In this document: positions 1 through 64,000 of the stretch, piece by piece
How positions within the stretch are numbered: position 1 is the first letter of the stretch
Layout of the letters: the number at the start of each line of letters is the position of its first letter
NCBI GenBank assembly: GCA_964590105.1
Contig: CAZPYM010000002.1
Coordinates: 90,697 to 154,696 of the forward strand
Direction of reading: 5' to 3'
DNA: 64,000 nucleotides
From: an uncultured Gammaproteobacteria bacterium
Lineage (GTDB): Bacteria > Patescibacteriota > Patescibacteriia > UBA11705 > JABHMO01
The notes under the pieces: model-generated
What the model saw: only the letters and a program-made list of their open reading frames with translations
Database searches by the model: none
Told to the model about the DNA's origin: nothing
Position numbers and translations under genes: made by a program

Positions 1-218
1 GGCCGAGAAATCATCTGCACGGTAGTAAGAGTCAAACCAAAGTCCGCCAAAATTCCAAAAAACTGCAAAAAGGCCGTAACCGTAATATAGTAACCAAAAC
101 CTTCTTTGCCCAAATAGCGCGTCATCATGGCCACTGCCACTAAACTCAAAATTAAACTGATAAATTTACCGGTCAAATGAATAATCGTGTTATGAGCGAT
201 TTTTTTATTCAAAGTCAT
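1..218 (-). CDS. Polysaccharide biosynthesis/oligosaccharide flippase-like protein (MOP superfamily), N-terminal 72 aa only; gene runs off the window start
   Basis: Manual minus-strand translation from ATG at 218..216 gives MTLNKKIAHNTIIHLTGKFISLILSLVAVAMMTRYLGKEGFGYYITVTAFLQFFGILADFGLT. This is a typical Wzx/RfbX-type N-terminus (TM helix plus conserved GxxGFG region). Not in the ORF track because it is truncated by the window edge. Confidence 0.45.
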   Translation of the reverse strand, partial: MTLNKKIAHNTIIHLTGKFISLILSLVAVAMMTRYLGKEGFGYYITVTAFLQFFGILADFGLTLTTVQMISR

Positions 219-460
219 ATTTCATTAATCATTAAACATGGGACATTATTCATAGAGAGTAGGGCTACCCTTCTTTTCTAATCTTGTGTAGGAGGGATTC
301 CCGAATCCCGCCGCCCTTTTCCACGTTCTCCATTCCATGTTCCGTGTTATGTATTATGTTTCCCGTATTCCTCATTCACTACAATTCTATCACCAAATTA
401 TTGTTACAGCAAAGATATTTTTTGTTTTTCCGCTAAAATTAAGCGCAAACAATTTAACCC

Positions 461-488
461 TTGACAAATAATAGATATCTGCTAAACT
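461..488 (+). promoter_or_regulatory. Candidate sigma70-type promoter (TTGACA, 16-nt spacer, TAAACT) in the AT-rich DNA just upstream of the GC-rich nfeD-flotillin cassette
   Basis: ttgacaaataatagatatctgctaaact read directly. It is followed by the RBS aaaggagg (530-537) and ATG at 542. Confidence 0.3.
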
Positions 489-541
489 ATTCCATTCTGC
501 AATTACGCAGAATTGGGCTCATTGAAAACAAAGGAGGCACT

Positions 542-1174
542 ATGGAAACATGGTGGGTCGCGCTCAGCGGTTCTGAACAGTTTTTCTGGGTAATTGCCAT
601 CATTTCCACAATCTTTTTGCTCTGCCAGTTTGTCATGCTCCTCGTCGGTCTGGATGACCAGCACGATGGGAGCACTGACACTGACGCAGATTTTGACGGA
701 CACGTTGATGGCCACGATCATGACTCTGATTCTGATCATGACCATGACGCCGGCCATCACGGCCTGGCACTCAAGAGTTTCTTTTCCATTCGCAGTTTGG
801 TGGCTTTTTTTCTCGGATTTTCATGGGGGGGACTTGGTTGTTTGGAATCAGGACTGTCACTTTCAGCGGCAGTCGCTATCAGTATCGTTATCGGAATTGT
901 GATGGCCAGTGTGGTTTTGCTGATTTTCCGGGCCCTTGTAGGCCTCCGGAGCAACGGCACGCTATCTGTCAAAAATGCGATCGGCCAGAAGGGCGTTGTG
1001 CTCATCCTGGTCCCGGCTAATAAAAACGGTTACGGAAAAGTGCATGTCACGGTCCAGGGGCGACTCTGCGACCTGACGGCGGTGACGGACGGCGACATCA
1101 GTCTGCCGAGAGGAACCTCCATCACTGTGAAAGACGTGAAAGGCGATTCTCTCGTAGTTGTCAAGGATCAGTAA
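542..1174 (+). CDS. NfeD-like membrane protein (membrane helices plus C-terminal OB-fold NfeD domain), the partner of the flotillin gene; carries an unusual Asp/His-rich insert
   Basis: RBS aaaggagg sits 5 nt before ATG 542 (the ORF-track start at 461 lacks an RBS). Hydrophobic helices, then the C-terminal segment GVVLILVPANKNGYGKVHVTVQGRLCDLTAVTDGDISLPRGTSITVKDVKGDSLVV, typical of the NfeD short-form beta-barrel. Sits immediately upstream of a flotillin gene, as in yuaF-floT type operons. Strongly G+C-rich codon usage. Confidence 0.7.
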   Translation: METWWVALSGSEQFFWVIAIISTIFLLCQFVMLLVGLDDQHDGSTDTDADFDGHVDGHDHDSDSDHDHDAGHHGLALKSFFSIRSLVAFFLGFSWGGLGCLESGLSLSAAVAISIVIGIVMASVVLLIFRALVGLRSNGTLSVKNAIGQKGVVLILVPANKNGYGKVHVTVQGRLCDLTAVTDGDISLPRGTSITVKDVKGDSLVVVKDQ

Positions 1175-1206
1175 CCACCACACAACAACCCAAGAAGGAG
1201 GCTATC

Positions 1207-2907
1207 ATGGTGGCAGGAATCTCAATGTGGGTGATCCTGAGCGCGATTTTCGGGCTCATGGTCTTCATTCTTCTCATCTCGGCGGCGGCGCGCTACAAGC
1301 GCTGTCCGTCCAACAAAATCCTGGTCAAGTACGGCAAGGTCGGCAAGGACAAGTCCGCCGAGTGCATCCATGGCGGCGCCACCTTTGTGTGGCCGCTACT
1401 CCAGTCGTACGAGTATCTTGACCTCATCCCCATGACCATCGAGGTCAGCCTGAAGAGCGCGCTGTCCAAGCAGAACATCAGGATCAACGTGCCTTCCAGA
1501 TTCACCATCGGCGTATCCACCGAACCGCATGTCATGCAGTCGGCTGCAGAGCGCTTGCTCGGCCTGAGCCTCAAGGAAATCGAAACCCGGGCAGAGGACA
1601 TCATCCTCGGCCAGCTTCGCGCCACGATCGCCACGATGAAGATCGAGGAGATCAACAGCGACCGAGAGGGCTTCGAGAAGAAAGTCCAGGACAACGTCGA
1701 ATCCGAGCTGAACAAGATCGGCCTCAAGCTGATCAACGTGAACATCACGGACATCACTGACGAGTCCGGGTACATCGAGGCGCTCGGCAAGCAGGCCGCG
1801 GCCGAAGCCATCAACAACGCCAAAGTGCAGGTCGCCGAGCAGGACAAGGCTGGCGCCAGTGGAGAGGCAGAGGCTCGCAAGGACCAGACCATCAACGTCA
1901 CCGGCGCGGACCGGGAAGGCGCGGTGGTCAGAGCCCAAAACGAAGCCAAGATCTCCGAGGCGGACAAGGAACGCGACGTCAAGCGCGCCCAGTACACCGC
2001 GGAAACCCAGGCCGAAGAAGCCCGCCGCGACCAGGCCAAGCCGAAGGCAGACGCCGTGGCTCGGCAGGCGGTCGTGGTCGAGGAAGTCAAGGTCGAGGAA
2101 CGTCGCCAGCAGGCGCTGGTGGCGGTGAAGGAACGGGAGATCGAAGTAGCCGAGAAATCCCAGCAGGCTACGGTCGTCGTACCGGCGCTGAAGCTGGCAG
2201 ACGCGGCCGAAGCCAAGGCGGACGGCGATCGCCGAGCGGCGGTGAAGACCGCCGAAGGCCAGAAGCAATCGCAGATCCTCGCCGCGGAAGCTGAGAAGCA
2301 GAAGCGGGAACTCGAGGGTCAGGGCGAAGCGGCCCAGATCAAGGCGGTCGGGCTGGCCGAAGCGGCCAGAGTGCAGGCAATCGGCGAAGCCGAGGGCGCG
2401 GCCATCAAAGCCAAGCTCCTGGCCGAGGCCGAAGGTGTACTCAAGAAGGCAGAGGCCTATGCCAAGCTTGACAAAGCCGGAGCACTGCAGATGGTCCTGG
2501 AGAAGTTGCCCGAAATCATCGGCGCACTCGCGCCGGTCATGGCGGCAATCGCCAAGCCCATGGAGGCCATCGACAAGGTGGTAGTCATCGAACAGGGCAA
2601 CGGCGGCGGCGGCTCCGGACAGACCGGGGTATCCCGTTTCACCGGCAATGTGCCGGGAATCCTCTTCTCCTTCCTCCAGAAGGCAGGGGAAATGGGCATC
2701 GACGTCGGTCCCATGCTGAAGAAGGTCGGCATCGATGTCGAGGATCTGTTCAAGGCCGAGGCTCACAAGCCGACCGCCGAGGAACACGTCGACCAGCCGG
2801 CAGTTGAGGCGGCGCCCCCGGCCGCGGAAGCGACCAAGGGGACTCCGCCGGCCATTCCGGCAGATGCCAAACAGGGTGACAAGCACCCGCCCAAGGACGG
2901 CAAGTAA
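1207..2907 (+). CDS. floT: Flotillin-like SPFH/band-7 family protein (FloT/YqiK type) with long Ala/Glu/Lys/Gln-rich coiled-coil region
   Basis: RBS aaggagg at 1194-1200 and ATG at 1207. N-terminal TM helix, SPFH domain and extended EA-rich heptad region (AEQDKAGASGEAEARKDQ... AEAEKQKRELEGQGEAAQIKAVGLAEAARVQAIGEAEGAAIKAKLLAEAEG), characteristic of bacterial flotillins. The antisense ORFs 1293-2216 and 1396-2886 are GC-rich artefacts. Confidence 0.85.
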   Translation: MVAGISMWVILSAIFGLMVFILLISAAARYKRCPSNKILVKYGKVGKDKSAECIHGGATFVWPLLQSYEYLDLIPMTIEVSLKSALSKQNIRINVPSRFTIGVSTEPHVMQSAAERLLGLSLKEIETRAEDIILGQLRATIATMKIEEINSDREGFEKKVQDNVESELNKIGLKLINVNITDITDESGYIEALGKQAAAEAINNAKVQVAEQDKAGASGEAEARKDQTINVTGADREGAVVRAQNEAKISEADKERDVKRAQYTAETQAEEARRDQAKPKADAVARQAVVVEEVKVEERRQQALVAVKEREIEVAEKSQQATVVVPALKLADAAEAKADGDRRAAVKTAEGQKQSQILAAEAEKQKRELEGQGEAAQIKAVGLAEAARVQAIGEAEGAAIKAKLLAEAEGVLKKAEAYAKLDKAGALQMVLEKLPEIIGALAPVMAAIAKPMEAIDKVVVIEQGNGGGGSGQTGVSRFTGNVPGILFSFLQKAGEMGIDVGPMLKKVGIDVEDLFKAEAHKPTAEEHVDQPAVEAAPPAAEATKGTPPAIPADAKQGDKHPPKDGK

Positions 2908-2924
2908 GCGTCCATTGTAATCGA

Positions 2925-2965
2925 TCTCCCGTTACCACCAAGTTGGTATCGGGAGTTTTTTTTGA
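2925..2965 (+). terminator. Rho-independent terminator after the flotillin gene
   Basis: ctcccgttaccaccaagttggtatcgggag followed by tttttttt. Confidence 0.6.
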
Positions 2966-3040
2966 CCGCTTATTGACAATTACTAAATTTACCGTCATAC
3001 TTGGACGAAACAACTGTCCTTTTAAATGGAGGTCTCAATC

Positions 3041-3292
3041 ATGCAATTCGTCTGGTGGAACATCGCGATTGCTTGGGCAATCATTTTTGCAATTTTCTTT
3101 GTAATCCTCAAAATCAAAGCATCCAAGAATCCTACCATCTCCGCTCTTACTTCGTCCGTAATGTCGATTGCAGCTTGCCTTGTTTTTCTCTGTACTCTCC
3201 ATTGGATATGCACTCATATCCTTGTAATTTCGATTGTTGCGTTCTCTGTTGCGGTTCTGACAGTAATATTCCTGCGGTTAAAAAACCAATAA
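3041..3292 (+). CDS. Small hydrophobic membrane protein, hypothetical (83 aa)
   Basis: RBS ggagg 8 nt upstream of ATG 3041. Product MQFVWWNIAIAWAIIFAIFFVILKIK... has two or three TM helices. No recognisable family. Confidence 0.45.
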   Translation: MQFVWWNIAIAWAIIFAIFFVILKIKASKNPTISALTSSVMSIAACLVFLCTLHWICTHILVISIVAFSVAVLTVIFLRLKNQ

Positions 3293-3297
3293 ACGTC

Positions 3298-3330
3298 AAA
3301 ACCAGCCCCTTACCGAGCTGGTTTTTTTAT
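3298..3330 (+). terminator. Rho-independent terminator
   Basis: aaaccagcccct taccga gctggttttttt hairpin plus T-run. Confidence 0.5.
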
Positions 3331-3485
3331 TCTTGAACTCTAATCTTTTATTTTTATTCTTCTCCCTACACTCCGCGCCCCACGTTATGCGTTATATATG
3401 GAAATTGAGATGTAACCACGCTCCTCGCAAAAAAAAGGGGTGGTAGACCTGTAAATTTTAGATTTTTAGTTTCAAATTTCCTTTT

Positions 3486-3550
3486 GCGCCAGAGGCGCAT
3501 CCACCTTTGGCGGAGGATTTTGTCCCGCCATGGCGGGATGGGCTTTGGGC
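3486..3550. repeat. GC-rich palindromic intergenic repeat element, copy 1 (two inverted units)
   Basis: gcgccagaggcgcatccacctttggcggagg / attttgtcccgccatggcgggatgggctttgggc. Matches 11263-11298 and 20137-20187; see findings. Confidence 0.45.
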
Positions 3551-3551
3551 T

Positions 3552-3815
3552 TTATTTCACTGGATCATTCCCACCTTTTGAAAACGGGTTACATCGCAAA
3601 ACACGCCAAATCGCCTTAGAGCCGCCCTTGAATACGCCATACTTTTCAACAGCTTCATAACCATACTGCGAACAAGTCGGATGAAACCGGCAATAACCAC
3701 CCGGAAACATATGTTTCAGCGGACCATGGTCAAAAGACAAAGTGTTCTGATATATTCTAATCATTTTAAGCAAAACAATCCGAGGATAATATTTAAATAT
3801 TGAGATCTTCGTCAT
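3552..3815 (-). CDS. yidD: Membrane protein insertion efficiency factor YidD
   Basis: ...[70 protein letters not shown] matches the YidD signature (IRxYQ, CRFxPTCSxY, RCHPxxxGGxDPV). Start placed at the MTKISIF Met (cat at 3813-3815), which gives the usual N-terminal length. Immediately downstream of rnpA. Confidence 0.85.
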
Positions 3816-3849
3816 AAAATAAAAAGTGGGGGGGGAAAGGTGACACCAA

Positions 3850-4206
3850 TTATAACAGGCCAACTTGTTTAAGTAAATAAATCAGTTCTTTTTCGATGAC
3901 TAAATATTCTTTGTCTTTAATTGCCGACTTAACAATAATCAAACAATCATTTTTGATTTTTAATTTATCTAATTTAAGTCTGATTATTTCGCGCAACTGC
4001 CTTTTGATTTTATTCCTACCGGTAGCTCGCTTGTCAATTTTATTACTAATAATAAACCCAAACCGCGGATTATCAATTCCATTATTAAAACACTTGACAA
4101 TCAAAAGCTGCCCGGCCGTATTTCTACCTTTCTTTTGCTTGAATTCCCGACCAAAAAAAGCATCAAATTCTTTTTGTTTGGTAATTCTATTTTTTTTGTC
4201 CAACAT
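3850..4206 (-). CDS. rnpA: Ribonuclease P protein component
   Basis: Basic 118-aa protein with the RnpA motif region ([26 protein letters not shown]). Lies in the canonical rpmH-rnpA-yidD arrangement next to dnaA. Confidence 0.85.
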
Positions 4207-4311
4207 ATATTATATAGGTAATGCAACGAACGCTTCCCGTTTCCTATGTTAAAACAAAAAGCTTCACCTTTTCAAGTGTAGCTTTTTTGCATGAAAAAAT
4301 CCAGGTTAGTT

Positions 4312-4458
4312 TTATCGATCTGAAGAAGTTAGACTCTTCCTGGCGCGCTGTCTTCGCCTTTTCAATATTTTCCTTCCGTCTTTAGATTTCATCCTGCTCC
4401 TAAAACCGTGCTTTTTTAGCTTTTTTCTGGTATTTGGCTGGAATGTTCTTTTGGGCAT
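4312..4458 (-). CDS. rpmH: 50S ribosomal protein L34
   Basis: Not in the ORF track (48 aa). Manual minus-strand translation from ATG (cat 4456-4458) gives [48 protein letters not shown] with stop TAA at 4312-4314. This is an unmistakable L34 sequence (MKRTxQPSxxKRxRxHGFRxRMxTxxGRxVLxRRRxKGRKxLT). Confidence 0.88.
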
Positions 4459-4772
4459 ATACTAGGTTAGATGATTAAAAGAAAAAACTAAGAAATTAAT
4501 AAATTAAGAAAACAAGAAAAAAGGACCTTCTAATAAACTTAGCTTTGAAAAGTATAGCTCAAAATTAAATGTCTGTCAATGATTTTTTCTCTTGCAATTT
4601 TTTAGATAGTAATATAAAATTTTTACAAGAACTAACTTATCAACAGATTACTAACAGTTTAGACGCCTTTGGGGACATTTCAACAGCTTGTCCACATCTG
4701 CTTGCAGTGCTAAAATACAATCGTTAACAAGAATCTCGCTTCAGCAGGCTAACAAAAATAAAAATCCTTACT

Positions 4773-6152
4773 ATGGAAGATCAAAATCTACAACTTTGGC
4801 AAGCAGTGCTGGGCGAACTCGAGCTAACGCTGAGTAAGGCAAGCTTTACCACTTGGCTGAAAAATACTTTTATTATTGAAAATGAAGACGGCCGGATTGT
4901 TATCGGCGTGCCGAATACTTTTTCCCAAGCCTGGCTAAAACAAAAATATCATCAGAAAATTTACAACCTAATACAATCAAAAACCAAAGACCGAATTAAA
5001 GAAATCCACTATAAAGTCCAAAGCGTAAAAAATTATCAGGAAGAAATTAAAACACTGAAAAAACAAATTGTTGAAACAGCTCAAAATCAAGTAATACCCA
5101 CCAACCCTTCTTCCCCGACAAAAGTTCTGGGGCTCAATCCCAAGTATATATTTAACAATTTTATTGTTGGTAAAGGCAATGAACTGGCGCACGCCGCTTC
5201 CATTGCCGTGTCAGAACGACCGGGATTAACTTATAATCCTCTTTTTATTTACGGCGGCGTTGGTCTCGGAAAAACTCACTTATTGCATGCCGTTGGCAAT
5301 ACTATTTCTGCAAAAGATCCGAGTAAAAAAATTCTTTACGTTACTTGTGAGCAATTTACAAATGATTTCATAAGCGCCATCTCTTCCGGCCGAGCGGAAA
5401 AATTTAATATTGCCTACCGCACAGTGGATGTCCTCCTGATCGACGATATTCAATTTCTAACCGGCAAAGAAGGAACACAGGAAGCGTTTTTTCATACTTT
5501 TAATGACCTTCACCAGCGGGACAAACAAATTGTTTTGACTTCCGACCGACCGCCAAAAGCGATCGCCACGCTGGAAGACCGGCTTCTCTCAAGGTTTGAA
5601 TGGGGGATGATCGCTGATATTTCTCAGCCTGATCTTGAGACCAGAATTGCCATTTTAGAAGCAAAATGCCAGGAAAAAGAATTTGAATTGGAACGGGACA
5701 TCATTCAATATATTACCCTGAATATTCAAAACAACATTCGGGAGCTCGAAGGCGCTCTAAATAAAATAATAGCTTATCATCAACTGAACAAAATCACTCC
5801 CACCCTTGAAAACGTTAAAAAGATACTTTTTTCCATTTCCACTTCCAGCAAAAAAACCGGCGCTGTGTCCGCTCGTCAGCTGATTGAACTGGTTTGCGAT
5901 TTTTATGATTTGACAATTGACGATATGCTCGGCAAGAGCCGGGAAAAAAGACTGGCTTTCCCTCGCCAAATCATTATGTTTCTTCTTCGGGAAGAACTTC
6001 AATGCTCTTATCCAATGATTGGCAATGAACTCGGCGGCCGTGACCACACCACGGCTATGCACGCCCACGAAAAAATTTCCAGAGTCATGGAGTCGGATGA
6101 AAAAACCAGGCAGGAAATAAATTTAATCAAGCAAAGAGTTTACGCGCACTGA
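4773..6152 (+). CDS. dnaA: Chromosomal replication initiator protein DnaA
   Basis: AAA+ Walker A GGVGLGKTHLLHAVG, sensor/box VII region and C-terminal DNA-binding domain (FPRQIIMFLLREELQCSYPMIGNELGGRDHTTAMHAHEKI). Flanked by rnpA/rpmH and dnaN. Confidence 0.97.
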   Translation: MEDQNLQLWQAVLGELELTLSKASFTTWLKNTFIIENEDGRIVIGVPNTFSQAWLKQKYHQKIYNLIQSKTKDRIKEIHYKVQSVKNYQEEIKTLKKQIVETAQNQVIPTNPSSPTKVLGLNPKYIFNNFIVGKGNELAHAASIAVSERPGLTYNPLFIYGGVGLGKTHLLHAVGNTISAKDPSKKILYVTCEQFTNDFISAISSGRAEKFNIAYRTVDVLLIDDIQFLTGKEGTQEAFFHTFNDLHQRDKQIVLTSDRPPKAIATLEDRLLSRFEWGMIADISQPDLETRIAILEAKCQEKEFELERDIIQYITLNIQNNIRELEGALNKIIAYHQLNKITPTLENVKKILFSISTSSKKTGAVSARQLIELVCDFYDLTIDDMLGKSREKRLAFPRQIIMFLLREELQCSYPMIGNELGGRDHTTAMHAHEKISRVMESDEKTRQEINLIKQRVYAH

Positions 6153-6457
6153 TATCCTGTGGAAAACTCCCCGGTTTCAAGGGATAAAATAAGTGGATAA
6201 AAACAAGTCCAATCTGTTCATAAATATCTACCTCGCGGTTTTCCTTCAATAGTCTGTTTTTGTCCCCTGCTCTGATACAGGCATATCAACAATTCATCCA
6301 TAGACCTGTTTGCATAAAATTAAATTAAACAAAGGCTTATCCACCGCTATCCACAGCATTATTATTATTATTATTTTTATATATATATAATTTCTTATAA
6401 TAAGAAGAAGAGCAAATCAATTAAATAGAAAAAAATAAGTCATAAAAAAACTGGGAT
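6153..6457. other. Putative oriC in the dnaA-dnaN spacer: DnaA boxes plus AT-rich unwinding element
   Basis: agtggataa at 6192-6200 (reverse complement TTATCCACT). ttatccacc at 6338-6346 and ctatccaca at 6347-6355. Followed by the pure A/T tract attattattattatttttatatatatataatttcttataataa (about 6360-6410). An additional near-box ttgtccaca at 4688-4696 lies upstream of dnaA. Confidence 0.6.
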
Positions 6458-7585
6458 ATGAAATTAACTTGCTTGCAAGAAAATTTAAACTTCGGACTGC
6501 AGTCAACAGGACATTTGGTAAATAAAAATATTAATTTACCGATTCTTAGTAATGTACTTCTAGAAGCCAAGGAAGGAACCTTAAAACTCTCAAGCACGAA
6601 TCTTGAAATCGGCATCAGCTGTGTGGTTCGTTGCAAAGTTGAAACAGAAGGGTCTTTTACTGTTGACGCCAGGCTTTTGTCTGAATATATAAATTTATTG
6701 CCCAATGAACAAGTAAATATAAATTTAGCTAGTGATGATTTTTTGAAAGTAGCCTGTCGAAATTCAGAAACCAAAATAAAGGGCATCGTGGCGGATGACT
6801 TCCCTGTCATTCCAAAAATCGACAAGCAAAATCCGTATCGTGTAAAAATAGATGAATTTAAAAAAGCAATTTCGCAAGTAATTTTTACGGTCGCCTCATC
6901 AGAAAACAGACCGGAGATTAGTGGAGTATTGCTTAGTTTTAATAAGTTTAAGAAAAATGAATTATTTTTAGCTGGCACGGACAGCTACCGTTTGGCGGAA
7001 AAAAGTGTCGCCCTGGTTGAAGGTCAACAAGAGCAAGACGTGATAGTTCCACTAAAAACAATGCAGGAAGTTTTGCGAATATTGAATAATTTGAAAGATC
7101 AGGCCAATAATGTTGAACAGCTGGACATTTATATTTCAGAAAATCAAATTCTATTTAATTGCGATTCGATTGAATTAATTTCCCGACTGCTTGAAGGGCA
7201 GTATCCTGATTATAAACAAATAATTCCGCAAGAAACAAAAACCAAGATCATAACTTCGGTTGCCGAGCTAAGCAAAGCCATAAAAAAAGTGGCGTTATTT
7301 TCCAAAGCCGGAATTTTTGATATTAATTTAGTATTTGAAGCTCAAAAAGGACTGACAGTCAGCGCAGTGAATACTCAAGTCGGAGAAAGTAAAACTGATC
7401 TTGATGTAGAATTTACCGGCGAAACAAATGATACAACTTTGAACTTTCGATATTTATTGGACGGCTTGAATAATCTAGACTCAAGCGAAGTTGAAATTAG
7501 CCTAGTGGACAATAATCTCCCCTGTATTATGAAAGCAAAAGGAAAAGATGATTATTTGTATATTGTAATGCCGATTAAACAATGA
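6458..7585 (+). CDS. dnaN: DNA polymerase III beta subunit (sliding clamp)
   Basis: 375 aa with the three-domain beta-clamp pattern (MKLTCLQENLNFGLQ..., LLEAKEGTLKLSSTNLEIGI..., MPIK end). Directly downstream of dnaA. Confidence 0.95.
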   Translation: MKLTCLQENLNFGLQSTGHLVNKNINLPILSNVLLEAKEGTLKLSSTNLEIGISCVVRCKVETEGSFTVDARLLSEYINLLPNEQVNINLASDDFLKVACRNSETKIKGIVADDFPVIPKIDKQNPYRVKIDEFKKAISQVIFTVASSENRPEISGVLLSFNKFKKNELFLAGTDSYRLAEKSVALVEGQQEQDVIVPLKTMQEVLRILNNLKDQANNVEQLDIYISENQILFNCDSIELISRLLEGQYPDYKQIIPQETKTKIITSVAELSKAIKKVALFSKAGIFDINLVFEAQKGLTVSAVNTQVGESKTDLDVEFTGETNDTTLNFRYLLDGLNNLDSSEVEISLVDNNLPCIMKAKGKDDYLYIVMPIKQ

Positions 7586-7800
7586 CGCGGATTTAACTAA
7601 TTGCATGAGAATAATGTGGTAAGCGTTGACCAAGCATGTACACATATAATAATTAGAAAATAAAAAATACGCTTCTGATTTGGGGCGTGTTTTTGTCTAG
7701 CGCGGGGCGCTATCATGCCTTAGAGCATGATAGTGAAAACTAGGTAATATAGTTGACATTGCGATTATTTTTGATATATTATATCAAAGTTGATAATTAT

Positions 7801-7876
7801 GCGGGAGTAGCTTAGTTGGTAGAGCGCAACCTTGCCAAGGTTGAGGTCGCGGGTTCGAGTCCCGTCTCCCGCTCCA
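7801..7876 (+). tRNA. tRNA-Gly (anticodon GCC)
   Basis: gcgggagtagcttagttggtagagcgcaaccttGCCaaggttgaggtcgcgggttcgagtcccgtctcccgctcca. Cloverleaf folds by hand; CCA is encoded. Confidence 0.9.
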
Positions 7877-7923
7877 GAAGTAGGGATAATTCATGAATTG
7901 TCCCTACTTCTGGAAATACGCTA

Positions 7924-8011
7924 GCCCCGGTGGCGGAATTGGTAGACGCGCAGGACTTAAAATCCTGTGGTTGTATAAACCGTGCCGGTTCGATTCCGGC
8001 CCGGGGCACCA
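7924..8011 (+). tRNA. tRNA-Leu (anticodon TAA), long variable arm
   Basis: gccccggtggcggaattggtagacgcgcaggacttaaaatcctg...ggttcgattccggcccggggcacca. Acceptor stem gccccgg/ccggggc; anticodon loop cTTAAaa. Confidence 0.85.
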
Positions 8012-8136
8012 CGGAGGAAAAGTCAAAGAGTTTTGGTTCGCCTTGCTTCGCTCGGCGACCAATTGGTATTCAATTTTGGGGGTAAAAACGAATTTACGAT
8101 TTCGCATTTTGGAGGAAGAAAAAAATTTTAATCCTT

Positions 8137-8712
8137 ATGGAACAAAAAGAAATATTAAATTTTGCCAAAAATTCAGAAACCGTTATTTCTGGTAGTTTTC
8201 GAAAGCACATGGAACAAATTGGCAAAGCATTGGACGGTTTTGGAAAAGCTAATGTAAAAGTTCTTGCGCCAACTACAAGAGAAGCCATTAACCAAGATGA
8301 AGATTTTATTATTCTTGCCACTGATGACCCTAGTAAACCGCCACACAAATTGGAAATGGATTTTATGCGAGAAATACGTAAGGCGGATTTTCTGTATGTA
8401 GCTGATGTTGATGGGTATGTCGGACAAAGTGTTGCGACCGAGATGGCATATGCTCGGCTCAAAAATTTACCTGTTGTCGTTGCTGAAGTAATAAAAACTT
8501 TTTCTAGTGAAATTTCCGAGGAAGCACAAGAACTTTTGAAAAAAACTGTTGCTGGGACTCTCGGAATCTCAGACATATCAAAAGAGAAAATAGTGGAACT
8601 CAAACAAAGTTTTTCAAGTTTAGACATGCCGAATTTAACAGAGGAAGAAACTAGAATTTTGCAAACGCTCATTAAGAAATTACTTAAAGATTTAAAATCT
8701 CTACAAAAATGA
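8137..8712 (+). CDS. Nucleoside 2-deoxyribosyltransferase-like protein (Rossmann-like NDT/YtoQ fold) with C-terminal coiled-coil extension
   Basis: Segment FLYVADVDGYVGQSVATEMAYARLKNLPVVV resembles the NDT family active-site region (G..E.GYA.A.GKPV). The C-terminal 70 aa are helical with no recognisable family. Stop overlaps the start of the MazG-like gene (ATGA). Confidence 0.45.
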   Translation: MEQKEILNFAKNSETVISGSFRKHMEQIGKALDGFGKANVKVLAPTTREAINQDEDFIILATDDPSKPPHKLEMDFMREIRKADFLYVADVDGYVGQSVATEMAYARLKNLPVVVAEVIKTFSSEISEEAQELLKKTVAGTLGISDISKEKIVELKQSFSSLDMPNLTEEETRILQTLIKKLLKDLKSLQK

Positions 8713-9038
8713 ATAAAAGTAATTTGATTCTTAAAAACAACCCAACCCTCCGCGATTTTCAGGATTACATTGCTGTAATGGTAAAAGAGCGGGGGTTTGA
8801 TAAGGAAAGTATTTCTGAAATTTTTATGTTGTTTCTTGAAGAATGCGGAGAGATGGCCAAGGCCGCGCGAAAAATTCAAAACATAAAATCTGATAAAAAC
8901 TCCGAGCAATTTCATCTTGACTATGAAATTGCCGATGTGTTCATTTATTTGTTGGATATTTGTAATCATTACAATATTGATTTAGAAAAATCTTTTCGGG
9001 ATAAAGAAGAAGTTAACAAGAAAAGATTTTGGGAATAA
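8709..9038 (+). CDS. MazG-like nucleotide pyrophosphohydrolase (all-alpha NTP-PPase)
   Basis: LEECGEMAKAARK ... YEIADVFIYLLDICNHYNIDLEKSF matches the MazG-domain EExxE/D metal-binding and ADVxxYL motifs. Confidence 0.65.
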   Translation: MNKSNLILKNNPTLRDFQDYIAVMVKERGFDKESISEIFMLFLEECGEMAKAARKIQNIKSDKNSEQFHLDYEIADVFIYLLDICNHYNIDLEKSFRDKEEVNKKRFWE

Positions 9039-9276
9039 TTATTATTAATTAATGCTGCCAAAGAAAAACTTAAAATTGTCAGCGGTGCGGCTCCGCCACC
9101 TTTCCGAATTTTTGCGGGGGGAATTCCTCGCCGCCTGCGGCGGCGAAATGCGTTCGGACTAATTCAAGAATACTGCGCCATGAAGTATATTTATAAAGCA
9201 GGAATAAGCCCCTGTTTTTTTGTTAGGTATATATTTGATTAATAAAAAAACCGACCGCGAGGGGCCGGAATTTTGT

Positions 9277-9558
9277 TTAGTGAATCGTGCTGTTTGGCGG
9301 AATAGTGTCCGTCGCTTCAGCAGCTTCTTTTTCCTTATCACCGATTTGAATTTTGCGCTGTTTTTCTTTGAACAGATCATCTGCCAAGTTGAGCAGGCAG
9401 AGAAGAAGTCGGGTTGTTTCCGGTAAAGTCTTGCCAGGATTAAGTTGCTCCATTTTAGTCCTTATGCACTCTATCAGCTTGCCGATATGATCTTCTGATT
9501 CCTCTGTTTTTATTGAGAGTTTGTGTCCTAGGAGTTCAATCGTAAAGCTATTCATGGA
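9277..9558 (-). CDS. zapA: Cell division protein ZapA
   Basis: MNSFTIELLGHKLSIKTEESEDHIGKLIECIRTKMEQL... is typical of ZapA. RBS aaggagg precedes the ATG (cat 9556-9558). The ORF-track start 9576 lacks an RBS. Confidence 0.7.
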   Translation of the reverse strand, partial: SMNSFTIELLGHKLSIKTEESEDHIGKLIECIRTKMEQLNPGKTLPETTRLLLCLLNLADDLFKEKQRKIQIGDKEKEAAEATDTIPPNSTIH

Positions 9559-9629
9559 CTTCCTCCTTGTTAACATTAATTATTAATGTTCGCATCACAA
9601 TACTCAATTTGAAATAAATTGTCAATTAG

Positions 9630-10100
9630 TTACGCTTTGGAAATAATATAATACCCAATTGCGCCAAAAGCCACGGAAACGTTTAAGCTTTCTTTGTCGC
9701 CGAGCATGGGAAGGTGAATTATTTTGTCACAACTTTTTTGAATATGAGCAGATATTCCCCTGACTTCATTGCCGAGGATAATGGCGACTTTATCTTTCGG
9801 GCGCCACTTTCTGAAATCCATGCTGGTTGTTTTGGTTTTTTCGAGGCCGATAATTTCGTAGCCCTGTTTTTTTAGTTCGTGCAATGTTGGCGCGAGTATG
9901 ATTTTCTTTTCCCACGGTACAGCCATCTCAGCGCCGAGCGCGGTTTTTGCCAGCCGGAGCGGTTGTTCTTTTGGCGACGCGGTATAGCCGGCTAAATAAA
10001 GTTTTTCCGCGCCGATCGCGTCGCAGGTGCGAAAAATTGAGCCGACATTATAAAGGCTACGGATATTATGGGCGATGATGATTATATTTGGTTTTTTCAT
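9630..10100 (-). CDS. SpoU/TrmH-family RNA 2'-O-methyltransferase (TrmL-like, SPOUT fold)
   Basis: 156 aa. IIIAHNIRSLYNVGSIFRTCDAIG ... AIILGNEVRGIS ... SLNVSVAFGAIGY are the three SPOUT motifs. Confidence 0.75.
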   Translation of the reverse strand: MKKPNIIIIAHNIRSLYNVGSIFRTCDAIGAEKLYLAGYTASPKEQPLRLAKTALGAEMAVPWEKKIILAPTLHELKKQGYEIIGLEKTKTTSMDFRKWRPKDKVAIILGNEVRGISAHIQKSCDKIIHLPMLGDKESLNVSVAFGAIGYYIISKA

Positions 10101-10178
10101 GAGATTAAGGTAAAATGTTATTAATGCGAAAGCCGGAATAAAGGCTGAAACGGCCTTCTATTTTCTAACATAGCAAAT

Positions 10179-11198
10179 ATGATTGAGGATAACAATAATC
10201 GAATTGTCTCTGCTAAGCTTGATGAAAATGACGGAAGCATTGATTTGAGTTTGCGGCCGAAAAAACTCGATGACTTTGTCGGCCAGCAAAAAATAAAAGC
10301 CAATTTGAATATATTTATGGAGGCGGCTAGGAAAAGGGGCGAACCGATAGAGCATGTTCTGCTCTACGGGCCGCCAGGGCTCGGAAAAACGACGCTGGCG
10401 CACATTATAGCCAATGAGATGGGTGCAAACATGCGAGTGACCACGGGGCCCGCAATTGAGAAGAGCGGGGACCTGGCGGCGATCCTTACAAATCTTGAAC
10501 CGGGAGACGTTTTATTTATCGATGAAATTCACCGGCTGAACCGGGTGGTAGAAGAAGTTTTGTATTCAGCAATGGAAGATTTTGTTTTGGATATTGTTAT
10601 TGGCAAGGGACCGTCGGCCAGAACATTGAGATTGGACATTCCTCACTTTACACTGATCGGCGCGACCACCAAGCTTTCTAAATTATCGTCACCTCTTCGC
10701 GATCGCTTTGGCAATACGTATCATTTGGAATTTTACGAAAATGAAGATATTGATAAAATAATAAATCGCTCAGCCGGAATATTAAATGTGAATTTTGTCG
10801 AGCCTTGTTCTCTTGAAATTGCCAAAAGAGCCAGGAAAACTCCGCGCATTGCCAATCGTCTTTTGAAAAGGATCCGCGATTTTGCCGAAGTGAAGAATCA
10901 AGGACAAATTAACCGTGAAATAGTGGAGCAAACAGTGCAGATGCTGGCAGTGGATCAGCATGGTCTTGATGATATTGACAGGAAAATTCTTTTGACGATA
11001 ATTGAAAAATTCGGCGGCGGACCGGTTGGCTTGAATACTATTGCCGCGGCTACTTCTGAGGAAATGGAGGCCATTGAAGACGTGTATGAACCGTATTTAT
11101 TGCAGTTGGGCTTTATCAATCGTACAAATCGTGGTAGAATAGTAACAGATGAAGCTTACAAACATTTAGGAATTGAAAAACGTAATTTGCTTTTGTAA
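10179..11198 (+). CDS. ruvB: Holliday junction branch migration DNA helicase RuvB
   Basis: [12 protein letters not shown], Walker [19 protein letters not shown], Walker [10 protein letters not shown] and the C-terminal winged-helix. Confidence 0.95.
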
Positions 11199-11262
11199 AT
11201 TTTTGAATTCCCCAGTTTTCCAGTTTCCTAATTACCTGATTTCTTGTTTTCTTGTAATTTGT

Positions 11263-11298
11263 TATTTGTCCGCCATAGGCGGATGCGCCTTGGGCGCA
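11263..11298. repeat. GC-rich palindromic intergenic repeat element, copy 2
   Basis: tatttgtccgccataggcggatgcgccttgggcgca, i.e. adjacent hairpins ccgccataggcgg and gcgccttgggcgc. Confidence 0.45.
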
Positions 11299-11322
11299 TA
11301 ATTTGTAATTTTTCGCTATTGT

Positions 11323-11568
11323 ATGGCAATTCCACTTTCAACATTTTTGTTTGTTTACCTGCTCTATATTCTAGTTTTTTTGTTTTTTAGTTTTTTTAAT
11401 TTGTATCACATGCTAAGGTACGGGTTTGTCAGTTTTCTCGCCTATGTGGTTACTGTCGGATACATTATTATTACCCTGTTGGCCTTATTTGTTTCCTATT
11501 ATTATTTGGCGCAGGTCGACTGGAGTCAGACAATTGATATTTATAAGGCATCTGGGGGAATTTATTAA
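11323..11568 (+). CDS. Small integral membrane protein, hypothetical
   Basis: 81 aa with two hydrophobic helices. Directly upstream of the bPH_2 protein (3-nt gap). Confidence 0.35.
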   Translation: MAIPLSTFLFVYLLYILVFLFFSFFNLYHMLRYGFVSFLAYVVTVGYIIITLLALFVSYYYLAQVDWSQTIDIYKASGGIY

Positions 11569-11570
11569 AT

Positions 11571-12128
11571 ATGTACAGCCATCATCATTTTCCAAATCAA
11601 AAACCAAACGAGCATGTGCTCATGTTTTTGCGCCGGCATTGGATCGTGGTTTTGAAACTTTTAGGCATTAGTTTGTGCTTGGTTTTAATCCCGGTTTTTT
11701 TCTTTATCATTTATATTAATTACACGGATTATTTTGAAAATGAAATTGTTACCGCTATCATAATTCTTTTAACCAGCGCTTTTTATTTATTTATAATTTT
11801 ATATACGTTTAGTAGTTTTGTTGACTATTACTTGGACGTCTGGATTGTTACAAATCAGCGAATAATTAATATTGAACAAAAGGGTTTATTCGCCAGGGTT
11901 GTTTCAGAAAAAGATTTAGGCAGGATGCAGGATATCACTTCTGATATTGAAGGATTTTGGGCCACGGTATTAAACTACGGGGATGTCCATATTCAGACTG
12001 CCGGAGAAAAAGAAAGATTTATTTTCAAACAGGTGCCTTTTGCTGATGAAGTTTCCCGCAGGATCAGCAATCTGGTTTCTGAATATCAAAAGATAAACAA
12101 AGATACGCCGCTCGATAAAGTAGGTTAA
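11571..12128 (+). CDS. Membrane-anchored bacterial PH-domain (bPH_2/YdbS-YdbT-like) protein
   Basis: Two N-terminal TM helices, then a domain of the type VWIVTNQRIINIEQKGLFARVVSEKDLGRMQDI ... GDVHIQTAGEKERFIFKQVPFADEV, typical of PF03703. Confidence 0.55.
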   Translation: MYSHHHFPNQKPNEHVLMFLRRHWIVVLKLLGISLCLVLIPVFFFIIYINYTDYFENEIVTAIIILLTSAFYLFIILYTFSSFVDYYLDVWIVTNQRIINIEQKGLFARVVSEKDLGRMQDITSDIEGFWATVLNYGDVHIQTAGEKERFIFKQVPFADEVSRRISNLVSEYQKINKDTPLDKVG

Positions 12129-12146
12129 AACATACAAAAACAAAAA

Positions 12147-12184
12147 ATACCCCGCCGCTCGTAAAAGGCAGGGTATTTTTTTTG
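12147..12184 (+). terminator. Rho-independent terminator
   Basis: ataccccgccgctcgtaaaaggcagggtat followed by ttttttttg. Confidence 0.6.
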
Positions 12185-12390
12185 TGGAAAATTGTAGTGT
12201 CCGTTGCGAAGCGACAAACAAACGCGCCTCGCCACTGTGAAGAATTTTGATTTTAGCAAAAGAACAGAGTTGCTTTTTTGTTTTTTCCCAATAAAGACCT
12301 TATTGGGCTTGACTGGACCGCGTGTTTCAGCGGCCTGATTTTGTTTTGATTGTAGATTTGTCCCGATTAGGGAGGTTTATTGCTTAATTA

Positions 12391-14040
12391 TTAATATATT
12401 TTTTCTATATTAATTCCTGAATAATAATATTTCAGAATCTGGTCATATGTCCAGCCCAATTTTTCCGCTCTGGCTTTGGCGTCCTGCTGGTCAATGCCCA
12501 CGCCGTGACCCCATTTAGCCAAGTCTTTTGTGTATGGAGTTTCAACTGATTTTAAATACGGATATTTACTGCTGGTCAAGGTTTGGCCACCACTTCTGGC
12601 CGAATAAAATGCAATAATTACTTCGTCGGAGTGAGTGAGCACAGTTCCCGCTGTTTCCGCCACAATATTTGCCTGATTGGGCATTATAGTTTCCGCTATG
12701 TATCCTTTGTAAACTTGATCTCTTTCATCGGGATAAAGGTCAAATGGGCTGTCTTCGACTTTAAATTTGTTCACATGATAAAGAGCATAGGTTCTAGCGG
12801 CGATCGTCATAGCTTTCTGATATTCAGCTGGATCTGGGTTTGACGTTTCTTTCATTCCTTTTAGGTAATCAGCCAGTGGTAAAGTATTTACCACCCAGAC
12901 TCTCTCGGTTGGTTGATAAAAAATTAAACTCAGGTTGCCGCGAAATTGATTGTAATTAATTGATTTATTCCAATCTGCCAGATCAGTCAGACTTAAGATG
13001 GTAAAAATGCCGTCGTTGAAATTTTTTAAATATAAACTCGAACTCGTTCGTACGGTTGTATTGATAAAATCAAAAGTATATTCTTTTTTTGCTTCGCTAT
13101 AGTTAAATAGAATTTCCACATCTGCGGGGACAGAGGCAAGCAGCGTGTCATTTTTGTCGTAAACTTGCCAAGCTTGATTATTTTTGATTAGCACGGATTT
13201 GTCTGTGTGAAATAACCCCACTCTTACATCGGGACCTTTTTCCGGCAATGAAAAAGCGCTGACGCAGGTTAAATTGTCAATGCCGCTGGTAAGCGCGGCA
13301 ATATTTAATCTTAGTGTGCAGATATTTAATTTTGGTACCGGCGCGCTGACAACGGCAGTCGCGGTTGTTGTGACTATTTGCGCCGAAGGGATTTGAACTG
13401 TTTGTTTTTCTGAAGCAAACTCTTCCGGATGTTCGACTACATTCATCCCTACTGAGACATCGCCGCCTTTTATCATCGTGTTGTCGGAAACCAGAACAAA
13501 ATCTCCTGAATACAAATTAAGATTTTTTGGCGCTTGCAGGGCGAATTTAAAAGTGCCGGTTTCGCCGGGATTAACTATTTTTTCTTGAAGTTGAGCCGGC
13601 AGATAGGGGTCGGGCCAGAACGAGTGTCTAAATTTAAGCGCTGTGGTGAGCGATTTTAAATATACTTTTTCTTTTGTCCAAATTGCCGTGCCTGTGTTCT
13701 TGAAACTAAGATTAAAAGTAAAAGCTTGCTCTGGCTGGATGTTGATCTGCTTGTGCGATTGAAAAATTGATTCAGCTTCATATGTTACCTCAGCGGCCAG
13801 CGCCACTTTGGCAAAAATTGGAATATTTTTATTTTGAGTCTCTGGAATAAGCGTTGATTCAAATGACCGGAGTCCAAAAGCCGCAACCATGACAATGACT
13901 AAAGAAAATAAAATATGGCCAAAAACATTAAGGCCGGAAGTTTCATCTTTGGCTTTTTGATATAGTTTATTTTCTTTAATCCTTGTCTTTTCGAGCGTGG
14001 AGTTCCAAAAATAAGACAAGTATTTGTGTCTGGATTGCAT
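12391..14040 (-). CDS. SpoIID/LytB-domain protein (amidase enhancer-like) with N-terminal membrane anchor
   Basis: C-terminal region IIAFYSARSGGQTLTSSKYPYLKSVETPYTKD...GHGVG carries the SpoIID/LytB signature. TM helix near the N-terminus. Confidence 0.7.
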   Translation of the reverse strand: MQSRHKYLSYFWNSTLEKTRIKENKLYQKAKDETSGLNVFGHILFSLVIVMVAAFGLRSFESTLIPETQNKNIPIFAKVALAAEVTYEAESIFQSHKQINIQPEQAFTFNLSFKNTGTAIWTKEKVYLKSLTTALKFRHSFWPDPYLPAQLQEKIVNPGETGTFKFALQAPKNLNLYSGDFVLVSDNTMIKGGDVSVGMNVVEHPEEFASEKQTVQIPSAQIVTTTATAVVSAPVPKLNICTLRLNIAALTSGIDNLTCVSAFSLPEKGPDVRVGLFHTDKSVLIKNNQAWQVYDKNDTLLASVPADVEILFNYSEAKKEYTFDFINTTVRTSSSLYLKNFNDGIFTILSLTDLADWNKSINYNQFRGNLSLIFYQPTERVWVVNTLPLADYLKGMKETSNPDPAEYQKAMTIAARTYALYHVNKFKVEDSPFDLYPDERDQVYKGYIAETIMPNQANIVAETAGTVLTHSDEVIIAFYSARSGGQTLTSSKYPYLKSVETPYTKDLAKWGHGVGIDQQDAKARAEKLGWTYDQILKYYYSGINIEKIY

Positions 14041-14452
14041 AAAATTAAAGCTGCCTTAAGCTTTAAGGAAAGTCTTTGACAGCACGTTAAAAGTCCGTCG
14101 ATCAGCAAATTCTGATTTTTTGCCGTTATTCCAACGATGCACCGGGCTTAGGTAGCCGACAACTCTGGAATAAACTTCACACTTCTGCCGTTTTGATTGT
14201 GTTTGTAGTGGGGACATATGTGTAAATAAATTACAAATAATAAATAACAAATTACAAGTAACAAATTGATTTAAAATAAACGAGCGCTCATAGAAAAAGC
14301 ACTCGTTTTACATCTCCACATTATAATTATAGCAAAGTTTTTTGGGTTTGTCAATGCATTGGCTAAAGTTAGTGCTTAAGGTTGGCGGAGGCGGAAGTTG
14401 TTTTTATCGTTTGTTTCTAAATTTACAGCAAGAAAACCAAAAATCAATCGGA

Positions 14453-15061
14453 TTAAAGTGATTTTTTGATTTTTTCCGCTAATTTAAGAAAATCTTTTTC
14501 ATTATATTTGAAATCATTTTGATCGCCGTTAGCAATTATTATTGGACAATCCTTGAAATCTCGGCTCCATTCTTCGTAAAGATGATTTAAATCTGAGATA
14601 TAGGTGTTATTCAGGTGAAATTCTACGTTTCGGTTCCTTTTAGTGATGTTTTTAATACAGCGGTCAGTTGAGGATTTTGCATAAATGATTAATTCCGGTG
14701 GAGTCAGTGTTTTCTTTATAGCTTTGTAAAGATTATTGTAAGTCTGCCAATCAGCTTCGTCCAAAAGTCTGTTTTGGTAAAGGTTTTTTACAAAGACTTC
14801 AGCGCCCTCGTATATACAACGGTCCTGCACTGTCGGCAGATTGCTTTCAATTATCTGCAAATGATCTTGCAATCGGCGGCCGAGAAAAAACACTTCGCAT
14901 TTGAAAGCCCATTTGCCCATATCCTGATAATATTTTTCAAGGTAAGGGTTTTCTTCAAACGGTTCCTGAAAATATTCCCAGCCAAAATGATTGGCCAGTT
15001 TTTTTGCCAGATTGGTTTTTCCCGAGCCGATATTGCCGGCAATGGCAATGAATTTTTTCAT
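14453..15061 (-). CDS. Deoxynucleoside kinase (dCK/dGK family)
   Basis: P-loop IAIAGNIGSGKTNLAKKL, FQEPFEENPYLEKYY and an ERS-like region. About 200 aa, typical of the family. Salvage enzyme. Confidence 0.85.
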   Translation of the reverse strand: MKKFIAIAGNIGSGKTNLAKKLANHFGWEYFQEPFEENPYLEKYYQDMGKWAFKCEVFFLGRRLQDHLQIIESNLPTVQDRCIYEGAEVFVKNLYQNRLLDEADWQTYNNLYKAIKKTLTPPELIIYAKSSTDRCIKNITKRNRNVEFHLNNTYISDLNHLYEEWSRDFKDCPIIIANGDQNDFKYNEKDFLKLAEKIKKSL

Positions 15062-15302
15062 AAAAGTTTTTTTGATATCTTTATCTTAGCATTATTTATA
15101 AATTAAAAATATGGCTGAAATTGGGGTGGTTCATCATATAAGGTAAAAAAATAAAAACGCATCAAGGAAATTAATGTGTTTTTGGAAGTTTTTTAAAATT
15201 GTTTTTGCATTATACTCACTGGAAGAATGGCTGCGCCATTCGCCGTGCTTCGCCATAGCGGCTACGCGACGGCAAGTAGCCCCGTTTTAGTAGGGTGAAG
15301 AA

Positions 15303-15379
15303 TGGTGGACCCGGCAGGCCTCGAACCTGTGACCTCTTCCATGCCATGGAAGCGCTCTAGCCAACTGAGCTACGGGCCC
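15303..15379 (-). tRNA. tRNA-Ala (anticodon GGC)
   Basis: Reverse complement gggcccgtagctcagttggctagagcgcttccatGGCatggaagaggtcacaggttcgaggcctgccgggtccacca. G3:U70 Ala identity pair present. Confidence 0.8.
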
Positions 15380-15404
15380 TGAACCTGAGTGAACGAATGG
15401 TACA

Positions 15405-15480
15405 TGGTGGGCGCAGGAGGACTCGAACCTCCGACCAATTGGTTAAGAGCCAACTGCTCTACCAGCTGAGCTATGCGCCC
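15405..15480 (-). tRNA. tRNA-Lys (anticodon CTT)
   Basis: Reverse complement gggcgcatagctcagctggtagagcagttggctCTTaaccaattggtcggaggttcgagtcctcctgcgcccacca. Confidence 0.85.
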
Positions 15481-15558
15481 CCGGATGAAAGCAAAAAAAT
15501 AATACCGCAATATTATTGTTTTGTAAAGAAAAATTTTCAATAAAGGTCCCGCACAAAG

Positions 15559-15631
15559 TGCACCCGGCACGATTCGAACGTGCAACTCCTTGGTCCGAAG
15601 CCAAGTACTCTATCCATTGAGCTACGGGTGC
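15559..15631 (-). tRNA. tRNA-Arg (anticodon TCG)
   Basis: Reverse complement gcacccgtagctcaatggatagagtacttggctTCGgaccaaggagttgcacgttcgaatcgtgccgggtgca. No encoded CCA. Confidence 0.8.
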
Positions 15632-15651
15632 ACTTTATACGGGACGATATT

Positions 15652-16365
15652 TTAGTTCCAGCCTTTTTCTTCAAGAGCATTTCTGGCTGCGTCTTCCTGC
15701 GCTTCTTGTTTGCTTGAACCAGTACCCGTGGCGACCAGCTCGGTTTTTAGATAAATGCCGATTTCAAATTCTTTGTCATGGTCAGGGCCGCTTTCGGATA
15801 GAACTTTATAACTGGGAGTAATGCCGGCTTTTTCCTGAGCCATTTCCTGAAAGCTGCTTTTGGGATCAAGATATAATTTTTTGTCCAGTATTTCCGGCAA
15901 TTCAGACAAAATAAATTTAGTAATGAATGTTTTTGCCGCATCCCAGCCTTGATCTAGATAAATTGCGCCGATCAAAGATTCCATGGCATTAGCTAAAATA
16001 AATTGTCTGGCCTTTCCTGTGTCTTTTTGTTCTCCTTTGCTTAAAAAGAGGCAGTTTTCAAAATCAATGTCGCTGGCGATCTTTGAAAGAATTTTACTGT
16101 TTACCAAGCTTGCCCGCCAATTGGTCAGTTCGCCTTCAGGATTTGGATATTTGTTATATAAGTATTCAGTTACAACTAATTCCAATACCGCATCGCCTAG
16201 AAATTCCAGGCGTTCATTGTGATCAAGTGCAAACCCTGGGTGTTCATTCAAATATGAACGGTGAACAAGGGCTTGTTTCAGTAAATTTTCGTCATTGAAT
16301 TTTGTGCCGATTGTTTTTTCCAAGGATTTTAAGTTCTTTTCCATAATGCAAAGAACAGAAAACAA
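15652..16365 (-). CDS. rnc: Ribonuclease III
   Basis: RNase III signature ERLEFLGDAVLELVVTEYLY plus a C-terminal dsRBD. The true start may be the MEKNLKSL Met at 16344. Confidence 0.95.
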   Translation of the reverse strand: MFSVLCIMEKNLKSLEKTIGTKFNDENLLKQALVHRSYLNEHPGFALDHNERLEFLGDAVLELVVTEYLYNKYPNPEGELTNWRASLVNSKILSKIASDIDFENCLFLSKGEQKDTGKARQFILANAMESLIGAIYLDQGWDAAKTFITKFILSELPEILDKKLYLDPKSSFQEMAQEKAGITPSYKVLSESGPDHDKEFEIGIYLKTELVATGTGSSKQEAQEDAARNALEEKGWN

Positions 16366-16409
16366 TAATCAGTAAACATTGAGCTGTTTGCTAATTACTG
16401 CCTTCTGTT

Positions 16410-16898
16410 TTATTTATTTAAATCGTCCGGGGCCGTTTTTTCTTTTTCTTTTGTCGGCGTTTCTTTGTCTTCCGACTTTTTTGTGGGCCCTATGTCTTTG
16501 TATATTGAACCGAGCACGCCATTAACAAACTTACCCGAAGATTCTCCGCCAAAAGTCTTGGCAATTTCAATTGCCTCATTGATGGCGACTTTGGAGGGAA
16601 TATCAGGATTAAAGGCCAGCTCGTAGATGCCGATTCTTAAAATATTACGGTCAACATTGGTAATCTGTTCCAGCGGCCACTCCGGCGCGTATTTCTTGAT
16701 GTAATTGTCAATCGCCAGCAAATTGTCCGTTACTCCCTTGATCAGTTTGTCTGTGAAGGAATTGTCGTGAAATTCCGGCGCGAACGATTGATAATTATAT
16801 TGGATGATTTCATCCAAATCTTGTTTTTTTTGTCCTTTGAAGTCCCACTCAAAGAGTGTCTGAAGGGCAATCGTTCTTGCTAAGTGTCTGTTTGACAT
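16410..16898 (-). CDS. nusB: Transcription antitermination factor NusB
   Basis: [17 protein letters not shown]... and [14 protein letters not shown]... are NusB hallmarks. Has a C-terminal K/E-rich tail. Confidence 0.85.
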
Positions 16899-17058
16899 AT
16901 AAAGATATAAAGATCAAATTTATTTTTGTTTGTAAATTTTATTATGGTTGTCACTAGTGAGAATACCTGATTTTGTAAAAAAAGGCAAGCCTAGTAAATT
17001 GGTGAGTTGGCTGATTGACGCGCCGGTAAAAATTTGGTATTTTAAATAAGCGCAATAT

Positions 17059-18429
17059 ATGAGTTTTAAAACAGTTTCAGTCAAAATTATTGCAGTTGTT
17101 TTGCGGGCGAGTTCAGCTGCCCTTAAGCGGCTTTTCCAAAGGCTACGTTTTATTCGGAGCTTTTTTGCTTTGTTGGGAAAAATGGGTTTTCGGTTTTTTG
17201 TTTTTCCGTTTTACAGACTGTTGTACTTGTTTAAATATAAAGCGCTGAATGTCTACGCGCCGGCAAAAAATAGAATGTCTTATGTTTTGAATAAAACATA
17301 TTTGATTCATGTGGCGATTGTCTTGATCGGCGTTGTTGTAACCTGGAATAGCATCATGGCCAAGGACTTGAGGGAAGAAAACTTTGGTGAACAAACTGTT
17401 ATTTATTCAGTAATTTCCAAAGAAGAATTGGAGGTCCTGACGGAAGAGACTCAATTGGATTCTTCTAGTGGAAAAATTTTAAGTTATTTGGACAAAAGCG
17501 CGACCATGGAAAGTCAGAAAATAATCACTGACGCTCCTTCTGCGTCGTCTGATCAGCTGGCCACAGAATTTTCTACGGTTACCGAGGGCGGCGCCGCCGT
17601 GGTCAAGCCAAACATTCTCGGAGAGGTCAAGCCTGAAGATTTGCCCGGAGCGGGAGTTCCTTCTCGTCAGGGGATTACTACTTATGTAGTGCAGGCCGGT
17701 GAAACAGTGTCCGCAATTGCCGAGAAATACAACATTAGTGTTGATACAATCCTGTGGCAAAATAATTTAAGCGTCAGGAGTTTAATCCGCGCCGGAGATA
17801 AATTGGAAATATTGCCCACGTCAGGCGTCCTGCATACGGTCACGTCCGGTGAAACGGTCGGCGCGATTGCTAAAAAATATTCTGTCGAAGTGGAAAAAAT
17901 TATTTCATTTAATAATTTATTTGATGTCAATGATATAAAAAAAGGGCAGAAACTGATAGTCCCCGGCGGAAAAATAGTTGCTCCATATATTGCCCCTAGC
18001 CAATACGCGCAGGTACCGCAAGTGTCGCCAATCAGTAAATTATTTATTCCGCCGGCCCAGCAAATCCAGACTAGCGGTATGCTTTGGCCGACCAGCGTGC
18101 GGCGCATTTCCCAGTATTACAGCTGGCGTCATACGGCCATTGATATTGCCGGACCGACCGGCACGCCGATTTATGCTTCAGATTCGGGAACTGTAATTTT
18201 TGCAGGCTGGTCTACCGGATATGGAAATAATATTTTGATTGATCATGGTGGCGGAATGCAGACACGTTACGCTCACGCTTCCAAACTTTATGTGGGCAAG
18301 GGTGACGCAGTTGTCAAAGGTCAGACAATCATGGCTATGGGTTCAACCGGCTGGTCAACTGGTCCCCATGTTCATTTTGAGATTATTGTTAACGGTGTAA
18401 AAAAGAATCCGCTGTCATACGTAAAATAA
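17059..18429 (+). CDS. LysM-domain M23 family metallo-endopeptidase (cell wall hydrolase)
   Basis: Two LysM repeats (YVVQAGETVSAIAEKYNISVDTILWQNNL; HTVTSGETVGAIAKKYSVEVEKIISFNNL). C-terminal M23 motifs HTAIDIAG...GYGNNILIDHGGGMQTRYAH...GSTGWSTGPHVHFEI. Start codon uncertain. Confidence 0.85.
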   Translation: MSFKTVSVKIIAVVLRASSAALKRLFQRLRFIRSFFALLGKMGFRFFVFPFYRLLYLFKYKALNVYAPAKNRMSYVLNKTYLIHVAIVLIGVVVTWNSIMAKDLREENFGEQTVIYSVISKEELEVLTEETQLDSSSGKILSYLDKSATMESQKIITDAPSASSDQLATEFSTVTEGGAAVVKPNILGEVKPEDLPGAGVPSRQGITTYVVQAGETVSAIAEKYNISVDTILWQNNLSVRSLIRAGDKLEILPTSGVLHTVTSGETVGAIAKKYSVEVEKIISFNNLFDVNDIKKGQKLIVPGGKIVAPYIAPSQYAQVPQVSPISKLFIPPAQQIQTSGMLWPTSVRRISQYYSWRHTAIDIAGPTGTPIYASDSGTVIFAGWSTGYGNNILIDHGGGMQTRYAHASKLYVGKGDAVVKGQTIMAMGSTGWSTGPHVHFEIIVNGVKKNPLSYVK

Positions 18430-18446
18430 TAATTTTTAGGATAAAA

Positions 18447-18471
18447 AAACGAGCCTCTTGGGCTCGTTTTT
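18447..18471 (+). terminator. Rho-independent terminator
   Basis: aaacgagcctcttgggctcgttttt. Confidence 0.65.
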
Positions 18472-18560
18472 GGTGAAAAGAACTGTTGATCGGGACTACT
18501 AATGAATTCCAAGACAAACTTGAGCACCTGCTAGAAGAGTTTTCTTTTGTTCGTTCCTTT

Positions 18561-20081
18561 CTAGCCCTTTGGCCTGTATTGTAACGCCTCGGCAATGTGT
18601 GTTGTTTTGATATCGGCAATGTTTTCCATGTCGGCAATTGTTCTGGAAATTTTTAGAATTCGGTGATATGAACGGGCAGACAAATGAAGTTGATTTACCG
18701 CCGATTTCATCAGGTCGAGCGATGGTTGATCAAGCTGGCAAAATATTTTAATATCCTGCGGCCGCATTTCCGAATTGTATTTAATTGGTGAGTTTTGAAA
18801 TCTTTGTCTTTGAATTTTGTGAACTTGAGTAATGCGCTGTTGAATTATGGCCGAAGATTCGCTTTTTTGAGATTCCTGCAGTTTTTCAAAATTTAATCTT
18901 GGCACTTCCACATGCAAATCAATGCGGTCAATGATCGGGCCGGATATTTTTTTATTGTATTTAATAATCTGGCTAGGCGAGCAAACGCAATTTTTATCAG
19001 GGTCAGAATAATAGCCGCAGGGGCAGGGATTTTGGCTGGCGACGAGAGTGAATCTGGCAGGGAAAGTCAAAGTTCCCTGCGCCCTTGAAACGGTGATAAT
19101 GCCGTCTTCAAGTGGTTGGCGTAGATTTTCCAGAACCGGCCGGGGAAATTCCGGAAATTCATCCAGAAAAAGAATTCCCCGGTGCGCCAGGCTTATTTCG
19201 CCAGGCTTTGGAATTCGTCCGCCGCCAACCAGAGCGGCGCCCGAGCTGGTATGATGAGGCGAGCGAAAAGGGCGGCGGCGGATCACCGGCTCGCCCTGTG
19301 GCAAAAGACCGGCGATGGAATAAATTTTTGTCACCTCGAGAATTTCATCTTCCCCCATCGCCGGCAGAATGGAAGGTAGGGTTCTAGCCAAAAGAGTTTT
19401 TCCGGATCCGGGTGGCCCGCTTAATAAAATATTGTGCGCGCCGGCAGCGGCGATCTCGAGCGCCCTCTTGGCTTGCTCCTGCCCATGGACGAAAGCCATG
19501 TCCGTGTCAAAACAAACCGGCTGCTCGGTTGTTTCTAAAAGAGAATAGTCAAAAGGAATTATCTTTTCAATGCATTGCAAATGATCGACCAGCTGGCGCA
19601 AATTTTTTACCGGATAAATATTCAGGTCAGAAATTAAGCCGGCTTCTGTCGCATTATCTGCCGGGATGTATAAATTTTTGAAGCCTTTTTCTTTGGCGAA
19701 AATAGCAGCCGGCAAAATTCCGTTGGTGTGGCGCAGGTCGCCGCTTAGGGCGAGCTCTCCGATAAACAAACTGTCGTTCAAATCGCCGGCTTCAAGCTGA
19801 TCAGAATTAACTAATACGGATAGAGCAATCGCCAGGTCGTAAGAAGGGCCTTCTTTGCGCAGGTCAGCCGGCGCCAGATTGACAATGCTTTTGTAGCGCG
19901 GAAAAGAAAAGCCGCTGTTTTTTATTGCCAGCCGAACGCGCTCCTTCGCTTCGTTAATAGCCGCGTCGGGTAGACCGACAATTACAAAATAAGTCTGATC
20001 AGTTTTTACTTGATCAGATTCGACTTCCACCAATTCGCAGTTTAGTCCAATATTCGCGCAGGAGTTTATTTTGGCAAACAT
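18561..20081 (-). CDS. comM: YifB/ComM family Mg-chelatase-like AAA+ ATPase
   Basis: N-terminal Lon-like subdomain, Walker A LLSGPPGSGKTLLAR, ChlI-type AAA core and C-terminal helical domain. 506 aa. Confidence 0.9.
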   Translation of the reverse strand: MFAKINSCANIGLNCELVEVESDQVKTDQTYFVIVGLPDAAINEAKERVRLAIKNSGFSFPRYKSIVNLAPADLRKEGPSYDLAIALSVLVNSDQLEAGDLNDSLFIGELALSGDLRHTNGILPAAIFAKEKGFKNLYIPADNATEAGLISDLNIYPVKNLRQLVDHLQCIEKIIPFDYSLLETTEQPVCFDTDMAFVHGQEQAKRALEIAAAGAHNILLSGPPGSGKTLLARTLPSILPAMGEDEILEVTKIYSIAGLLPQGEPVIRRRPFRSPHHTSSGAALVGGGRIPKPGEISLAHRGILFLDEFPEFPRPVLENLRQPLEDGIITVSRAQGTLTFPARFTLVASQNPCPCGYYSDPDKNCVCSPSQIIKYNKKISGPIIDRIDLHVEVPRLNFEKLQESQKSESSAIIQQRITQVHKIQRQRFQNSPIKYNSEMRPQDIKIFCQLDQPSLDLMKSAVNQLHLSARSYHRILKISRTIADMENIADIKTTHIAEALQYRPKG

Positions 20082-20136
20082 AAGAAAAAAGTTAAAAGGG
20101 AAAAGGGAAAAATTAAAAGTAAGAAAATAGTAAAGT

Positions 20137-20187
20137 GGATTTCCGCCAAAGGTGCCTGCCTGTGGCGGGGATGCGCCTTTAGCGCAA
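20137..20187. repeat. GC-rich palindromic intergenic repeat element, copy 3 (with insertion)
   Basis: ggatttccgccaaaggtgcctgcctgtggcggggatgcgcctttagcgca. Confidence 0.4.
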
Positions 20188-20329
20188 ACTTAATTAAATT
20201 TTTTCGTAATCGGCTGAACGCGGAATGCGCGAGCCGGAAGAAAGCCCTTTACATTTTAAGGATAAAGCGCGTAAATGTCAAAAAAAGACCCGCTTCTCGG
20301 CGGGAATTTTTTTATTAAATTTTTTGTAA

Positions 20330-20848
20330 TTAGAATACTTTGTTCACTACAAATATTACTCCGCCGACAATTATTACTCCGATCACTATCCAGCCAATAT
20401 TTTCCTGGCCGGATTGCGGTTGTTCGTTTTCCGGCAAAGGATTGTTTTCCAAGTAGGTCTTCACAAATAGTTGCGGATCCGGATATTCATTTACCGGCAG
20501 ATTGTAAAATTCAACAGCCTGGCTGATTTCATTTTCACTTTCTCCTTCAATCGCTTTGGCACCGATGAAAGTGACGGGAATGCCCTGCGGAGAAATTTTA
20601 TATGCGTAGTTAAACTCATTGAACTTGGTGACATATTTTGGGTCAGCCTTCATGTCAAAGTCATGAATAACTATTTGAGGGTATTCGTTTTGTTTCAGCG
20701 TTTCAAGTTGAGAAAGAATATTAGCGCAATGCGGGCAACCATTTTGTGTAAAAATATAAATGTCCATCGGCGATTCCGCTGCTTGCGTCGCAGAAGAAAT
20801 GGCAAACATGAAGACAAGCAGAAAACCGAAAAAAAATATTTTTTTCAT
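20330..20848 (-). CDS. Secreted/membrane-anchored thioredoxin-fold protein with CPHC active site
   Basis: Signal peptide, then FTQNGCPHCANILSQLE (CxxC), then a C-terminal TM helix. Start overlaps the lspA stop by 4 bp. Confidence 0.6.
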   Translation of the reverse strand: MKKIFFFGFLLVFMFAISSATQAAESPMDIYIFTQNGCPHCANILSQLETLKQNEYPQIVIHDFDMKADPKYVTKFNEFNYAYKISPQGIPVTFIGAKAIEGESENEISQAVEFYNLPVNEYPDPQLFVKTYLENNPLPENEQPQSGQENIGWIVIGVIIVGGVIFVVNKVF

Positions 20849-21318
20849 ATTGTTTTTTTACGTAATTCATTAATTACGAATAAGAACAGACAAACAACGA
20901 TGATGAAATCGGCCAGATTAAAGGCCGGCCATGAAAAATTATAAACGCTGATTGAAAAATAATCAACAACTCCTCGGTGCGCGAACCGGTCCAGTAAATT
21001 TGAAGCGGCAGCGCCGGTGATGAGGGATGTCAGGAGAATATCAAATCGGTCCCCTTTTTTCAATAACTGGTTCTCATAGTAAAGAAGCATGGCAATGGCG
21101 ACCGTGGTAAGTAAAATAATTAAAACCAGCGGGAACTTAATTCCAAAAGCAGCATATTGGTTGATGCTTTTTTCCAGGTGAATTTTTAAAAAATCAAAAT
21201 CAAAAAAAATCATACCTTCCGCGGGGAGCTTTATCATAATCGCGAATTTGATCGCTTGATCAATAAACAATGCGCCCACCTTTAATAAATTGGCGGGCGC
21301 GAAAAACTTACTATTCAT
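20845..21318 (-). CDS. lspA: Lipoprotein signal peptidase (signal peptidase II)
   Basis: GAAASNLLDRFAHRGVVDYF ... FNLADFIIV are the LspA motifs. Start taken at the MNSKFF Met (cat 21316-21318), adjacent to the upstream gene's stop. The ORF-track start 21411 overlaps that gene. Confidence 0.8.
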   Translation of the reverse strand: MNSKFFAPANLLKVGALFIDQAIKFAIMIKLPAEGMIFFDFDFLKIHLEKSINQYAAFGIKFPLVLIILLTTVAIAMLLYYENQLLKKGDRFDILLTSLITGAAASNLLDRFAHRGVVDYFSISVYNFSWPAFNLADFIIVVCLFLFVINELRKKTI

Positions 21319-21320
21319 TG

Positions 21321-21689
21321 CTATAGAGATTTTAGTTTTGTTTTGCAGCTGATGCAGGCGCCCGAAGTTGGTCTGGCCTTCAGTCTTTTGACGTTTATTT
21401 CCTGTTTGCAATATTTACAAATCCCGTAAGTGCCCTTTTTTAAGCTTTCAATCGCTTTATTCACATCGCGCAAAGATTTTTCCAGGGTTTTTTCCAGAGT
21501 GAGATTAAAACCATATTTCGCAACTTCCGAAGTATTGTCAGTTTCATCGTCGCCAATATCTTCGAATTGAGTCTCATAGTCCTCAGGATTGTGAGGATTT
21601 TTTTTTGCGAATTTCAAAAGTTCCGATTCCAGGTTTTCCTTTTCTTGCAAAAGAATTTGTTTGATTTCTTCAGTGTCTTTTTTGTTCAT
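21321..21689 (-). CDS. DksA/TraR-family C4 zinc-finger protein
   Basis: C-terminal CKYCKQEI...RLKARPTSGACISCK is the TraR/DksA zinc finger. N-terminal coiled-coil. Confidence 0.7.
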   Translation of the reverse strand: MNKKDTEEIKQILLQEKENLESELLKFAKKNPHNPEDYETQFEDIGDDETDNTSEVAKYGFNLTLEKTLEKSLRDVNKAIESLKKGTYGICKYCKQEINVKRLKARPTSGACISCKTKLKSL

Positions 21690-21922
21690 ATAATTCTTTC
21701 TTCAATATAGATAAGCATACACTACTTTAACGCAAAGTACAAGATCGCGAAGACAACAGGACCTCAACATTATTCTATATAATAATGTGCTTGTCAACAG
21801 GCAAAATAGGGCTTGAAACAGAGGAAAGGCTGTGCGATAAAAAGGTGTGATTTATGTGTTGGCTATTAATGCTGGATGATCATGTCATATCATATAGGGG
21901 TTAGTCAACCAGTAATCAGTTA

Positions 21923-22492
21923 TTAATAATTTTCACTTTGAACTTGATAATAGGCGCGCGGATGATCACAGCTCGGACACATTTCCGGCGCTTCTTTTCC
22001 AACGTGCAGATACCCGCATTCGCGGCAAATCCAAACTGTTTCGGTTTGCTTTTTGTGAACCGTGCCAGCTTCGACTTCGGCCAATAGTTTTTTATAACGT
22101 TCTTCGTGATGTTTTTCCGCTACGGCGATTGAGCGCAGTCGGCCGGCGATTTTGCTCAAGCCTTCTTCGTCAGCTATTTTTGCAAAGCCGGGATACATTT
22201 CCGTGTGTTCGTGATTTTCTCCGGCAATTGCAGCTTTCAGGTTTTCAATTGTGCTTCCAAAAACAGTGGGCGCGGTGGCGTCAACCACAAGTTCTGCCAG
22301 ACCTTTTTTAATTTCTTGAATGTGCTCAAATAAACGTTTGGCGTGGGTTTTTTCTTGCTCAGCAGTTTCCAAAAAAATGCCGGCAATTTGTTCATAACCC
22401 TCCTTTTGTGCTACTTTTGCATAATATGCGTAGCGATTGCGCGCTTGAGATTCGCCAATGAAGGCTTTAGTAAGGTTTTGTAGTGTCTTCAT
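21923..22492 (-). CDS. Rubrerythrin
   Basis: Ferritin-like diiron domain with EExxH pairs ([13 protein letters not shown]; [14 protein letters not shown]) plus a C-terminal rubredoxin-like CRECG...CPSCDH. Confidence 0.9.
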
Positions 22493-22599
22493 AAGGACGA
22501 GGGGGAATTAAGTTTCTAAAGTTTATCAGGTTGAAAGCAGTCAATGTCCGCAATTATCAACTTATTAATAAACCTAGTTCCCTTAATTTATTTTTAAAA

Positions 22600-23577
22600 T
22601 TATTTAATTTGAGCGTCTTCCTGAAATTTATTTAAAAATGTTTCGCTAACTGTTATAACTTGCTCCCAGTTCCAGCCATTATTTATCAAAGCTTGCTCAT
22701 TTATGATATGTTGCTTTGTTTGTTTATTCATCAAATACACCTTATCAGTATTTGCGGAGCGTAGCAAACTGCCCGATTTGAGTTGAAGCTCGGCGACAGT
22801 CGGCGAAAAGCCATTATCAATTTCTTCTTTATCCAAATATCCGTCTTGATCCGTATCGCTGGAAATTAAACTGGTTTTGTATCTCAATTCTTGTGATTTA
22901 GTTAGCCCGTCCAGGTCGCCGTCGAGCGAAGCTGAATTTTTTATTTCAGGGCTGGTGAAGATTGCCACTTTTGCGCCGGTTTTTGTTTTATTGCCGGCCA
23001 CAAAATCGTGCATGGCGTCTATAATTGTTTCATAGGAGTAGCGAAGATTGCGGCCATACTGCGTGCCCGGTTCCTGTGTGATGAATTCCTGATTAATGTC
23101 ATCATAACCAGAAATCACCAGTACATGATAATCAGGTCCGCCGTTCAGAAAATATGGATTTTTCAAATACTTGCCATACGCTGGTAAAATAATGGGATGT
23201 TTTTTTTGAATCTGCTCTTTCATTTGTTCAACCGTGGGACTGGCAACAACATCAGCTTCCCAATTAAAGAAATTATTTATCAATTGGGCAATTTTCCCGG
23301 CTTCTTCATCTTTGCTTTTGCCAAAGTAGGTTTCTTTAATCTGATTAATATTGGCAATACCTTGCTCGGCGGAGTTTAAATTAAGTTCCTGATTATTATA
23401 AAATGCATCTACAATTAAAATAGACGTCTCTTCGCAAGTGTTTTGCCACGACCCTGTCCAATTGCCGATAGGCGCTTGAGAGCTGAAACTGATATTTAGC
23501 GATTCGGCGATTACAGGAAAGGCTAAGATCATTATTATCAGCGCCGAGACAAGAGGAAGGTTTTTGAATGCTTTCAT
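22600..23577 (-). CDS. Secreted peptidase C39-like domain protein with Asp-rich Ca-binding (dockerin/TSP3-like) motifs
   Basis: Signal peptide; a papain-like core typical of C39_2 domains; SLDGDLDGLT and SDTDQDGYLDKEEID calcium-binding-type repeats. Confidence 0.45.
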   Translation of the reverse strand: MKAFKNLPLVSALIIMILAFPVIAESLNISFSSQAPIGNWTGSWQNTCEETSILIVDAFYNNQELNLNSAEQGIANINQIKETYFGKSKDEEAGKIAQLINNFFNWEADVVASPTVEQMKEQIQKKHPIILPAYGKYLKNPYFLNGGPDYHVLVISGYDDINQEFITQEPGTQYGRNLRYSYETIIDAMHDFVAGNKTKTGAKVAIFTSPEIKNSASLDGDLDGLTKSQELRYKTSLISSDTDQDGYLDKEEIDNGFSPTVAELQLKSGSLLRSANTDKVYLMNKQTKQHIINEQALINNGWNWEQVITVSETFLNKFQEDAQIK

Positions 23578-24128
23578 GTGAAAATAATATGTCTGTTGAT
23601 ATTATACAGTTTTACTGGCGAGCCAACAACTCCGGAAAACAAATTAACGGAAGTAAGCTATTTTTTCAAAAAAAAAGCGCGAACTGTACGCCCTATGAAA
23701 TAAATTATATGGCGAGCTCGCGCTCGTGTCTTGTGTAAAGCCGGCCTTCTTAGATAACTTTTAGAAGGTGTCATCCTTAAAAGCACAAAGCTTTCAAGAC
23801 TGTTGTGTGGACATCTGGTGTTTACCCTTCCACGGGAGAGCCGCTAGGGATCCCTGGTGAAATTTTTGTTTTTGTTTTTGATTGATCGAAATAGGAAGAG
23901 TAAGTAGATGTAATGGACCGAATGGCCCTAGAGTGAATTTTCCAAACTCAACTTGGAAAGTTGTGTTCAAAGAGCAAGTTTGCGAAAGAACATGTAGAAA
24001 TTGATGCATGGATCACTTCCTACCTCTATATTATAGCACGTTGAAAATACCCGGTCAAGGGTTTTAGGCAATTTTTGTAAATTTAGTTATTTCTTGTGAG
24101 AATTAAATGAATTGATAGGGTGTGAGCT

Positions 24129-24165
24129 GTGGATAACTCTGTGGATTTATCTACCTTATCCACAT
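24129..24165. promoter_or_regulatory. Cluster of three DnaA boxes (two perfect, convergent) outside oriC
   Basis: tgtggataa at 24129-24137 (reverse complement TTATCCACA, perfect). tgtggattt at 24141-24149 (7/9). ttatccaca at 24157-24165 (perfect). Confidence 0.5.
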
Positions 24166-24176
24166 GTTTGTATACA

Positions 24177-25400
24177 CTAGTCTATACAAATCGTATTTTG
24201 ATTGAAAATTCCAGTACGAAGAACAATATGATTGAAGAAGTTACTTAGCTCGGCACTTTGGGGTTTGATATATAGACAATTTTTTGAAAACATGCCGGAA
24301 CAGCTGGTCGTGTTTATGTTGGCCGGCGATGAAACGATTGATTCATGCGGAAAATTATTATTAATAATCAGCTGACCGTCGACTTCGGTTAGTCGAAGGT
24401 CTAAATTTATTTTTGGTTCAGTCAAAATGTATTGTTGTTGGTAGTCACTGACAACAGTTTCAAATTTCCAAGCATTAGGATCAGCTATATATTGAATGGC
24501 CGTGGTTTGATCCGGCAGCAGTTTTGATTTTTCGCTAGGTAATGTTTGGGCTAGAATATTTAGGATGAACGACTGAAGCTGTTCGGTCGGGTTTTCTTTT
24601 TGAGAAGCGATTATCATGAATCCGTCCGGTGTTTGGGCAAATTCCACTGCCCCGTTTAATGATTTAAGCAGATGAAAAATAAAATTCTGCGGCGAATATT
24701 CTGCGTTTTGAACAATTTTTCCTGGAAATATATTGTTGAAGTAGGCACTGGTATCAGCCGGCAGGACAGAAATTTGTGGTTTTTCGTGCCTACCAACTTC
24801 TTGTCCGGTGAGCCCGTGAGTTTTCAAACAAAGAGTGTTTTCGTGCGCACTGCCGGCCAATGCCAGCGGTGAAGATGGCTGATCCGCGACAAAAGGGATT
24901 TTTAAAGTGCGGATGTCTTTTATATAGATGAGAAAATTCGTAAAAGCTATTTTGCGCCGCGTTTGTTTGAACCATTCCGTTTCATGTAGTTTGTCGGCGG
25001 AAACAGTCAGTCGTGGGAAAAACAAGACTTTGCCTTCGCGCGTGAAGGAAGTTTCATTGCGTGAGATTAGTTCGAGCGTTTTCTGCGTGTCCTTGGCTAC
25101 GGCAAACACCTGCCCATTTAAGGAAAAAAAGCCAACTTCTTCATCCAGGTGTTCAAGAATAGATTGCCATCTGCCAGCAGACATGGCGCTTTTGTCTTCA
25201 AGCCAGGAAAGATAAAAGATTCGTTGTTTTTCTGGAATTTTCAAAAGGTTTTGTGTTGTTGTGTGGAAATAGGCCTCTGCCTGCGCCGGAACGTATTTGA
25301 CAAGATGGTCGTTATGATTGAAAAACAAAAATAGCCAACAGCCGACGAAGACGGTTACTGATAAAACAAAAAGCCAGAATTTTAATCGAAAGTAACTCAT
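24177..25400 (-). CDS. Hypothetical membrane-anchored protein (407 aa)
   Basis: N-terminal TM helix; no recognisable motifs. Confidence 0.4.
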   Translation of the reverse strand: MSYFRLKFWLFVLSVTVFVGCWLFLFFNHNDHLVKYVPAQAEAYFHTTTQNLLKIPEKQRIFYLSWLEDKSAMSAGRWQSILEHLDEEVGFFSLNGQVFAVAKDTQKTLELISRNETSFTREGKVLFFPRLTVSADKLHETEWFKQTRRKIAFTNFLIYIKDIRTLKIPFVADQPSSPLALAGSAHENTLCLKTHGLTGQEVGRHEKPQISVLPADTSAYFNNIFPGKIVQNAEYSPQNFIFHLLKSLNGAVEFAQTPDGFMIIASQKENPTEQLQSFILNILAQTLPSEKSKLLPDQTTAIQYIADPNAWKFETVVSDYQQQYILTEPKINLDLRLTEVDGQLIINNNFPHESIVSSPANINTTSCSGMFSKNCLYIKPQSAELSNFFNHIVLRTGIFNQNTICID

Positions 25401-25454
25401 ATTAATTTAATTTTAACTTAATACGTGAGAAAAAGCCAGTTTTTTTATTTATTA

Positions 25455-25488
25455 AAAAAAACAACGCCCTTGAAGGCGTTGAATGTAA
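25455..25488 (-). terminator. Rho-independent terminator (minus strand)
   Basis: Minus-strand reading caacgccttcaagggcgttg followed by ttttttttaataaat. Confidence 0.5.
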
Positions 25489-25491
25489 TGA

Positions 25492-26169
25492 TTATCGGGA
25501 ATACCAACCGTCGACAAATTCAATGCAGTCGTTGAATTTTCCGGCAAAGAGCAGTTTATAGGGACCGCTCTGAAAACCTCCTCCGAGGAGAATAGTTTTT
25601 CCGGAGTTTTGTTTTAGGGTTCTCCAGAACTCGGCGTTGTTGTGAAACCAAGCGGACGAGAGTTGATACGTCACAGTGATGATGTCGACTTTGTCCAGCT
25701 CAGCCCAGGTATGCCAGCGAAAATAGCCTTTGTTTGACTTGAAAAGCAAGCAGCCATTTTTATTTGCCCAAAGCGTGTGAATGCTTAGGGCGCAATTGAA
25801 TCGACGCTTGACCGCCAGGCCGAGAGTCAGATCATAAACGTCAATGTGCGCAATCGAGCGCGGCAGCCTGGGAATTTCTTCGGCTTTGATGTTTTTCAAT
25901 TCCAGAACAATGGGAATTTTATGCTGATTTGAAGCATCAATCAGCGATTGATACGGCCAAGCTTGTTTTTTCCAAAATCTCCAGGTCAGCCAGTACAGGT
26001 AAAACAGGGGCATGACCATGAAAAAGGTAAAAATGCCGCCGGGGTGGAACATATACAGGCCGTGCCAGATATTGACCAGATCGCCCTCAGCATAGTGCCG
26101 CCGGTCGATCGTTTCATACGATTCATAGCGGTTTGCCTTGCGATGGATGATAATTTTCTTTTCGTCCAT
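25492..26169 (-). CDS. Hypothetical membrane protein (225 aa)
   Basis: Two TM helices near the N-terminus (FTFFMVMPLFYLYWLTW); no recognisable family. Confidence 0.4.
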   Translation of the reverse strand: MDEKKIIIHRKANRYESYETIDRRHYAEGDLVNIWHGLYMFHPGGIFTFFMVMPLFYLYWLTWRFWKKQAWPYQSLIDASNQHKIPIVLELKNIKAEEIPRLPRSIAHIDVYDLTLGLAVKRRFNCALSIHTLWANKNGCLLFKSNKGYFRWHTWAELDKVDIITVTYQLSSAWFHNNAEFWRTLKQNSGKTILLGGGFQSGPYKLLFAGKFNDCIEFVDGWYSR

Positions 26170-26320
26170 TTCCTCCTCCCCCCCATTGATTTGTAATTAT
26201 GAAAGAACCGACATTAAAGAATAGTATAATTTTATTGAATTGTCAATATAGGCGACAAAAACAGCCGCAGGTTATTGTCTGCAACTGTTTTTTATTACAC
26301 ATTGAATCAGTAATTAAGTC

Positions 26321-28471
26321 CTACGCTTTTTTGATTGACAAACTGATTTTGCCGTTTTCCGGATCAAGTTTGATTACTCTGACTTTTACTTCCTGGCCCT
26401 CTTTCAAATATTTATTTACATCCATAACTCTTTCTTTGTCGGTGATTTCCGAAATATGCAAAAGGCCTTCAGTCCCCGGGAAAATTTCTACAAAAGCGCC
26501 GAAATCAGTTATTTTGATAACCTTGCCATTGTATATTTTATCGAGCTCTGGTTCGCGTGTTAAATCTTCAATCCAGGCTTTCGCTTTTTTCATTCCTTCA
26601 GCGGAAACAGAGGTGACGTATACGCTTCCGTCGTCTTCAATATCGATTGCCACGCCGGTTTCATCAATAATTTTATTAATTATTTTGCCACCCGGCCCGA
26701 TTACCATTCGGATTTTATCAGGATTGATTTTAATCGTTTCAATGCGCGGGGCGTGTTCGGAAAGTTCAGCTCTTGGCGCCGGGATATTTTTGATGATCAC
26801 GTCAAGGATTTCGTTTAATGCTTGCCGGCCTTGTGATAATGCTTGGCCAATAATTTCAAGCGTTAAACCGTCAGTCTTTGTGTCCATTTGAATCGCTGTC
26901 AAGCCATCATAGGTTCCGGTCATTTTGAAGTCCATCCCGCCCTCGCCATCTTCAAGATCCTGAATGTCAGTTAGAATTTTAAATTCTTTATGATTTGCCG
27001 AAGAAGCTAGTCCCATGGCAATGCCGGCAACAGGTTTTTTGATTGGAACGCCGGCGTCCATTAACGCCAATGTTGATCCGCAGGTTGAAGCCATTGAGCT
27101 TGAGCCATTTGAGCCAAGCACTTCTGATACAACGCGAATTGTATATGGGAAAGTTTCTTTGTCTGGAATCATTGGTTGGAGCGCTTTTTCTGCGAGAGCG
27201 CCATGTCCGATTTCTCTTCGTCCGGCGCCGCGCATGAAAGCTGCCTCGCCAACTGAGAACGGCGGGAAGTTATAATGATGCATGTATCTTTTTTTGCCGA
27301 CGGTTTCCATTTCATCCAGAACCTGTTCATCGCCTGGCGATCCCAGGGTGACCACTGATAGAACTTGGGTTTCACCGCGATTAAATAGACCGCTGCCATG
27401 TACTCTTGGGATCAGTCCGACCTGGCAACTTAATTCGCGAATGTCAGTCAGTTTTCTACCATCCACGCGTTGTCCTCGTTCAATGAGCGCGCTGGTAATC
27501 TGTTCGTCAATAAAGGGGTCAAAGAATTCCATGATTTTCTTGCGGCGGTCTTTGCCAACCTGCTTTTGTAGTAAATGTTCTTCCAGAAGCTCCTTGACTT
27601 TGCTTAGGGTTTTTTTCCTTTCTCCCTTGCTTCCCTTTGGAATGTTGAACAGATATTTTTCCAATTCTTTTTTAGCTATTTCCCGGCATTCATCCTGCAG
27701 TTTAGTTAATTCGACCAAACCCATTTTTTGATTTTCGTCCAGGTCTTCAAGGTCAACGTCAACTTTTGGCAGGAGCTGTTTTTCCTTGCCAACTTTCTTG
27801 CGGATGTCGTCGATGAAGCTGACTATTTTTTTGCCATGCTTTAGTCCGAATTCAAAAGCGTCCAAAACAGTTTTTTCATCAATTTCATTGGCGCCGGCTT
27901 CAACCATCACTACTTTGTTGGCAGTCATTGAAAAAGTTAAATCAAGGTTTGATTTTTGTCTGGCAACGTAAGTCGGGTTAATCACCCATTCGTTTTCGAT
28001 TTTTCCAATGCGGATGCAAGTCAGGGGGCCATTAAAAGGGATGTCTGAAATGTGCAGTGCGATTGATGCGCCAATTGTGGCCGGAATATCGGCGTCATTT
28101 TCACCGTCAATCGAAAGCACGGTGATAATCACCTGGATCGCCCGGCGGATTGATTGATCAAAAAGCGGACGAAGTCCCCTGTCGATCATTCGTGAAACCA
28201 AAACTGCTTCATCGCTTGGTCTGGTTTCGCGTTTAATAAATCTGGATCCTTTGATTCTGCCGGCGGCGTATAATTTTTCTGAATACTCCACCATCAGAGG
28301 AAAGTAACTCGCGTTTTCATCTACTTCTGAATTCATGACCGCGGTCGCGAGTACCAGCGTGTCTCCGTACTGAACTGTGCAACTGCCATTAGCCTGCAAA
28401 GCAAGATCGCCGGTTTTAACAATGAGTTTTTTGCCGGCAAACTCTGTTTCAAATGTTTGCGTTTTTTCCAT
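26321..28471 (-). CDS. pnp: Polyribonucleotide nucleotidyltransferase (PNPase)
   Basis: Two RNase PH-like domains, KH (IGPGGKIINKIIDETG) and C-terminal S1 (GKVIKITDFGAFVEIFPGTEGLLHISE). 716 aa, downstream of rpsO. Confidence 0.97.
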   Translation of the reverse strand: MEKTQTFETEFAGKKLIVKTGDLALQANGSCTVQYGDTLVLATAVMNSEVDENASYFPLMVEYSEKLYAAGRIKGSRFIKRETRPSDEAVLVSRMIDRGLRPLFDQSIRRAIQVIITVLSIDGENDADIPATIGASIALHISDIPFNGPLTCIRIGKIENEWVINPTYVARQKSNLDLTFSMTANKVVMVEAGANEIDEKTVLDAFEFGLKHGKKIVSFIDDIRKKVGKEKQLLPKVDVDLEDLDENQKMGLVELTKLQDECREIAKKELEKYLFNIPKGSKGERKKTLSKVKELLEEHLLQKQVGKDRRKKIMEFFDPFIDEQITSALIERGQRVDGRKLTDIRELSCQVGLIPRVHGSGLFNRGETQVLSVVTLGSPGDEQVLDEMETVGKKRYMHHYNFPPFSVGEAAFMRGAGRREIGHGALAEKALQPMIPDKETFPYTIRVVSEVLGSNGSSSMASTCGSTLALMDAGVPIKKPVAGIAMGLASSANHKEFKILTDIQDLEDGEGGMDFKMTGTYDGLTAIQMDTKTDGLTLEIIGQALSQGRQALNEILDVIIKNIPAPRAELSEHAPRIETIKINPDKIRMVIGPGGKIINKIIDETGVAIDIEDDGSVYVTSVSAEGMKKAKAWIEDLTREPELDKIYNGKVIKITDFGAFVEIFPGTEGLLHISEITDKERVMDVNKYLKEGQEVKVRVIKLDPENGKISLSIKKA

Positions 28472-28695
28472 AAATTTTTTCTGGCCGCCAAATTACAGAT
28501 CTCTTTTTGGGTGGAAGTTGGTACTTGGTATATAGATGCGGGATTAGAAAATGGACGCTGGAGGTTGAAATTAGGAATTGAATTTAACTCCAATTTCTTA
28601 CCTCCTTTCTCGTATCCATATACCACGCACCCACTTCCCTTGGTTAAAGAAATCTACTTATCTGACGACCAAGTTAATTATTTTAATAAAAGGAA

Positions 28696-28714
28696 GGCCC
28701 TCAATAGGAGGGCC
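28696..28714 (-). terminator. Hairpin between rpsO and pnp (partial terminator/processing stem)
   Basis: ggccctcaataggagggcc immediately after the rpsO stop, followed on the minus strand by UUCCUUUUAUU. Analogous position to the rpsO t1 and pnp-leader hairpins of other bacteria. Confidence 0.5.
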
Positions 28715-28721
28715 GCCTTTT

Positions 28722-29114
28722 TTATTCGTTTTCGTTATTTTTTTCTTTTTGGTCTTTCTCGATTTGTTCTGCCTCTGATTCTGCGGCCACAGTGGCAATT
28801 TCTTCTTCAAGAAGTTTTTGTATTTCCTGATCTCTTTTCATCCTGGAGGTTGGTTTTAATTTTAATTCCTGAATAAGTTTGGCAAAACTTTCCGGGTTGT
28901 CGATTTCAAGATAGCGGATCAAGCGTCTTCGTTCCCCCACTTTTTTCAATAGACCGCGTCTGGATGAATGGTCGTGCTTGTGGGCTTGGAGATGTTTGGT
29001 TAGCTCCTTGATTTCCTCGGTTAAAATGGCGATTTGCACTTCAGCTGACCCAGTGTCGGTCTCGTGTGTTTTGAATTTGCTGATGATTAATTGCTTTTTC
29101 TTTGGCGATAGCAT
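28722..29114 (-). CDS. rpsO: 30S ribosomal protein S15 with about 45-aa acidic/lysine-rich C-terminal extension
   Basis: MLSPKKKQLIISKFKTHETDTGSAEVQIAILTEEIKELTKHLQAHKHDHSSRRGLLKKVGERRRLIRYL is classic S15. Start placed at ATG (cat 29112-29114); the ORF-track start is a GTG six codons upstream. Confidence 0.9.
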   Translation of the reverse strand: MLSPKKKQLIISKFKTHETDTGSAEVQIAILTEEIKELTKHLQAHKHDHSSRRGLLKKVGERRRLIRYLEIDNPESFAKLIQELKLKPTSRMKRDQEIQKLLEEEIATVAAESEAEQIEKDQKEKNNENE

Positions 29115-29354
29115 AATTTTGGCGCTTTCCACCGCTCGGCCGAGTATTCTATGAATATTCAGTAGCCGGAGCCGCAGAGGCGGGTGATTTATTTACTGAA
29201 TTTATATTATCACAAGTGGATAGATTTGGCAATAGTGACTGGTACGACTTGCGTTTTTGACTTTAGTGTCGTACAATATTGTCGGATAGATAGCGAGATC
29301 GTTTTTGTAAAAATGAAATATTAGGTCAATTTATTTTGCACCAAATTATTAGAT

Positions 29355-30227
29355 ATGTCGTCAGTAAATAAACTTATAACTGAATTTCTTTTTGACTTGA
29401 GAAAAAGAAAAAGAACCGAGCGCACGGCGCGCAACTATGATTTGTATTTACGCAGATTTTCAGGCTGGCTTGAGCAAAAGCAGATAGAAAACATGGGGCA
29501 AGTAACGCCGGAACTTATTGCCAAGTATAAAATTTGGCTAAAAAAAATAAAAAACCCGATAAAGAAAATTTATTTGAAAGAAAATACTCAGAATTATCAT
29601 TTGATTGCGCTAAGGGAGTTTATCAAGTATTTGGGAAAGAAAAAAATTTTGTCAATTACCAACCCGAAAATCAAATTGCCAAAAACCCTGAAAGTTAAGG
29701 CCGGCTTTCTCAGTAAAGAAGATGTTCAACTTTTATTGGAATCGCCAATGAAAATTTCACAACCCAGATTGATTCAGCTTCGCGATAGAGCGATATTGGA
29801 ATTGTTTTATTCTACCGGAATTCGAGTTTCTGAGGAGGCAAGCCTGCAGGTTAGCGATATAAATTTTCAAAAACAAGAAATTCTTGTTTGTTCCGGGCAG
29901 AAGAAAGAACGCAGAATTAAATTTTCCAATCAAGCCAAGCATTGGCTGGTTCAATATTTGGAAAGAAGAAAAAATAAAAGTAAATATGTTTTTGTGAGTC
30001 ACGACCGAGCAAAAGCAACAAGAGAAGATGCCGGGCTTAGCGCCAGAAGTTTAGAAAGAATAGTTGAAAAATATGCTAGAGGCGCCGGTATTGACAAAAA
30101 AGTCACTCCGCAGATGCTTCGTCATACATATGCATTTCTTTTGGTCGAAAGAACAGCTGATCCGCGGTCAGTTAAACAAAAACTCGGTCACCTTTCTCTA
30201 AATTCAGCGATGAGATACTTTGATTAA
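29355..30227 (+). CDS. xerC: Tyrosine site-specific recombinase XerC/XerD family
   Basis: N-terminal SAM-like core-binding domain. Catalytic domain with R...HxxR (LRHTYAFLL) and C-terminal LGHLSLNSAMRY containing the catalytic Tyr. Confidence 0.85.
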   Translation: MSSVNKLITEFLFDLRKRKRTERTARNYDLYLRRFSGWLEQKQIENMGQVTPELIAKYKIWLKKIKNPIKKIYLKENTQNYHLIALREFIKYLGKKKILSITNPKIKLPKTLKVKAGFLSKEDVQLLLESPMKISQPRLIQLRDRAILELFYSTGIRVSEEASLQVSDINFQKQEILVCSGQKKERRIKFSNQAKHWLVQYLERRKNKSKYVFVSHDRAKATREDAGLSARSLERIVEKYARGAGIDKKVTPQMLRHTYAFLLVERTADPRSVKQKLGHLSLNSAMRYFD

Positions 30228-30540
30228 TCGTTTTTTTCGTGCTCGTTTCACTCGGTCGGAAACAGGGGGCGAAAGTTAATTGTTCCAAGTGTTGTAATCC
30301 GAACTTCGTGTATTATTGAAAAAAACTATTGTTTATGTTAGCATTACGGCGCCCTTTTACCTTTGCTCGTCCGAGCAAAGGTATTGTTCCTATCCTGCAA
30401 TTGCACATTACGCCTTATTACCCACTATTCGGTTGGAGCACTCACCACGAGTGCTCGCTATTTTTTTACTTTTAACGCATTTAAATAGGACCCTTTTGCT
30501 ATAAATATTGATTTAGTTTATGTTTTTAGATATGAATTGA

Positions 30541-30568
30541 TTGACTATATATAGTAATCTGCTATAAT
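30541..30568 (+). promoter_or_regulatory. Strong sigma70-type promoter for tRNA-Arg (TTGACT, 16 nt, TGcTATAAT extended -10)
   Basis: ttgactatatatagtaatctgctataat; the tRNA starts 22 nt downstream. Confidence 0.55.
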
Positions 30569-30589
30569 TTTTTCAGAAAACGCACATAC

Positions 30590-30664
30590 GTCCCTATAGT
30601 TCAGTGGATAGAACACCAGCCTTCTAAGCTGGATACGCAGGTTCGATTCCTGCTGGGGACACCA
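30590..30664 (+). tRNA. tRNA-Arg (anticodon TCT)
   Basis: gtccctatagttcagtggatagaacaccagccttCTaagctggatacgcaggttcgattcctgctggggacacca. Anticodon loop cTTCTAa, so TCT. Confidence 0.85.
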
Positions 30665-30962
30665 TTTCGTTGGTAGTAGAAAGTGAAGAAGGGTTTACGG
30701 GATGTAATTGTAATATTAATTTAATATGACGCAGGTAAGACAGGGTGGATTCAGAATTTAAGTTGTTTAGCAATTAACCCAATTTAATATGAATAAAAAA
30801 AGAAAAGTTGCCATTAAGAAACAGCAAAAAAAGCAGGGAAAAGATGTACGATGCAGGTATAGATAATTTGCTGAAACGCTTGTAATATCAATTTATAATA
30901 ATATTTTACGACACTTTTTTGGTATTAATTTTATTATAATTATTGTTTTATCATGGCATTAA

Positions 30963-30984
30963 TAGGGCTAAATGTTCCACGTGG
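30963..30984. promoter_or_regulatory. Perfect 22-bp palindrome AAATGTTCCACGTGGAACATTT, copy 1
   Basis: Read directly; identical core at 31635-31656. Confidence 0.5.
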
Positions 30985-31062
30985 AACATTTTTATAATCT
31001 GATTCATGCGGGCTGAATTCGTTCAGCGAGTTCATTACCTAACTTACTTAATTTCTTTGCGT

Positions 31063-31137
31063 GCTCCCGTAGTTCAGTGGATAGAACAAGACACTCCTAA
31101 CGTCTAGACGCAGGTTCGATTCCTGCCGGGGGCACCA
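31063..31137 (+). tRNA. tRNA-Arg (anticodon CCT)
   Basis: gctcccgtagttcagtggatagaacaagacactCCTaacgtctagacgcaggttcgattcctgccgggggcacca. One A:C mismatch in the anticodon stem; otherwise a close paralogue of the tRNA at 30590. Confidence 0.75.
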
Positions 31138-31634
31138 TGAATCACTTGCCCCTTTGGGACTCGGGTTCATGGCAAGCCATGAATATTAGAATATCTGTGG
31201 ATCTCGGGTTCATTCTTCCCGTGCACTTGAACACAGAAAGCAGTACATGGGCAACGGCGTTGATTGTGAAATGAATTTGGAAGCTGTTATCTTTGAGTAA
31301 ACAATACTAATTTGAAGTTAGTATTTTTTGTTTGCTAAAGCAATGTACAAATATCAAGAATCAATGATAAATGGTAATATTGCTCGTATTGCTGGACGGA
31401 TTTTATGAATAATGCAGGATTTGCTCGAATATTAAATAGCCCAATATTTTATAAAACACCAAAAACTGTGGAAAACATGGTGATAACTGTTGATTTTTGG
31501 GCTATTTGTACACACTAGTGTAGCCAAGTGGGGGGGCTTGGGTTTAGTAAATTGGAAATTCGGAATTGGGGTTGATGGGAAATTTAGTAATATTGATAGC
31601 TCAAAAAAAAACTAAAGAAGATTTGCTGGTAAAA

Positions 31635-31656
31635 AGAAAAAAATGTTCCACGTGGA
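31635..31656. promoter_or_regulatory. Perfect 22-bp palindrome AAATGTTCCACGTGGAACATTT, copy 2
   Basis: Read directly; about 80 bp upstream of the start of the TrmB-family regulator gene (minus strand). Confidence 0.5.
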
Positions 31657-31736
31657 ACATTTGTACAAACATTCAGAAGGACATTTGATTTTGTTAGTCA
31701 TTTTATATGAATATATGAGTCGCAAAATAATAATTA

Positions 31737-32498
31737 TTAGTATTTCAATGTTTTAGCTGATTTCCATGCTTGTTCGAAAAGTGTTTTATGTGTTTCAGCC
31801 AAATCCTTGTTTTCAATAATGATCACGTAATATTTGTTTTTGTTATAAGGCAGGAAGGCAATTTTATTGCCAAAAATAATATTATCACCGCGACCGCAAC
31901 CAAATTTTTTGTTAAAAAAGCGAATTGTATGATTAGGGTTTTTAATTTTTGTAACAACATTGGCGTATTTTACGTTTGCTTCATCAAGGGGGAGGAGCTC
32001 GCGGGTTTTTACGTCGGGATTTTTTAAAGTGTCTTTATATTCTTCGAATATATCTGAATAAAGATCTACAGGTTCAATAATTGAACCATAAAAAACAGCT
32101 TCTTGGCCGGTTTTCAGAAAATTAAGAACCTCGCGGTAAACCTGCACCACCCCATCCTTTCCTTCAAAAAATTGAACTTCCGGTTTGTTAGGCTGTTGGT
32201 TATATATCGCCATCAAGTTTGGAATAGCCTTTTCTAGGTTCTTCTCTCGCTGCTTTAATTGGGTCAATAGATTCTTTGGTGAAGCGGCGCTATATAGCGT
32301 GGCTTTTTTTGTTTTGCGAAAACTGACAAGTCCGCGTTCTGCTAGGGTTTGAAGGATTACATAGGTTGTCGGGCGTTTAACTCGGGCAATTGTTGAAATA
32401 TTAAAAACCGTGTCTTCGCCCAACTGAAGACAAGTAAGGTAAATGGCGGACTGTTTTTGATCAAAGCCAATTGATTTTAGTGTTTGTGAGAGTTCCAT
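31737..32498 (-). CDS. TrmB-family transcriptional regulator (N-terminal winged HTH plus C-terminal sensor domain)
   Basis: MELSQTLKSIGFDQKQSAIYLTCLQLGEDTVFNISTIARVKRPTTYVILQTLAERGLV is a TrmB-type wHTH. Confidence 0.65.
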   Translation of the reverse strand: MELSQTLKSIGFDQKQSAIYLTCLQLGEDTVFNISTIARVKRPTTYVILQTLAERGLVSFRKTKKATLYSAASPKNLLTQLKQREKNLEKAIPNLMAIYNQQPNKPEVQFFEGKDGVVQVYREVLNFLKTGQEAVFYGSIIEPVDLYSDIFEEYKDTLKNPDVKTRELLPLDEANVKYANVVTKIKNPNHTIRFFNKKFGCGRGDNIIFGNKIAFLPYNKNKYYVIIIENKDLAETHKTLFEQAWKSAKTLKY

Positions 32499-32908
32499 GG
32501 TTGAGGTCTGTCATGCTTTAAGGTTTTTGCGTATTCTCGCAAACACACCTCAGCGCGACAGGCAATAAGCCGTCACCCACCACGACGAGGCGTTTTATTA
32601 GAATACATAAAACCTCGGACTGGGACAGGGTGGGGGCAAGTAAAGTATAACAAACGTTTATTTCACTGTCAATATTTCTGACAACAGTTGCTAATAACTT
32701 GCGTTTTGTTATATAAAATTAGTCAAATAACCTTATATAATGATTGACAGTAGATTTGCTATGTGCTATAATTCCGTGTTAGTTAAGGTTGGGAATTGTT
32801 CATTTAACTTTCAGTGGAGGGAAGCAGTGAAAAGATTTAACGACGATGATTTTAGCAATTTTATGTGTTGGGAAATGTTCGTTGATAATTTAATCATGGA
32901 GGAATGAA

Positions 32909-33442
32909 ATGGAAATTGCGAAAAAGATTGTCAACGGAAAATTTGAAAGTGCGTACAGGTATTTTATGAATAGACATAAGGGATGCTCTTCGTTAATGAT
33001 TGTTTTTTCTTCTTTTTTATCCCTTTGTCTTAGCGTCTGGACAGTGTTTGGTATTGTCGGCGGAACGGAAAACGAGCTTCAATGTTGCGTTGGTTTTTTT
33101 CTGTCGGGGTTTATGTTTTATGTTTGTCTGCGCCACAGTTTGATTGACGTAAATTCTGTAATTGTGCCGAAGATTTTGCTGAACGAGGTAACAATGTTTT
33201 GTATAGAGAATAAGCAGCTTTCTGTAGTTTTGTCATTGAGAAATAAAACAGAAAAAAGTGATGATGATTGCCTTGAATTGGATCAGCGACTAAATGCTTG
33301 CCAGATTTATCTTCAAAACAAGCGTTATGTAAATTTGGAAAAGAATAGGATTGAGAGATTAAAAAAATTAATTGCCTGCAAGGAAAAAGAAATTAATGAA
33401 TTTGAAAACGAATTTGGGCTTGGAGGTGATGATAATGCCTGA
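32909..33442 (+). CDS. Hypothetical membrane protein with C-terminal coiled-coil
   Basis: Two TM helices (LMIVFSSFLSLCLSVWTVFGIV; CVGFFLSGFMFYVCL), then a helical K/E-rich segment. No family recognised. Confidence 0.4.
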   Translation: MEIAKKIVNGKFESAYRYFMNRHKGCSSLMIVFSSFLSLCLSVWTVFGIVGGTENELQCCVGFFLSGFMFYVCLRHSLIDVNSVIVPKILLNEVTMFCIENKQLSVVLSLRNKTEKSDDDCLELDQRLNACQIYLQNKRYVNLEKNRIERLKKLIACKEKEINEFENEFGLGGDDNA

Positions 33443-33929
33443 AAAAATCAGACCGATAAAATGGAAATGCAGTTGTTGCCAGCGAGTATATTCAGAAAAG
33501 AATTCAGCGATTGAATGTGAAAAAAGGGATGCATGGTTGATGAGAGTGAAGATTGCCCTGGATCAACATCTGCCAGCTAAAGCAATTTTTTGGCGTGGTG
33601 ATCGCGCAGGCGAATATACGGTCGTAACTTCGGAGCCGAAGTGCATTATGAAAGATTGTTTTCCTCAGAGTGATTGGCAAAACAAACCATTAGAACATTG
33701 GATCCGTTTGACCTTTGTTTTGTATCGCAATCGGGATGTTGGCAAAAAAGGTCGTGGGTTACCGCTCGAATGGGGTCATTCCGAACATTTGGAATTTAGA
33801 ATGTTTGACCCGGCTGTTTTTGAAAAGATCAAGGAAATTATGCGCGGAGAAATTGAAATTTGTGTTGTGTGGCCGAGCGCCGCAGAATTCTATAATGATT
33901 CCGAGCAGTTTGTAATAAAACGGAAGTAG
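33435..33929 (+). CDS. Hypothetical protein with N-terminal CxxC...C zinc-ribbon-like motif
   Basis: RBS ggaggtg upstream of ATGATAATG. KWKCSCCQRVYSEKNSAIECEK. Overlaps the upstream ORF, so probably co-transcribed. Confidence 0.4.
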   Translation: MPEKIRPIKWKCSCCQRVYSEKNSAIECEKRDAWLMRVKIALDQHLPAKAIFWRGDRAGEYTVVTSEPKCIMKDCFPQSDWQNKPLEHWIRLTFVLYRNRDVGKKGRGLPLEWGHSEHLEFRMFDPAVFEKIKEIMRGEIEICVVWPSAAEFYNDSEQFVIKRK

Positions 33930-33935
33930 AGTAGA

Positions 33936-33974
33936 AAATTCCCACCTTGAGCATATTCAAGGTGGGAATTTTAT
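33936..33974. terminator. Bidirectional rho-independent terminator between convergent genes
   Basis: aaaattcccaccttgagcatattcaaggtgggaatttta. Confidence 0.6.
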
Positions 33975-34196
33975 TTAGACGTTTATCTCGATTATTTTAT
34001 TTTTTTTACTTAGGCCAGATTTAACCGCAATTAATGACTTTGGTATTTTTAAGTATTCGCTTAAAAGATTAACTAGCGCCTTATTGGCTTTTCCTTTTTC
34101 CGGCGCGGCCGTTGTTCTCACATGAAAAAATTTAGATTTAAGTTGAATAACCTCATTGCGGGAGGCTTTGGTTGAGACTTTGACGTTAATTAGCAT
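33975..34196 (-). CDS. DUF167/YggU (UPF0235) family protein
   Basis: 73 aa. MLINVKVSTKASRNEVI...VRTTAAPEKGKANKALVNLLSEYLKIPKS...IEI matches the YggU family pattern. Confidence 0.7.
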   Translation of the reverse strand: MLINVKVSTKASRNEVIQLKSKFFHVRTTAAPEKGKANKALVNLLSEYLKIPKSLIAVKSGLSKKNKIIEINV

Positions 34197-34283
34197 AATT
34201 TGATTTGAATAGGGGATATGGGTAGTGAATTCCTATAAATTGTAGCACAAATAAAAAAAGGGGAACATTGTTCCCCCAGCAGA

Positions 34284-34724
34284 CTATTTTTTGATTTTCC
34301 ATTGGGTAACTTGTTTAATCAACATCTTAACATCGCCCGGGCCATAGGGTAGGGTCAATTGGGCGGAGGGGATTTTGTTCGCGTATTGATCTAGCAAGGT
34401 CGGGGCAAATACCAACAGTTGGTAAGAGTCCGAATCCTTTAGGATTTCAGCACGGTGATCCACAAGACAAAGCCGTGGCGACGTTATTCTGCCAATGCAG
34501 GCCAGCGCCGTAATTTCGTTGTCGGGATACTGTTTCAAATCGTTTCTCACGTTGAGAATCAGCATTCCGTGTAAGTTGTCTATTGATTCAATCTCCAGCA
34601 AAATTTCATCTGAATTGGCGACGGGGGCCGGCGGGATGTTTTTTTCGACTGGAGTTGATTTGACTTTCTGCTGACATGCAATTGAAATCAAGCAACTGCA
34701 GATCATTAGTGCCGCATTTCTCAT
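34284..34724 (-). CDS. Hypothetical lipoprotein
   Basis: Signal peptide with lipobox-like LISIAC. Confidence 0.4.
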   Translation of the reverse strand: MRNAALMICSCLISIACQQKVKSTPVEKNIPPAPVANSDEILLEIESIDNLHGMLILNVRNDLKQYPDNEITALACIGRITSPRLCLVDHRAEILKDSDSYQLLVFAPTLLDQYANKIPSAQLTLPYGPGDVKMLIKQVTQWKIKK

Positions 34725-34814
34725 GTGCTCCCTCCACGAATGAACAAAAGCAATAAGCTATAAGTTAGCATTTAAAAATAAATTTGTCAACGTCAAATGT
34801 CAGTTCAAATAAAA

Positions 34815-35420
34815 TTATTCAAACATGGACACATCTCCTTTTCCCCCACGAAGCACAATCGGTTCGTCGCCAGATAGATCAATTACTGATGAAGCTTCGT
34901 TTTTTAGAACGCCGGCGTCAATAATTAAATCAACCTTGTCGCCAAACTGTTTTTCAATTTCCAGTGGATCGGAAAAATTTGGTTCTTGCGTAATGTTCAC
35001 GCTGGTGCTGACGATCGGATTGCCAAGGGCTTTGATCAGTTGCAAACAAACTGAATTATTGGGAATGCGGATTGCCACTGTTTTTTTGTTTGGGATTAAT
35101 TCATTTGGAACAAGTTTGGTTGCTTTGAAAATAAAGGTGTAGGGACCAGGTAAAAGCCGTTTCATTGTTTTGTAAGCATAATCTGAAACAATGGCGTATT
35201 TGGATATTTCAGTTAAATCAGCGCAAATAAAACTAAAGCCAGTTGCTTTCTTTTTTTTAATTTTATAAATTCTCTCAACGGCTTGCTTGCAATATATATC
35301 GCAACCAAAGCCGTAAATCGTGTCGGTAGGGTAAACAATAACGCCGCAGTTTTTTAGAATATCCACGGCTTGTTTGATTTTTGGATATTCCGGGGTTTGA
35401 TTGTTGATTTCTATTAACAT
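34815..35420 (-). CDS. tsaC: L-threonylcarbamoyladenylate synthase (YrdC/TsaC)
   Basis: GVIVYPTDTIYGFGCD and the rest of the YrdC fold; 201 aa. Confidence 0.9.
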   Translation of the reverse strand: MLIEINNQTPEYPKIKQAVDILKNCGVIVYPTDTIYGFGCDIYCKQAVERIYKIKKKKATGFSFICADLTEISKYAIVSDYAYKTMKRLLPGPYTFIFKATKLVPNELIPNKKTVAIRIPNNSVCLQLIKALGNPIVSTSVNITQEPNFSDPLEIEKQFGDKVDLIIDAGVLKNEASSVIDLSGDEPIVLRGGKGDVSMFE

Positions 35421-35556
35421 AGGGTTACAGATGTACAGATCTGAATACAGATTATACAGATTTAAGTAAAATTAGTGAAAAGATGGCTAATATAATTGAC
35501 AGTAGATTAAATATATGATATAATCCTTTTTGTTATTAATTTCAATGGGGGGTCTA

Positions 35557-35922
35557 ATGAAAAAGCGGTCATTGTTCTTTCGTCTGAAGTGGGGGAGAGT
35601 TCTGCTGATTTTGTTGGTTCCACTCTATGTGATGGGCGCGTCTGCGAATGCCAGAAGAACTGCTGCTGAACTTACTTCGGTTGCGGAGGCGTTCATGAGC
35701 GTTTCCGCCTATTGCAAGGCGGAAACAGAAGACAGCACTGAAAGGATCATGACCGTGCTCGACTGTGGCGGGGCCTATGATCCGCTAGTCCGCGAACGGG
35801 ACGAGATCGCGCACTCGCGCGGTTGCTGGAACGCGGCTAGCTGGAAGGTCTGGCAACAAGGACGTGACATGGTCAAAAGCACACCGATTGAGGTGTGGTG
35901 CCTCTCACCCTGGCCATTCTGA
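35557..35922 (+). CDS. Secreted small Cys-containing hypothetical protein (G+C-rich gene)
   Basis: MKKRSLFFRLKWGRVLLILLVPLYVMGASA signal peptide, then a Cys-containing domain. Codon usage visibly GC-rich compared with neighbours. Confidence 0.4.
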   Translation: MKKRSLFFRLKWGRVLLILLVPLYVMGASANARRTAAELTSVAEAFMSVSAYCKAETEDSTERIMTVLDCGGAYDPLVRERDEIAHSRGCWNAASWKVWQQGRDMVKSTPIEVWCLSPWPF

Positions 35923-36088
35923 AATCTCTCCTGGCCGGTTCAGGCCAAACCAATTCAAATGTTTTGTAAGACTCTCGCCCGTCTCACCGCGCGGGAGTTT
36001 TTGTTTTTTGGAAATTAGAAACTTGAAATTAGAAATTGGGGTAGCTGGCAATAATTTAACCTTCATCGTCTAACCCTAGTTTCCAGTT

Positions 36089-36598
36089 TCAAATTTCCAG
36101 TTTCTCCAGCAGTTTTAACTCTAGCTTCTTATCTTTGGTATCATAAATAGCAAAGCTTGCCCGGTAGAACATGCCGGCCAGGTTGCCGGGGTTAATAACA
36201 TTCGAATTATTAATTTTTTCTTGCCATGGCTTGTGGTTGTGTCCGTAAAAAACAAGATGGTATTTCCCTGAATTAGCCAAGCGTTTTGCTTTTACCTTTT
36301 CATGGCAGGCGGCTATTTTTATGTTATCGAAATCCAAATCGAGAAAGGGGACTGGGCCGTATTTTATCTTTTGAAAACGATTTGTCCTTTTTTGTTTTTG
36401 TTGTTTGCTTATATCAGCGTTGCCTTCAACAAAATATATTTTGCCTTGAAAATTGTTTATAAAAAAAGTTTTTGTTTCATCCTCGGTTACGTCGCCGCAG
36501 TGGATTATAGTATCAATTTTCCGTTCATGGCAATAAGACAGAAATTTGGAAATGTTTGTTAAATTGTCGTGGGAGTCAGAACAGATGGCGAAGAGCAT
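36089..36598 (-). CDS. Calcineurin-like metallophosphoesterase (YfcE-like)
   Basis: MLFAICSDSHDN (DxH), HCGD, GNAD and GHNH motifs of the MPP superfamily. Confidence 0.65.
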   Translation of the reverse strand: MLFAICSDSHDNLTNISKFLSYCHERKIDTIIHCGDVTEDETKTFFINNFQGKIYFVEGNADISKQQKQKRTNRFQKIKYGPVPFLDLDFDNIKIAACHEKVKAKRLANSGKYHLVFYGHNHKPWQEKINNSNVINPGNLAGMFYRASFAIYDTKDKKLELKLLEKLEI

Positions 36599-36874
36599 AT
36601 TTATGAAAGGTGAGAAGTAAAAAAGCAAGAAAATAAAAAATCAATGAAACAACAAAGCAAAAATAAAATACAAAATTAATTAATAAAACAAAAAATAATA
36701 AAATAATTGGATTAAACTTTTTGCCATTAACTCTAATTTCTAGTTTCCGGTTTCAAGCTCCATTTGTCTTTCTGCTTAGATTATTGCATCTTTCCTAATT
36801 TTGCGCAAATGCTTGACATTTTTTTTGTGGCTGTTATAATGAGGTGTTCTTTGAAAACAGCGGAAGGAGGTGGC

Positions 36875-37240
36875 ATGGAACCAGGAATGAAGATCCTTTT
36901 TGTTGATGATTTAAATATGGCGCTCAGAACGTATCAGCTGATGTGTGCCTCAATTGATGGTGTTCGAACTGACGTTGCCTCGAGTGGGCAAGAGGCACTC
37001 GAATTGCTGGAGCAGAATAACTATGACATTTTGTTCACGGACTACAATATGCCGGGAATGAATGGCGTAGCGCTGATTCGACACGCCCGCGCGCTTGGCC
37101 GCGAGATGAAGATTGTCATGATTTCAGCAACTCCGCCGGACGACCATGGGGCGGATGATGTGCTTGAGAAACCAGTGGGAAAAGGATTGAAGCAATTCAT
37201 TCTGGCCCACCTTCAACAGAGGAAGAAGGTGCAAAAATAA
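36875..37240 (+). CDS. Stand-alone response-regulator receiver (CheY-like REC) domain protein
   Basis: RBS aggagg precedes ATG 36875. KILFVDD, phospho-acceptor FTDYNMPGMNG, MISA and LEKP are the REC signatures. No output domain. Moderately G+C-rich. Confidence 0.8.
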   Translation: MEPGMKILFVDDLNMALRTYQLMCASIDGVRTDVASSGQEALELLEQNNYDILFTDYNMPGMNGVALIRHARALGREMKIVMISATPPDDHGADDVLEKPVGKGLKQFILAHLQQRKKVQK

Positions 37241-37519
37241 GCATGGGGAAAGTATTGAAATCCCGTTCGAACATTCGGACGGTTTTTTATTCCGACCACG
37301 CCGCCAGCGTTCAGGGTTGGTTCCAGCTTGTGTTGATCGCGCAAATCGTTAAATTATAAAATTTTGGTAATAAATAATCAATAAACTTGGCGCGGTTTAA
37401 TTGACGTTCAAGCCGGCACTCATTTGGAAAATTGCGCAAATCAATTTTCATTGTGCGCTCTTTGTCGCCGCTTGGCGAGCAAAACGTTATCCCTGTTCGT
37501 TAAAAAAATTGCCTAATAA

Positions 37520-37555
37520 AAAATTCCTAGATAAAAACAAGGAATTTTTTGTTGG
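37520..37555 (-). terminator. Rho-independent terminator (minus strand)
   Basis: Minus-strand reading aaaaattccttgtttttatctaggaatttttt. Confidence 0.5.
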
Positions 37556-37569
37556 AACTGGTCGACGTT

Positions 37570-47917: not shown

Positions 47918-49009
47918 ATGAAAATATTGGCTATTGAAACATCCTGCGATGAAACAGCTGCCGCGGTGATTGAAGCCGCGCGCGGTAATTTTAATATTTT
48001 ATCAAATGTGGTTTCTTCGCAAGTCAAAGTGCACGCGAAATATGGCGGTATTGTGCCGGAAGTGGCGGCGCGATTGCATATTGAAAACATTTTGTCTATT
48101 ATTAAGCTCGCCTTGAAGCAAGCCAAGACAAGAATGTCAGATTTAAAAGCAATCGCTGTTTGTTCCGGGCCGGGATTAGTTAGTTCGTTAATGGTCGGCG
48201 TAGAAACAGCCAAGACTTTGGCGTATGCGTGCAATATTCCGCTGATCAAAATAAATCATATTGAAGGGCATTTACTTTCAGTAGAAAATTCAAAGTCCAA
48301 AGACCAAAGTTTAAAGGAAATTCAAAATTCAAAATTCAAAATTCAAAAAAGAACAATTAGATTTCCGGCCGTTGCTCTGATTGTCTCCGGCGGGCACACG
48401 CAGATTATTTTGGTCAAAGATTATTTGAAATATAAATTAATAGGGGAGACTCTGGACGACGCTGCCGGCGAAGCATTTGATAAGGTGGCGAAGATTTTGG
48501 GACTTGGTTATCCCGGAGGGCCGGCGATTTCCGCTTGTGCGGAGAAAGGACAAGGATTAATGGCTAGAGAGATAAAGCTTCCGCGGCCGATGATTAATTC
48601 GAATAATTTTGATATGAGTTTTTCGGGATTGAAAACAGCAACACTTTATTCGTGGCAAAAATTATCCAAAGGAGTAAAAGGAAAAAAACTGGAAATTTTG
48701 AAGCAAGAGTTTGCCCATGAATTTCAAAATGCAGTCGTGGAAGTGCTGACTGCAAAAACTATACGGGCCGCAGGAAGATTCAAAGCCAAGACTATCATTC
48801 TTGGCGGCGGCGTGTCAGCAAATCAGGCCCTGCGGCAACGATTTTCCGCCGCCGCCGCGCGTGCGGATTTTAATTTGCTGATTCCGGATTTAAAATTAAC
48901 CGGCGACAACGCGGCCATGATTGGTTTTGCCGCTTATTATCATATAATCAAGAAGGATTTTGTGAAGCCATTCAAATTAAAGGCGGAGCCTAATTGGGAA
49001 CTGGTATGA
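47918..49009 (+). CDS. tsaD: tRNA N6-adenosine threonylcarbamoyltransferase TsaD (Kae1/OSGEP family), with low-complexity insertion
   Basis: MKILAIETSCDETAAAVI, HIEGHL, GGV(S)AN motifs. Insertion KSKDQSLKEIQNSKFKIQKRT is encoded by the aaattcaaaattcaaaattcaaaa tandem repeat (48325-48350). Confidence 0.95.
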   Translation: MKILAIETSCDETAAAVIEAARGNFNILSNVVSSQVKVHAKYGGIVPEVAARLHIENILSIIKLALKQAKTRMSDLKAIAVCSGPGLVSSLMVGVETAKTLAYACNIPLIKINHIEGHLLSVENSKSKDQSLKEIQNSKFKIQKRTIRFPAVALIVSGGHTQIILVKDYLKYKLIGETLDDAAGEAFDKVAKILGLGYPGGPAISACAEKGQGLMAREIKLPRPMINSNNFDMSFSGLKTATLYSWQKLSKGVKGKKLEILKQEFAHEFQNAVVEVLTAKTIRAAGRFKAKTIILGGGVSANQALRQRFSAAAARADFNLLIPDLKLTGDNAAMIGFAAYYHIIKKDFVKPFKLKAEPNWELV

Positions 49010-49440
49010 AAGAAATAACAAAGTCGGAATTGGAAACAATTAATCTCGGAAAAAAATTTGCCAGAACCTTGAAAGGCGGCGAAGTGGTTTTGTTGGTCGG
49101 AGATTTGGGGGCCGGAAAAACTATTTTTGCAAAAGGAGTGGCGCTGGGGCTTGGAATCAAAAAAAATATTACCAGCCCGACGTTTGTTTTGATGAAAGTT
49201 TATAAAGTTACAAGCGCCAAATTACAAGTGACAAGTTTAATACATATTGATACTTATAGAGGACTAAGTCTGTCTGATCTGGAAAACATTGGAGCATTGG
49301 AATATTTTGGCCGGCCGGATTCAATTTGTCTTATAGAGTGGGGGGCGGGTTTGGAAAAATATCTAAAATCTCAAAAGATTAAGGTAATTAAAATTAAAAT
49401 TAAGAATTTAGATGAAGAGACAAGGGAAATTAATTATTAA
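49006..49440 (+). CDS. tsaE: tRNA threonylcarbamoyladenosine biosynthesis ATPase TsaE (YjeE)
   Basis: P-loop VLLVGDLGAGKTIFAKGVA and SPTFVLMKVY. ATG overlaps the tsaD stop (ATGA); the ORF-track start 48994 is TTG. Confidence 0.85.
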   Translation: MKEITKSELETINLGKKFARTLKGGEVVLLVGDLGAGKTIFAKGVALGLGIKKNITSPTFVLMKVYKVTSAKLQVTSLIHIDTYRGLSLSDLENIGALEYFGRPDSICLIEWGAGLEKYLKSQKIKVIKIKIKNLDEETREINY

Positions 49441-49496
49441 GTAAGTTGGTTCTTTTATAAAAAGAAAACCGGCTCTGCTTTGGCAGGGTCGGTTTT

Positions 49497-49721
49497 TTAA
49501 CACGCAAGATGTTCTGTTACCTGAGAAATTTCAATTTCCGGAAAGTCATTTTGTTCATTGTCTTCGCGACAATTCTCGCAATACTCGAAAGCTACAATGA
49601 TTCCTTCAAGTCGAGTGATGCCGGCAATGTCAGCAGTCAGGATTCTTAGATTCTCAAGGTTGTCGACAATCACTTCGCGGCCGCATCGGCCGCATTTGAT
49701 TTTATTTGCGAGAGCGGTCAT
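49497..49721 (-). CDS. Small zinc-ribbon protein, hypothetical
   Basis: CGRCGREV ... CENCRED, i.e. two CxxC pairs; 74 aa. Confidence 0.35.
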   Translation of the reverse strand: MTALANKIKCGRCGREVIVDNLENLRILTADIAGITRLEGIIVAFEYCENCREDNEQNDFPEIEISQVTEHLAC

Positions 49722-49813
49722 GGTCGCACCTCCTTTTGGCTTAACAAAGGAGCGTACCAGTATTTGAATAATTTGTCAAGGGCAGGGTAATAAAACAATT
49801 GAAAGTTTTGATT

Positions 49814-50425
49814 TTAACGAATTGCACGCAGCGCGGTAGCCATTTCACGAGTATGCTCTGGTCGACTTTGTAAAACCTCGGCGCTATAACGCGCATATTT
49901 TTGAAGCGCCTCAATATAGGCAGTTTTATTTTTTGCTTCTGTCCAATCCGGTAGTTGTTCCATTATCATTCGGTCTCCGGACGAGTCGTCAAATCTTTTT
50001 GCCGGATTTTTTGTCACATCAATTAAAATTCTATGACCCCTATATTCGATGAAAGCGTCAACCCCATGTTTTTCGTCAAGCGGGGAGCCAACGCTGGTAA
50101 AAAATTTTAAGTGTTCAGCGTCTTCGTCATCTGGATCAAGTCCCAGTTCGTCGCAAATAAAGTCAAGCAAGTCGCGGGCAACCTTTTTACTGGGGCTGGC
50201 GGCGTCCTTCCATGGTTGAAATGCTTTGGCAAATTTTAAAGCAGCATTAAACGGCAAATAAAAACCAGCCTTGGTTGGTGACTGTCCGCCGCTTAATTGT
50301 TTATAAAATTCCATGGCGGCAGACCTTTTATCTCCCTTGAGATCAATTTTGCCAAAATACTCTTCTTCTAAAATTTTGCCAGTTGTTGGGTCTGAATCTG
50401 TTGGTGAATAATATCGCTTAGCCAT
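49814..50425 (-). CDS. Hypothetical protein (203 aa)
   Basis: No recognised motifs. Confidence 0.4.
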   Translation of the reverse strand: MAKRYYSPTDSDPTTGKILEEEYFGKIDLKGDKRSAAMEFYKQLSGGQSPTKAGFYLPFNAALKFAKAFQPWKDAASPSKKVARDLLDFICDELGLDPDDEDAEHLKFFTSVGSPLDEKHGVDAFIEYRGHRILIDVTKNPAKRFDDSSGDRMIMEQLPDWTEAKNKTAYIEALQKYARYSAEVLQSRPEHTREMATALRAIR

Positions 50426-50550
50426 AAAAATTAGTTATATATTAAATAAAATTATTCGCTAACTCTGAATACTTCGTCCCCCGAAGTTTTTTTCTATAAG
50501 GTTTTTTGGCGTTTTGTCATTTCTTTAATTAATGTGGAGTCGGACATGTC

Positions 50551-51432
50551 CTAATTATTTTTAGAATTTGATTTATAGTTTGCCAGAAAAAAATCAGGAA
50601 TGTATCTGGTGGGGCCATACTGGCCTAGTGGTGTATCAGTTTCTCTCCCATGCGAATCAGAACCGCCGGTGTAATGAAGTGATCGCGCTTCAACTACTTT
50701 TTTTAATAAGTCTATCTGTTCGTTAGTCATGCGGTTGTGGTAGACCTCAATGCCGGTCAATCCAATTTTGAGAAGGTTATTAATTTTAGATTCATTAAGA
50801 GGAAGAGTGACAACGCTCACGGAGACGAAGGGATGAGCAATAATAAGGTCTTGTGCAATGCCTTTAAACTTTTGTATTAGCCATTCGACTGTAACGCCAC
50901 TTCTTTCCACTGCACAAAATTTACCGGGTGCCTGGTATTCATAAAATACATCATCTGGGGTAAACTGTTTGCCGAATTTTTCTAAAAAAAAGTTTTGATT
51001 GACCCTATTTTCGCAAATATCAAGAGCAATGGTCAAGGTTACTGGCTGCTTTTCATTAAGACTGAGGCCTTCGGTTACCGCAAGGCCCGCTTTTCGAGAA
51101 AGCCTTATGGCTGATTCCATCTCCTTTGTTTTTTGACAATGCACGATCGCATTGCGTTCTTTTAATATTTCCGCGACCAAAGCTATATTAAAATCATAGG
51201 CCAAAACATGGATTTCGTTATTGTTGTATTTTGCTGTCAACTCGATTGCCGGAATAACGACAATGCTAGATCCTTCCAGTACAGCCATCAGCTCTTGGAT
51301 GCCCCCCACACTATTATGATCAGCCAAGGCACAGTACTCAAGCTTTTTTTCTTTAACAATCTTTGCGATTTGAGGTACTGATAGTTTACCATCGGAATGG
51401 GTGGAGTGTATATGCAGATCCAGTTTAGACAT
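50551..51432 (-). CDS. PHP-domain metal-dependent phosphoesterase
   Basis: MSKLDLHIHSTHSDG (HxH), ADHNS and further His/Asp ligands typical of PHP (TrpH/YciV-like). Confidence 0.8.
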   Translation of the reverse strand: MSKLDLHIHSTHSDGKLSVPQIAKIVKEKKLEYCALADHNSVGGIQELMAVLEGSSIVVIPAIELTAKYNNNEIHVLAYDFNIALVAEILKERNAIVHCQKTKEMESAIRLSRKAGLAVTEGLSLNEKQPVTLTIALDICENRVNQNFFLEKFGKQFTPDDVFYEYQAPGKFCAVERSGVTVEWLIQKFKGIAQDLIIAHPFVSVSVVTLPLNESKINNLLKIGLTGIEVYHNRMTNEQIDLLKKVVEARSLHYTGGSDSHGRETDTPLGQYGPTRYIPDFFLANYKSNSKNN

Positions 51433-51657
51433 AGATTAAATCTTTATGATAAGAGCCTTTTCGTCTTTTCAGGTTTGTGGTAGCAGGGCTGCGGTACATT
51501 TAGATAAATACGAGAGCGATTTCGTCGTAACGTTCGCATATATCTGATAGCCGACCTTCGCGAGGATATGGGCGGAGATTTGCCGTTAGGCAAGCCGTAG
51601 CCAGAGACGTAATGAAAAGTTTTAATTTTGTGATAACAAAATAATTCAAGACTATTT

Positions 51658-52704
51658 TTATTTTTTTTCCATTAATCCTGTGTTTTTCACGCCTAAAATA
51701 AAATATGGATTTTGAGAATCTTTTCTTTGCATAACTACCCAATAAGGTTTATCTAAAATAAAATTCTTGGGTTTTTGGGGAAGCTCTAACCCCATTGTTA
51801 GTGCAATAACGGCTTCATTTTCTACTCTAGCCCCTTTTTCATCCATGTCAAACTTAATATTTTCAAACATTTCAGCAATAAAATAATTTTCAAAACTTTT
51901 ATTAGCTAACTGTTTTCCAAGTAACTCAATATAATCTCGATGGTGATCAAGATGTAATTTGGGAGCTTCAAAATGATCAGAATCACCGATAGTTGCAAGA
52001 CGACCTTGATTATTTTGATTGATTTCCTTAACAATGATTTGCGGATCATTCATATTATAACCCTTTGCCAAAATTAACTGATCACTCTCATCTTTAAGTT
52101 GTAAACTAACGATAAATTTATCATCATTTTCGTATTTAATAATTTTTACATTATTTCTCTGGTCTTTGTCTTTGGCATAAAATCCTTTTACCTTTTGTTC
52201 GTCAAAAGAAACATCTTTTTTTTCAAATACGGTTTTATACTCAACTTCTTTTAGAAAATATGCATAAGAAATGATATCAGTTGGACTTAAACCAAAACTT
52301 AAGTCGGCAAAGCTTTTGCTGGGAAATTTTTCTTTAGATTCTTTGTTGATGGTATTTACGGTTTCTTGCCCATAACCGCTTTTGATGTAATAACTTTTTT
52401 GGTCTAAATCGTTCTTAGTAAATATGGGGTTATTAAATTTTTCTACCATTTCTATGGCAATCTTTTCATCGGTATTAAGTTTTAATTTTTCGTTTAAAAT
52501 ATTATCATTTAATTCGTTCCATGCCAGGTTCATTGCTCCGCCCCAGACATAATTTTCTTTGTAATCACTGCCAAGATAATTGCCGGTAATATTTACTTTG
52601 GTATTCTGAATAACCTGCGGCTGGCTTGGAGTCTGTTGATTAGCGCAACCAGTTAACAAAAATATGATTGCAATAGCCGGTGTAAAAAGTAGTAGTTTTT
52701 TCAT
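51658..52704 (-). CDS. Serpin-like lipoprotein (serine protease inhibitor family)
   Basis: Lipobox LLTGC. C-terminal EKGARVENEAVIALTMGLE (hinge-like) and FILDKPYWVVMQRKDSQNPYFILGVKN, resembling the serpin F.ADHPFLF.IR...G.ILF.G signature. Confidence 0.55.
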   Translation of the reverse strand: MKKLLLFTPAIAIIFLLTGCANQQTPSQPQVIQNTKVNITGNYLGSDYKENYVWGGAMNLAWNELNDNILNEKLKLNTDEKIAIEMVEKFNNPIFTKNDLDQKSYYIKSGYGQETVNTINKESKEKFPSKSFADLSFGLSPTDIISYAYFLKEVEYKTVFEKKDVSFDEQKVKGFYAKDKDQRNNVKIIKYENDDKFIVSLQLKDESDQLILAKGYNMNDPQIIVKEINQNNQGRLATIGDSDHFEAPKLHLDHHRDYIELLGKQLANKSFENYFIAEMFENIKFDMDEKGARVENEAVIALTMGLELPQKPKNFILDKPYWVVMQRKDSQNPYFILGVKNTGLMEKK

Positions 52705-52807
52705 AGTTTTTTATTTTAAAAATTAAAAGTAGTCTCAAAAAAGATAACGTGTAGCTCCGATGAAGGAGGGGCGAGAGTTCAACGTGGTGCGACCGATAGG
52801 GAGCAAG

Positions 52808-53506
52808 TTAAGAAAAGGCTTTTTTAATTTCATCAAAATCAACTTCAATAAACCTGCCAAAAAATTTCGTGATATTTCGTAAATCTCTATCCAGGATTTC
52901 CTCTGCATTAGGATTGGTCCTTTTGTCTAATGCTTGAGGAAAATCAATAACATAAGGCTCGTTATCCCACCAAAGGACATTATATTCTGACAAATCCGCA
53001 TGAACTATGCCAAAATTCCAAAGCACAATCATTGTATCCAATATTTTCTTGAAAGCATTTTTTGCTTCATCTGCCGATAAGTCAACATCGCATAATCTGG
53101 GAGCTGCAATTTCTCGATTGCCTAAAAATTCCATAAATATTGCATCTCCAATATGTAATACGGGTTTTGGAATCTTGGCTCCCGCCGTATATAATTTTTC
53201 AAGTATGAAATATTCTCTTTTTACCCAATTTTGGTGCTTTAATTTTTTGGCAAATTTATTTCCTTTAGCTACAGCTTTTCTGTGAGATGGTTTCTTATAA
53301 TATTTGCCCATCAAGTATTGACCTGTGTTTTTGAATGATCTTTCTTCAGGTTTTTTATAGACTTTCATCGCAACTAATTGATTGTCTAGTATAACTTTAT
53401 AAACAGTTGCTTCTTTCCCAGATTTTATATTAGAAACCATCTTAATTTCATGATTGAGACGTTTTGCTTCATCAATTATATTTTTAACTTCATTGTTTAT
53501 TGTCAT
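52808..53506 (-). CDS. RIO-type serine/threonine protein kinase
   Basis: GKEATVYKV (ATP-binding), IVHADLSEYNVLW (catalytic loop), YVIDFPQA (metal-binding) are the RIO1 family signatures. Confidence 0.7.
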   Translation of the reverse strand: MTINNEVKNIIDEAKRLNHEIKMVSNIKSGKEATVYKVILDNQLVAMKVYKKPEERSFKNTGQYLMGKYYKKPSHRKAVAKGNKFAKKLKHQNWVKREYFILEKLYTAGAKIPKPVLHIGDAIFMEFLGNREIAAPRLCDVDLSADEAKNAFKKILDTMIVLWNFGIVHADLSEYNVLWWDNEPYVIDFPQALDKRTNPNAEEILDRDLRNITKFFGRFIEVDFDEIKKAFS

Positions 53507-53800
53507 GTGGTAAAGCTGTGGTTTTAAAAAAGCCTTTTCTTAATTTTGTCCAACGTATCTGACTCTCTGATGTTCCGACGTAGCGTAGCGAAGTACGGAA
53601 TATGGGTGGAGCGACTATTCTATTTGAAAAATCCAATTCATTCGAAAATGAGCGGAACCAGATACTCAGTGTTAGCTGATGTAGCGAAAAACAAACATTC
53701 CTTATTATGAGCCCTATTTTTTTCAAGCCCTTTTGAAATTTTGTCTAATCAAGCAAAGGTGAATAGGCTGGGAGGTTGTGGAATAGCCTTGGAACTTTTA

Positions 53801-54664
53801 TCAATAATTTGTTATAAATTCTAACACATTTTTTGCGGTATCAAACTTTGCTTCATGCAATTCCTTTGCCAGCCTTAACCCCCGATAGTACAAGGCAACT
53901 TTAAATATTGGATCATAGTTTTTTTCGTGTCCGTATAATCGTTTTGCATTCGTCAAAAGTATTTTTGCATCCTCTGTGCGATCAGTATAGCCGATCAACT
54001 GCAGTGCTGTGTAGGCAAAATCATAATATTTTAATGACCAACCCGCCCAGCCAGTATCAATCAATAACAATTCGCCGTCATTCAATCTGCCAATATGCCA
54101 TGGCACGATATCATGATGCTGGAATGCCCAGTTACTACCAAACTCACTCATTACACCAATAGCCTGGTCAACAAAGGTTTTTGAAATTAATTCATTTTCA
54201 AGTAAATAGATAGAATTAGTATGGATGTTTTTTTGAAAATTACCTTTTCTAAACATCCAATCATCTTTAATCGTCTGCGGTAGGTCTTTAAATAATATAT
54301 TTCTCATCACCTTTTGCAATTTCATGTATTTATCCAAATAACATTGAATTGGCTCATTGCTACCGCCCAATTCGCCCAACCACACTACCTGTCCTGTTAT
54401 ATCCGAAAACACTATCATTCCATCATCCAAGGTTGTTGGTAGAAACTTAAATCCGCAATCATTTTTCAGAGCAAGATTATGTAAAAATTTTTGGTTATTA
54501 TATTCACGATCGATCATCTTTTTACCGGCGTCAGTCATTGGAGTCTTAATAAAAACTTTTGACGAATCAATTTTTCGACTAGCTAAAACAACCGAATAGT
54601 CGTTAGTTTTCTTAATCGTTGAATTGTAAATATATTTTTCTAATTTCATATAAAGTTTTTCCAA
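53801..54664 (-). CDS. Aminoglycoside phosphotransferase/choline kinase-like (APH) family kinase
   Basis: HHDIVPWHIGRLNDGELLLIDTGWAGW matches the Brenner/APH catalytic motif HGD..P.N...IDWE. Confidence 0.6.
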   Translation of the reverse strand: MEKLYMKLEKYIYNSTIKKTNDYSVVLASRKIDSSKVFIKTPMTDAGKKMIDREYNNQKFLHNLALKNDCGFKFLPTTLDDGMIVFSDITGQVVWLGELGGSNEPIQCYLDKYMKLQKVMRNILFKDLPQTIKDDWMFRKGNFQKNIHTNSIYLLENELISKTFVDQAIGVMSEFGSNWAFQHHDIVPWHIGRLNDGELLLIDTGWAGWSLKYYDFAYTALQLIGYTDRTEDAKILLTNAKRLYGHEKNYDPIFKVALYYRGLRLAKELHEAKFDTAKNVLEFITNY

Positions 54665-54721
54665 ATTTCAAAAGGGCTTGAAAAAAAATTAATAAAGAGT
54701 TTGTTTTTTGCTATTTCAGCT

Positions 54722-54959
54722 AACTGGTTTCTATGCGAAAATAGTTCGCCTTTGATACAAAATTGCGCAGTAAAGGCGAAGTTCGGCAATTTGGATGTTA
54801 CTCCGCCACGCGGAAGACTTCATCCAGCGAAGTGATTCCTTTCAGCGCTTTCATCAGTCCGTCCTGGACCATGGTAATCATGCCGTTCTTGACGGCGAAT
54901 TCCTGCATGTCGTATTCAGAAACTTTGCCGCCGAGAATTATTTTTTCAATTTCCTTGGT
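54722..54959. repeat. 238-bp direct repeat A: duplicated copy of the pilB 3' end and downstream sequence
   Basis: Nearly identical (a handful of substitutions, no indels) to 55570-55807. Confidence 0.8.
54798..54959 (-). pseudogene. Truncated 3' fragment of a pilB/gspE-type ATPase gene (last 53 codons plus stop)
   Basis: Minus-strand translation ends ...GKVSEYDMQEFA.KNGMITMVQDGLMKALKGITSLDEVFRVAE*, the same as the PilB C-terminus at 55646-55807. No upstream coding continuation. Confidence 0.75.
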
Positions 54960-54966
54960 CGTCTAG

Positions 54967-54995
54967 CTTGACATAGGCCAGAAGATGTGCTATCC
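54967..54995 (+). promoter_or_regulatory. Sigma70-type promoter TTGACA, 17 nt, TGcTATCCT (extended -10) for the cassette gene
   Basis: ttgacataggccagaagatgtgctatcct; RBS aaggagg at 55037-55043. Confidence 0.5.
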
Positions 54996-55049
54996 TGATA
55001 AAAGTCAGTAATGGTATTGATAAGTCAAACCTTAACAAAGGAGGAAGTC

Positions 55050-55442
55050 ATGGCAACAGACGGACCAACCCCTGCATCTTGTGATCAAGAGATTTTTCAG
55101 AAAGGCGAGCCCGTGGCCTTTTTGGACGGTAGTTCAAATGCCGTCGAAAATTGGGTTCAAGAAGTCGCCAAAAAGGCAAATGCTCGTGTCGACTGGCATT
55201 ACAGTGGCGGTATCGCTCAGGTCCTTCATTTTGGAGACATGGAAAGCCGCCGGCGTGTTGAAAAAGCAATCGTGAATATGCAGGAAGTCGACAACCCTAG
55301 CGTTATGCGTCGATTAATAGCAGGCTCGCCTGGTTTGTATCGCAAGGGCGTTACAGAAGCACCAAAAGGCGCAGTCGCTGGGTTCATGGATCCGATTTCC
55401 GGCAAGCAAGCCTATATAGTGGTCGACTCAAGCGAGGATTAG
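55050..55442 (+). CDS. Hypothetical protein (130 aa), G+C-elevated cassette gene flanked by pilB 3'-end repeats
   Basis: RBS aaggagg 6 nt before ATG 55050. No recognised motifs. Followed by hairpin ccgccaatataccacaaaggttgaggcgg plus ttttttt (55470-55510). Confidence 0.45.
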   Translation: MATDGPTPASCDQEIFQKGEPVAFLDGSSNAVENWVQEVAKKANARVDWHYSGGIAQVLHFGDMESRRRVEKAIVNMQEVDNPSVMRRLIAGSPGLYRKGVTEAPKGAVAGFMDPISGKQAYIVVDSSED

Positions 55443-55569
55443 TTTACGTATTTTGCGCTCCACTGAATACCGCCAATATACCACAAAGGTTGAGGCGGTT
55501 TTTTTATTTAAAAAATTGAAAAAGGGCTTTTTAAAAAATAAATAATTATTTATTTTTTCTTTTTTACGG

Positions 55570-55807
55570 AACTGGTTTCTATGCGAAAATATTTCGCTTT
55601 AGCCGGAAAGTCTGGTAACAAAGGCGAAGTTCGGCAATTTGGATGTTACTCCGCCACGCGGAAAACTTCATCCAGTGAAGTGATTCCTTTCAGCGCTTTC
55701 ATCAGTCCGTCCTGAACCATGGTGATCATGCCGTTCTTGATGGCGAATTCCTGCATGTCGTATTCAGAAACTTTGCCGCTCAGAATTATTTTTTCAATTT
55801 CCTTGGT
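55570..55807. repeat. 238-bp direct repeat B (native pilB 3' end)
   Basis: Matches 54722-54959. Confidence 0.8.
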
Positions 55808-57436
55808 CATGATCATAATTTCATAAATGCCGATCCGGCCCTTGTAGCCGATGTTGTGGCAAACTTCACAGCCGGGGCTTTTGAAAAATTTCATATTTGC
55901 CAGATCCGGTCGGTCAGGATGGCCTTCGGGTATTGCTTCTAATATTTTTTTGGCTTTTTCCAGTTTTTCCGGTTCCACTTCTGCTTCCTGGCGGCATTTT
56001 TCACACAGCCGGCGGACTAGCCTCTGTCCCATGATTGCATTAAGAGCCGGCGCCATTAAAAATGGTTGGACTCCCATGGCCAGAAATCTGGGAATTGCTC
56101 CGGCCGCGCTATTTGTATGAATAGTGGATATTACCAAGTGGCCGGTAAGCGCCGCGTTGATAGCCACGTCAGCGGTTTCAAGGTCGCGAAGCTCGCCGAC
56201 CATAACAACATCAGGATCCTGACGCAGGATTGAGCGCAGACCATCGGCGAAAGAATAACCTTTGCTATGATCGATTTGGCTTTGGTTGATTCCTTCAAGT
56301 TTATACTCAACAGGATCTTCGAGCGTGATGACTTTAACTCCTTCAACATTTAATTTATTTAAAATCGCGTACAAAGTGGTTGTTTTACCGGAACCGGTCG
56401 GGCCGGTGGTGACAATCATGCCGTTCGGCCGTTCGGCTTGTTCTTTTAGATTGGCAAATGATTTGCCGATTAAACCAAGATCTTCGAAGCTCAGGCCGAC
56501 AGTGCTGGATTTGAGCAAACGCATAACCACGCTCTCTCCCCAGGTGGTCGGTAGTGTGGAAACACGGACATCGATTTTTTCTTTTGTCAGTGAAATTGTA
56601 AAACGCCCGTCCTGCGGCTTGTCAGTAATATTAATTTTCAAACCAGATAATAATTTAACTCTGGAAATAACTTTTGACCAGCTATCTTTGTCAATCGAGG
56701 CGGTATCATGCAAAATTCCGTCAATGCGGAATCTGACTTTTACGTTTTTATCTTCAGCTTCAATATGGATGTCTGACGACCCGGCCTGAATTGAAGCTGC
56801 AATAATCAGCGTAACCATTTCAGTCATGTTTACTTTTTTAATATGAGCATCCAGCGCCTTTAGATCAGTGGCAATTTTTTTGAATTCTTCTAGCTCTTCT
56901 TCCTTGATCTCAACACCGGCAACCGGTTTTTTGTATTTTGGCAGTTTGGCGTAAATGGCCAGCGCTTTGGCCAAATTTCTTTCAGAAATTAAATATATTT
57001 CCGTGTGGGCGCGCAAAGATTCTTCTAGACTGTGCTGAATTTTTTCAATTTCCGGATTTTCTGGCTCAGTGGTGGCCAGGCGCAGTTGCTCGCCAGTATT
57101 GACGAAGCAGACGATTTTTTGTTCTTGGCAAACATTTTGCGGAATGGTTTGTAGAGCTTCGGCGCTTATTGGGAATTCTGTAAAATCAATGTAGGGGAGA
57201 CCCAAGCCTTGCGCATTGGCTTTTATTTTTCCTTCATTTTCATTAATTGTTATTTGTTCCAGCTTGTCGACAAGCTTTTTCGCCACCGGAATATCGTCGG
57301 TTAGAGAGCCTTTTTTGGTTTTGGGAGCAGTTGACTGGCGGTCGTCAGACGCCTGAGACGCAGCTTGCTTGCCCGTAAGGCTGGTTTTGCCTTTGGCAGT
57401 CAGGAGGTCTTCAATTGAGGAGGTTGCTTTGACCAT
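55646..57436 (-). CDS. pilB: Type IV pilus assembly/type II secretion ATPase (PilB/GspE family)
   Basis: N-terminal GspE_N domain, Walker A VTTGPTGSGKTTTLYAIL, Asp and His boxes, and tetracysteine C-terminal motif CEKCRQ...CEVC. Confidence 0.9.
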   Translation of the reverse strand: MVKATSSIEDLLTAKGKTSLTGKQAASQASDDRQSTAPKTKKGSLTDDIPVAKKLVDKLEQITINENEGKIKANAQGLGLPYIDFTEFPISAEALQTIPQNVCQEQKIVCFVNTGEQLRLATTEPENPEIEKIQHSLEESLRAHTEIYLISERNLAKALAIYAKLPKYKKPVAGVEIKEEELEEFKKIATDLKALDAHIKKVNMTEMVTLIIAASIQAGSSDIHIEAEDKNVKVRFRIDGILHDTASIDKDSWSKVISRVKLLSGLKINITDKPQDGRFTISLTKEKIDVRVSTLPTTWGESVVMRLLKSSTVGLSFEDLGLIGKSFANLKEQAERPNGMIVTTGPTGSGKTTTLYAILNKLNVEGVKVITLEDPVEYKLEGINQSQIDHSKGYSFADGLRSILRQDPDVVMVGELRDLETADVAINAALTGHLVISTIHTNSAAGAIPRFLAMGVQPFLMAPALNAIMGQRLVRRLCEKCRQEAEVEPEKLEKAKKILEAIPEGHPDRPDLANMKFFKSPGCEVCHNIGYKGRIGIYEIMIMTKEIEKIILSGKVSEYDMQEFAIKNGMITMVQDGLMKALKGITSLDEVFRVAE

Positions 57437-57688
57437 ATGGCTTTAATTTATGGATTATCTTGATATATTATAGCTTTTTTATGTTTTTTACACAATTAAT
57501 GAAATATTTCCAATAATATTGCATGCAATCAAAGAGGAGAGCACTGTGAATATTCAATTTGCTAAATTTTTTAATCGTGCTAAAATAGGGGTGCTTGCGA
57601 ATATCAGTCATCAGCCGGGGGCGCTTCAATAGCTCTGGTTGCGACGGATTTTCCAGAGAAGAATATATAATCCATAAGTACAGACTTT

Positions 57689-58552
57689 ATGCCAGTTGAC
57701 AACATTATCGAAGAATTAGAAAAAGGTGGAGCAAAAAAACCTAAAAAAGCTAAGGAGAAAAAAATTGCGGACAAACCGGTCGTTCAAAAAAAAGAATCAA
57801 AACGCGAAGATAATCAATTGTTTAATTTGGTGATTGCCGTCGTGGTGATTCTCGGCATTATCGGGATCGTCTTTGGCTACACCAAGGATAAAATTTCAGA
57901 AATCAGAAAAGGCGGTACAGATGTAACCAAGGGGCTTGAGCAGCAAGTGCTGGTTTTGAAAGATGATATTAATGCTCTCAAAGAAAAAGCTTCCAGCTTG
58001 GAAAAGGATACTATTTCCAATAAAGACGTGGTGATTGACTTGTTTGAGAAAACCAGAAAAATTCCAACCAAGGTAGATGCCAGCAATTGGAATGTTCTGG
58101 GCGACGAGAAATTAAGCTTTTCCGTTAGTTTCCCAAACACTTGGGAAAAGGTTCAGTCAATTGTTGATCCTACCTCAGAACAAAGCGAAACAGCGAGTGA
58201 GGTCGTTTACCTTCAGCCGATCGGCCAGCCGGATTTCCTAAATTCGGTTACCATTAAAAGCGACTATGCTGATTTTGCCGAGCTATCGCTGAAAGAAAAA
58301 ATGGAAATCTTCCAAGACTTGGATTTATTGGATTCATCCAAATTTGTTAATGGGCAGATGCTTTATTTCATCAATTTGGATAAGGATAACAATGAAGTGC
58401 CGACAATAATTATTTTAACTGATGATAATATTTACCGCGCGACTTTTAATATCAGCAATAAGAAACTTTCCGGATACTTTGGCTTTCGCAAAGATTTTGA
58501 AAGTATAGCGGCGACGTTTGCTCTTGTTCCGAAAGTAATAGAAACAGAATAA
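57689..58552 (+). CDS. Hypothetical membrane-anchored protein
   Basis: K-rich N-terminus, one TM helix (LFNLVIAVVVILGIIGIVFG), coiled-coil and beta-rich C-terminal domain. Confidence 0.4.
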   Translation: MPVDNIIEELEKGGAKKPKKAKEKKIADKPVVQKKESKREDNQLFNLVIAVVVILGIIGIVFGYTKDKISEIRKGGTDVTKGLEQQVLVLKDDINALKEKASSLEKDTISNKDVVIDLFEKTRKIPTKVDASNWNVLGDEKLSFSVSFPNTWEKVQSIVDPTSEQSETASEVVYLQPIGQPDFLNSVTIKSDYADFAELSLKEKMEIFQDLDLLDSSKFVNGQMLYFINLDKDNNEVPTIIILTDDNIYRATFNISNKKLSGYFGFRKDFESIAATFALVPKVIETE

Positions 58553-58648
58553 CGATATTATTTGAATAATGCTATAATGAAAGGCGAGGCCGCGAGCTTC
58601 GTCTTTCGAAGTTTTAGTGGATATTATTAAAAACCAATGTAATTATTT

Positions 58649-59029
58649 ATGCAATTTCACTGGCGTTTATTTATTGCTTTGCTGGTTATCTCTATTTTTG
58701 TATCCGGTGGAGCTGTTTATTTTTGGCAGCAAGGCGTTCTAATGAATGACCAAGTTTCGATACAGCAAGCTGATGAAGTTAATCCAGTTGAACTGCAAAC
58801 TGTTCCGGCGGCAGAATGGCGGGAAACGGTGCGCTATTATTGCGAACAAAGCGGCGGTGCGTTTATTAATGACAACTGCGACTGTCCTTCGGAGTTCGGG
58901 GCTGATATGTATGAGAAACCATCCGGCCAGTGTCAGACTACTTATGGCGGTCCCGGCGGCGAGCTCGGACAAGCAATGAATGCCTGCATCGGTCTGCATT
59001 TGCAGTTGGATGAATGTTTGAATAAGTGA
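58649..59029 (+). CDS. Small membrane-anchored Cys-rich hypothetical protein
   Basis: N-terminal TM helix, then CEQSGGAFINDNCDCPSEF...CQ...C (six Cys). Confidence 0.4.
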   Translation: MQFHWRLFIALLVISIFVSGGAVYFWQQGVLMNDQVSIQQADEVNPVELQTVPAAEWRETVRYYCEQSGGAFINDNCDCPSEFGADMYEKPSGQCQTTYGGPGGELGQAMNACIGLHLQLDECLNK

Positions 59030-59041
59030 TTAGCCTGGAAC

Positions 59042-60031
59042 GTGGAGAGTGATAAAGTGAAATTAATTTTATATTATATGGAATCAATTTTTAAACAAAG
59101 AATTGGTTATAAGGGGGATTTGAAGGAAATTGCAAAAGATATTTGTAGAGATTTTAGTTTTGGGCATTTTGTGAATTGTAAAACAGTTCTCATAGGTTAT
59201 GAAGATTTTAACTTCTTTTTAGAAACAACAGAGGGCAAATTTTTCGTAAAAATATTTTCGAATGAAAGAACGCTTGATGATTGCAAACGAAACGTTGAAG
59301 TAATCGTAAAAGCATTGGAAGCCGGCGTTTCTGCTCCGGGGTTACACAAATCACCACAGGGATATTTACATCTTCTGGAGATTGATCAATCAATATTAAG
59401 GATTTGCGTCATGAATTTTATTGATGGGGAAGATTTTTTTACTTCTGGGGCAAAAATTACCCGAGAAGATATGCTTTCATTGGCACGCCAAGCGTCTTTG
59501 ATCAATTTAATAGAAGTTAAACCGCCCAAAATTTATGATCCATGGGCGATTACTAACTTTTCCCTGGAATTTGAAAAGAAGAGCCAATACTTAGAAAAAG
59601 AGGATTTTGATATTATTAAGACACTCGTTGAAAGATTCAATAATTTCAAAATAGAAACATTGCCTTATTGCTTTGTCCATGGGGATATTATTAGAACTAA
59701 TGTAATTAAAGATAAGAATAATAAGATTTGGATCGTGGATTTTTCTGTTTCAAATTACTATCCGCGCATTCAGGAATTGGCAGTGTTGGCTTGCGATATC
59801 TTATTCAATAAGGATAACAAAGAAGAAAGTGAACAAAATTTTAAGGGGGCTTTAGAAGAGTATCAAAAAATAATAAAATTAACCGTAAGAGAAATTGAAG
59901 TTTTACCAAATTATATTAAATTTGCTCATGCCATGCATGTACTATCTGCAATCTATGAGAAGAAGGTTAACGGTAATGGCTCTAACGAAAATGAATATTT
60001 TCTTAGTATTGGAAAAGCTGGATTAAAATAA
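59042..60031 (+). CDS. Aminoglycoside phosphotransferase/homoserine kinase type II-like (APH family) kinase
   Basis: CFVHGDIIRTNVI...IWIVDFSVSNY matches the APH catalytic HGD..N and DFxxx motifs. Confidence 0.6.
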   Translation: MESDKVKLILYYMESIFKQRIGYKGDLKEIAKDICRDFSFGHFVNCKTVLIGYEDFNFFLETTEGKFFVKIFSNERTLDDCKRNVEVIVKALEAGVSAPGLHKSPQGYLHLLEIDQSILRICVMNFIDGEDFFTSGAKITREDMLSLARQASLINLIEVKPPKIYDPWAITNFSLEFEKKSQYLEKEDFDIIKTLVERFNNFKIETLPYCFVHGDIIRTNVIKDKNNKIWIVDFSVSNYYPRIQELAVLACDILFNKDNKEESEQNFKGALEEYQKIIKLTVREIEVLPNYIKFAHAMHVLSAIYEKKVNGNGSNENEYFLSIGKAGLK

Positions 60032-60116
60032 ATTGATTAAGGTCTCTTTACGTCTTTTTCTCGTCTGTACGTTTGTAATTTGTTGTTTGTAATTTGTAAT
60101 TTAAATTGTTATTATT

Positions 60117-61205
60117 ATGTCTTTTTCAATCGGAATAGTCGGCTTGCCCAATGTTGGCAAATCAACCTTGTTCAAAGCTTTGACTAAAAAACAAATCGAT
60201 ATTGCCAATTATCCTTTTTGCACCATTGAACCGAACAAGGGAATTGTTTTGGTCCCCGATGAACGGCTGGATCAATTGGCAACGTTTTCTAAATCAGAAA
60301 AAATTATTCACACAACCATTGAATTCGTGGATATTGCCGGTTTGGTCAAGGGTGCGCACAAAGGCGAGGGGCTCGGTAATAAATTTTTACATAATATTCG
60401 TGAAGTGGATGCCATCTGTCACGTTGTTCGCAATTTTCATCTGGGCGACATTATCCATGTTGATGGCCGGGTTGATCCGGCGCATGACGCGGAAGTTATT
60501 GACATTGAGCTGGCTTTTGCTGATCTGGAAATAGTTACCAAGCATTTGGTCAAGTTAAAAGATAAATTAAAGGGCGCTTCGGCCAAAGAAGAAAAAGACG
60601 CCAGAAAACTGGTTGAATTTTTGCAAACAAAAATTATCACGGCCTTGGAAAACGGGCAAGGCATTCGAAAGCTTGGCCTGTCAGCAGAAGAATTAGAAGG
60701 AATTAAATATTTAAGCTTACTTACCGCCAAGCCGATGATTTATTTATTAAATGTTGATGAAGATAAAGTAAAAGAAATTCCGCAAATTCCGTTTTTGCAG
60801 GGAGAGGTGGTGATTCCCATCTGCGCAAAGGTAGAAGCTGATTTGGCAGAATTGTCAGAAACAGAGGCAAAGGAATATTTGACAGAACTGGGAGTTTCCA
60901 TGTCCGGACTGGATAATATAATTTTAGAAGCATACAAGGTTTTGGATCTAATTAGCTTTTTGACGACCGGGCCAAAAGAAACCCGCGCCTGGACAATTGA
61001 GCGCGGCACCAAAGCGCCGCAGGCTGCCGGTAAAATTCATGGAGATTTTGAAAGAGGCTTTATTGCTGTGGAAATTATCAATTGGCAGAACTTGATTAAT
61101 GCTGGTTCTGAAGCCCTGGCCAAAGAAGGGGGATTGATTCGTTTGGAAGGAAAAGAATATGTGGTTCAGGACGGCGACTGCTGTAATTTCCGGTTTAATG
61201 TGTAG
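60117..61205 (+). CDS. ychF: Redox-regulated ribosome-binding ATPase YchF (Obg-like)
   Basis: G1 [17 protein letters not shown], the rest of the OLA1/YchF G-domain, and C-terminal TGS domain. Confidence 0.95.
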
Positions 61206-61288
61206 GTTAGTTAAATTTACAGAAAATATTGACAAAAACTAAGGATAGTGTTATCATTAATTATAATTAACAGAGTTCATAATAAATA

Positions 61289-63646
61289 ATGAATGATCAG
61301 CTTATGAAAAAATTCGCTTTTGTATTTTTCATTGTTGGCTTGATGCTTGTTTTGCCGGCTTTTGCCAAGGCCGCGTCACTCAGCAGCACGCTGGCAGGAA
61401 GAATTTTATTGCAAGTGGAACAAAATGGCGAGGCTTGGTACCTTTATCCGAGTGATACTACCAGATATTATCTGGGTAGGCCTGCGGACGCTTTTAGCAT
61501 TATGCGAACGCTTGGACTGGGTATCAGTGAAAGTGATTATGGCCAGTTTAAAGATAAGGCGCCTCTGCGTTTGGCCGGAAAAATTTTACTTCGCGTTCAG
61601 GCCGGCGGAGAAGCGTATTATGTTTATCCTTTGGATTTAAAATTATATTATTTGGGTCGACCAGCCGATGCTTTTGACATAATGAGAAAATTGGGACTGG
61701 GCATTGCTGATAAAAATTTGGAATTAATTGCCGTAAATGAAAAAAGTCAGGCGGTTAGAAAAGTTGAAACGTCAGACACCAGCGCTGATAATGGAAATGT
61801 AAAAAATACCGAAGCCACGCCTGAAGCACAAAGCGGTGGCGGCACATCTGACAAATCAGTAATATTTGAAGTGGCGGTGAATGATTTCACCTCCCACAAA
61901 AATTTCGATAATATCAAGAATCTGCCGAATGCTTACATTAATGTATATAATATTGAAGTTACCAGTGCCAATTACAAGGGAACTCTTAAGGAAACTTTAG
62001 TAACGGGCGCTGACGCTATGGCTGAAACTTCTGTCGGCCTGGGAGAAATGGTTGACTTTGTTGGTTTTCAAACGCTGGAGCAGGCCAAGAGTTATCCAAC
62101 TTGGAATTTTGGCACGCCTTCATACAAGAATTTTGGCGATGCGGACCAGTTGTGCCAGATTAATTTCAAGAACACTAGTCAATATTTAAAAAATGACAAA
62201 AGTTATGCCTGCGCTAATTCACTTAGCGTTCCTTATCAGGATATTTCAACGATAAAACCAGAAACCATAACCACTGAAACAACAACATCAACACCTTCAA
62301 CCACTTTAGTCGCCACTCCAAATTGGGGATGGAAGCTGGCTACAACTGTGGATGATACTTATAATTTCATTAATGGATTTGGTAGTTATGGCGACCCGGT
62401 TTATGTTGGCGATATTGCCTGGACAGAAAAAGGATTTTATATTTTTTATCGGGCGGATAAAACCGGCACAGCTGATTGGGGCTGGAAAATGGCTCCGGAC
62501 AATGATGATTTGTATAATTTTTTGAATCGCAAAGGAGCTTATACCGGATTGCCGAAAGATCAAGCGTTTGTTGTTGACACGGACAGCGGCAAGTATGTAT
62601 TTTATCGCGGTACGGACGCGACTGCCAGCTGGGGTTGGAAAAAATCAACAGCAATTGATGATATGTATAATTATGTCAATGGATTCGGTGGTTATTCCAA
62701 ATCTTATGTCGGCAGTATCAGCGGTCGAGCAACTAATGACATTACCATGTTTTATGACGATAGCCAGATTGGGACAAAAAATTGGGGCTGGAAACTGGCT
62801 GGAACCATTGATGATGCTTACAACTTTTTGAACAATTTGGAAGGCTACACAGCATCTCAATTTGATGTGCATAATGTTAAAGTCCTTACACAGGGATCAT
62901 ACTTTTACATTTTCTACAACACAGCTGAGGACACTACTTCGACAATCCCAGCAACTCCCGCAACTCCAGCAACTCCTGCAACACCAGCAACTCCCGCTAC
63001 GCCGGCTGTTGTCGTGCCGAACTGGGGCTGGAAATTAGCCACGACTGTTGATGATGCGTATAACTTTATCAATGGATTTGGTAGTTATGGCGACCCGGTT
63101 TATGTTGGCGATATTGCCTGGACAGAAAAAGGATTTTACATTTTCTATCGTTCAGACAAAACCGGCACAGCTGATTGGGGCTGGAAACTCGGTTCTGATA
63201 ATGACGATATTTATAATATGCTGAATAGCAATGGCACATATAGCGCGTCATACGGCGGATTGCCGATAGATCGGGCATTGATGGTTGATACAGACAATGG
63301 CAAATATGTATTTTATCGAGGCACGGACGCGACTGCCAGCTGGGGCTGGAAAAAAGCCACGGAAATTAATGACATGTACAATTATGTAAATGGACTCGGC
63401 ACATATTCCAAAGCTTATGCCGGCACGATCAGCGGCCGAGCCACCAATGACATTACTATGTTTTATGATAATAGTCAGACGGGAACAAAAGACTGGGGCT
63501 GGAAACTGGCCACAACAGTGGATGACGCCTACAACTTCATGAACCGATTGTCAGGCTACACAAAGGCGGAGGGGTATGTCTATAATATAGATGTTTTCAC
63601 CACTGCGGAAAATTATTTTTATATTTTTTACAACAAGGCTGAATAA
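61289..63646 (+). CDS. Secreted repeat protein: 2 x about 55-aa N-terminal repeats, Thr/Pro linkers, and 8 WGWK repeats arranged as a tandem about 650-bp duplication
   Basis: Signal peptide MKKFAFVFFIVGLMLVLPAFAKA. Repeats (Y)YLGRPADAF(S/D)IMR.LGLGI twice. Eight repeats of NWGWKLATTVDDAYNF.N..G.Y. Two near-identical copies of a four-repeat block, each preceded by a T/P-rich linker (TPATPATPATPATPATPA before the second). Confidence 0.6.
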   Translation: MNDQLMKKFAFVFFIVGLMLVLPAFAKAASLSSTLAGRILLQVEQNGEAWYLYPSDTTRYYLGRPADAFSIMRTLGLGISESDYGQFKDKAPLRLAGKILLRVQAGGEAYYVYPLDLKLYYLGRPADAFDIMRKLGLGIADKNLELIAVNEKSQAVRKVETSDTSADNGNVKNTEATPEAQSGGGTSDKSVIFEVAVNDFTSHKNFDNIKNLPNAYINVYNIEVTSANYKGTLKETLVTGADAMAETSVGLGEMVDFVGFQTLEQAKSYPTWNFGTPSYKNFGDADQLCQINFKNTSQYLKNDKSYACANSLSVPYQDISTIKPETITTETTTSTPSTTLVATPNWGWKLATTVDDTYNFINGFGSYGDPVYVGDIAWTEKGFYIFYRADKTGTADWGWKMAPDNDDLYNFLNRKGAYTGLPKDQAFVVDTDSGKYVFYRGTDATASWGWKKSTAIDDMYNYVNGFGGYSKSYVGSISGRATNDITMFYDDSQIGTKNWGWKLAGTIDDAYNFLNNLEGYTASQFDVHNVKVLTQGSYFYIFYNTAEDTTSTIPATPATPATPATPATPATPAVVVPNWGWKLATTVDDAYNFINGFGSYGDPVYVGDIAWTEKGFYIFYRSDKTGTADWGWKLGSDNDDIYNMLNSNGTYSASYGGLPIDRALMVDTDNGKYVFYRGTDATASWGWKKATEINDMYNYVNGLGTYSKAYAGTISGRATNDITMFYDNSQTGTKDWGWKLATTVDDAYNFMNRLSGYTKAEGYVYNIDVFTTAENYFYIFYNKAE

Positions 63647-63668
63647 AAGTAATTGCCAAAGTTAAAAA

Positions 63669-63699
63669 GCGCCCCGTCCTGATTTTATCAGGCGGGGCG
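63669..63699 (+). terminator. Rho-independent terminator
   Basis: gcgccccgtcctgattttatcaggcggggcg tttt. A second hairpin caagcgccaggcgcttg lies at 63719-63735. Confidence 0.6.
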
Positions 63700-64000
63700 T
63701 TTTGGATAAAGAAAAAACAAGCGCCAGGCGCTTGTCTGTGTGTCCTCACGCGGGAGGAGTATCAATTCTAAATACAAAACTAGAGAAAGCTCTCGACAGC
63801 GTGCAGCTGTACTGATTATTGAAATGCCCGGAAATGAATTTCAGGCGAGACGTTTCAGCTTCTTCCATACGTTCCACATGAGCAACACATATTTCATGCG
63901 GCACATTGACTATTTCTCGGATGAATTTTCTGAGATTGATCAGACTGAATTGTGAAGTGGCCGGTACCAAGTAAAACGTGAAAGCAGTTTTGTTTTTTTG

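Follow-up and report, generated by a model that had tools for sequence, protein, structure and literature searches.

The closest described systems to the locus reported here are yuaF-floT (yuaG) of Bacillus subtilis and yqiJ-yqiK of Escherichia coli (SPFH2 plus NfeD2; PMC2636767). In both, a short membrane NfeD protein is encoded upstream of a flotillin of ~500-560 amino acids, and the locus has the same gene order. It differs in that its NfeD scores below the Pfam NfeD and YqiJ thresholds, its flotillin (Flot) is not a FloT equivalog (228 bits against 700), its host is an ultra-small Patescibacterium, and a yuaI-like third gene is absent. FloA-NfeD of Staphylococcus aureus (PMC11222466) and the QmcA-YbbJ complex of E. 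coli (PDB 8z5g) represent other SPFH sub-families, those of FloA and of the stomatin-like QmcA, respectively. The best solved-structure match to Flot is the human flotillin-1/2 cage (PDB 9bq2 and 9l3g), to whose chains it aligns (E ~1e-32) from the SPFH domain into the beginning of the coiled coil. The alignment takes in only about half of Flot, and the cage, a eukaryotic hetero-oligomer, lacks an NfeD partner.

The locus lies within a 64,000-nt window, the whole stretch of DNA that was analyzed, and all positions use its numbering. L-numbers denote comparison loci or contigs. The host is a Falkowbacteria-like Patescibacterium (CPR) with a small genome (longest contig ~0.6 Mb) of roughly 41% GC.

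Layout of the operon

The features of the locus and its surroundings are listed below; the Shine-Dalgarno sites were read from the sequence.

1-217, minus strand: left anchor, host-like in composition (GC3 0.457): the first 72 codons, at the 5' end, of a flippase gene of the Polysacc_synt family
461-488, plus strand: putative sigma-70-like promoter, TTGACA-16 nt-(TG)TAAACT, 10/12 consensus with an extended -10 TG
531-537, plus strand: Shine-Dalgarno AAGGAGG, 4 nt ahead of ATG 542, kept in L005
542-1174, plus strand: nfeD, short NfeD-type (YuaF/YqiJ-like) membrane protein of 210 amino acids
1195-1201, plus strand: Shine-Dalgarno AAGGAGG, 5 nt ahead of ATG 1207
1207-2907, plus strand: flot, flotillin (SPFH2 family) of 566 amino acids by Pfam and PDB match, compositional outlier by GC3
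2926-2963, plus strand: intrinsic terminator, hairpin of 11 pairs and one internal mismatch, then T8 (MFE -17.1 kcal/mol, z -2.8)
3041-3292, plus strand: orf83, small hydrophobic protein within the variable gap (GC 0.405)
3552-3863, minus strand: right anchor, yidD (ORFs and Pfam labels on identical contigs)
3850-4206: rnpA, beyond yidD
4315-4458: rpmH, beyond rnpA
4773-6152: dnaA, beyond rpmH

The operon is composed of a promoter, a short NfeD partner gene, a flotillin gene, and a terminator. A reading of this DNA from sequence only had proposed an NfeD-flotillin pair, arranged as in yuaF-floT and equipped with a promoter-like site and a terminator of its own. The analysis bears this out, with the hairpin followed by U8 in the transcript, and the order is equally that of yqiJ-yqiK. 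The true start of nfeD is ATG 542, not TTG 461, and 32 nt separate the nfeD stop from the flot start. Both promoter hexamers are unchanged in L005, a relative that is ~10% diverged, and the surrounding spacer varies. The sister locus L004 has an analogous TTGACA-18-TAAAGT upstream of nfeD and a hairpin terminator at the equivalent position. The 2926-2963 hairpin was missed by a simple terminator scan because of its internal mismatch. The downstream orf83 has its own promoter-like site (2973-3001) and hairpin (3298-3325), matches no Pfam or PADLOC model, and is absent from L004; it is not G+C-rich and is probably outside the imported block.

Other readings of the region were considered. Minus-strand ORFs at 1396-2886 and 1293-2216 are Pfam-negative and fragmented in L004, and antisense coding was rejected in favor of artifacts of GC composition. 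The PADLOC defense models gave zero matches for NfeD, Flot, orf83, and the SPFH modules of L007 and L008, and an anti-phage role was rejected on these negatives. A search for structured RNAs and riboswitches with Rfam over 1-9000 returned just two tRNAs and one sub-threshold sRNA match.

The two steps in base composition raise the question of whether the contig is real. A chimeric assembly, in which the contig of a GC-rich organism was fused to a CPR contig, had been offered as the alternative to acquisition, and the sharp changes at both ends are what such a fusion would produce. Both junctions are reproduced in Logan SRR8437217 and in ENA ERZ27248895, ERZ27248939, and ERZ27248920, four independent assemblies from different runs, of which three are 100% identical across the junctions and the fourth has one mismatch. 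The left junction is also found in the ~10% diverged L005, and L004 shows the same architecture. A chimera is thus refuted for practical purposes.

The NfeD and Flot proteins

NfeD has three predicted transmembrane helices (residues 10-36, 83-102, and 107-138), a disordered Asp/His-rich loop at residues 39-75, and a C-terminal five-stranded OB-fold, the NfeD domain, at approximately residues 148-208. The acidic loop and transmembrane layout are similar to those of YqiJ_N-type proteins. With its membrane-embedded N-terminal part and a gene directly upstream of an SPFH gene, the protein fits the short NfeD (NfeD2) type. Against Pfam PF01957, the protein scores 16.6 bits, below the 29.1 cut-off (the L004 ortholog scores 18.3 bits), and it matches neither the YqiJ models nor any ClpP-type protease domain. 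A profile search of PDB sequences with the NfeD alignment gave noise only, and structural comparison was needed for this protein. NfeD evolves ~3x faster than Flot, and its tree is consequently without resolution.

Flot begins with an N-terminal hydrophobic anchor at residues 5-27 (ISMWVILSAIFGLMVFILLISAA), read off the translation. The SPFH domain spans residues 34-214 (Pfam Band_7 PF01145, 1e-30, 107.5 bits against a cut-off of 23.6), and the Flot domain spans residues 384-507 (PF15975, 2.8e-8, 34.3 bits against a cut-off of 27). The latter comes after a long Ala/Glu-rich coiled coil, and a Pro/Ala-rich tail ends the protein. The FloT equivalog model NCBIfam NF058507 gives 227.7 bits, under its cut-off of 700. 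Flot is a flotillin-family protein, not a FloT ortholog. By analogy with other SPFH2-NfeD2 pairs, Flot would form an oligomeric, membrane-bound scaffold or cage, the NfeD partner would dock onto it via the OB-fold, and the two together would confine or stabilize membrane proteins.

A slot near the origin of replication

The cassette is located ~3.3 kb from the likely oriC, between the flippase gene and yidD. The full flippase gene is found on the overlapping contig L001, which is 100% identical over window positions 3-218 (tblastn) and whose gene carries the Pfam Polysacc_synt assignment. The order yidD-rnpA-rpmH-dnaA recurs in 80 Patescibacteria loci. The cassette occurs within 10 kb of dnaA in 0 of these 80 other loci and is present only in L004. 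In two more distant relatives the slot is empty, with a Polysacc_synt-yidD gap of 94 bp (L009) or 121 bp (L013).

Genomic islands and xenologous gene displacement in situ are known concepts, and the locus resembles both in its outlier composition and codon usage, its patchy distribution with empty sites, and the presence of analogous but non-orthologous genes at one place in sister species. It is unlike them in other respects. A repeat scan found no meaningful repeats around the cassette, no tRNA is adjacent (the nearest lie at 7801-8011), and neither an integrase nor another mobility gene is present among the neighboring genes. Moreover, the cassette consists of two genes only, has no identifiable close donor, and its two co-transcribed genes are ameliorated very unequally.

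Foreign composition and the search for a donor

GC content rises from ~0.38 (401-600) to 0.58-0.70 (1200-2900) and falls back to 0.40 (2901-3100). The proposal of a GC-rich block between AT-rich flanks is confirmed by this profile, which steps at both ends. Two references were used for composition, the other window ORFs of at least 120 amino acids and the window minus the cassette. The latter has a GC of 0.406; the GC3 of the former ranges from 0.25 to 0.61, mostly near 0.4, and the host GC3 is ~0.41. The flot ORF has a GC of 0.627 and a GC3 of 0.813, and nfeD has a GC of 0.521 and a GC3 of 0.578. The codons of 542-2907 had been described as overwhelmingly of the GCC/GGC/CGC/GAG type. This is correct for flot but not for nfeD, which resembles the host (all Glu codons are GAA, 73% of Phe codons TTT, and 63% of Lys codons AAA). 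The codon usage of flot correlates with that of a homologue from a 68% GC MAG (r 0.87) and hardly with the window background or host (r 0.11).

A control set of 73 other flotillin loci, very AT-rich ones included, shows that flot GC3 tracks flank GC3 (r 0.95, slope 1.07), with a mean difference of +0.017 (sd 0.072). The window gene has a difference of ~+0.40, about 5 sd above the trend. These values bear on the idea that flot is native and that its GC-rich codons reflect selection for expression, as the strong Shine-Dalgarno sites and near-consensus promoter might suggest. Against it, the housekeeping and other likely well-expressed genes of the window have a GC3 of only 0.32-0.48, flotillin genes native to AT-rich genomes have the composition of their flanks, the cassette is absent at the 80 other dnaA loci, and L009 and L013 have an empty slot. 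A native origin is highly improbable. The cassette is very likely a genuine foreign NfeD-flotillin operon that occupies a variable slot.

The best homologues of Flot among 5.8 billion proteins are L004 Flot at 58% identity, followed by proteins at 46-48%. A close donor homologue was not identified, the best non-CPR matches being 46-48% for Flot and 47% for NfeD. Plasmid, phage, and viral (IMG/VR) collections contain flotillin-family genes, with nothing closer than ~45% over full length, and a vector of these kinds was rejected since all such matches are distant. The earlier reading had called for a similarity search to see whether the nearest homologues come from high-GC phyla, and high-GC relatives were found. 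The non-CPR members of the window flotillin sub-clade come only from 57-63% GC contigs, and a 68-70% GC MAG is the source of the closest non-CPR NfeD. These flotillin relatives are the P0003 cluster and P0104, both on 57-63% GC contigs. On the P0003-cluster contigs, flot composition matches that of its neighbors, and on L224 it is somewhat above them. A longer contig, L223, from the lineage of the GC-rich relative L087 encodes FadL-type outer-membrane proteins, which makes this lineage probably a diderm bacterium rather than a CPR member. Of the proposed recent gain from a high-GC donor, the foreign origin stands and a higher-GC source is likely, but "fairly recent" is too simple. Nor is such a gain unusual for scaffolding genes, as had been supposed. 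SPFH-NfeD pairs had already been described as often laterally transferred (Hinderhofer et al. 2009, PMC2636767), and genomic islands had been described in Patescibacteria (PMC12455944, a survey of horizontal gene transfer).

Sister loci and probable turnover of the slot

The species tree (DnaA plus DnaN) groups the window genome with L004 (97%), and these two with L007 and L008 (97%). L004, whose DnaA is 81% identical to that of the window and whose GC is 33%, carries the same operon at the same Polysacc_synt-yidD site in the same orientation. Its operon is mostly ameliorated, with a Flot that is 58% identical to the window Flot and a flot GC3 of only 0.39. The slot contains a YqiJ_N-like gene and a 696-amino acid SPFH gene in L008 and a 273-amino acid SPFH gene in L007, the latter with a GC3 of 0.75 between flanks of 0.29-0.42. 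The three SPFH types are at most 28% identical (28% for the window and L008, 21% for the window and L007), and the L007 and L008 proteins have no significant match to each other. Slot content also differs in L010, L014, L015, and L016. One single recent event is therefore too simple, as L007 and L008 carry other SPFH genes at the slot.

Repeated in-situ replacement of SPFH modules is the most likely history. An SPFH module would have entered the slot in the ancestor of the window genome, L004, L007, and L008, after the L009 split, and non-orthologous SPFH modules would since have taken its place in situ, with the NfeD-flotillin type on the branch of the window genome and L004. The window flot allele would have been imported, or re-imported, from a relative of a 57-70% GC lineage after the split from L004 and shortly before the split from L005, with nfeD resident for longer. 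The overall explanation, a foreign operon with in-situ SPFH replacement, is in our judgment somewhat favored; for the individual steps of this history the balance is even.

The Flot trees, which are neighbor-joining (NJ) only, place the P0003 cluster and P0104 with the window and L004 proteins in 86-98% of bootstraps and recover an exclusive sisterhood of the latter two in ~10%; the GC-rich group sits on a long branch, and Dayhoff recoding brings its placement to a near tie. Such nesting of GC-rich sequences is what would be expected if the two lineages had each gained the whole operon independently from related GC-rich donors at the same insertion hotspot. The varied slot content of L007, L008, L010, L014, L015, and L016 is in line with a hotspot, and the window NfeD is no closer to that of L004 (41-43%) than to that of the 68% GC MAG (46%). 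The NfeD comparison is weakened by the fast evolution of this protein. One rare sub-family would also have had to reach this very site in two sister species separately, and the much stronger amelioration of nfeD than of flot within the window operon would be left unexplained. Independent gains are a poor prospect.

Unequal amelioration and the timing of acquisition

The GC3 of flot exceeds that of its partner by 0.235 in the window operon, as compared with +0.017 (sd 0.064) across 74 loci. Under an amelioration model, the residence of flot is at most 1.1-1.7x the age of the split between the window genome and L005, and that of nfeD is ~5x this age. The model was calibrated on that pair; a second pair, L088 and L170, is too alike (99%). 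By this model, flot looks ~5x younger in composition than the co-transcribed nfeD. Thus, of the supposed recent acquisition, only the apparent youth of flot remains: nfeD is much more host-like, the L004 operon is ameliorated, and four-fold sites between the window genome and L004 are saturated (identity 0.26-0.34). Identity to L005 is 0.78-0.86 over the 3' half of nfeD and reaches 0.90-0.97 in flot, and no sharp recombination junction could be called from the 420 nt of flot available.

The main rival to in-situ replacement is a single acquisition of the operon before the split from L004, after which the synonymous sites of flot evolved unusually slowly, by constraint or a low local mutation rate, and amelioration was delayed in flot but not in nfeD. 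L004 shares the site, orientation, and layout, and the window and L004 Flot proteins are reciprocal best matches, which favors simple vertical descent. Against re-import, a nearest Flot outside L004 at just 46-48% identity is odd for a compositionally young gene, and we know of no mechanism that would replace flot alone at 58% amino acid identity. In the flot N-terminus, 13% of codons differ synonymously between the window and L005, as compared with 23-24% for nfeD and for Polysacc_synt (Fisher p 0.01), and GC-AT differences in this part of flot are 0.119 observed against 0.206 expected (p 0.006). In L004, too, flot has a higher GC3 than its partner (0.39 against 0.27-0.29), and L170, an unrelated AT-rich locus, shows the same (0.52 against 0.29), which hints at slow decay intrinsic to the gene. 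A pure reduction in rate would be invisible in native genes, consistent with the match between flot and flank GC3 in the control loci. However, the measured slowdown is ~0.58-fold, where roughly 0.2-fold is needed, and it is based on only 140 codons of the diverged relative L005. With neutral sites fully saturated between the window genome and L004, little of the signal would be expected to survive even if the rate were several-fold lower. A mechanism for slow flot decay is not known, and the NJ trees do not favor an exclusive pairing of the two Flot proteins. We regard a single acquisition as somewhat unlikely and retain in-situ replacement as the preferred history.

Significance

Both laterally transferred NfeD-SPFH pairs and genomic islands in Patescibacteria have been reported before, and this locus adds an ordinary kind of event with a dating puzzle. 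It is an assembly-proof case of a reduced Patescibacteria genome gaining a membrane-organizing module. Of wider value is the comparison of loci, with four sister species that carry three non-orthologous SPFH modules at one slot by oriC and two co-transcribed genes that differ strongly in amelioration. The locus is also a small, tractable test of amelioration-based dating and of tracing which organisms, possibly hosts, gave genes to CPR bacteria.

Members of the CPR are believed to rely on other cells for lipids, which makes the import of a flotillin scaffold relevant to the way they organize borrowed membrane. On a speculative and unlikely view, the slot beside oriC in a single clade of Falkowbacteria-like episymbionts may be a turnover site for SPFH modules, with GC-rich bacteria, possibly hosts, as the source of repeated re-imports, or else flotillin genes may be intrinsically slow at synonymous sites, such that donor codons outlast the amelioration of the partner gene. 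If either slot turnover or slow flot evolution is true, the locus would be a natural clock or tracer of host-to-symbiont gene flow in CPR bacteria.

Operon organization and products

The cassette is composed of two genes and two flanking expression signals.

461-488, promoter-like site, TTGACA-16-(TG)TAAACT
542-1174, same strand as flot, nfeD, encoding a 210-aa partner counted from the ATG with AAGGAGG upstream
1207-2907, same strand as nfeD, flot, encoding a 566-aa flotillin-family protein
2926-2963, terminator hairpin, -17.1 kcal/mol, followed by U8

The gene order, NfeD then flotillin, is that of yuaF-floT, as the sequence-only reading had recognized, and of yqiJ-yqiK (PMC2636767), and a partner-sized ORF lies directly upstream of flot in 74 of the related flotillin loci compared. 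The flot product matches Pfam Band_7 at 1e-30 and Pfam Flot at 34 bits, above the cut-off, and human flotillin-1/2 chains match it with E ~1e-32. It scores far under the cut-off of the NCBIfam FloT equivalog. Judged by these scores, the product is a flotillin-family (SPFH2) protein and not a FloT ortholog.

Transcription of the operon probably runs from ~490 to 2963. Its own promoter-like element and terminator, also part of the earlier reading, have equivalents in the sister genome L004, and both promoter hexamers are unchanged in a relative diverged by ~10%, with a variable spacer around them. TTG 461, listed by an ORF finder as the nfeD start, was rejected because it is part of the promoter-like -35 hexamer. 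Downstream, orf83 (3041-3292) encodes a hydrophobic 83-aa protein of host-like composition, with a promoter-like site and a hairpin separate from those of the operon; it has no family match and is missing from L004.

Host and genomic position

By its DnaA, DnaN, YidD, and RnpA, the window falls among Falkowbacteria-type Patescibacteria, and DnaA is 67-80% identical to its best species-representative matches. Judged by DnaA identity and synteny, many GTDB species-representative MAGs of the binchicken series, including L007, L009, L012, and L013, clearly belong to the Patescibacteria; their title, "uncultured Gammaproteobacteria bacterium", looks mislabelled.

Near-consensus DnaA boxes are found in the dnaA-dnaN spacer (four; 6158-6355, 24.5% GC) and upstream of dnaA (two; 4637-4696). 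The cumulative GC skew has its minimum at ~6-7 kb and turns at the spacer, which is probably oriC, and the operon therefore lies ~3.3 kb from this probable origin. The cassette and orf83 meet the leftward fork head-on, unlike the native neighbours, which run in the same direction as the fork. No copy of the cassette lies within 10 kb of dnaA in any of 80 other Patescibacteria loci.

Composition and foreign origin

The GC-rich block noticed in AT-rich DNA was recovered in a sliding profile, with GC of 0.50-0.70 from ~540 to ~2910 and 0.30-0.45 in the surrounding DNA. GC3 (third-position GC) is 0.813 in flot and 0.578 in nfeD, and the remaining window ORFs of at least 120 aa range from 0.25 to 0.61, centred near 0.41. 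The codon bias described as GCC/GGC/CGC/GAG-type thus describes flot, and nfeD only weakly; at its two-fold codons, nfeD resembles the host. Elsewhere in the window, three large ORFs without Pfam matches (39685-44397; 344, 509, and 674 aa) have moderately raised GC (0.47-0.52), adjoin an H+-pyrophosphatase gene (44524-46545), and may be another acquired block.

A chimeric assembly, the alternative raised earlier, would produce such a block. The exact cassette proteins are also present on contigs from Logan SRR8437217, ENA ERZ27248895, ERZ27248939, and ERZ27248920, and on a 594-kb NCBI/JGI contig. Over one or both junctions, four of these contigs show 100% identity to the window or a single-base difference, and these matches from separate assemblies rule out a chimera.

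At 73 other related-flotillin loci, some of them in genomes whose GC3 is near 0.2, the GC3 of flot closely tracks that of the flanks (r 0.95, slope 1.07, difference +0.017, sd 0.072); high GC3 is therefore no property of flotillin genes. The window difference, +0.40, is the largest deviation seen. Codon usage of flot correlates with that of a homologue from a 68% GC MAG at r 0.87 and with the window background at r 0.11. The slot holding the cassette, between the Polysacc_synt flippase gene and yidD, measures only 94 bp in L009, the next branch out, and 121 bp in the further relative L013.

Members of this flotillin sub-clade outside the CPR occur only on contigs of 57-63% GC. The flotillin gene matches its neighbours in composition on two of these (L087 and L223, the P0003 cluster), L223 being a diderm-type contig with FadL genes; on L224 (P0104), its GC3 is somewhat above that of small downstream genes. 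The nearest non-CPR NfeD (47% identity) comes from a 68-70% GC MAG with the same gene pair, and no flotillin homologue outside this CPR clade is closer than 46-48%.

Downstream of P0104, a 629-aa flotillin relative, are five small ORFs (L224 2085-3661), one with a weak Lar restriction-alleviation match, which hints that this sub-family can ride on prophage-like DNA. Flotillin-family genes are also carried by a crAss-like phage and Vibrio phage KIT04 (OR575929.1, LC487410.1) and by 52 IMG/VR contigs (L171-L222), all distant from the window Flot (~45% full-length identity or less). At a different locus in another AT-rich genome (L170 9330-11425, the same as L088; 34.6% GC), GC3 is 0.52 in flot but at host-like values in the NfeD partner (0.29) and the neighbours (0.18-0.34).

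Probable turnover of the slot in sister genomes

The DnaA+DnaN tree groups the window with L004 (97%) and these two with L007 and L008 (97%); L009 branches next. In L004 (33% GC), the slot contains the same operon in the same orientation, with 58% identity for Flot and 43% for NfeD and a flot GC3 of 0.39 (neighbours, 0.15-0.26). In L008 (3436-6241), the slot encodes a 269-aa YqiJ_N-like protein, which has an HDID repeat loop, and an SPFH protein of 696 aa; two paralogous genes (239 and 233 aa) follow the pair. In L007 (3406-4227), exactly the same slot holds a 273-aa SPFH-domain gene with its own terminator and a GC3 of 0.75 (flanks, 0.29-0.42); it is the second such GC-rich import, here in a sister species. 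The three SPFH types share at most 28% identity. Because all four species have SPFH genes here, the slot has probably held SPFH modules since their common ancestor, with non-orthologous exchange by displacement in situ.

Of the proposed fairly recent transfer from a high-GC donor, the foreign origin stands on flot GC3 against its flanks, codon usage, empty sites, and GC-rich non-CPR relatives, but a single recent acquisition is too simple given the shared L004 operon and the slot turnover.

Relative age of flot and nfeD

Four-fold sites are saturated between the window and L004 (identity 0.26-0.34), so a neutral GC3 of 0.81 cannot predate their split. A closer relative, L005, also carries the cassette (flot GC3 0.83), with 90.7% nucleotide identity in the flanks, 87% for NfeD, and 96% for the Flot N-terminus; import therefore predates the window/L005 split. 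With the window/L005 flank as calibration, a two-state amelioration model puts residence at no more than 1.1-1.7x that split for flot and ~5x for nfeD. The flot-minus-partner GC3 gap, 0.235, stands out by ~3.4 sd against the 74-locus norm.

We favour a later import of the present flot allele than of its nfeD partner, a reading supported by the SPFH turnover in L007 and L008. Ranked below it is slow decay of flot synonymous sites, through which donor-like GC3 would persist. Window/L005 synonymous divergence is indeed 13% in flot and 23-24% in its neighbours (p ~0.01), and flot also exceeds its partner in L004 and the unrelated L170; however, a slowdown of the measured size would not account alone for the GC3 gap. 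Later import is also supported by neighbour-joining trees, in which the GC-rich P0003/P0104 group falls among the window lineage and L004, whose exclusive sisterhood appears in ~10% of bootstraps. With Dayhoff recoding, placement of this long-branch group is a near tie. The lack of homologues above 46-48% outside this CPR clade is awkward for later import and slow decay alike.

Proposed function and significance

From family membership, Flot would be anchored through an N-terminal hydrophobic segment and would form a membrane scaffold by oligomerizing through the coiled coil, and the NfeD partner would embed in the membrane with three helices and dock through its OB-fold. The FloA-NfeD (PMC11222466) and QmcA-YbbJ (8z5g) pairs suggest, by analogy, a role in confining or stabilising membrane proteins.

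SPFH-NfeD pairs are already known to move laterally often (PMC2636767), and genomic islands have been described in Patescibacteria (PMC12455944). A joint mention of flotillin and Patescibacteria was found in one cyanobacterial thylakoid paper, where each is named once. Modestly interesting here are a slot beside oriC in which SPFH modules turn over and the differing degrees of amelioration in the co-transcribed flot and nfeD.

What the first reader, a model, noticed from the sequence alone, without database searches (positions are those of the whole stretch)
3486..3550. Family of GC-rich palindromic intergenic repeats (REP-like) in an AT-rich genome
The about 30-bp unit CCGCCA-(2-4 nt)-GGYGG-ATGCGCC-TTN-GGCGC recurs at 3486-3516 (inverted), 3517-3550, 11263-11298 and 20137-20187 (with a 10-bp insertion). 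Each unit forms two adjacent short perfect hairpins (for example cccgccatggcggg and gcgccttgggcgc). All copies lie just downstream of gene 3' ends, but the T-run expected of an intrinsic terminator is weak or missing. This looks like a repetitive extragenic palindrome or miniature element family; it could be a binding site, an RNA-stability element or a recombination hotspot.
Basis: seen in the sequence. Interest (0 to 1): 0.5.

Follow-up and report, generated by a model that had tools for sequence, protein, structure and literature searches.

The report
Cross-phylum 30-nt double-hairpin insertion element
The repeats are real, but they are copies of a tiny 30-base two-hairpin DNA element found almost unchanged in uncultured bacteria of more than ten phyla, where it sits in hairpin loops and next to small GIY-YIG nuclease genes at tRNA genes, so it looks like an undescribed selfish mini-element rather than this genome's own REP family.

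Summary
The window has three strong copies (3485-3514 minus strand, 11269-11298, 20142-20186) and one decayed copy (3523-3552). The unit is T-CCGCC-nnn-GGCGG-A|T-GCGCC-nnn-GGCGC-A, two tandem 15-nt hairpins, far above chance (covariance-model E about 1e-22).

This is not a lineage-specific REP family and not a terminator. A truncated scan of GTDB species genomes found the same 28-nt core at 93 non-chance sites. All are in metagenome-assembled genomes: Patescibacteria, Bacteroidota, Ignavibacteriota, Chlorobi, Chloroflexota, Omnitrophota, PVC and others. It is almost absent from viral contigs (one match), with no real match in plasmids and none in phages, and Rfam has no match.

Paralogous filled and empty sites show a precise 30-nt insertion without target duplication at the centre of hairpin-forming DNA (tRNA T-loop TTC^GAA, loops of GTAG-type REPs). 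At ten sites a UPF0213/Slx1-like GIY-YIG gene starts 11-65 nt away, in a recurring cassette: truncated tRNA copy, element, nuclease gene, intact tRNA.

Close relatives of the window genome lack the element at the orthologous spacers. The window copies are solo, with no nuclease gene nearby. Best reading: non-autonomous or fossil copies of a horizontally spreading selfish element. The insertion mechanism is inferred, not shown.

The parts
3485..3514 (-). Copy A: full 30-nt unit T-CCGCC-AAA-GGTGG-AT-GCGCC-TCT-GGCGC-A (one G.T pair in hairpin 1). It lies in the yidD 3' untranslated region, upstream of the real terminator at 3298-3325.
   Evidence: 53.8 bits; -10.1 kcal/mol, z -3.2; identical in other samples' assemblies
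3523..3552 (+). Copy B: decayed unit, inverted relative to A and 8 nt from it. Hairpin 1 is intact (CCCGCC-AT-GGCGGG); hairpin 2 is degenerate (GGGCT-TTG-GGCT). It abuts the yidD stop codon.
   Evidence: -7.0 kcal/mol, z -1.7; not reported by the covariance model
11269..11298 (+). Copy C: canonical 30-nt unit, 70 nt after the ruvB stop and 24 nt before ORF 11323-11568, between two TTGTAATTTGT boxes.
   Evidence: 53.7 bits; -12.9 kcal/mol, z -3.7. Same-species contigs end at it (L002, L005), or diverge 13 nt after it (L003, which also has a C-to-T change that keeps a G.T pair)
20142..20186 (+). Copy D: 45-nt variant. Hairpin 1 is enlarged by extra bases in its loop (CCGCC-AAAGGTGCCTGCCTGT-GGCGG); hairpin 2 is GCGCC-TTT-AGCGC. 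It lies between ORF 20330-20848 and comM (both on the minus strand).
   Evidence: 23.1 bits, E 2.5e-8; -16.3 kcal/mol, z -3.9; identical in L212
9124..9146 (.). Uncertain: single GC hairpin TCGCCGCC-TGC-GGCGGCGA with the core of hairpin 1, in a convergent intergenic spacer. It may be a half or decayed copy, or unrelated.
   Evidence: (12.4 bits, E 0.002, hairpin 1 only)

Best explanation
The unit is a 30-bp DNA element made of two tandem 15-nt hairpin modules, T-CCGCC-nnn-GGCGG-A and T-GCGCC-nnn-GGCGC-A. It spreads horizontally and within genomes as selfish DNA. Shown: it appears as a precise 30-nt insertion without target-site duplication at the centre of sequences that are themselves hairpins or palindromes (the TTC^GAA of tRNA T-loop DNA, loops of GTAG-type REPs), and also in AT-rich spacers. 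Shown: in a minority of copies it sits at the junction of a recurring cassette, namely a tRNA copy truncated in the T-loop, the element, a roughly 80-aa UPF0213 (bacterial Slx1-like) GIY-YIG nuclease gene, and an intact copy of the same tRNA. Inferred: the two GC hairpins, extruded as a branched or cruciform DNA structure, are what this structure-specific nuclease family recognises. Breaks at hairpin tips would then be repaired using an existing copy as template, which copies the element (with or without the nuclease gene) into new hairpin loops. tRNA T-arms are universal targets, which would explain the cross-phylum range. The three to four copies in this window are solo copies with no nuclease gene nearby. 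They are non-autonomous or fossil insertions into AT-rich intergenic spacers of a Falkowbacteria-like Patescibacteria genome, at various stages of decay (C intact, A one wobble, D expanded, B half lost). Their local effect is probably limited to placing stable hairpins in untranslated or intercistronic RNA.
For: (1) Cross-phylum identity. Of these, 93 have the invariant T...A flanks and 3-nt loops; 32 are chance-type matches inside GC-rich coding DNA. Hosts are MAGs labelled Patescibacteria, Bacteroidota, Ignavibacteriota, Chlorobiaceae, Chloroflexota, Omnitrophota, PVC/Verrucomicrobiota, WOR-1, Zixibacteria, Kryptoniota and uncultured 'Gammaproteobacteria'. At least eleven MAGs carry copies on two or more contigs. 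(2) Insertion boundaries. Pseudo-tRNA against the intact tRNA in the same locus reads ...GGTTC|T[28]A|GAATC... against ...GGTTCGAATCC... for tRNA-Gln, Ser, Asn and others. REP family members read GTAGCTGCAGACCTTT|AGGTCTGC when empty and ...CCTTT|T[28]A|AGGTCTGC when filled, likewise GGGCTTC|AGCCC. Flanks pair for at least 5 bp at 14 of 87 sites against 2.8 +/- 1.6 in permutations, 0 of 200 reaching 14. 24 of 93 sites have T-loop-type flanks. (3) Nuclease link. GIY-YIG genes (PF01541; closest solved structures are UPF0213 proteins 1YWL and 1ZG2) lie within about 100 nt at 10 sites in 9 loci, in 9 of 10 on the strand reading GCGCC..GGCGC-AT-CCGCC..GGCGG. 983 kb of control Patescibacteria DNA holds 5 such genes, none beside the element, which gives about 0.1 expected adjacencies. 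(4) Recent gain. 80 loci from relatives (DnaA 55-83% identical, 983 kb) hold only 3 sites and none at the orthologous yidD- or ruvB-downstream spacers. That is about 0.003 per kb against about 0.05 per kb in the window. (5) Decay series within the window and compensatory stem variants elsewhere, such as CAGCC/GGCTG, ACGCC/GGCGT and a diverged second copy inside the L015 pseudo-tRNA. (6) A strain difference begins 13 nt after copy C, and two same-species contigs end at it. (7) Not a terminator: there are no T-runs, and a canonical bidirectional terminator lies downstream of A/B. There is no enrichment in convergent spacers (crude test). (8) Strict 3-nt loops, purine-rich in the 5' hairpin and closed by C-G, match the very stable DNA C(GNA)G mini-hairpins known from established nucleic-acid chemistry. 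This fits a DNA-level rather than RNA-level structure (inference).
Against: No GIY-YIG gene lies in the window (tblastn). About 9 kb of flanking sequence recovered from other assemblies holds no further copies of the element but was not searched for the nuclease gene; the rest of the 594-kb genome could not be read. Only about 10% of copies have the nuclease gene beside them. No orthologous empty site exists for the window copies, because relatives are too diverged for spacer alignment. Copies A, C and D are identical wherever other samples' assemblies reach them, so no ongoing mobility is seen. The filled/empty comparisons are between paralogous sites, not alleles. The stems are nearly invariant while the loops vary freely, which could also reflect a host function or a sequence-specific host protein. 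No nuclease activity or binding is demonstrated, and the insertion chemistry is unknown. Stem invariance is partly an ascertainment effect of the search pattern.
Confidence: 0.6

Rival explanations
1. RNA-level cis element. The two hairpins act in transcripts as a stabiliser, processing site or U-tract-independent terminator, as proposed for REPs, and work in either orientation because the unit is nearly symmetric.
For: All window copies lie in transcribed spacers or untranslated regions. G.T pairs that would be G.U in RNA occur in A and in the L003 variant of C on the strand reading CCGCC..GGYGG-AT-GCGCC..GGCGC. In nuclease cassettes the element lies 11-65 nt upstream of the start codon, where a 5' hairpin could protect the mRNA. 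Stable predicted fold.
Against: The same primary sequence in more than ten phyla is not expected for a host-evolved RNA signal. It is absent from orthologous spacers of close relatives. There is no T-run, and a canonical terminator follows A/B. Orientation relative to transcription is mixed in the window (A and C in one sense, B and D in the other), and D's mismatch favours the opposite strand. There is no enrichment at convergent gene ends. Strict triloops are atypical for RNA hairpins. No Rfam family matches.
Confidence: 0.15
2. Scar model. The element is not mobile by itself. Each solo copy is what remains after a tRNA-targeting GIY-YIG cassette (or another integrative element) was inserted and later deleted.
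For: Cassettes carry the element at their junctions, and some are flanked by two direct copies (L035, L117, L048). Many solo copies retain tRNA T-arm fragments. Copy D has faint T-loop-like flanks (AAGTT..AATCCAC on the opposite strand).
Against: The insertions in REP loops are exactly 30 nt with no other foreign bases. Copies A and C have no tRNA-like flanks. Pseudo-tRNAs can carry a second, diverged copy at another position (L015), which implies repeated independent insertion.
Confidence: 0.12
3. Host DNA-binding site. The nearly dyad-symmetric 30-mer is bound by a conserved host protein (nucleoid, topoisomerase or recombinase), as BIMEs bind IHF and gyrase.
For: Near dyad symmetry and nearly invariant stems with free loops. 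Copies A/B lie about 0.7-1.3 kb from the dnaA-upstream region.
Against: No candidate protein was identified. The element is patchy among close relatives. The decayed copies B and D are tolerated. Its placement inside pseudo-tRNAs and REP loops has no obvious host logic.
Confidence: 0.08
4. Assembly, adapter or binning artefact, which would explain why only MAGs carry it.
For: All non-chance hits are MAGs. About ten of the 93 sites lie within about 150 nt of a true contig end. The Nitrososphaera-labelled contig L028 shares its flanks with the Bacteroidota contig L050, so at least that label is probably a binning error.
Against: The same loci are assembled identically from several independent samples and pipelines (ENA, JGI, Logan). 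The element occurs in long-read and curated complete MAGs. It varies in its loops, shows compensatory stem changes and sits in coherent biological contexts.
Confidence: 0.01

Closest known systems
REP / BIME elements with their RAYT (TnpA-REP) transposases (GTAG- or CGTC-tagged palindromes; PMC3733652)
   Same: Short GC-rich extragenic palindromes, multi-copy, sometimes in inverted pairs (as A and B are), predicted to form hairpins in DNA and RNA, and presumably moved in trans by a nuclease.
   Different: REPs are lineage-specific and carry a GTAG/CGTC head. This element has no such head, has the same sequence across phyla, is a tandem double hairpin, and in Dehalococcoidia sits as a guest inside the loop of GTAG-type REPs. 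The recurrent neighbouring gene is a GIY-YIG nuclease, not a HUH/RAYT gene.
Mitochondrial double-hairpin elements of Allomyces, yeast mitochondrial GC clusters, sponge repetitive hairpin elements (as summarised in PMC2800124; PMC4478555)
   Same: GC-rich hairpin or double-hairpin mini-elements scattered in AT-rich genomes, with presence/absence differences between close relatives. The Allomyces elements also lack flanking duplications.
   Different: Those are organellar and lineage-restricted, and no sequence comparison was made here. This element is bacterial, shared across phyla, only 30 nt long, targets hairpin centres and is linked to UPF0213 nuclease/tRNA cassettes.
Free-standing GIY-YIG homing endonuclease genes, for example phage T4 SegB in the tRNA gene cluster (PMC2330249)
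   Same: A GIY-YIG nuclease gene embedded among tRNA genes. The cassettes seen in other genomes duplicate part of the target gene so that an intact copy remains.
   Different: SegB-type enzymes have DNA-binding domains and no associated hairpin element. Here the nuclease is the minimal Slx1-like UPF0213 domain, the element marks the junction, and the window copies have no nuclease gene at all.
GC-rich PstI palindromes flanking tRNA genes in Neurospora mitochondria (cited in PMC2800124, reference 17)
   Same: Conserved GC-rich palindromes associated with tRNA genes in an AT-rich genome.
   Different: Different sequence and host. Known to me only from that citation and not tested here.

Membership tests
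REP / BIME (RAYT-associated) | Conserved GTAG or CGTC tetranucleotide at one end of the palindrome | tested here: not met
   Window copies are flanked by ..TCC|T..TTG|T and ..ATT|T on one side and A|AAA, A|TAA and A|AAC on the other. GTAG heads occur only in host REPs of Dehalococcoidia that carry the element in their loop.
REP / BIME (RAYT-associated) | Lineage-specific sequence with a cognate RAYT gene in the genome | tested here: not met
   The same core occurs in more than ten phyla. Clustering of ORFs within about 0.9 kb of 127 sites gave GIY-YIG as the only recurrent nuclease-like family. The whole source genome was not available.
REP / BIME (RAYT-associated) | High copy number, extragenic | tested here: inconclusive
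   3-4 copies in 64 kb plus none in 9 further kb, all intergenic. The genome-wide count is unknown.
MITE | Terminal inverted repeats plus a target-site duplication, typical length 100-400 bp | tested here: not met
   The unit is 30 nt, and filled/empty comparisons show no duplication.
Intrinsic (Rho-independent) terminator | GC hairpin followed directly by a T/U run | tested here: not met
   No T-run after any copy. The scan calls only 3298-3325 and 3204-3221 in the A/B region.
Free-standing GIY-YIG homing cassette | Nuclease ORF adjacent to the element, with partial duplication of the target gene | tested here: not met
   This is met in other genomes (L015, L035, L048, L069, L072, L079, L114, L117). 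The window has no GIY-YIG ORF and no tRNA fragment next to A or C.
Mitochondrial double-hairpin elements / GC clusters | Two adjacent GC hairpins in AT-rich DNA, insertion polymorphism between relatives, no target duplication | tested here: met
   This shows functional and structural resemblance only.
Mitochondrial double-hairpin elements / GC clusters | Sequence homology to the organellar elements | not tested
   No organellar element sequences were compared.
Any Rfam RNA family | Match to a curated covariance model | tested here: not met
   Only tRNAs at gathering threshold in the window. Nothing relevant at E up to 10 around copy C or the L035 cassette.
tRNA intron / T-loop intervening sequence | A complete tRNA is restored when the insert is removed | tested here: not met
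   In-silico excision at 125 sites with three trims gave no tRNA spanning any junction. The tRNA parts are truncated copies beside intact genes.

The most novel reading that the evidence does not exclude
The 30-nt double hairpin is the cognate DNA structure of the widespread but functionally unassigned UPF0213 (bacterial Slx1-like) GIY-YIG nucleases. Together they form an unrecognised class of selfish cassettes that colonise tRNA genes across bacterial phyla. The hairpin module also propagates on its own by inserting, without target duplication, at the tips of other DNA hairpins (T-loop DNA, REP loops).
Probability: 0.35. Interest if true: 0.8.

Novelty: new variant of a known kind. Interest (0 to 1): 0.62.

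Why it matters
Small palindromic repeats are known, but they are lineage-specific and their movement is poorly understood. Here the same 30-nt element occurs across phyla of mostly uncultured bacteria. Its insertion boundaries are exact, it prefers hairpin centres, and it is statistically strongly linked to a minimal GIY-YIG nuclease family that has solved structures but no assigned function. That gives a concrete, testable substrate for these nucleases and a candidate mechanism for how tiny palindromes spread. It would also explain some pseudo-tRNA clutter, contig breaks and strain-variable junctions in metagenome-assembled genomes. For this window alone the practical message is modest: the copies are probably passive insertions, not regulatory signals or terminators.

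Tried and rejected
(1) tRNA mini-intron in the T-loop. Rejected: removing the insert never restores a complete tRNA, and the tRNA pieces are truncated duplicates.

(2) One long hairpin instead of two. Loop 1 and loop 2 are no more complementary than chance; fully complementary pairs are if anything depleted (3 seen, 99% of shuffles had at least 3).

(3) Terminator. No T-runs, and a true terminator lies downstream of A/B.

(4) Heptamer tandem repeats as part of the element. Flanks are only weakly more periodic than DNA 400 nt away (p = 0.013). Relatives have similar AT-rich repeats in the same spacers without the element, so these belong to the spacers.

(5) GC-rich islands bounded by copies. 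True at 1-3480 and for the L003 variant, but the 39.7-46.3 kb GC-rich block has no copies at its edges, so this is not a general rule.

(6) Phage or plasmid vehicle. One match in 2.9 million viral contigs, none in phage records, and only a partial match inside a coding gene in plasmids.

(7) Weak model hits at 35699-35732 and 37127-37172 lie inside ORFs and are treated as chance.

(8) Five literature searches found no description of the bacterial element.

(9) Reaching the rest of the 594-kb source genome failed. Only about 9 kb beyond the window could be fetched.

Full report
**Setting.** The window is about 40% GC. It carries rnpA (3850-4206, minus strand), yidD (3552-3863, minus strand), dnaA (4773-6152), dnaN, ruvB (10179-11198), comM (18561-20081, minus strand) and eight tRNA genes. 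Its DnaA is 79-81% identical to proteins named Candidatus Falkowbacteria, Parcubacteria or Patescibacteria. The longest public contig that carries it is 594,201 nt. The host is therefore a small-genome Patescibacteria (CPR) bacterium known only from metagenomes.

The unit is present at all four reported places.
- The best description is a 30-nt module, T-CCGCC-nnn-GGCGG-A followed by T-GCGCC-nnn-GGCGC-A. These are two tandem 15-nt hairpins, each with a 6-bp stem and a 3-nt loop.
- Copy C (11269-11298, plus strand) is canonical.
- Copy A (3485-3514, minus strand) has one G.T pair.
- Copy B (3523-3552, plus strand) keeps only the first hairpin.
- Pattern counts are far above shuffled expectation: 4 against 0.17, and 10 against 0.55.
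- A covariance model built from copies in other genomes plus copies A and C scores A and C at about 54 bits (E about 3e-22) and D, which was not used to build it, at 23 bits. Everything weaker lies inside ORFs.
- Folded as single-stranded DNA, A, C and D give exactly the two adjacent hairpins, with z-scores of -3.2 to -3.9.
- None is followed by a T-run. A/B are followed by a canonical bidirectional terminator at 3298-3325, so they sit in the yidD 3' untranslated region and are not its terminator.
- About 9 kb of extra sequence from other assemblies adds no further copy.

- 32 matches are chance-type, inside GC-rich coding DNA. These include the only cultured isolates hit.
- 93 share features the pattern did not ask for: an invariant T before and A after the core, loops of exactly 3 nt, a purine-rich first loop (AGA, AAA, GGA, GAA) and a pyrimidine-rich second loop (TTT, TCT, TCC, TAT).
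- Their hosts are MAGs labelled Patescibacteria (many classes), Bacteroidota, Ignavibacteriota, Chlorobiaceae, Chloroflexota/Dehalococcoidia, Omnitrophota, PVC/Verrucomicrobiota, WOR-1, Zixibacteria, Kryptoniota and uncultured 'Gammaproteobacteria'. Two carry archaeal labels; at least the Nitrososphaera one (L028, whose flanks match the Bacteroidota contig L050) looks like a binning error.
- At least eleven MAGs have copies on two or more contigs.
- The element is nearly absent from 2.9 million viral contigs (one match). It has no real match in 72,556 plasmid records and none in 50,697 phage records.
- Rfam has no matching family, and five full-text literature searches found no description of it in bacteria.

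**Close relatives mostly lack it.** Eighty metagenomic loci around dnaA from relatives (DnaA 55-83% identical, 983 kb in all) contain only three sites. None is at the spacers downstream of yidD or ruvB, although synteny (ruvB, small ORF, spoIID) is kept in L130, L132 and L133. In the closest relative that retains ruvB (L130) the ruvB-to-ORF spacer is very short. In the window it is 124 nt of AT-rich repeats plus the element. Density is about 0.05 per kb in the window against 0.003 per kb in relatives, which points to a recent gain.

**What the element looks like where it is better preserved.**
- *Nuclease gene.* All-against-all clustering of ORFs near the sites gave one recurrent family, an approximately 80-aa GIY-YIG protein. 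It matches PF01541, and the closest solved structures are the UPF0213 proteins 1YWL and 1ZG2. These are the bacterial 'Slx1-like' minimal nucleases of PMC1564403. At 10 sites in 9 loci the gene lies within about 100 nt. In 9 of these the element is 11-65 nt upstream of the start codon, on the strand reading GCGCC..GGCGC-AT-CCGCC..GGCGG. Control Patescibacteria DNA (983 kb) has five such genes, none beside the element, so about 0.1 adjacencies would be expected by chance.
- *Cassette.* The architecture recurs for different tRNAs: a tRNA copy running from position 1 to the T-loop, then T[28]A, then GAATC(C), the nuclease ORF, and an intact copy of the same tRNA (L015 and L069 tRNA-Gln; L072; L079; L117 tRNA-Ser). 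In L035, L048 and L117 two or more direct copies of the element flank the nuclease gene or the tRNA.
- *Exact boundaries.* Comparing the truncated and intact tRNA copies in one locus gives GGTTC|T[28]A|GAATC against GGTTCGAATCC. Removing the insert never restores a full tRNA, so this is not an intron.
- *REP loops.* In Dehalococcoidia the element sits in the loop of GTAG-headed REP-like hairpins, and family members without it exist. GTAGCTGCAGACCTTT|AGGTCTGC is the empty form of ...CCTTT|T[28]A|AGGTCTGC, and GGGCTTC|AGCCC is the empty form of GGGCTTC|T[28]A|AGCCC. The inserted unit is again exactly 30 nt, with no target duplication.
- *Flanks.* Across all sites the flanks form at least 5 bp of stem in 14 of 87 cases, against 2.8 +/- 1.6 in permutations, with none of 200 permutations reaching 14. 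24 of 93 have T-loop-type flanks.
- *Structure is kept.* A search for the generic architecture with any stems (T, 5-bp stem, 3-nt loop, A, twice) over 3.8 Mb (both strands) found only this family. Its few variants keep pairing through compensatory changes such as CAGCC/GGCTG and CCGCC in both modules. ACGCC/GGCGT turned up in the covariance-model search, and a diverged second copy lies inside the L015 pseudo-tRNA.
- *Two hairpins, not one.* The two loops are not complementary to each other beyond chance, so the two-hairpin form is the relevant one rather than a single long hairpin.

**Population-level hints in this species.** Assemblies from other samples are identical to the window wherever they overlap it, and the contigs that reach copies A and D carry them unchanged. 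The exception is at copy C. Contig L003 carries a C-to-T change that keeps a G.T pair, then switches 13 nt after the element to an unrelated GC-rich ORF that looks to me like a VirB2/TrbC-type pilin. Two further contigs end in or at the element. This fits a junction that varies between strains, but it is a single case.

**Interpretation.**
- *Shown:* a 30-nt double-hairpin module, conserved in sequence across phyla; a precise insertion without duplication at the centre of hairpin-forming DNA; a strong statistical link to UPF0213 GIY-YIG/tRNA cassettes; patchy presence among close relatives; visible decay in the window.
- *Inferred:* the module is selfish DNA. The branched or cruciform structure it can extrude is recognised by the Slx1-like nuclease. 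Eukaryotic Slx1 is a structure-specific nuclease (PMC1564403). Breaks at hairpin tips would be repaired from an existing copy, which spreads the module with or without the nuclease gene. Universal tRNA T-arm DNA would then explain the wide host range.
- The strict 3-nt, purine-rich, C-G-closed loops resemble the very stable DNA C(GNA)G mini-hairpins. This favours a DNA-level structure, but it rests on my own knowledge and is not a test.
- The window copies have no nuclease gene nearby and, for A and C, no tRNA remnant. They are best read as non-autonomous or fossil copies.
- I put about 0.6 on the selfish-element reading as a whole and about 0.35 on the specific nuclease-substrate mechanism.

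**Rivals.**
- *RNA stabiliser, processing site or terminator:* disfavoured by the cross-phylum sequence identity, absence from orthologous spacers, mixed orientation, missing T-runs, the terminator after A/B and the lack of enrichment between convergent genes. Not excluded, since hairpins near a 5' end could protect the nuclease mRNA.
- *Pure scar model:* conflicts with the clean 30-nt REP-loop insertions.
- *Host protein-binding site:* has no candidate protein.
- *Artefact:* excluded by identical assemblies from independent samples and pipelines, its presence in long-read and curated complete MAGs, and the natural variation.

**Limits.**
- The GTDB scan was truncated, and its pattern fixed the stems, which inflates their apparent invariance.
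- Filled/empty comparisons are between paralogous sites, not alleles.
- The gene-orientation test is crude.
- MAG taxonomy labels are taken as given.

**Comparison with known systems.** The element works like REP/BIME elements and, even more closely, like mitochondrial GC clusters and double-hairpin elements. It fails the defining REP features (no GTAG/CGTC head, not lineage-specific, no RAYT gene) and the MITE features (no target duplication, far too short). The cassettes resemble free-standing GIY-YIG homing genes such as T4 segB in a tRNA cluster, but they use a minimal nuclease and add a hairpin module. I rate it a new variant of a known kind, small palindromic selfish repeats, with a real chance of exposing a new mechanism.

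Noticed in passing
window 1-3480: This block is 51% GC against about 39% for most of the window. It encodes a flotillin/Band_7 protein (1207-2907) and ends at a bidirectional intrinsic terminator (3298-3325), immediately before copies A/B and the conserved yidD-rnpA-dnaA block. The DNA downstream of yidD is different in every relative examined. It looks like acquired DNA at a synteny break.
   Followed up: partly
window 11252-11313, 14226-14257 (minus strand), 60073-60097: An AT-rich box, TTGTAATTTGT, recurs in clusters (11 hits with up to 1 mismatch against 3.8 expected). The three clusters lie about 10-220 nt upstream of a start codon and in the orientation of that gene. Relatives have other 6-14-nt tandem AT-rich repeats in the same spacers (L132 has about four tandem copies of aattagtaatttgg; L135 has repeated gaaatt). 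This may be a promoter or leader feature of this lineage. Copy C is inserted between two boxes.
   Followed up: partly
L003 1882-2136 (same species, JGI 3300028162): This contig matches the window at 99.95% identity (one C-to-T change, in copy C) up to position 11311, 13 nt past copy C. It then continues into a GC-rich ORF, (..GGVTWMTAAGAPEGVTKGRGMIIDGAIGLTV..), that looks to me like a VirB2/TrbC-type pilin. It is either a strain-specific insertion or a chimeric join at the element.
   Followed up: partly
L182 about 10960-11320 (Patescibacteria relative): Same cassette architecture with a different hairpin: a tRNA-Cys pseudo-copy whose middle is replaced by CCCCGCCCCTCGCGAGGAGCGGGGC, then a GIY-YIG gene, then an intact tRNA-Cys. 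This suggests the tRNA-plus-UPF0213 cassette type is broader than this particular 30-nt element.
   Followed up: no
L015 about 2905-2935, upstream of the GIY-YIG gene: The truncated tRNA-Gln copy carries a second, diverged double hairpin (T-C(A)TGCC-AGA-GGCAG-A, T-CAGCC-TCC-GGCTG-A) inserted after the D arm. Both stems are changed in a compensatory way. In L048 a pseudo-tRNA has its anticodon arm replaced by ATCCCGC-GAA-GCGGGAT.
   Followed up: partly
window 9124-9146: A lone GC hairpin, TCGCCGCC-TGC-GGCGGCGA, with the core sequence of hairpin 1, in the convergent spacer before zapA. It may be a half copy of the element.
   Followed up: no
window 11323-11568: A small ORF (81 aa, hydrophobic, MAIPLSTFLFVYLL...) directly after copy C is conserved in relatives L130, L132 and L133, so it is probably a real membrane-protein gene. 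It is easily missed as an alternative to the 11571-12128 ORF.
   Followed up: partly

Follow-up and report, generated by a model that had tools for sequence, protein, structure and literature searches.

A conserved DnaA-box cluster coupled to a palindrome and a candidate structured RNA near the predicted origin of a CPR/Patescibacteria genome

Introduction

The locus considered here raises the question of what role a tight group of DnaA boxes might play when it lies 17.7 kb from the unwinding module between dnaA and dnaN. The boxes were noticed in a 64-kb stretch of DNA (the window, i.e., the whole stretch that was analyzed), and the initial annotation offered three candidate readings: a datA-like titration site, a DnaA-regulated promoter, or part of a bipartite origin. 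As set out below, the bipartite origin did not hold up, the promoter reading is plausible, albeit not for the downstream peptidase gene, and titration is plausible in a broad sense. A literature search turned up no publication about DnaA boxes or replication origins in the CPR/Patescibacteria. Judged by sequence and by conservation in relatives, the boxes most likely mark a genuine site of DnaA control rather than a second origin.

Results

The array comprises three boxes within 37 bp. Box 1 (24156-24164, plus strand) and box 3 (24128-24136, minus strand, on the promoter side) are perfect copies of TTATCCACA, with box 1 inverted relative to boxes 2 and 3 and to the RNA gene described below. 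Box 2 (24140-24148, minus strand) is a weak, 7/9 box, TGTGGATTT, which reads AAATCCACA on the minus strand and stands in tandem with box 3 at a spacing of 3 nt. Two perfect boxes with a 7/9 box between them had been reported at this locus, and all three were recovered, but the earlier coordinates (24129-24165) were one base off, the separation of the perfect boxes is 19 nt rather than 20 bp, and the perfect boxes, described as convergent, diverge by the 5′-TTATCCACA-3′ arrow convention (the TTAT ends point inward). No further box with up to 1 mismatch was found in the gap from 23578 to 24176.

The earlier claim that perfect boxes are rare by chance in a window of this size was borne out: 0.41 copies of TTATCCACA are expected in 64 kb and 2 are present, namely, boxes 1 and 3. 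At least two perfect boxes occurred anywhere in the window in 8/100 shuffles, and pairs no more than 50 bp apart are expected at ∼4e-4 per window and were seen in 0/300 Markov-1 random windows. When a cluster was defined as a 100-bp span with at least two boxes of no more than 1 mismatch each, four clusters were observed in the window versus 0.37 expected, and these were located only at the two flanks of dnaA (4637-4696, 6158-6200, and 6337-6355) and at the 24-kb locus. The box survey as a whole covered the 64-kb window and about 110 kb of the relatives' loci. The boxes at 24 kb are not a product of chance.

The window's own origin offers a standard of comparison. A canonical DnaA is encoded at 4773-6152, with rpmH, rnpA, and yidD upstream of its gene, and the gap between dnaA and dnaN contains trio-like repeats and an AT-rich tract in addition to tandem boxes. 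The unwinding module (6337-6390, plus strand) consists of TTATCCACC, a single g, CTATCCACA, GC, (ATT)x6, and then the AT-rich TTTTATATATATATAA; its boxes are of the TTATCCACA type, and the tandem boxes with the following GC occupy 6337-6357. GC skew changes sign only once in the window, at about 3 to 7 kb, where negative skew is visible over just ∼3 kb at the window's edge. As predicted from these features, the real origin is the dnaA-dnaN gap.

The 24-kb cluster shares part of this design. As in the basal unwinding system of oriC (Pelliciari et al. 2021, PMC8287927), two tandem boxes of the same polarity are followed by GC, but DnaA-trio repeats, an AT-rich unwinding element, and a GC-skew switch are missing. 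The stretch that separates box 3 from the −35 element (24059-24127) is 70% A+T and poorly conserved in sequence; no DnaA-trio repeats were found in it, and the boxes are not followed by a low-complexity AT tract. GC skew is positive throughout 8 to 25 kb and does not switch at the cluster. The cluster could nevertheless be imagined as part of a bipartite origin, as had been suggested, or of a second one: its tandem boxes and GC resemble the start of the window's oriC module, it has an AT-rich flank and an adjacent strong promoter, parS sites lie 7 kb away, and in one relative (L064) iteron-like palindrome repeats occur at a second copy of the element (see below). However, a complete module with trios and an unwinding element already lies between dnaA and dnaN. 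In known bipartite origins the two parts flank dnaA, and 17.7 kb far exceeds the separation found in them. We regard a second or bipartite origin at this locus as highly improbable.

The gap from 23578 to 24176 is real, as the initial annotation had it, and both flanking genes are on the minus strand, but it is far from blank and contains a complete promoter-RNA-terminator unit. The order on the minus strand is a palindrome over the upstream stop codon, the three boxes, a 69-bp spacer, a promoter, an RNA of ∼356 nt, and a terminator. The boxes are directly 3′ of a 407-amino-acid (aa) gene whose stop codon is at 24177-24179, and they lie 5′ of a C39-like peptidase gene (Pfam PF13529; E value, 1.5e-8) at a distance of about 550 bp. 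The promoter (24030-24058, minus strand) is of the sigma-70 type, TTGACC-17-TATAAT with a TG extension (11/12 matches), and the boxes are at about −105 to −142. An 11/12 promoter with TGn was present in 12/12 of the loci compared below, in each case with DnaA boxes adjoining it, and box 3 is separated from the −35 element by 58 to 94 bp across lineages.

A DnaA-regulated promoter is plausible for the conserved RNA gene, which has its own terminator, but not for the peptidase gene. The boxes are indeed in the gap 5′ of the latter, but the full promoter-RNA-terminator unit intervenes, an extended −10 element of the peptidase gene's own can be seen in the sequence at 23601-23608, and the adjacency is not conserved. 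No C39 peptidase gene directly follows the RNA in at least six relatives, those with enough downstream sequence (L006, L058, L062, L064, L069, and L070); in L066, three genes on the opposite strand come first, and a C39-like gene appears about 1.2 kb further downstream. All of these loci retain the module without an adjoining peptidase, and control of the peptidase gene by the boxes is extremely improbable.

The gene downstream of the promoter is predicted to encode a candidate structured noncoding RNA of about 356 nt (23668-24023, minus strand; ends predicted). The fold comprises a 5′ hairpin (23994-24023), a long-range helix (23894-23903 with 23822-23831) around the A-rich tract AAAAACAAAAACAAAAA (23863-23879) and a conserved hairpin, and, after the 3′ domain, a terminal hairpin with a U run as the predicted terminator (23668-23725), all on the minus strand. 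The fold has a z-score of −4.06, and the same architecture emerged from independent folds of 9/11 homologs with compensatory changes, double changes being present in 7/89 and 10/29 predicted pairs. Across lineages, no conserved open reading frame (ORF) was found within the RNA region; a 71-aa ORF (23794-24009) was rejected as a small-protein gene, its start not being conserved and its frame being shifted by 2-nt and 1-nt indels. At the gathering score, Rfam 15 returned only tRNAs from the window and six relatives' loci, and a search of the window's gap and the L058 locus at E values up to 10 gave only noise (miRNA and snoRNA models). ARAGORN predicted no tmRNA. Identity with RNase P, tmRNA, SRP, or 6S RNA was considered by eye and rejected in each case; the 5′ and 3′ ends of the RNA do not pair, and the P4-like strings found in the window's copy are not kept in L006. 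The RNA is therefore presented as a candidate for a previously undescribed, conserved structured RNA that is absent from Rfam 15. A box-like TGATCCACG in the 5′ hairpin was also rejected as a conserved fourth box, in that the core box positions vary and the hairpin loop explains it better; the one exception is an extra perfect box in L062 (see below).

The unit recurs in 12 loci, which correspond to about 8 independent CPR lineages, not 12, because the six L006-type loci are close relatives. The relatives are labeled Falkowbacteria, Kuenenbacteria, Magasanikbacteria, and Parcubacteria, and their upstream proteins of ∼400 aa are 25 to 40% identical to that of the window. Presence in the syntenic regions of relatives had been named as a check on the cluster, and the cluster was present in 11/11 relatives examined. 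A scan of a genome collection with the 3′ hairpin of the RNA yielded one true relative only (L008, cut at the promoter), and a metagenome scan yielded 48 loci, 44/48 of which were chance matches in GC-rich coding DNA.

Within the unit, the boxes are better conserved than their surroundings. Box 1 reads TTATCCACA, TTATCCCCA, TTATACACA, or TTATGCACA in 11 loci (majority frequency, 0.93), and box 3 is perfect in 10/11 loci of the same geometry (majority frequency, 0.99 in the 10 scored loci; L064 was read separately). The 7 nt that separate boxes 1 and 2 drift (majority frequency, 0.51) while the boxes are kept. In the 20 boxes at positions 1 and 3 of the array, nucleotides 4, 6, 8, and 9 are constant, and changes occur at nucleotide 5 (twice), nucleotide 2 (once), and nucleotide 7 (A to C, five times, all within the closely related L006-type group). 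Box 2 (majority frequency, 0.83) varies at nucleotides 1 to 3 and 5, and its TCCACA core is invariant except for nucleotide 5 in the 10 loci scored; nucleotide 9 differs in L064. Because the relatives have TTTTCCACA, TTATTCACA, TTATCCACG, or TTTTGCACA there, box 2 can be taken as a true box. In the relatives, each of the three boxes either fits TTWTNCACA or shows no more than 1 mismatch, and the Escherichia coli consensus, TT(A/T)TNCACA, leaves nucleotides 3 and 5 degenerate. The three boxes probably represent a DnaA-binding array under purifying selection, which would form one half of a fixed composite element.

The same alignment bears on whether the motif belongs to DnaA at all. The window's TGTGGATAA...TTATCCACA forms an inverted repeat of 9 bp without mismatch, which probably falls within the transcript of the upstream gene, before a weak terminator-like hairpin seen in the sequence at the −35 element; it might be an RNA hairpin in that gene's 3′ untranslated region or an operator for some other protein that recognizes inverted repeats. 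The box 1 changes TGGGGATAA, TGTGTATAA, and TGTGCATAA are uncompensated, however, with box 3 remaining TTATCCACA, so the pairing of box 1 with box 3 is not conserved, and the RNA hairpin was rejected. Further points against a non-DnaA motif are that the middle box is kept as a third, direct-orientation copy of the 9-mer, that the second copy of the element and the L070 locus have direct repeats only, and that nucleotides 4, 6, 8, and 9 are invariant bar the one nucleotide-9 change in L064. Much of the variation falls at the nucleotides that are degenerate in the DnaA consensus (3 and 5), and the remainder is at nucleotides 1 and 2 of the weak box and nucleotide 7 of box 1. A motif unrelated to DnaA is very unlikely.

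Synteny of the region is strongly conserved, so the co-occurrence of boxes and RNA rests on one rearranged lineage, L070. There, the ∼400-aa gene is missing, whereas the palindromes, boxes, promoter, and RNA are kept, which indicates that the module and the RNA gene move together. In this distant relative, the tandem pair is inverted and all three boxes point in the same direction, the palindrome is intergenic and present in two copies, and yidD-rnpA-rpmH lies about 10.5 kb from the module.

The palindrome is the second constant part of the unit. Located 2 nt from box 1, it is 24 bp long (24167-24190; TTTGTATAGACTAGTGTATACAAA on the minus strand), covers the stop codon (TAG) of the 407-aa gene, and was unique in the window at the search stringency used. 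It is present with 0 to 3 mismatches in 12/12 loci. It showed no evident match to the parS, dif, LexA box, or Fur box motifs, and it was absent from a viral contig collection. The distance from palindrome to box 3 is 29 to 30 bp in both copies of the element and in all lineages with this layout.

The second copy of the composite element (31467-31528, minus strand) consists of a palindrome (31505-31528), 18 nt, TTATCACCA (31478-31486), 2 nt, and TTTTCCACA (31467-31475). It has direct repeats only, the opposed box being missing, and neither a promoter nor an RNA was found after it; its geometry is repeated in L064, L068, and L069. Two perfect parS sites, TGTTCCACGTGGAACA (30973-30988 and 31644-31659), bracket the region 30973-31659, which includes tRNA-Arg(CCT) along with the second copy, and such a bracket is found in four lineages (the window, L064, L068, and L069), without a conserved promoter. 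A TrmB-like winged-helix protein (31737-32498) is encoded beside the second copy, and a Xer-like recombinase is encoded at 29355-30227. From these occurrences, the predicted composite element is a 24-bp palindrome, 18 bp, and two tandem DnaA boxes 2 to 3 bp apart; at the 24-kb copy, a third, inverted box of predicted high affinity occupies the 18 bp.

The two copies differ in what they adjoin, and this is relevant to the possibility that the 24-kb boxes are purely a transcription factor site, at which DnaA would only activate or repress the RNA promoter, thereby tying the level of the RNA to the state of replication, and play no role in the control of DnaA or of initiation. The boxes precede the 11/12 promoter in 12/12 loci, the link between boxes and RNA outlasts the loss of the upstream gene in L070, an additional perfect box is found at about +24 of the RNA in L062, and DnaA is a transcription factor at Bacillus subtilis box clusters (PMC3245932). 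Against this reading, the second copy has the same geometry without a promoter, the location of the boxes (about −105 to −142) is far from the core promoter, and the TGATCCACG in the 5′ hairpin of the RNA is not a conserved operator. The 58- to 94-bp range of distances to the −35 element and the flipped tandem pair of L070 also argue against a rigid activator geometry. A purely transcriptional role is possible but doubtful.

Discussion

The locus most resembles the DnaA-box clusters (DBCs) of B. subtilis, which are origin-proximal, restrain initiation, and regulate neighboring genes (Okumura et al. 2012, PMC3245932). Like them, it is an intergenic cluster of consensus-type boxes that is outside but near an oriC located at dnaA-dnaN, is conserved among relatives, and adjoins a promoter that it possibly regulates. 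Unlike the B. subtilis clusters, the three boxes are confined to 37 bp and rigidly coupled to a 24-bp palindrome, the neighbor is a noncoding RNA, and a paralogous copy lies between parS sites.

The titration loci and reactivating sequences of E. coli are more distant. The datA locus has about five boxes over roughly 1 kb, includes an essential IHF site, and is beside tRNA-Gly. Both datA and the present element are box loci outside oriC beside a stable RNA (the second copy here adjoins tRNA-Arg), and the palindrome would be the counterpart of the accessory-protein site that datA requires. In contrast to datA, 2 to 3 boxes within 37 bp are found here instead of about five over ∼1 kb, with a palindrome in place of the IHF site; no IHF consensus was recognized by eye in the spacer. 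Titration, as initially annotated, is plausible in a wider sense, that of an origin-proximal DnaA-box cluster, for which the promoter-less second copy between parS sites provides support. The titration capacity of three boxes is limited compared with that of datA or the B. subtilis clusters.

The arrangement at 24 kb also recalls DARS, and a DARS-like site would assemble ADP-DnaA on the three boxes and release the ADP, regenerating ATP-DnaA. The core of E. coli DARS1, as described by Sugiyama et al. (2019, PMC6868365) and as read directly here, is TTATCCACT-5-TGTGGATAA-3-TGTGTATTA. The 24-kb locus likewise has one box opposed to two in tandem, with a 3-bp tandem spacing and a consensus box in the tandem pair, and DARS2 has accessory-protein sites beside its core that are analogous to the palindrome. 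However, boxes I and II of DARS1 converge (CACA ends inward) 5 bp apart, whereas the opposed boxes here diverge across a gap of 7 to 8 bp; the opposed arrangement is absent from the second copy and from L070, where all boxes share one direction; and the accessory motif is a palindrome and not an IHF or Fis site as in DARS2. A DARS-like function is very unlikely. To our knowledge, DARS has been characterized only in E. coli and its relatives.

The reading that we favor, with a probability of roughly 0.5, is that the boxes form a DnaA-box cluster near the origin, comparable to those of B. subtilis, with a putative palindrome-binding partner, and that this cluster probably also controls the RNA promoter. 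Under this model, boxes 1 and 3, the perfect ones, would be docking sites for DnaA, and the weak box 2 would be filled by DnaA through head-to-tail cooperation with box 3, while a hypothetical dimeric protein would occupy the adjacent palindrome. The resulting nucleoprotein complex may act as the DBCs do, holding or modulating DnaA near the origin, and at the 24-kb copy it may also make the RNA promoter respond to DnaA occupancy. A more speculative extension, which we advance only tentatively, is that the element represents a new type of DnaA control locus of the CPR/Patescibacteria, functionally analogous to datA or DARS, that its palindrome cofactor is lineage specific and possibly the TrmB-like protein, and that the ∼356-nt RNA is a new replication-coupled regulator set by DnaA.

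Essentially no work has addressed how replication initiation is controlled in the CPR/Patescibacteria, a very large group of mostly uncultured organisms with small genomes. The textbook unwinding module between dnaA and dnaN gives these genomes a fixed predicted origin on which peak-to-trough estimates of growth can be based. An element that is found twice within the origin domain, in one case by parS, suggests that a DnaA-buffering or -modulating system may exist even in minimal genomes. At the 24-kb copy, a strongly promoted and conserved candidate RNA family outside Rfam 15 is physically coupled to DnaA boxes, and should the expression of this RNA indeed be set by DnaA, the locus would provide a direct link from the initiator to a noncoding RNA.

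Perfect DnaA boxes at 24.1 kb, outside the replication origin

A sequence scan of the window located two perfect DnaA boxes (TTATCCACA), at 24128-24136 (−; box 3) and 24156-24164 (+; box 1), with a 7/9 match between them at 24140-24148 (−; box 2, AAATCCACA on the − strand). The trio reported in the initial annotation is thus confirmed, with corrections: its coordinates had been shifted by one base, the perfect boxes are separated by 19 nt rather than 20 bp, and, drawn with the customary arrows, they are divergent, not convergent. The rarity claimed for such boxes also holds. Two perfect boxes were observed versus 0.41 expected from dinucleotide shuffles, and perfect pairs ≤50 bp apart are expected only ∼4 × 10⁻⁴ times per window (0/300 Markov-1 random windows). 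Clusters of two or more boxes (≤1 mismatch) within 100 bp number four versus 0.37 expected and are confined to the two flanks of dnaA (4637-4696, 6158-6200, and 6337-6355) and the 24.1-kb locus. Every box at oriC carries one mismatch, and the perfect boxes of the window occur only at 24.1 kb.

The genes dnaA (4773-6152) and dnaN (6458-7585) were confirmed, with rpmH, rnpA, and a yidD-like gene upstream of dnaA on the opposite strand. GC skew changes sign at ∼3 to 7 kb, where just ∼3 kb of negative skew is visible at the window edge. The dnaA-dnaN gap contains a textbook unwinding module at 6337-6390, TTATCCACC g CTATCCACA GC (ATT)x6 TTTTATATATATATAA, in which a tandem pair of boxes is followed by a GC step, then by a trinucleotide repeat (its complement consists of 3′-AAT-5′ units) and an AT-rich tract. 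Because this is the layout of the basal unwinding system that most bacterial origins are described as having (PMC8287927), the predicted assignment of oriC to the gap is sound. The 24.1-kb cluster lies 17.7 kb away and had been proposed as part of a bipartite origin, but trio repeats, an unwinding element, and a skew change are all absent there, making a second origin very unlikely. Separately, window positions 1-3000, which include an SPFH/flotillin gene (1207-2907), have a G+C content of 0.51 to 0.61 versus ∼0.40 across the remaining window and could be foreign DNA.

Conservation of the boxes and the adjacent palindrome

The boxes lie between a gene for a 407-aa membrane-anchored protein without a Pfam or NCBIfam match (24177-25400, −) and a C39_2-like peptidase gene (22600-23577, −). 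Read on the − strand, a 24-bp palindrome (TTTGTATAGACTAGTGTATACAAA, 24190..24167, −) spans the TAG stop codon of the 407-aa gene and is followed by 2 nt, the inverted box 1, 7 nt, the weak box 2, 3 nt, and box 3. Beyond a 69-bp spacer (70% A+T) come a near-consensus promoter, TTGACC-17-TGcTATAAT (24058..24030, −; 11/12 matches plus a TG extension), ∼356 nt without a conserved open reading frame, and, at 23725..23668 (−), an intrinsic terminator made up of a long hairpin and a run of nine T residues. An extended −10 belonging to the peptidase gene itself (TGTATAAT) can be seen in the sequence at 23601-23608. The ∼400-aa family formed by the product of 24177-25400 (−) and its homologs has an N-terminal membrane helix, and in most lineages the palindrome overlaps and so fixes its final codons (CID-stop); a word-indexed search of a 5.8-billion-protein collection yielded five sequence clusters and missed the homologs of L062 to L069.

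Five metagenome contigs carry identical copies of the window locus. Relatives' loci were reached via homologs of the 407-aa protein (L006, L058, L059), an exact-match scan with the 3′ hairpin of the downstream RNA (L008, L033, L035, L039, L047), or the DksA/TraR-like gene downstream of the locus (L062, L064, L066, L068, L069, L070). Their proteins are labeled as Candidatus Falkowbacteria, Kuenenbacteria, Magasanikbacteria, and Parcubacteria group, and their upstream ∼400-aa proteins are 25 to 40% identical to that of the window. The comparison covered the 64-kb window and 4 to 20 kb per relative; six L006-type loci are closely related, so about eight independent lineages are represented. The module was present in all loci whose sequence extends this far, bearing out the conservation on which the initial proposal depended, and its layout is the same in 11/12 loci. 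Examples are TGTGTATAA-7-TTTTCCACA-3-TTATCCACA in L062, TGTGGATAA-7-TTATTCACA-3-TTATCCACA in L066, TGTGGATAA-7-TTTTGCACA-3-TTATCCACA in L068, and TGTGCATAA-8-TTATCCACG-2-TTATCCACA in L064 (spacers in nt).

For the ten loci whose spacers are 7 and 3 nt, majority-base frequencies were 0.93, 0.83, and 0.99 for boxes 1, 2, and 3, compared to 0.51 for the 7-nt spacer. Box positions 4, 6, 8, and 9 are invariant in these loci; L064, outside this set, shows a single substitution at position 9. Box 2 varies at positions 1 to 3 and 5; boxes 1 and 3 vary at position 5 (twice), position 2 (once), and position 7 (A to C in five L006-type loci). The Escherichia coli DnaA consensus, TT(A/T)TNCACA, is itself degenerate at positions 3 and 5. 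At the level of sequence comparison, this pattern of variation carries the mark of selection for DnaA binding. An RNA hairpin formed between boxes 1 and 3 was rejected, since no change in box 1 is matched by a compensating one in box 3.

The ∼110 kb of relatives' loci contain 12 perfect boxes, 9 of them in the element corresponding to the 24.1-kb copy. The other three are in the 5′ end of the RNA (L062), in a second copy of the element (L064), and at L070:731. The L062 box (L062:8889-8897) lies at approximately +24 of the RNA in that lineage alone. The L070 box (L070:731-739), on a Magasanikbacteria-type contig, sits between a ribonucleotide reductase gene (−) and ruvB (+), recalling the E. 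coli nrd genes, which are under DnaA control.

The module accompanies the promoter of a candidate structured RNA

The boxes had also been considered a control site for the peptidase gene. However, the peptidase gene does not directly follow the RNA in L006, L058, L062, L064, L069, or L070, so the boxes are not a peptidase operator; in L066, a C39-like gene is found ∼1.2 kb further on, past three opposite-strand genes. L070, of the Magasanikbacteria type, lacks the ∼400-aa gene too. There, two intergenic palindromes flank three boxes, TGTGGATAA ctc TGTGCAAAA ... AGTGGATAA, with the tandem pair inverted. Next come an 11/12 promoter, an RNA that bears an A-tract and is probably homologous to that of the window, and a terminator, all upstream of a dksA-like gene. 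Thus, the module appears to travel with the RNA gene. The palindrome, likewise, is a DNA element in its own right rather than a by-product of coding sequence. Because synteny is the rule across this region, co-occurrence carries less weight as an argument. The 11/12 promoter with its TG extension is present in 12/12 loci, at 58 to 94 bp from box 3 to the −35. An A-tract/stem/T-tract palindrome, AAAAAAATGACTGGACAAAG and TTGACCGGTCATTTTTTT, overlaps the −35 at L006:4017-4054 and occupies the same place in L039, L047, L058, and L059; the window version is weak (ACCCTTGACCGGGT). It may be the terminator of the upstream gene.

The 356-nt stretch folds much better than shuffled sequences (z = −4.06), and no Rfam family reached threshold for the window or any relative lineage searched. 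Homologs span 320 to 600 nt (L062 has an insertion of ∼200 nt) and all begin GTAG, GTGA, or GTAA, some six nt past the −10. Their common features are a 5′ hairpin, a long-range helix around a conserved A-rich tract of consecutive ARN triplets (CAAAAACAAAAAC...), a hairpin conserved as GGAGA...GGCUCUCUCC or GGGAUCC...AUCCC, a 3′ domain, and a terminal hairpin with a trailing U run. Independent minimum-energy folds recovered the enclosing helix in 9/11 sequences, and the helix covaries, pairing UUACUCUUCC with GGAAGGGUAA, CUUACUCUUUC with GAAAGGGUAAG, AAUACUCUUUU with AAAAGGGUAUU, ACUCCUUUU with AAAAGGGGU, and UUUACUCUUCCUU with GAGGAGGGGUGAA. RNAalifold reported double compensatory changes at 7/89 and 10/29 predicted pairs. 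The RNA (23668-24023, −; predicted ends) probably represents a new structured RNA family.

A second palindrome-box element and the likely function

A second element was found at 31467-31528 (−), consisting of the palindrome with 5/24 mismatches, 18 nt, TTATCACCA, 2 nt, and TTTTCCACA. Palindrome matches of this quality are expected an estimated ∼0.005 times by chance in the window. The element lies, with a tRNA-Arg(CCT) gene (31063-31137), between perfect parS sites (30973-30988 and 31644-31659) and adjoins a TrmB-like winged-helix gene (31737-32498, −); the arrangement and the 18-nt distance recur in L064, L068, and L069. In L064, positions 560-885 hold four iteron-like direct repeats of ∼100 bp, each with the palindrome preceded by a conserved AAAGTAAATTTAAACAAAA stretch, then TTATCAATA gt TTATCCACA, between two parS sites. 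No conserved sequence or predicted promoter was found downstream of the second-element boxes in the window or the relatives' copies. In the first element, the palindrome is likewise 18 nt from box 2 (2 + 9 + 7), so the two copies have a common geometry (palindrome, N18, box, N2-3, box). The N18 of the first element holds the extra inverted box.

A DARS-like reading fails on a defining feature: the opposed pair of E. coli DARS1 (TTATCCACT-5-TGTGGATAA-3-TGTGTATTA) is convergent, whereas that of the first element is divergent with a 7- to 8-bp gap, and the opposed box is missing from the second copy. Because the geometry is independent of the promoter, the promoter distance is variable, and both copies are origin proximal, the primary function would be to assemble DnaA and a palindrome-binding partner into a nucleoprotein complex. 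A further transcriptional role at the RNA promoter is likely, since adjacency to that promoter is constant and was retained through the L070 rearrangement. We give roughly even odds (∼0.5) to this dual reading, in which DnaA binding, the partner, and effects on initiation and on the RNA are all putative; a purely transcriptional role of the boxes is less likely. The closest precedent is the origin-proximal DnaA-box clusters of Bacillus subtilis, which restrain initiation and regulate neighboring promoters (PMC3245932).

Follow-up and report, generated by a model that had tools for sequence, protein, structure and literature searches.

Two copies of a perfect palindrome in a tRNA-Arg locus

In the 64,000-nucleotide stretch of DNA analysed in this study (hereafter the window), a gene for an Xer-like recombinase and a gene for a TrmB-domain protein are separated by an intergenic region that carries one and the same perfect palindrome twice. 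The question raised by this locus is what the repeated palindrome stands for: an operator of the regulator encoded next to it, the end of a mobile segment, a transcription terminator, or a site for the maintenance of the chromosome itself.

By exact-match search of the window, the 22-mer AAATGTTCCACGTGGAACATTT was found in two copies with a spacing of 671 bp (Table 1), in agreement with the perfect 22-bp palindrome described in the initial annotation; the coordinates given there, 30963-30984 and 31635-31656, have to be raised by 7 and 6 nt, respectively. No third copy was detected in the 64-kb window with up to three mismatches, the 14-bp core with two mismatches allowed returned the same two sites only, and no match is expected in the shuffled window. 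The palindrome is real and far from chance, and the suspicion that it might be abundant and randomly distributed did not hold within the window, where it is present in two copies only.

Table 1. Features of the palindrome locus and of the origin region, with positions in the window
Feature	Position	Strand	Basis and context
Probable bipartite oriC	4637..6355	.	flanks dnaA; DnaA boxes, gene order, GC skew
Xer-like tyrosine recombinase	29355-30227	+	left flank; XerA/C/D-like score below curated cut-offs
Near-consensus extended -10 promoter, TTGACT-16-TG-TATAAT	30541-30568		precedes tRNA-Arg(TCT)
tRNA-Arg(TCT)	30590..30664	+	ARAGORN, Rfam
Predicted parS site 1	30970..30991 (core TGTTCCACGTGGAACA, 30973-30988)	.	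between the two tRNA-Arg genes; exact match
tRNA-Arg(CCT)	31063..31137	+	ARAGORN, Rfam; between the predicted parS sites; also in the single-parS relative L138
Conserved block, three DnaA-box-like 9-mers	31455..31520	.	120-190 nt from predicted parS site 2
Predicted parS site 2	31641..31662 (core 31644-31659)	.	about 75 nt 3' of the TrmB-like stop codon
TrmB-domain protein	31737-32498	-	N-terminal TrmB wHTH domain, residues 7-75

The two tRNA-Arg genes (TCT and CCT) and the strong promoter noted earlier in this region were confirmed, the former by both ARAGORN and Rfam and the latter as the near-consensus extended -10 match in front of tRNA-Arg(TCT). Besides the two tRNAs, no Rfam family was detected in the region at gathering or E-value thresholds. 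The gene callers predicted no gene between the Xer-like and TrmB-domain genes. Contrary to the initial annotation, the region does contain, in purely formal terms, one ORF above the 60-aa limit, with 62 aa and a TTG start (30316-30504), which is probably spurious. A conserved ORF of 25 codons is located at 30789-30866 on the plus strand and encodes a very basic peptide, MNKKRKVAIKKQQKKQGKDVRCRYR. Its counterpart in the related genome L138, MNKKRKVAIKKQQKKRGKVTNCRHR, has equal length and the same stop, and eight of the 13 differing codons are synonymous, which points to a real small gene. The peptide gave no NCBIfam match, and no homologue was found beyond L138 among the loci compared.

Support was lacking for the description of about 500 bp in this region as hairpin-rich, the 503 bp after tRNA-Arg(CCT) folding with z values of -1.4 and -1.65 against shuffled sequences. 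Directly after this tRNA, at 31152-31213, two 19-nt direct repeats (CTTTGGGACTCGGGTTCAT and CTGTGGATCTCGGGTTCAT) are located 43 nt apart, and may be what is left of tRNA 3' halves or of an ancient integration.

Identity of the 16-bp core with parS

The 16-bp core of the palindrome, TGTTCCACGTGGAACA, is letter-for-letter equal to validated parS sites of Pseudomonas aeruginosa, i.e., the wild-type parS2 and parS3 that were mutated in a previous study (PMC4368675, Table 1), and the same sequence is given as the parS of P. putida in a review (PMC7022226). Both window sites match the 16-bp palindrome pattern tGTTNCACGTGAAACa. When compared with TGTTNCACGTGAAACA, the parS consensus for Firmicutes, Actinobacteria and Proteobacteria (PMC7022226, Table 1), 14 of the 16 positions of TGTTCCACGTGGAACA agree, with N taken as a free position, and the two departures, the symmetric C5 and G12, make the window site a perfect palindrome.

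Based on the identity to validated parS, the association of the motif with parAB elsewhere, the proximity to the origin and the conservation in relatives, as described below, the two palindromes are very probably chromosomal parS, the cis-acting centromere of the ParABS partition system. The parS site is an already known, textbook element, and as is true of parS, the palindrome within the window is present in few, clustered copies (two in 64 kb) and not as a dispersed repeat.

Distribution of the motif and its association with parAB

One genome per GTDB species (596 Gb) was scanned for the 18-mer ATGTTCCACGTGGAACAT, which is carried by at least 120 stretches of these genomes, against approximately nine expected by chance with equal base frequencies over 596 Gb. 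The matches listed belong to Bacteroidota, Acidobacteriota, Planctomycetota, Nitrospirota, Spirochaetota, Firmicutes, Actinobacteria, all classes of Proteobacteria and several Patescibacteria. By profile search, a ParB gene was detected in 38 of the 120 listed 8-kb motif loci and in none of the 80 control loci (480 kb), which had been chosen for the presence of a TrmB homologue. In a motif scan of the 120 listed loci, 25 were positive for GERRxRA (ParB box II), 34 for a Walker A motif of the ParA type and nine for DnaA. Two complete chromosomes are included among the matches listed; the distance of the site to the end or start of the sequence is 17 kb in that of Neobacillus and 29 kb in that of Terriglobus roseus.

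Among the matches listed, which comprise 148 sites from various phyla, 30 sites have the full 22-mer of the window, and A occupies the position next to the 18-mer in 55% of the sites. The extra A/T bases are thus common across phyla, and the length of 22 bp is not special.

In other CPR genomes (L015, L048, L086, L094 and L141), three to eight perfect 16-mers are present within about 1 kb. Dense arrays of perfect parS are located at 5507-6296 of L141, at 7008-7813 of L094 (eight in 800 bp) and at 6877-7758 of L086; in addition, a contig of only 619 bp (L114) carries five perfect parS 16-mers, and L082 carries four, spaced by approximately 120-147 bp. Four of the L141 sites are inside a called gene for a 696-aa Wzy_C protein (4928-7018), an ORF that may be mis-called.

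Distance to the replication origin

The gene order rnpA-dnaA-dnaN is present at 4.2-7.6 kb of the window, with rnpA on the minus strand, dnaA at 4773-6152 and dnaN at 6458-7585. DnaA boxes with at most one mismatch were identified upstream of dnaA (4637 and 4688) and in the dnaA-dnaN spacer (6158, 6192, 6337 and 6347). The GC skew changes its sign and reaches its minimum at dnaA, being negative for at least 10 kb leftward and positive rightward. The two palindromes are located on the right replichore at 24.8 and 25.5 kb from dnaA. The gene order, the DnaA boxes and the GC-skew minimum altogether place the predicted parS sites at approximately 25 kb from oriC, a distance that is typical for parS.

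The presence of a DnaA-box-like block beside the palindromes (see below) prompted consideration of the palindrome locus as the main oriC; this was rejected, the switch in GC skew and the densest boxes both flanking dnaA. Perfect DnaA boxes occur only twice in the window, as TGTGGATAA and TTATCCACA at 24128-24164, in inverted orientation and with a spacing of 19 bp. This pair is intergenic, upstream of a gene for a 407-aa protein (24177-25400) and 18 kb from dnaA.

Conservation in the same population and in relatives

Ten contigs from several samples are 100% identical to the locus and represent the same population. Five of them span the segment bracketed by the two palindromes, all in one orientation, and the other five end inside the region. 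The TrmB-like protein has its closest named relative in Candidatus Kuenenbacteria (77% identity), and the gene content, including small hypothetical genes and many TrmB paralogues, fits Patescibacteria/CPR.

Among the other genes of the window, a flotillin/Band_7 gene at 1207-2907 (plus strand) includes a long coiled-coil region rich in Ala, Glu and Lys, which accounts for the local GC content of 0.61 (about 0.40 elsewhere); rRNA or foreign DNA was rejected as the source of this high GC. An H+-pyrophosphatase is encoded at 44524-46545, and a RIO1-type atypical protein kinase at 52808-53506 (minus strand) is encoded in this bacterial (CPR) genome. The RIO1-type kinase family is usually archaeal or eukaryotic.

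The comparison with related genomes, proposed as a check in the initial annotation, yielded the answer, site 1 being kept in one relative and the place of site 2 in another. In L138, a 77% relative, the locus is syntenic in the order TrmB, tRNA-Arg(CCT), parS, tRNA-Arg(TCT), Xer, rpsO and pnp. The intergenic DNA of L138 is mostly unalignable, and what is kept are the tRNAs, a 20-nt island, AAATGTTCCACGTGGAACAT, at site 1, and a few other blocks. Site 2, together with about 280 bp, is absent from L138 and L227 (both 77% relatives). In L228, a 66% relative, a perfect 16-mer is located 73 nt past the TrmB stop, matching the place of site 2, and is flanked by bases that differ from those in the window, with no T-tract. 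As judged from these alignments, selection appears to act on the 16-bp palindrome, not on a hairpin followed by a T-run or on a larger repeat unit.

In the window (30904-30915, plus strand), in L138 and in L228 (835-846), parS is preceded at approximately 55-70 nt by a conserved motif, TTTTACGACACT, and an inverted copy with one mismatch is found upstream of rpsO-pnp in the window (29265-29276, minus strand). The motif, which may be a lineage-specific promoter element, overlaps with a weak match to a -35/-10 promoter (ACGACA-18-TATTAT).

The T-tract also bears on a purely transcriptional role, in which the palindromes would primarily be Rho-independent terminators, copy 2 for the minus-strand mRNA of the TrmB-like gene and copy 1 for the plus-strand transcript of tRNA-Arg(TCT) and the small ORF. 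Each palindrome can be folded into a hairpin with a stem of 9 bp and a loop of 4 nt (about -10 kcal/mol; z of -3.5 to -4.7). On the plus strand, copy 1 is followed by TTTTTAT; on the minus strand, copy 2 is followed by TTTTTTTCTTTTT (T8) and was detected by the terminator scan. These T-tracts are, however, not kept, the site being followed by CTCGAACG in L138 and by AAACGCC in L228, whereas the 16-mer itself is kept. Moreover, the function of a terminator needs no exact sequence that dozens of phyla have in common and that is linked to parAB. Termination as the primary function is highly improbable, and since neither L138 nor L228 has a T-tract at the site, it should be at most a secondary role. 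The hairpin and T8 on the minus strand suggest that copy 2 may additionally terminate the transcript of the TrmB-like gene; with T-runs at both copies, the maintenance of the palindromes could be partly transcriptional.

The adjacent TrmB-like gene

The assignment of the right flank to a TrmB-family regulator was borne out by the detection of a TrmB winged-helix domain. Since this gene has minus-strand orientation, copy 2 is located approximately 75 nt downstream of its stop codon and not, as had been supposed, about 80 bp upstream of its start. The TrmB-like protein had been named as a candidate for binding to the palindromes, which would then be the operators of this adjacent transcription factor. 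The palindromes indeed adjoin its gene, and in L228 the site is again located 3' of the TrmB orthologue. TrmB-like genes are also found at 0.3-2.5 kb from perfect parS in the CPR-type loci L048, L080 and L086, and at 3.7-4.5 kb in L141. The position 3' of the TrmB gene is, however, not that of a promoter, and none of the 80 metagenomic loci with TrmB homologues (480 kb) carries a parS-like site with one mismatch or less. Furthermore, three TrmB paralogues within 8 kb of L140 are accompanied by no parS site, and the identical sequence is the proven ParB site in organisms without a TrmB-like protein. Control by the TrmB-like protein through these palindromes is thus extremely improbable. What stands of the proposed dimeric-factor operator is a palindrome for a dimeric helix-turn-helix protein; the site itself would be the ParB centromere parS and not an operator of the TrmB-like regulator.

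The TrmB family is strongly expanded in CPR genomes, and with paralogues at such density, chance proximity to parS is likely. The proximity between TrmB-like genes and parS is best explained by this dense paralogous family in CPR together with local synteny in a Kuenenbacteria-like clade. The three TrmB-domain paralogues of L140 are located at 10001-17926, and a canonical ParB is encoded at a distance of 7.4 kb.

The segment between the two copies

The neighbouring tyrosine recombinase of the initial annotation was identified as the Xer-like gene on the plus strand. Its presence suggested that the two copies could be the ends of a mobile or invertible segment (MITE, inverton, or dif- or att-like pair) on which this recombinase acts. 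The two copies form perfect 24-nt inverted repeats 645 bp apart, the Xer-like gene is 740 bp away, and the 8+6+8 layout is superficially like a recombinase core site. Against such a segment, the five independent spanning assemblies are 100% identical and in a single orientation, and no polymorphism in presence, absence or orientation of the segment was found among the ten contigs of the same population (five spanning). L138, with one palindrome only, keeps the Xer gene as well as tRNA-Arg(CCT), the supposed cargo, and no target-site duplication is visible at the flanks of the copies. In L138, the Xer gene is found in synteny with rpsO-pnp; it is XerA/C/D-like, as expected of a housekeeping gene and not of an element-borne one, and the same 16-mer is located beside parAB in dozens of phyla. 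Taken together, these observations leave the mobile or invertible segment with hardly any probability, and the earlier suggestion of a small non-autonomous element gained no support.

A conserved block with DnaA-box-like sequences

Within the same segment, the block at 31455-31520 is the sole stretch downstream of TrmB that can be aligned among four relatives, its counterparts being located at 10820-10875 in L138, 1900-1955 in L227 and 1095-1150 in L228. The boxes of the relatives are arranged as TGTGGACAA, a spacing of about 22 nt, TTATCAACA, and then TTATCCACA one helical turn on; those of the window (TGTGTACAA, TTATCACCA and TTTTCCACA) are degenerate. A short palindrome, ACACTAGTGT, is also included in the block. 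The trio is located 120-450 bp from parS in the window, L138, L227 and L228, and single DnaA boxes are present beside parS in L015, L080 and L141. Across all phyla, the enrichment of DnaA boxes near parS is only about 1.4-fold.

This block could be an accessory element beside parS, either DnaA-titrating or regulatory. A more specific proposal is that parS of this CPR lineage belongs to a composite module with the DnaA-box trio; this proposal is rather unlikely. If it were true, an element that titrates DnaA or regulates initiation would be physically coupled to the centromere at approximately 25 kb from oriC. A variant of still lower probability is that ParB is missing from this reduced genome and that parS is read by another protein.

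The cognate ParB and a model for the two sites

Neither ParB nor ParA is encoded between -5.2 and +73.6 kb in window coordinates, as examined by regular expressions, profile search, Pfam analysis of large ORFs and gene calls. Likewise, no ParB on the 594,201-bp contig carrying the TrmB gene of the window was found among the listed matches to a CPR ParB and to the ParB profile, the latter comprising at least 8000 generic ParBs. One candidate ParB (P0053) was rejected as being from an unrelated organism with the gene order gidB-parA-parB-atp. The related CPR contig L140, however, encodes a canonical ParB with both ParB_N and HTH_ParB domains, indicating that a ParB system exists in the CPR group. 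In the literature searched, no paper treating ParB, parS and Patescibacteria together was found.

The mechanism of ParB-parS is established for the family, in which CTP-bound ParB clamps slide from parS. By analogy, the sites of the window are predicted to be bound by the genome's own ParB. A ParB dimer would read the 16-bp palindrome through its helix-turn-helix domains, bind CTP, close into a clamp and slide onto the flanking DNA, so that many ParB molecules would accumulate around the sites. The origin-proximal ParB complex would then be moved by ParA and/or recruit the SMC condensin, whereby newly replicated origin regions would be separated and organised. The two parS sites, 671 bp apart, would serve as two loading points.

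The recognition of these palindromes as parS would mark where an uncultivated Patescibacteria genome has its origin-proximal centromere, and would indicate that the canonical parS sequence is unchanged in the reduced genomes of Patescibacteria; otherwise its value is that of annotation. It also guards against misreading of the palindrome as an operator of a regulator or as the end of a mobile element.

Comparison with known sites

The Xer site dif is a single-copy site of 28-31 bp, asymmetric or imperfectly symmetric, at the replication terminus. The sites of the window resemble dif in overall length, in the dyad symmetry around a 6-bp centre and in the Xer-like gene next to them. Unlike dif, they are two perfect palindromes at 25 kb from oriC, with a sequence unrelated to the arms of the dif consensus. 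The presence of two symmetric, origin-proximal copies does not fit dif.

Palindromic sites of ParB-family proteins also include the Noc-binding sites (NBS, ATTTCCCGGGAAAT) and the plasmid ParB/KorB operators. The NBS are known only from Firmicutes, where they are dispersed at sites away from the terminus. The core sequence of the window site differs from both NBS and the plasmid ParB/KorB operators, and we take the site to match parS, not NBS.

The Bacillus subtilis or universal parS consensus, TGTTNCACGTGAAACA, is reportedly the Spo0J/ParB site of Lin and Grossman in 1998 and of Livny and co-workers in 2007. The window sites share its palindromic architecture centred on CACGTG and its origin-proximal place, and they may function in ParB loading and SMC recruitment as does parS of B. 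subtilis. Unlike this consensus, the window site is the perfectly symmetric 'CC...GG' variant. The closest likeness in sequence is to parS of Pseudomonas: P. aeruginosa (parS2 and parS3) and P. putida have the same 16-bp TGTTCCACGTGGAACA, in clustered, intergenic copies near oriC as in the window. The difference from Pseudomonas is in the host, an uncultivated member of Patescibacteria/CPR, and in the location of parAB, which is not nearby.

What the first reader, a model, noticed from the sequence alone, without database searches (positions are those of the whole stretch)
54665..55810. Gene cassette flanked by a 238-bp direct duplication of the pilB 3' end
Sequence 54722-54959 is an almost exact copy of 55570-55807, the last 53 codons of pilB plus about 75 bp downstream. 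Between the copies lie a consensus-like promoter (TTGACA-17-TGcTATCCT), a strong RBS, a G+C-elevated 130-codon gene of unknown function and a terminator hairpin. The arrangement [truncated target 3' end]-[promoter-gene-terminator]-[intact target 3' end] is what site-specific insertion at the 3' end of a gene produces when the element carries a replacement copy of the target end. Alternatively it is a remnant of a tandem duplication followed by replacement. Either way it marks a recent structural event and an acquired gene.
Basis: seen in the sequence. Interest (0 to 1): 0.6.

Follow-up and report, generated by a model that had tools for sequence, protein, structure and literature searches.

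The report
Displaced pilB end beside swapped-in gene
In a tiny uncultured (CPR/Patescibacteria) bacterium, a self-contained one-gene unit of unknown function joined the DNA just after the pilus-motor gene pilB by recombination through that gene's tail, leaving a spare 236-base copy of the tail; the event is ordinary, but the region is built from odd, swappable single-gene units bracketed by inverted repeats.

Summary
Window 54725-54960 repeats 55573-55808 (offset 848): the last 54 pilB codons plus 73 nt downstream. Identity is 96%, except for a 25-nt block at 48%. One independent contig spans both copies at 100%, and two more support the junctions, so it is not an assembly artefact.

Between the copies lie a TTGACA-17-TATCCT promoter, an RBS, a 130-codon gene and a terminator. 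The protein belongs to a conserved, uncharacterised Patescibacteria family with a ferredoxin-like fold.

Site-specific integration is not supported. The 64 kb holds no integrase or transposase, only a Xer-like gene 25 kb away. Homology runs past the pilB stop codon. The inner junction lies at a 16/18-nt match between pilB codons and the left inverted arm that brackets this gene in close relatives.

Copy A starts exactly where a second unit (orf287, 53671-54724) ends, and copy B starts where the 130-aa unit's right arm ends. Most likely, recombination anchored in pilB homology and closed at that microhomology added the unit and displaced the native pilB end. An in-place duplication followed by a unit swap is not excluded.

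The wider region (50.4-55.6 kb) is a lineage-specific islet. At least three of its genes are, or in relatives were, bracketed by inverted repeats, and how these units move is unknown.

The parts
55646..57436 (-). pilB: GspE/PilB-type pilus assembly ATPase, 596 aa, intact.
   Evidence: Pfam T2SSE 1.5e-123 and MshEN. Conserved synteny ychF - up287 - pilB in relatives.
55573..55808 (-). Repeat copy B: the last 54 codons of the intact pilB (55646-55808) plus 73 nt downstream (55573-55645).
   Evidence: Its left edge coincides with the end of homology between the 130-aa unit and L094/L098/L204 (55572).
54725..54960 (-). Repeat copy A: a displaced pilB 3' end. The CDS-like part is 54798-54960, in frame and ending in TAA; the 73 nt downstream is 54725-54797.
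   Evidence: Compared with copy B it has 5 synonymous and 2 conservative changes and no indels. Its left edge abuts the end of the orf287 unit, as defined by L212.
54747..54771 (.). A 25-nt block that is only 48% identical to its partner at 55595-55619. It forms the loop of a hairpin whose stem (TTCGC(C)TTT / AAAGGCGAA) is conserved in both copies.
54943..54960 (.). Inner junction. The pilB codons TTTTTCAATTTCCTTGGT match the inner end of the left arm of the 130-aa unit in L094/L098 (TTTTTCAATTTTCGTGGT) at 16 of 18 positions. pilB homology ends here.
   Evidence: Alignment A4.
54968..54996 (+). Promoter of the 130-aa gene: TTGACA, 17 nt, TG-n-TATCCT.
   Evidence: An equivalent TTGAC(A/T)-17-TATxxT lies upstream of the homologues in L094, L095, L097, L098, L204 and L205.
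55050..55442 (+). The 130-aa gene, with its RBS AAGGAGG at 55038-55044. It belongs to a conserved Patescibacteria family of unknown function.
   Evidence: 134 homologues, no Pfam or NCBIfam match. AF2 pLDDT 88 with a ferredoxin-like fold. Invariant residues C11, G19, E33, D48-W-H-Y51, A56, G62.
55470..55506 (+). Intrinsic terminator of the 130-aa gene.
   Evidence: sequence.
55507..55572 (+). Right arm of the 130-aa unit. It carries the motif AAAATTGAAAAAGGGCT followed by an AT-rich spacer and ends in ACGGAAC. The matching left arm has been lost in this genome.
   Evidence: 88.6% and 82.9% identical over 105 nt to the same position in L094 and L098; 76% to L204. An inverted partner lies upstream of the gene in relatives. 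The window's gene has no significant bracket.
53671..54724 (-). orf287 unit: a kinase-like 282/287-aa gene (CDS 53801-54649/54664) bracketed by inverted arms at 53671-53741 and 54663-54724. The arms include a perfect 25-nt pair and terminal GTTAGCT...AGCTAAC.
   Evidence: 0 of 300 shuffles reach the observed score. L212 matches 54723-53662 and L206-L211 match 54650-53671, with unrelated flanks.
53652..53685 (+). 'E-left' box, CGGAACCAGATAC-N5-GTTAGCTG...: a conserved element that flanks gene units in relatives.
   Evidence: nhmmer with a profile built only from relatives gives E=1.1e-6, the sole significant hit in 64 kb. Also found in L204 and L206.
53549..53612 (+). 'E-right'-like element: AAC-N7-GTATCTG...GCGAAGT...ATATGGGTGGAG.
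   Evidence: Top nhmmer hit in the window, but E=0.33. Weak BLAST matches to L095. Tentative.
52800..53551 (-). RIO-type kinase gene (52808-53506) bracketed by 28-nt inverted repeats with the core TTAAGAAAAGGCTTTTTTAA. One arm overlaps the last codons.
50426..55645 (.). Lineage-specific accessory islet between g203 and pilB. It holds a PHP phosphoesterase, a serpin-like lipoprotein, the RIO kinase, orf287 and the 130-aa gene.
   Evidence: In relatives pilB is followed by an ordinary terminator. In L017 it is followed directly by the g203 homologue. Three islet genes are 31-35% GC against 44% elsewhere.

Best explanation
The 130-aa gene is a self-contained expression unit: promoter, RBS, gene and terminator. 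In close relatives it is bracketed by inverted arms. In this genome it joined the site 73 nt downstream of pilB through recombination that used the pilB 3' region as a homology anchor. The other end was closed by an illegitimate join at an 18-nt near-match between pilB codons (...KEIEKI...) and the inner end of the unit's left arm.

This could have been homology-facilitated illegitimate recombination of DNA taken up from a related strain. It could equally have been Campbell-type integration of an 848-nt circle.

The proposed donor arrangement was [left arm - promoter - gene - terminator - right arm | pilB-downstream - pilB]. The proposed recipient was [orf287 unit | pilB-downstream - pilB]. 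Because the illegitimate join fell inside the anchor, 236 nt were duplicated. Copy A would be the displaced native pilB end, still followed by orf287. Copy B would complete the working pilB.

**Shown:**
- the repeat and its exact edges;
- the coincidence of those edges with the ends of two independently defined units;
- the microhomology at the junction;
- the loss of the left arm;
- the absence of a nearby integrase.

**Inferred:**
- import from another strain rather than an in-place event;
- which copy is native;
- the molecular form of the incoming DNA.

No integrase-type site-specific step is needed. The function of the 130-aa protein is unknown. It is a small ferredoxin-fold protein with conserved Cys, Glu, Asp and His residues. 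A ligand- or metal-binding role is my guess only.
For: 1. The repeat is real and independently assembled.
2. Edges: copy A starts at 54725, one base after the orf287 unit ends, as defined by L212 and L206. Copy B starts at 55573, one base after homology of the 130-aa unit with L094/L098/L204 ends. So two different units abut the same nucleotide downstream of pilB. This is expected if two haplotypes recombined through the shared pilB segment.
3. The junction shows a 16/18 match between pilB codons and the left arm of L094/L098.
4. Six brackets are significant (0/300 shuffles): the 130-aa gene in five of six close relatives, and a 91-aa neighbour in L094. The window's copy is not significantly bracketed (10/300). 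Its left arm is therefore missing.
5. Divergence pattern: pN/pS = 0.11, with 5 synonymous and 2 non-synonymous changes. Fisher P=0.005 against neutrality. Both replacements (S/G, I/V) are states seen in functional PilB of relatives. There are no indels or stop codons. This fits two functional alleles.
6. The 25-nt loop block at 48% identity cannot be point divergence (P~1e-12). It looks like allelic replacement of a hairpin loop.
7. No integrase or transposase lies in 64 kb. The one tyrosine recombinase is Xer-like: it scores 172 bits on XerA and only 72 bits on the integron-integrase model, whose cutoff is 265.
8. Relatives lack the structure.
Against: - No donor haplotype (130-aa unit with an intact left arm next to pilB) and no empty-site haplotype (orf287 unit directly after pilB) was found. 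The protein search found no close PilB alleles.
- The synonymous excess is only marginal (P=0.057) against a model in which copy A decays neutrally in place while copy B stays constrained.
- The left-arm sequence used for the microhomology argument comes from relatives about 80% identical, not from the actual donor.
- A 28-nt stretch left of the divergent loop is 96% identical between the copies. A simple 'different alleles' model has to treat this as conservation.
Confidence: 0.5

Rival explanations
1. An event within this one genome. The 130-aa unit already lay next to pilB. Slippage, unequal sister exchange, or ectopic gene conversion between the 18-nt match (left arm versus pilB codons, 848 nt apart in direct orientation) duplicated the 848-nt segment or copied the pilB end over the left arm. 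The leftward copy of the gene was then replaced by the orf287 unit.
For: - The same microhomology sits at the junction, and the 848-nt period equals the distance between the two matching sites.
- Units do appear exchangeable, with sharp ends.
- The in-place divergence model is not rejected at 5% (P=0.057).
- L095/L096 assemble as a closed 1424-nt cycle. Recent duplications or circles may therefore recur in this kind of locus.
Against: - It needs at least two events, including a unit swap that restores exactly the same boundary nucleotide.
- It has to explain a 25-nt loop replacement inside a segment that is otherwise 96% identical.
- Copy A has no indel or stop codon and only conservative replacements, despite pS=0.15.
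Confidence: 0.27
2. Site-specific integration. A recombinase, either the host Xer-like enzyme or an unidentified one, inserts gene units at a fixed attachment point downstream of pilB. The incoming element carried its own copy of the pilB end.
For: - Two different units end at the same nucleotide, 73 nt after the pilB stop codon.
- A 44-nt identical run spans the stop codon.
- Conserved boxes and a compensating hairpin flank units in relatives.
- There is a possible 1424-nt circle.
Against: - No recombinase lies in or beside the element.
- The inner junction lies in pilB coding sequence at a microhomology, not at a repeated core.
- Homology covers coding and non-coding DNA alike.
- The sequence right after pilB is not significantly similar to the relatives' boxes (E=2.2 for copy A; no hit at E<=10 for copy B).
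Confidence: 0.15
3. Assembly artefact: a collapsed or expanded repeat, or a chimera of two strains.
For: The source is a metagenome-assembled genome. Close relatives of this locus assemble only into 1-1.9 kb contigs.
Against: - L001 reproduces all 1446 nt across both copies at 100% in a separate assembly. L002 and L003 agree.
- The copies differ at 21 positions, and the longest identical run is 44 nt. That is shorter than reads and final k-mers.
Confidence: 0.03

Closest known systems
Homology-facilitated illegitimate recombination (HFIR) during natural transformation, and Campbell-type single-crossover integration.
   Same: One homologous anchor (the pilB 3' region), a short microhomology at the other joint, insertion of foreign DNA, and duplication of recipient sequence when the joint falls inside the anchor. 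No dedicated recombinase is needed. The host carries competence/pilus genes.
   Different: Nothing here shows DNA uptake or the donor molecule. The inserted DNA is itself a unit that is normally bracketed by inverted repeats, so a dedicated mobility mechanism may also exist.
Integrative elements that target the 3' end of a gene or tRNA and carry a replacement end.
   Same: The layout is the same: a displaced native end on one side of the insert and a functional reconstituted end on the other.
   Different: There is no integrase. The element is under 1 kb. Homology extends beyond the gene end. One junction lies at a microhomology inside coding sequence.
Integron gene cassettes / CALIN arrays.
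   Same: Single-gene units with different neighbours in different genomes. The units are separated by imperfectly palindromic elements with conserved end boxes and a variable, compensating hairpin. Unit ends read GTT.../...AAC, and GTTAGGC/GCCTAAC in L097.
   Different: No IntI is present. The units carry their own promoters and terminators and sit in either orientation. The inverted repeats bracket the gene rather than forming a compact 57-141-nt attC after it, and the GTT/AAC geometry is reversed. No literature on integrons in CPR bacteria was found in this library.
pdif (XerC/D) modules of Acinetobacter plasmids, and cargo-carrying MITE-like elements.
   Same: Gene modules are bounded by short sites in alternating inverted orientation. 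The same module occurs in different contexts. The only recombinase candidate is a Xer-type enzyme encoded elsewhere.
   Different: The boxes show no evident 11-6-11 dif-like dyad. No target-site duplication was seen. The locus is chromosomal, in a CPR bacterium. Mobility was not demonstrated.

Membership tests
Type II/IV secretion ATPase (PilB/GspE), for the target gene | T2SSE ATPase domain with an N-terminal MshEN/GSPII-type domain, full length. | tested here: met
   PF00437 1.5e-123 over residues 205-593; PF05157 1.4e-7. The C-terminus aligns with the PilB of relatives.
Integrase-mediated integrative element with replacement 3' end | A tyrosine or serine integrase encoded within or beside the element. 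| tested here: not met
   The 612/848-nt insert encodes only the 130-aa protein. Pfam scans of about 55 ORFs in the window found one recombinase, Xer-like, 25 kb away.
Integrase-mediated integrative element with replacement 3' end | Homology between the two ends is limited to the target gene's 3' part, with an identical crossover core. | tested here: not met
   Homology continues 73 nt past the stop codon. The longest identical run is 44 nt, but the far junction lies at a microhomology in coding sequence.
Integron / cassette array | An IntI integrase with attI next to the array. | tested here: not met
   The only tyrosine recombinase scores 72 bits on TIGR02249 (cutoff 265) and 172 bits on XerA. 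It is not adjacent to the islet.
Integron / cassette array | Compact attC (57-141 nt; R''-L''...L'-R' with RYYYAAC...GTTRRRY) after each mostly promoterless ORF. | tested here: inconclusive
   GTT.../...AAC motifs occur at unit ends, and a compensating hairpin is present. However, the repeats bracket the gene, the geometry is reversed, and the units have their own promoters. No attC covariance model was available to run.
TIR transposon / MITE with cargo | Terminal inverted repeats at the exact ends of the unit. | tested here: met
   The orf287 unit ends in GTTAGCTGA..../....TCAGCTAAC, and homology to L212 and L206 stops there. Brackets are significant in seven cases.
TIR transposon / MITE with cargo | Target-site duplication and a cognate transposase. 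| tested here: not met
   No direct repeat flanks the arms in the window, L094, L097, L098 or L212. No transposase lies in the window. The rest of the genome could not be searched.
RAYT / IS200-IS605 TnpA (HUH Y1 enzymes flanked by inverted hairpin repeats), considered for the 130-aa protein | HUH motif with a catalytic Tyr on a TnpA-like fold. | tested here: not met
Homology-facilitated illegitimate recombination / Campbell-type insertion-duplication | A homologous anchor on one side and microhomology at the illegitimate joint, with duplication of the anchor segment. | tested here: met
   A 236-nt anchor is duplicated, and the joint shows a 16/18-nt match.
Homology-facilitated illegitimate recombination / Campbell-type insertion-duplication | The incoming DNA came from a different genome. 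| tested here: inconclusive
   pN/pS = 0.11. Neutral divergence of both copies is rejected at P=0.005-0.006 (Fisher and binomial), but P=0.057 against in-place decay of one copy. The loop replacement has P~1e-12. No donor haplotype was retrieved.

The most novel reading that the evidence does not exclude
The islet may be one instance of an undescribed cassette-like system in Patescibacteria. Its features would be:
- single-gene units, each with its own promoter and terminator;
- brackets of inverted arms that stay complementary to each other while differing between lineages;
- conserved 'E' boxes with a compensating hairpin outside the arms.

Such units would move between genomes and dock at preferred points, here exactly 73 nt after pilB. 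They might travel as small circles, as the closed 1424-nt cycle L095/L096 hints. The enzyme could be a trans-acting host recombinase such as the Xer-like protein, or a hairpin-dependent enzyme. On this reading, the pilB duplication is a by-product of one such docking event.
Probability: 0.22. Interest if true: 0.75.

Novelty: new variant of a known kind. Interest (0 to 1): 0.42.

Why it matters
The duplication itself is a small, ordinary structural variant. Its value is that it preserves a gene-gain event in a CPR bacterium at nucleotide resolution. These organisms have tiny genomes, are thought to depend on DNA uptake through pili, and their routes of gene acquisition are poorly documented.

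It also exposed a set of sharply bounded, inverted-repeat-bracketed single-gene units that recur in unrelated contexts with no recombinase nearby. If these prove to be a real mobility system, they would give a handle on accessory-gene flux in Patescibacteria. If not, the locus is simply a recombination-prone variable islet.

Tried and rejected
2. **Genome-wide signal.** The AAAAGGGCTT motif could have been a promoter or terminator signal used across the genome. Rejected: its only exact copies in 64 kb are three in the islet, and the count with one mismatch equals chance.
3. **pilB-downstream as an E-right element.** It seemed so by eye (AAC-N7-TATGCGAA...CGAAGTTCGGCAATTTGGATG against L095 and L097). 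This is not established: nhmmer gives E=2.2 for copy A and no hit at E<=10 for copy B, and BLAST to the relatives finds nothing. I keep it only as a lead.
4. **Known RNA family** for the intergenic elements. None: Rfam gathering and E-value searches gave only a FuFi-1 hit at E=0.25.
5. **Viral scan with the E-left box.** 25 single hits. Only L184 matched beyond the seed, and it lies in coding sequence, so I treat it as chance.
6. **Metagenome scan anchored on the PilB C-terminus.** Saturated by generic motifs; best hit 71%. The exact-protein look-up for PilB found nothing on record. The PilB C-terminus protein search returned fragments at 75% or less, apart from L001's own fragment.
7. **Defence, phage or plasmid affiliation.** There are no PHROGs hits for any islet protein and no PADLOC hit for the 130-aa protein. 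The kinase gives only generic domain hits. There are no plasmid matches.
8. **Elevated G+C as evidence of foreign origin.** Not supported.
Full report
**Setting.** The window is from a Patescibacteria (CPR) genome.
- The closest PilB proteins, at 66-72% identity, are from Kuenenbacteria, Falkowbacteria and Parcubacteria MAGs.
- The window contains dnaA-dnaN and mostly housekeeping genes.
- pilB (55646-57436, minus strand) is a full-length GspE/PilB ATPase.
- On its upstream side, the order ychF - up287 - pilB is conserved in relatives.
- On its downstream side, relatives reach tsaD after a variable 0.3-5 kb. In L017 pilB is followed directly by the g203 homologue.
- In this window, five extra genes lie between g203 and pilB (50426-55645): a PHP phosphoesterase, a serpin-like lipoprotein, a RIO-type kinase, a kinase-like orf287 and the 130-aa gene.
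- Three of the five are 31-35% GC, against 44 +/- 6.5% for other genes in the window.

**The observation.** The direct repeat is real.
- Outside one 25-nt block the copies differ at 8 of 210 positions. Inside that block (55595-55619) they differ at 13 of 25, with P~1e-12 under uniform divergence.
- In the 53 complete shared codons there are 5 synonymous and 2 non-synonymous differences (pS 0.147, pN 0.016), with no indels. Copy A keeps the reading frame and the stop codon.
- Both replacements (S/G, I/V) are states found in functional PilB of relatives.
- The divergent block is the loop of a hairpin whose stem is conserved in both copies.
- L001, from a separate assembly, matches 54449-55894 at 100% and spans every junction. 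L002 and L003 agree. An assembly artefact is therefore very unlikely.

**The gene.** The 130-aa protein has 134 homologues at E<=0.01, and every hit that carries a taxon name is from Patescibacteria.
- It matches no Pfam, NCBIfam, PHROGs or PADLOC family.
- The invariant residues are C11, G19, E33, D48-W49-H50-Y51, A56 and G62.
- More distant homologues sit in fixed housekeeping contexts: between mfd and dprA in one lineage, and near a hibernation-factor gene in another. They have no flanking repeats.

**Close relatives.** The closest homologues retrieved with contigs (66-86% aa) all lie on short contigs: L094, L095 (identical to L096), L097, L098, L204 and L205.
- Their neighbouring genes are unrelated to one another and to anything in the window.
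- In five of the six, the promoter-gene-terminator unit is bracketed by inverted arms of 16-26 matched nt. In 300 shuffles, none reached the observed score. A 91-aa neighbour in L094 and orf287 in the window are bracketed in the same way. Control genes and the distant homologues are not.
- The arms differ between lineages yet remain complementary within each locus.
- Outside the arms lie conserved boxes. A profile of 'E-left' built only from relatives finds one significant site in the window, 53652-53685 (E=1e-6). It also finds L204 and L206, which were not used to build it.
- 'E-right' has two conserved boxes around a hairpin. In 9 of 10 copies from relatives the stem closes at the same positions but with unrelated sequences.
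- In the window, E-right is only weakly detectable (E=0.33 at 53549-53612).

**Exact unit boundaries.**
- L212 matches the window from 54723 to 53662. That covers orf287 and both of its arms, and the flanks are unrelated.
- L206-L211 match from 54650 to 53671 and stop at the arm end. In those contigs the gene is fused into a different operon.
- The orf287 unit is therefore 53671-54724.
- Homology of the 130-aa unit with L094, L098 and L204 ends at 55572.
- The high-identity pilB repeat begins at 54725 and 55573, the very next nucleotide in each case.
- The 76% similarity further left (54663-54721 against 55513-55569) reflects a shared arm motif, not the duplication.

**The inner junction.** pilB homology in copy A ends at 54960.
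- The last 18 nt (TTTTTCAATTTCCTTGGT, codons ...KEIEK...) match the inner end of the left arm in L094/L098 (TTTTTCAATTTTCGTGGT) at 16 positions. In those relatives the -35 hexamer follows almost immediately.
- The window's 130-aa gene has a right arm but no significant bracket.
- So its left arm was replaced by the pilB fragment through recombination at this short match.

**Mechanism.** These facts fit a single recombination between two arrangements that shared the pilB 3' region but carried different units at the same downstream position. One had the orf287 unit there and the other had the 130-aa unit. The shared segment served as the homologous anchor, and the other end was closed at the microhomology. 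Because that joint lay inside the anchor, 236 nt were duplicated.
- Support for two alleles comes from the excess of synonymous changes (P=0.005-0.006 against neutrality), the tolerated replacements, the intact frame of copy A and the replaced hairpin loop. All suggest the copies diverged as functional alleles in different strains.
- The excess is only marginal (P=0.057) against in-place decay of one copy.
- I could not retrieve a donor or an empty-site haplotype.
- An event within this genome, using the same microhomology and followed by a unit swap, therefore remains a serious rival.
- Integrase-type insertion is unlikely. No integrase or transposase lies in 64 kb. The single tyrosine recombinase, 25 kb away, is Xer-like.

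**Comparison with known systems.** The event works like homology-facilitated illegitimate recombination or Campbell-type insertion-duplication. The bracketed units resemble integron cassettes, pdif modules or cargo-carrying MITEs in some respects. Each fails at least one defining test:
- no IntI, and the geometry differs from attC;
- no dif-like dyad;
- no target-site duplication or transposase.

No RNA family matches the elements. This library holds no report of integron-like arrays in CPR bacteria.

**Verdict.** The finding is genuine and correctly located. The event itself is of modest interest. The bracketed, exchangeable single-gene units and the closed 1424-nt cycle are the unexplained part that deserves follow-up.

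Noticed in passing
L095 and L096 (whole contigs, 1565 nt): Two JGI samples give the same contig, rotated by 1280 nt, with an exact 141-nt terminal overlap. It forms a closed 1424-nt cycle carrying a 130-aa homologue (79% aa), a 140-aa acidic protein on the other strand, two E-right elements and one E-left. It is either a small circle or a tandem array.
   Followed up: partly
window 52800-52827 and 53524-53551: The RIO-type kinase gene is bracketed by a 28-nt inverted repeat (20 nt perfect) with the same AAAAGGCTTTT core as the other arms. One arm encodes the last five codons (KKAFS*).
   Followed up: partly
window 53613-53651: About 40 nt of AT-rich filler lie between an E-right-like box (…GGGTGGAG) and E-left (CGGAACC…). 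This is the position where relatives hold a whole gene unit. L095 has a similar 36-nt filler. It may be an empty slot or a scar.
   Followed up: no
window 55533-55558: A perfect 26-nt all-A/T palindrome (AAAAAATAAATAATTATTTATTTTTT) lies inside the right arm of the 130-aa unit.
   Followed up: no
window 52757-52809 and L204:1616-1667: The serpin/RIO intergenic region shares a box (GCGACCGATAGGGAGCAAGTT) with the element upstream of the 130-aa homologue in L204 (74% over 53 nt, E=7e-4). The islet's older intergenic regions may be decayed copies of the same element family.
   Followed up: partly
L206:1856-1884: A 28-nt E-left-like sequence (93% identical to window 53656-53683) lies between a GNAT gene and a 197-aa gene, in the sister lineage that carries the orf287 homologue inside an operon.
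   Followed up: no
window 54937-54965, minus strand: A weak promoter-like match (TAGACG-17-AATAAT, 9/12) straddles the junction and points through copy A toward orf287. No promoter could be placed between orf287's upstream arm and its start codon, which are only about 14 nt apart.
   Followed up: no
phage record LR756511.1, 39695-40030: The only phage-collection match to the 130-aa protein is 39% identity over 84% of its length, in a 595-kb 'uncultured phage' record with no annotation.
   Followed up: no
window 49497-49721 (minus strand): A 74-aa CxxC...CxxC ORF lies next to g203. By eye, L014 and L020 have an ORF on the opposite strand just downstream of pilB, but I did not test it for homology to this one.
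   Followed up: no
window 29355-30227: This is the only recombinase in the window. It is Xer-like (best NCBIfam match XerA-type, below its cutoff) and is followed by tRNA-Arg genes at 30590 and 31063.
   Followed up: partly
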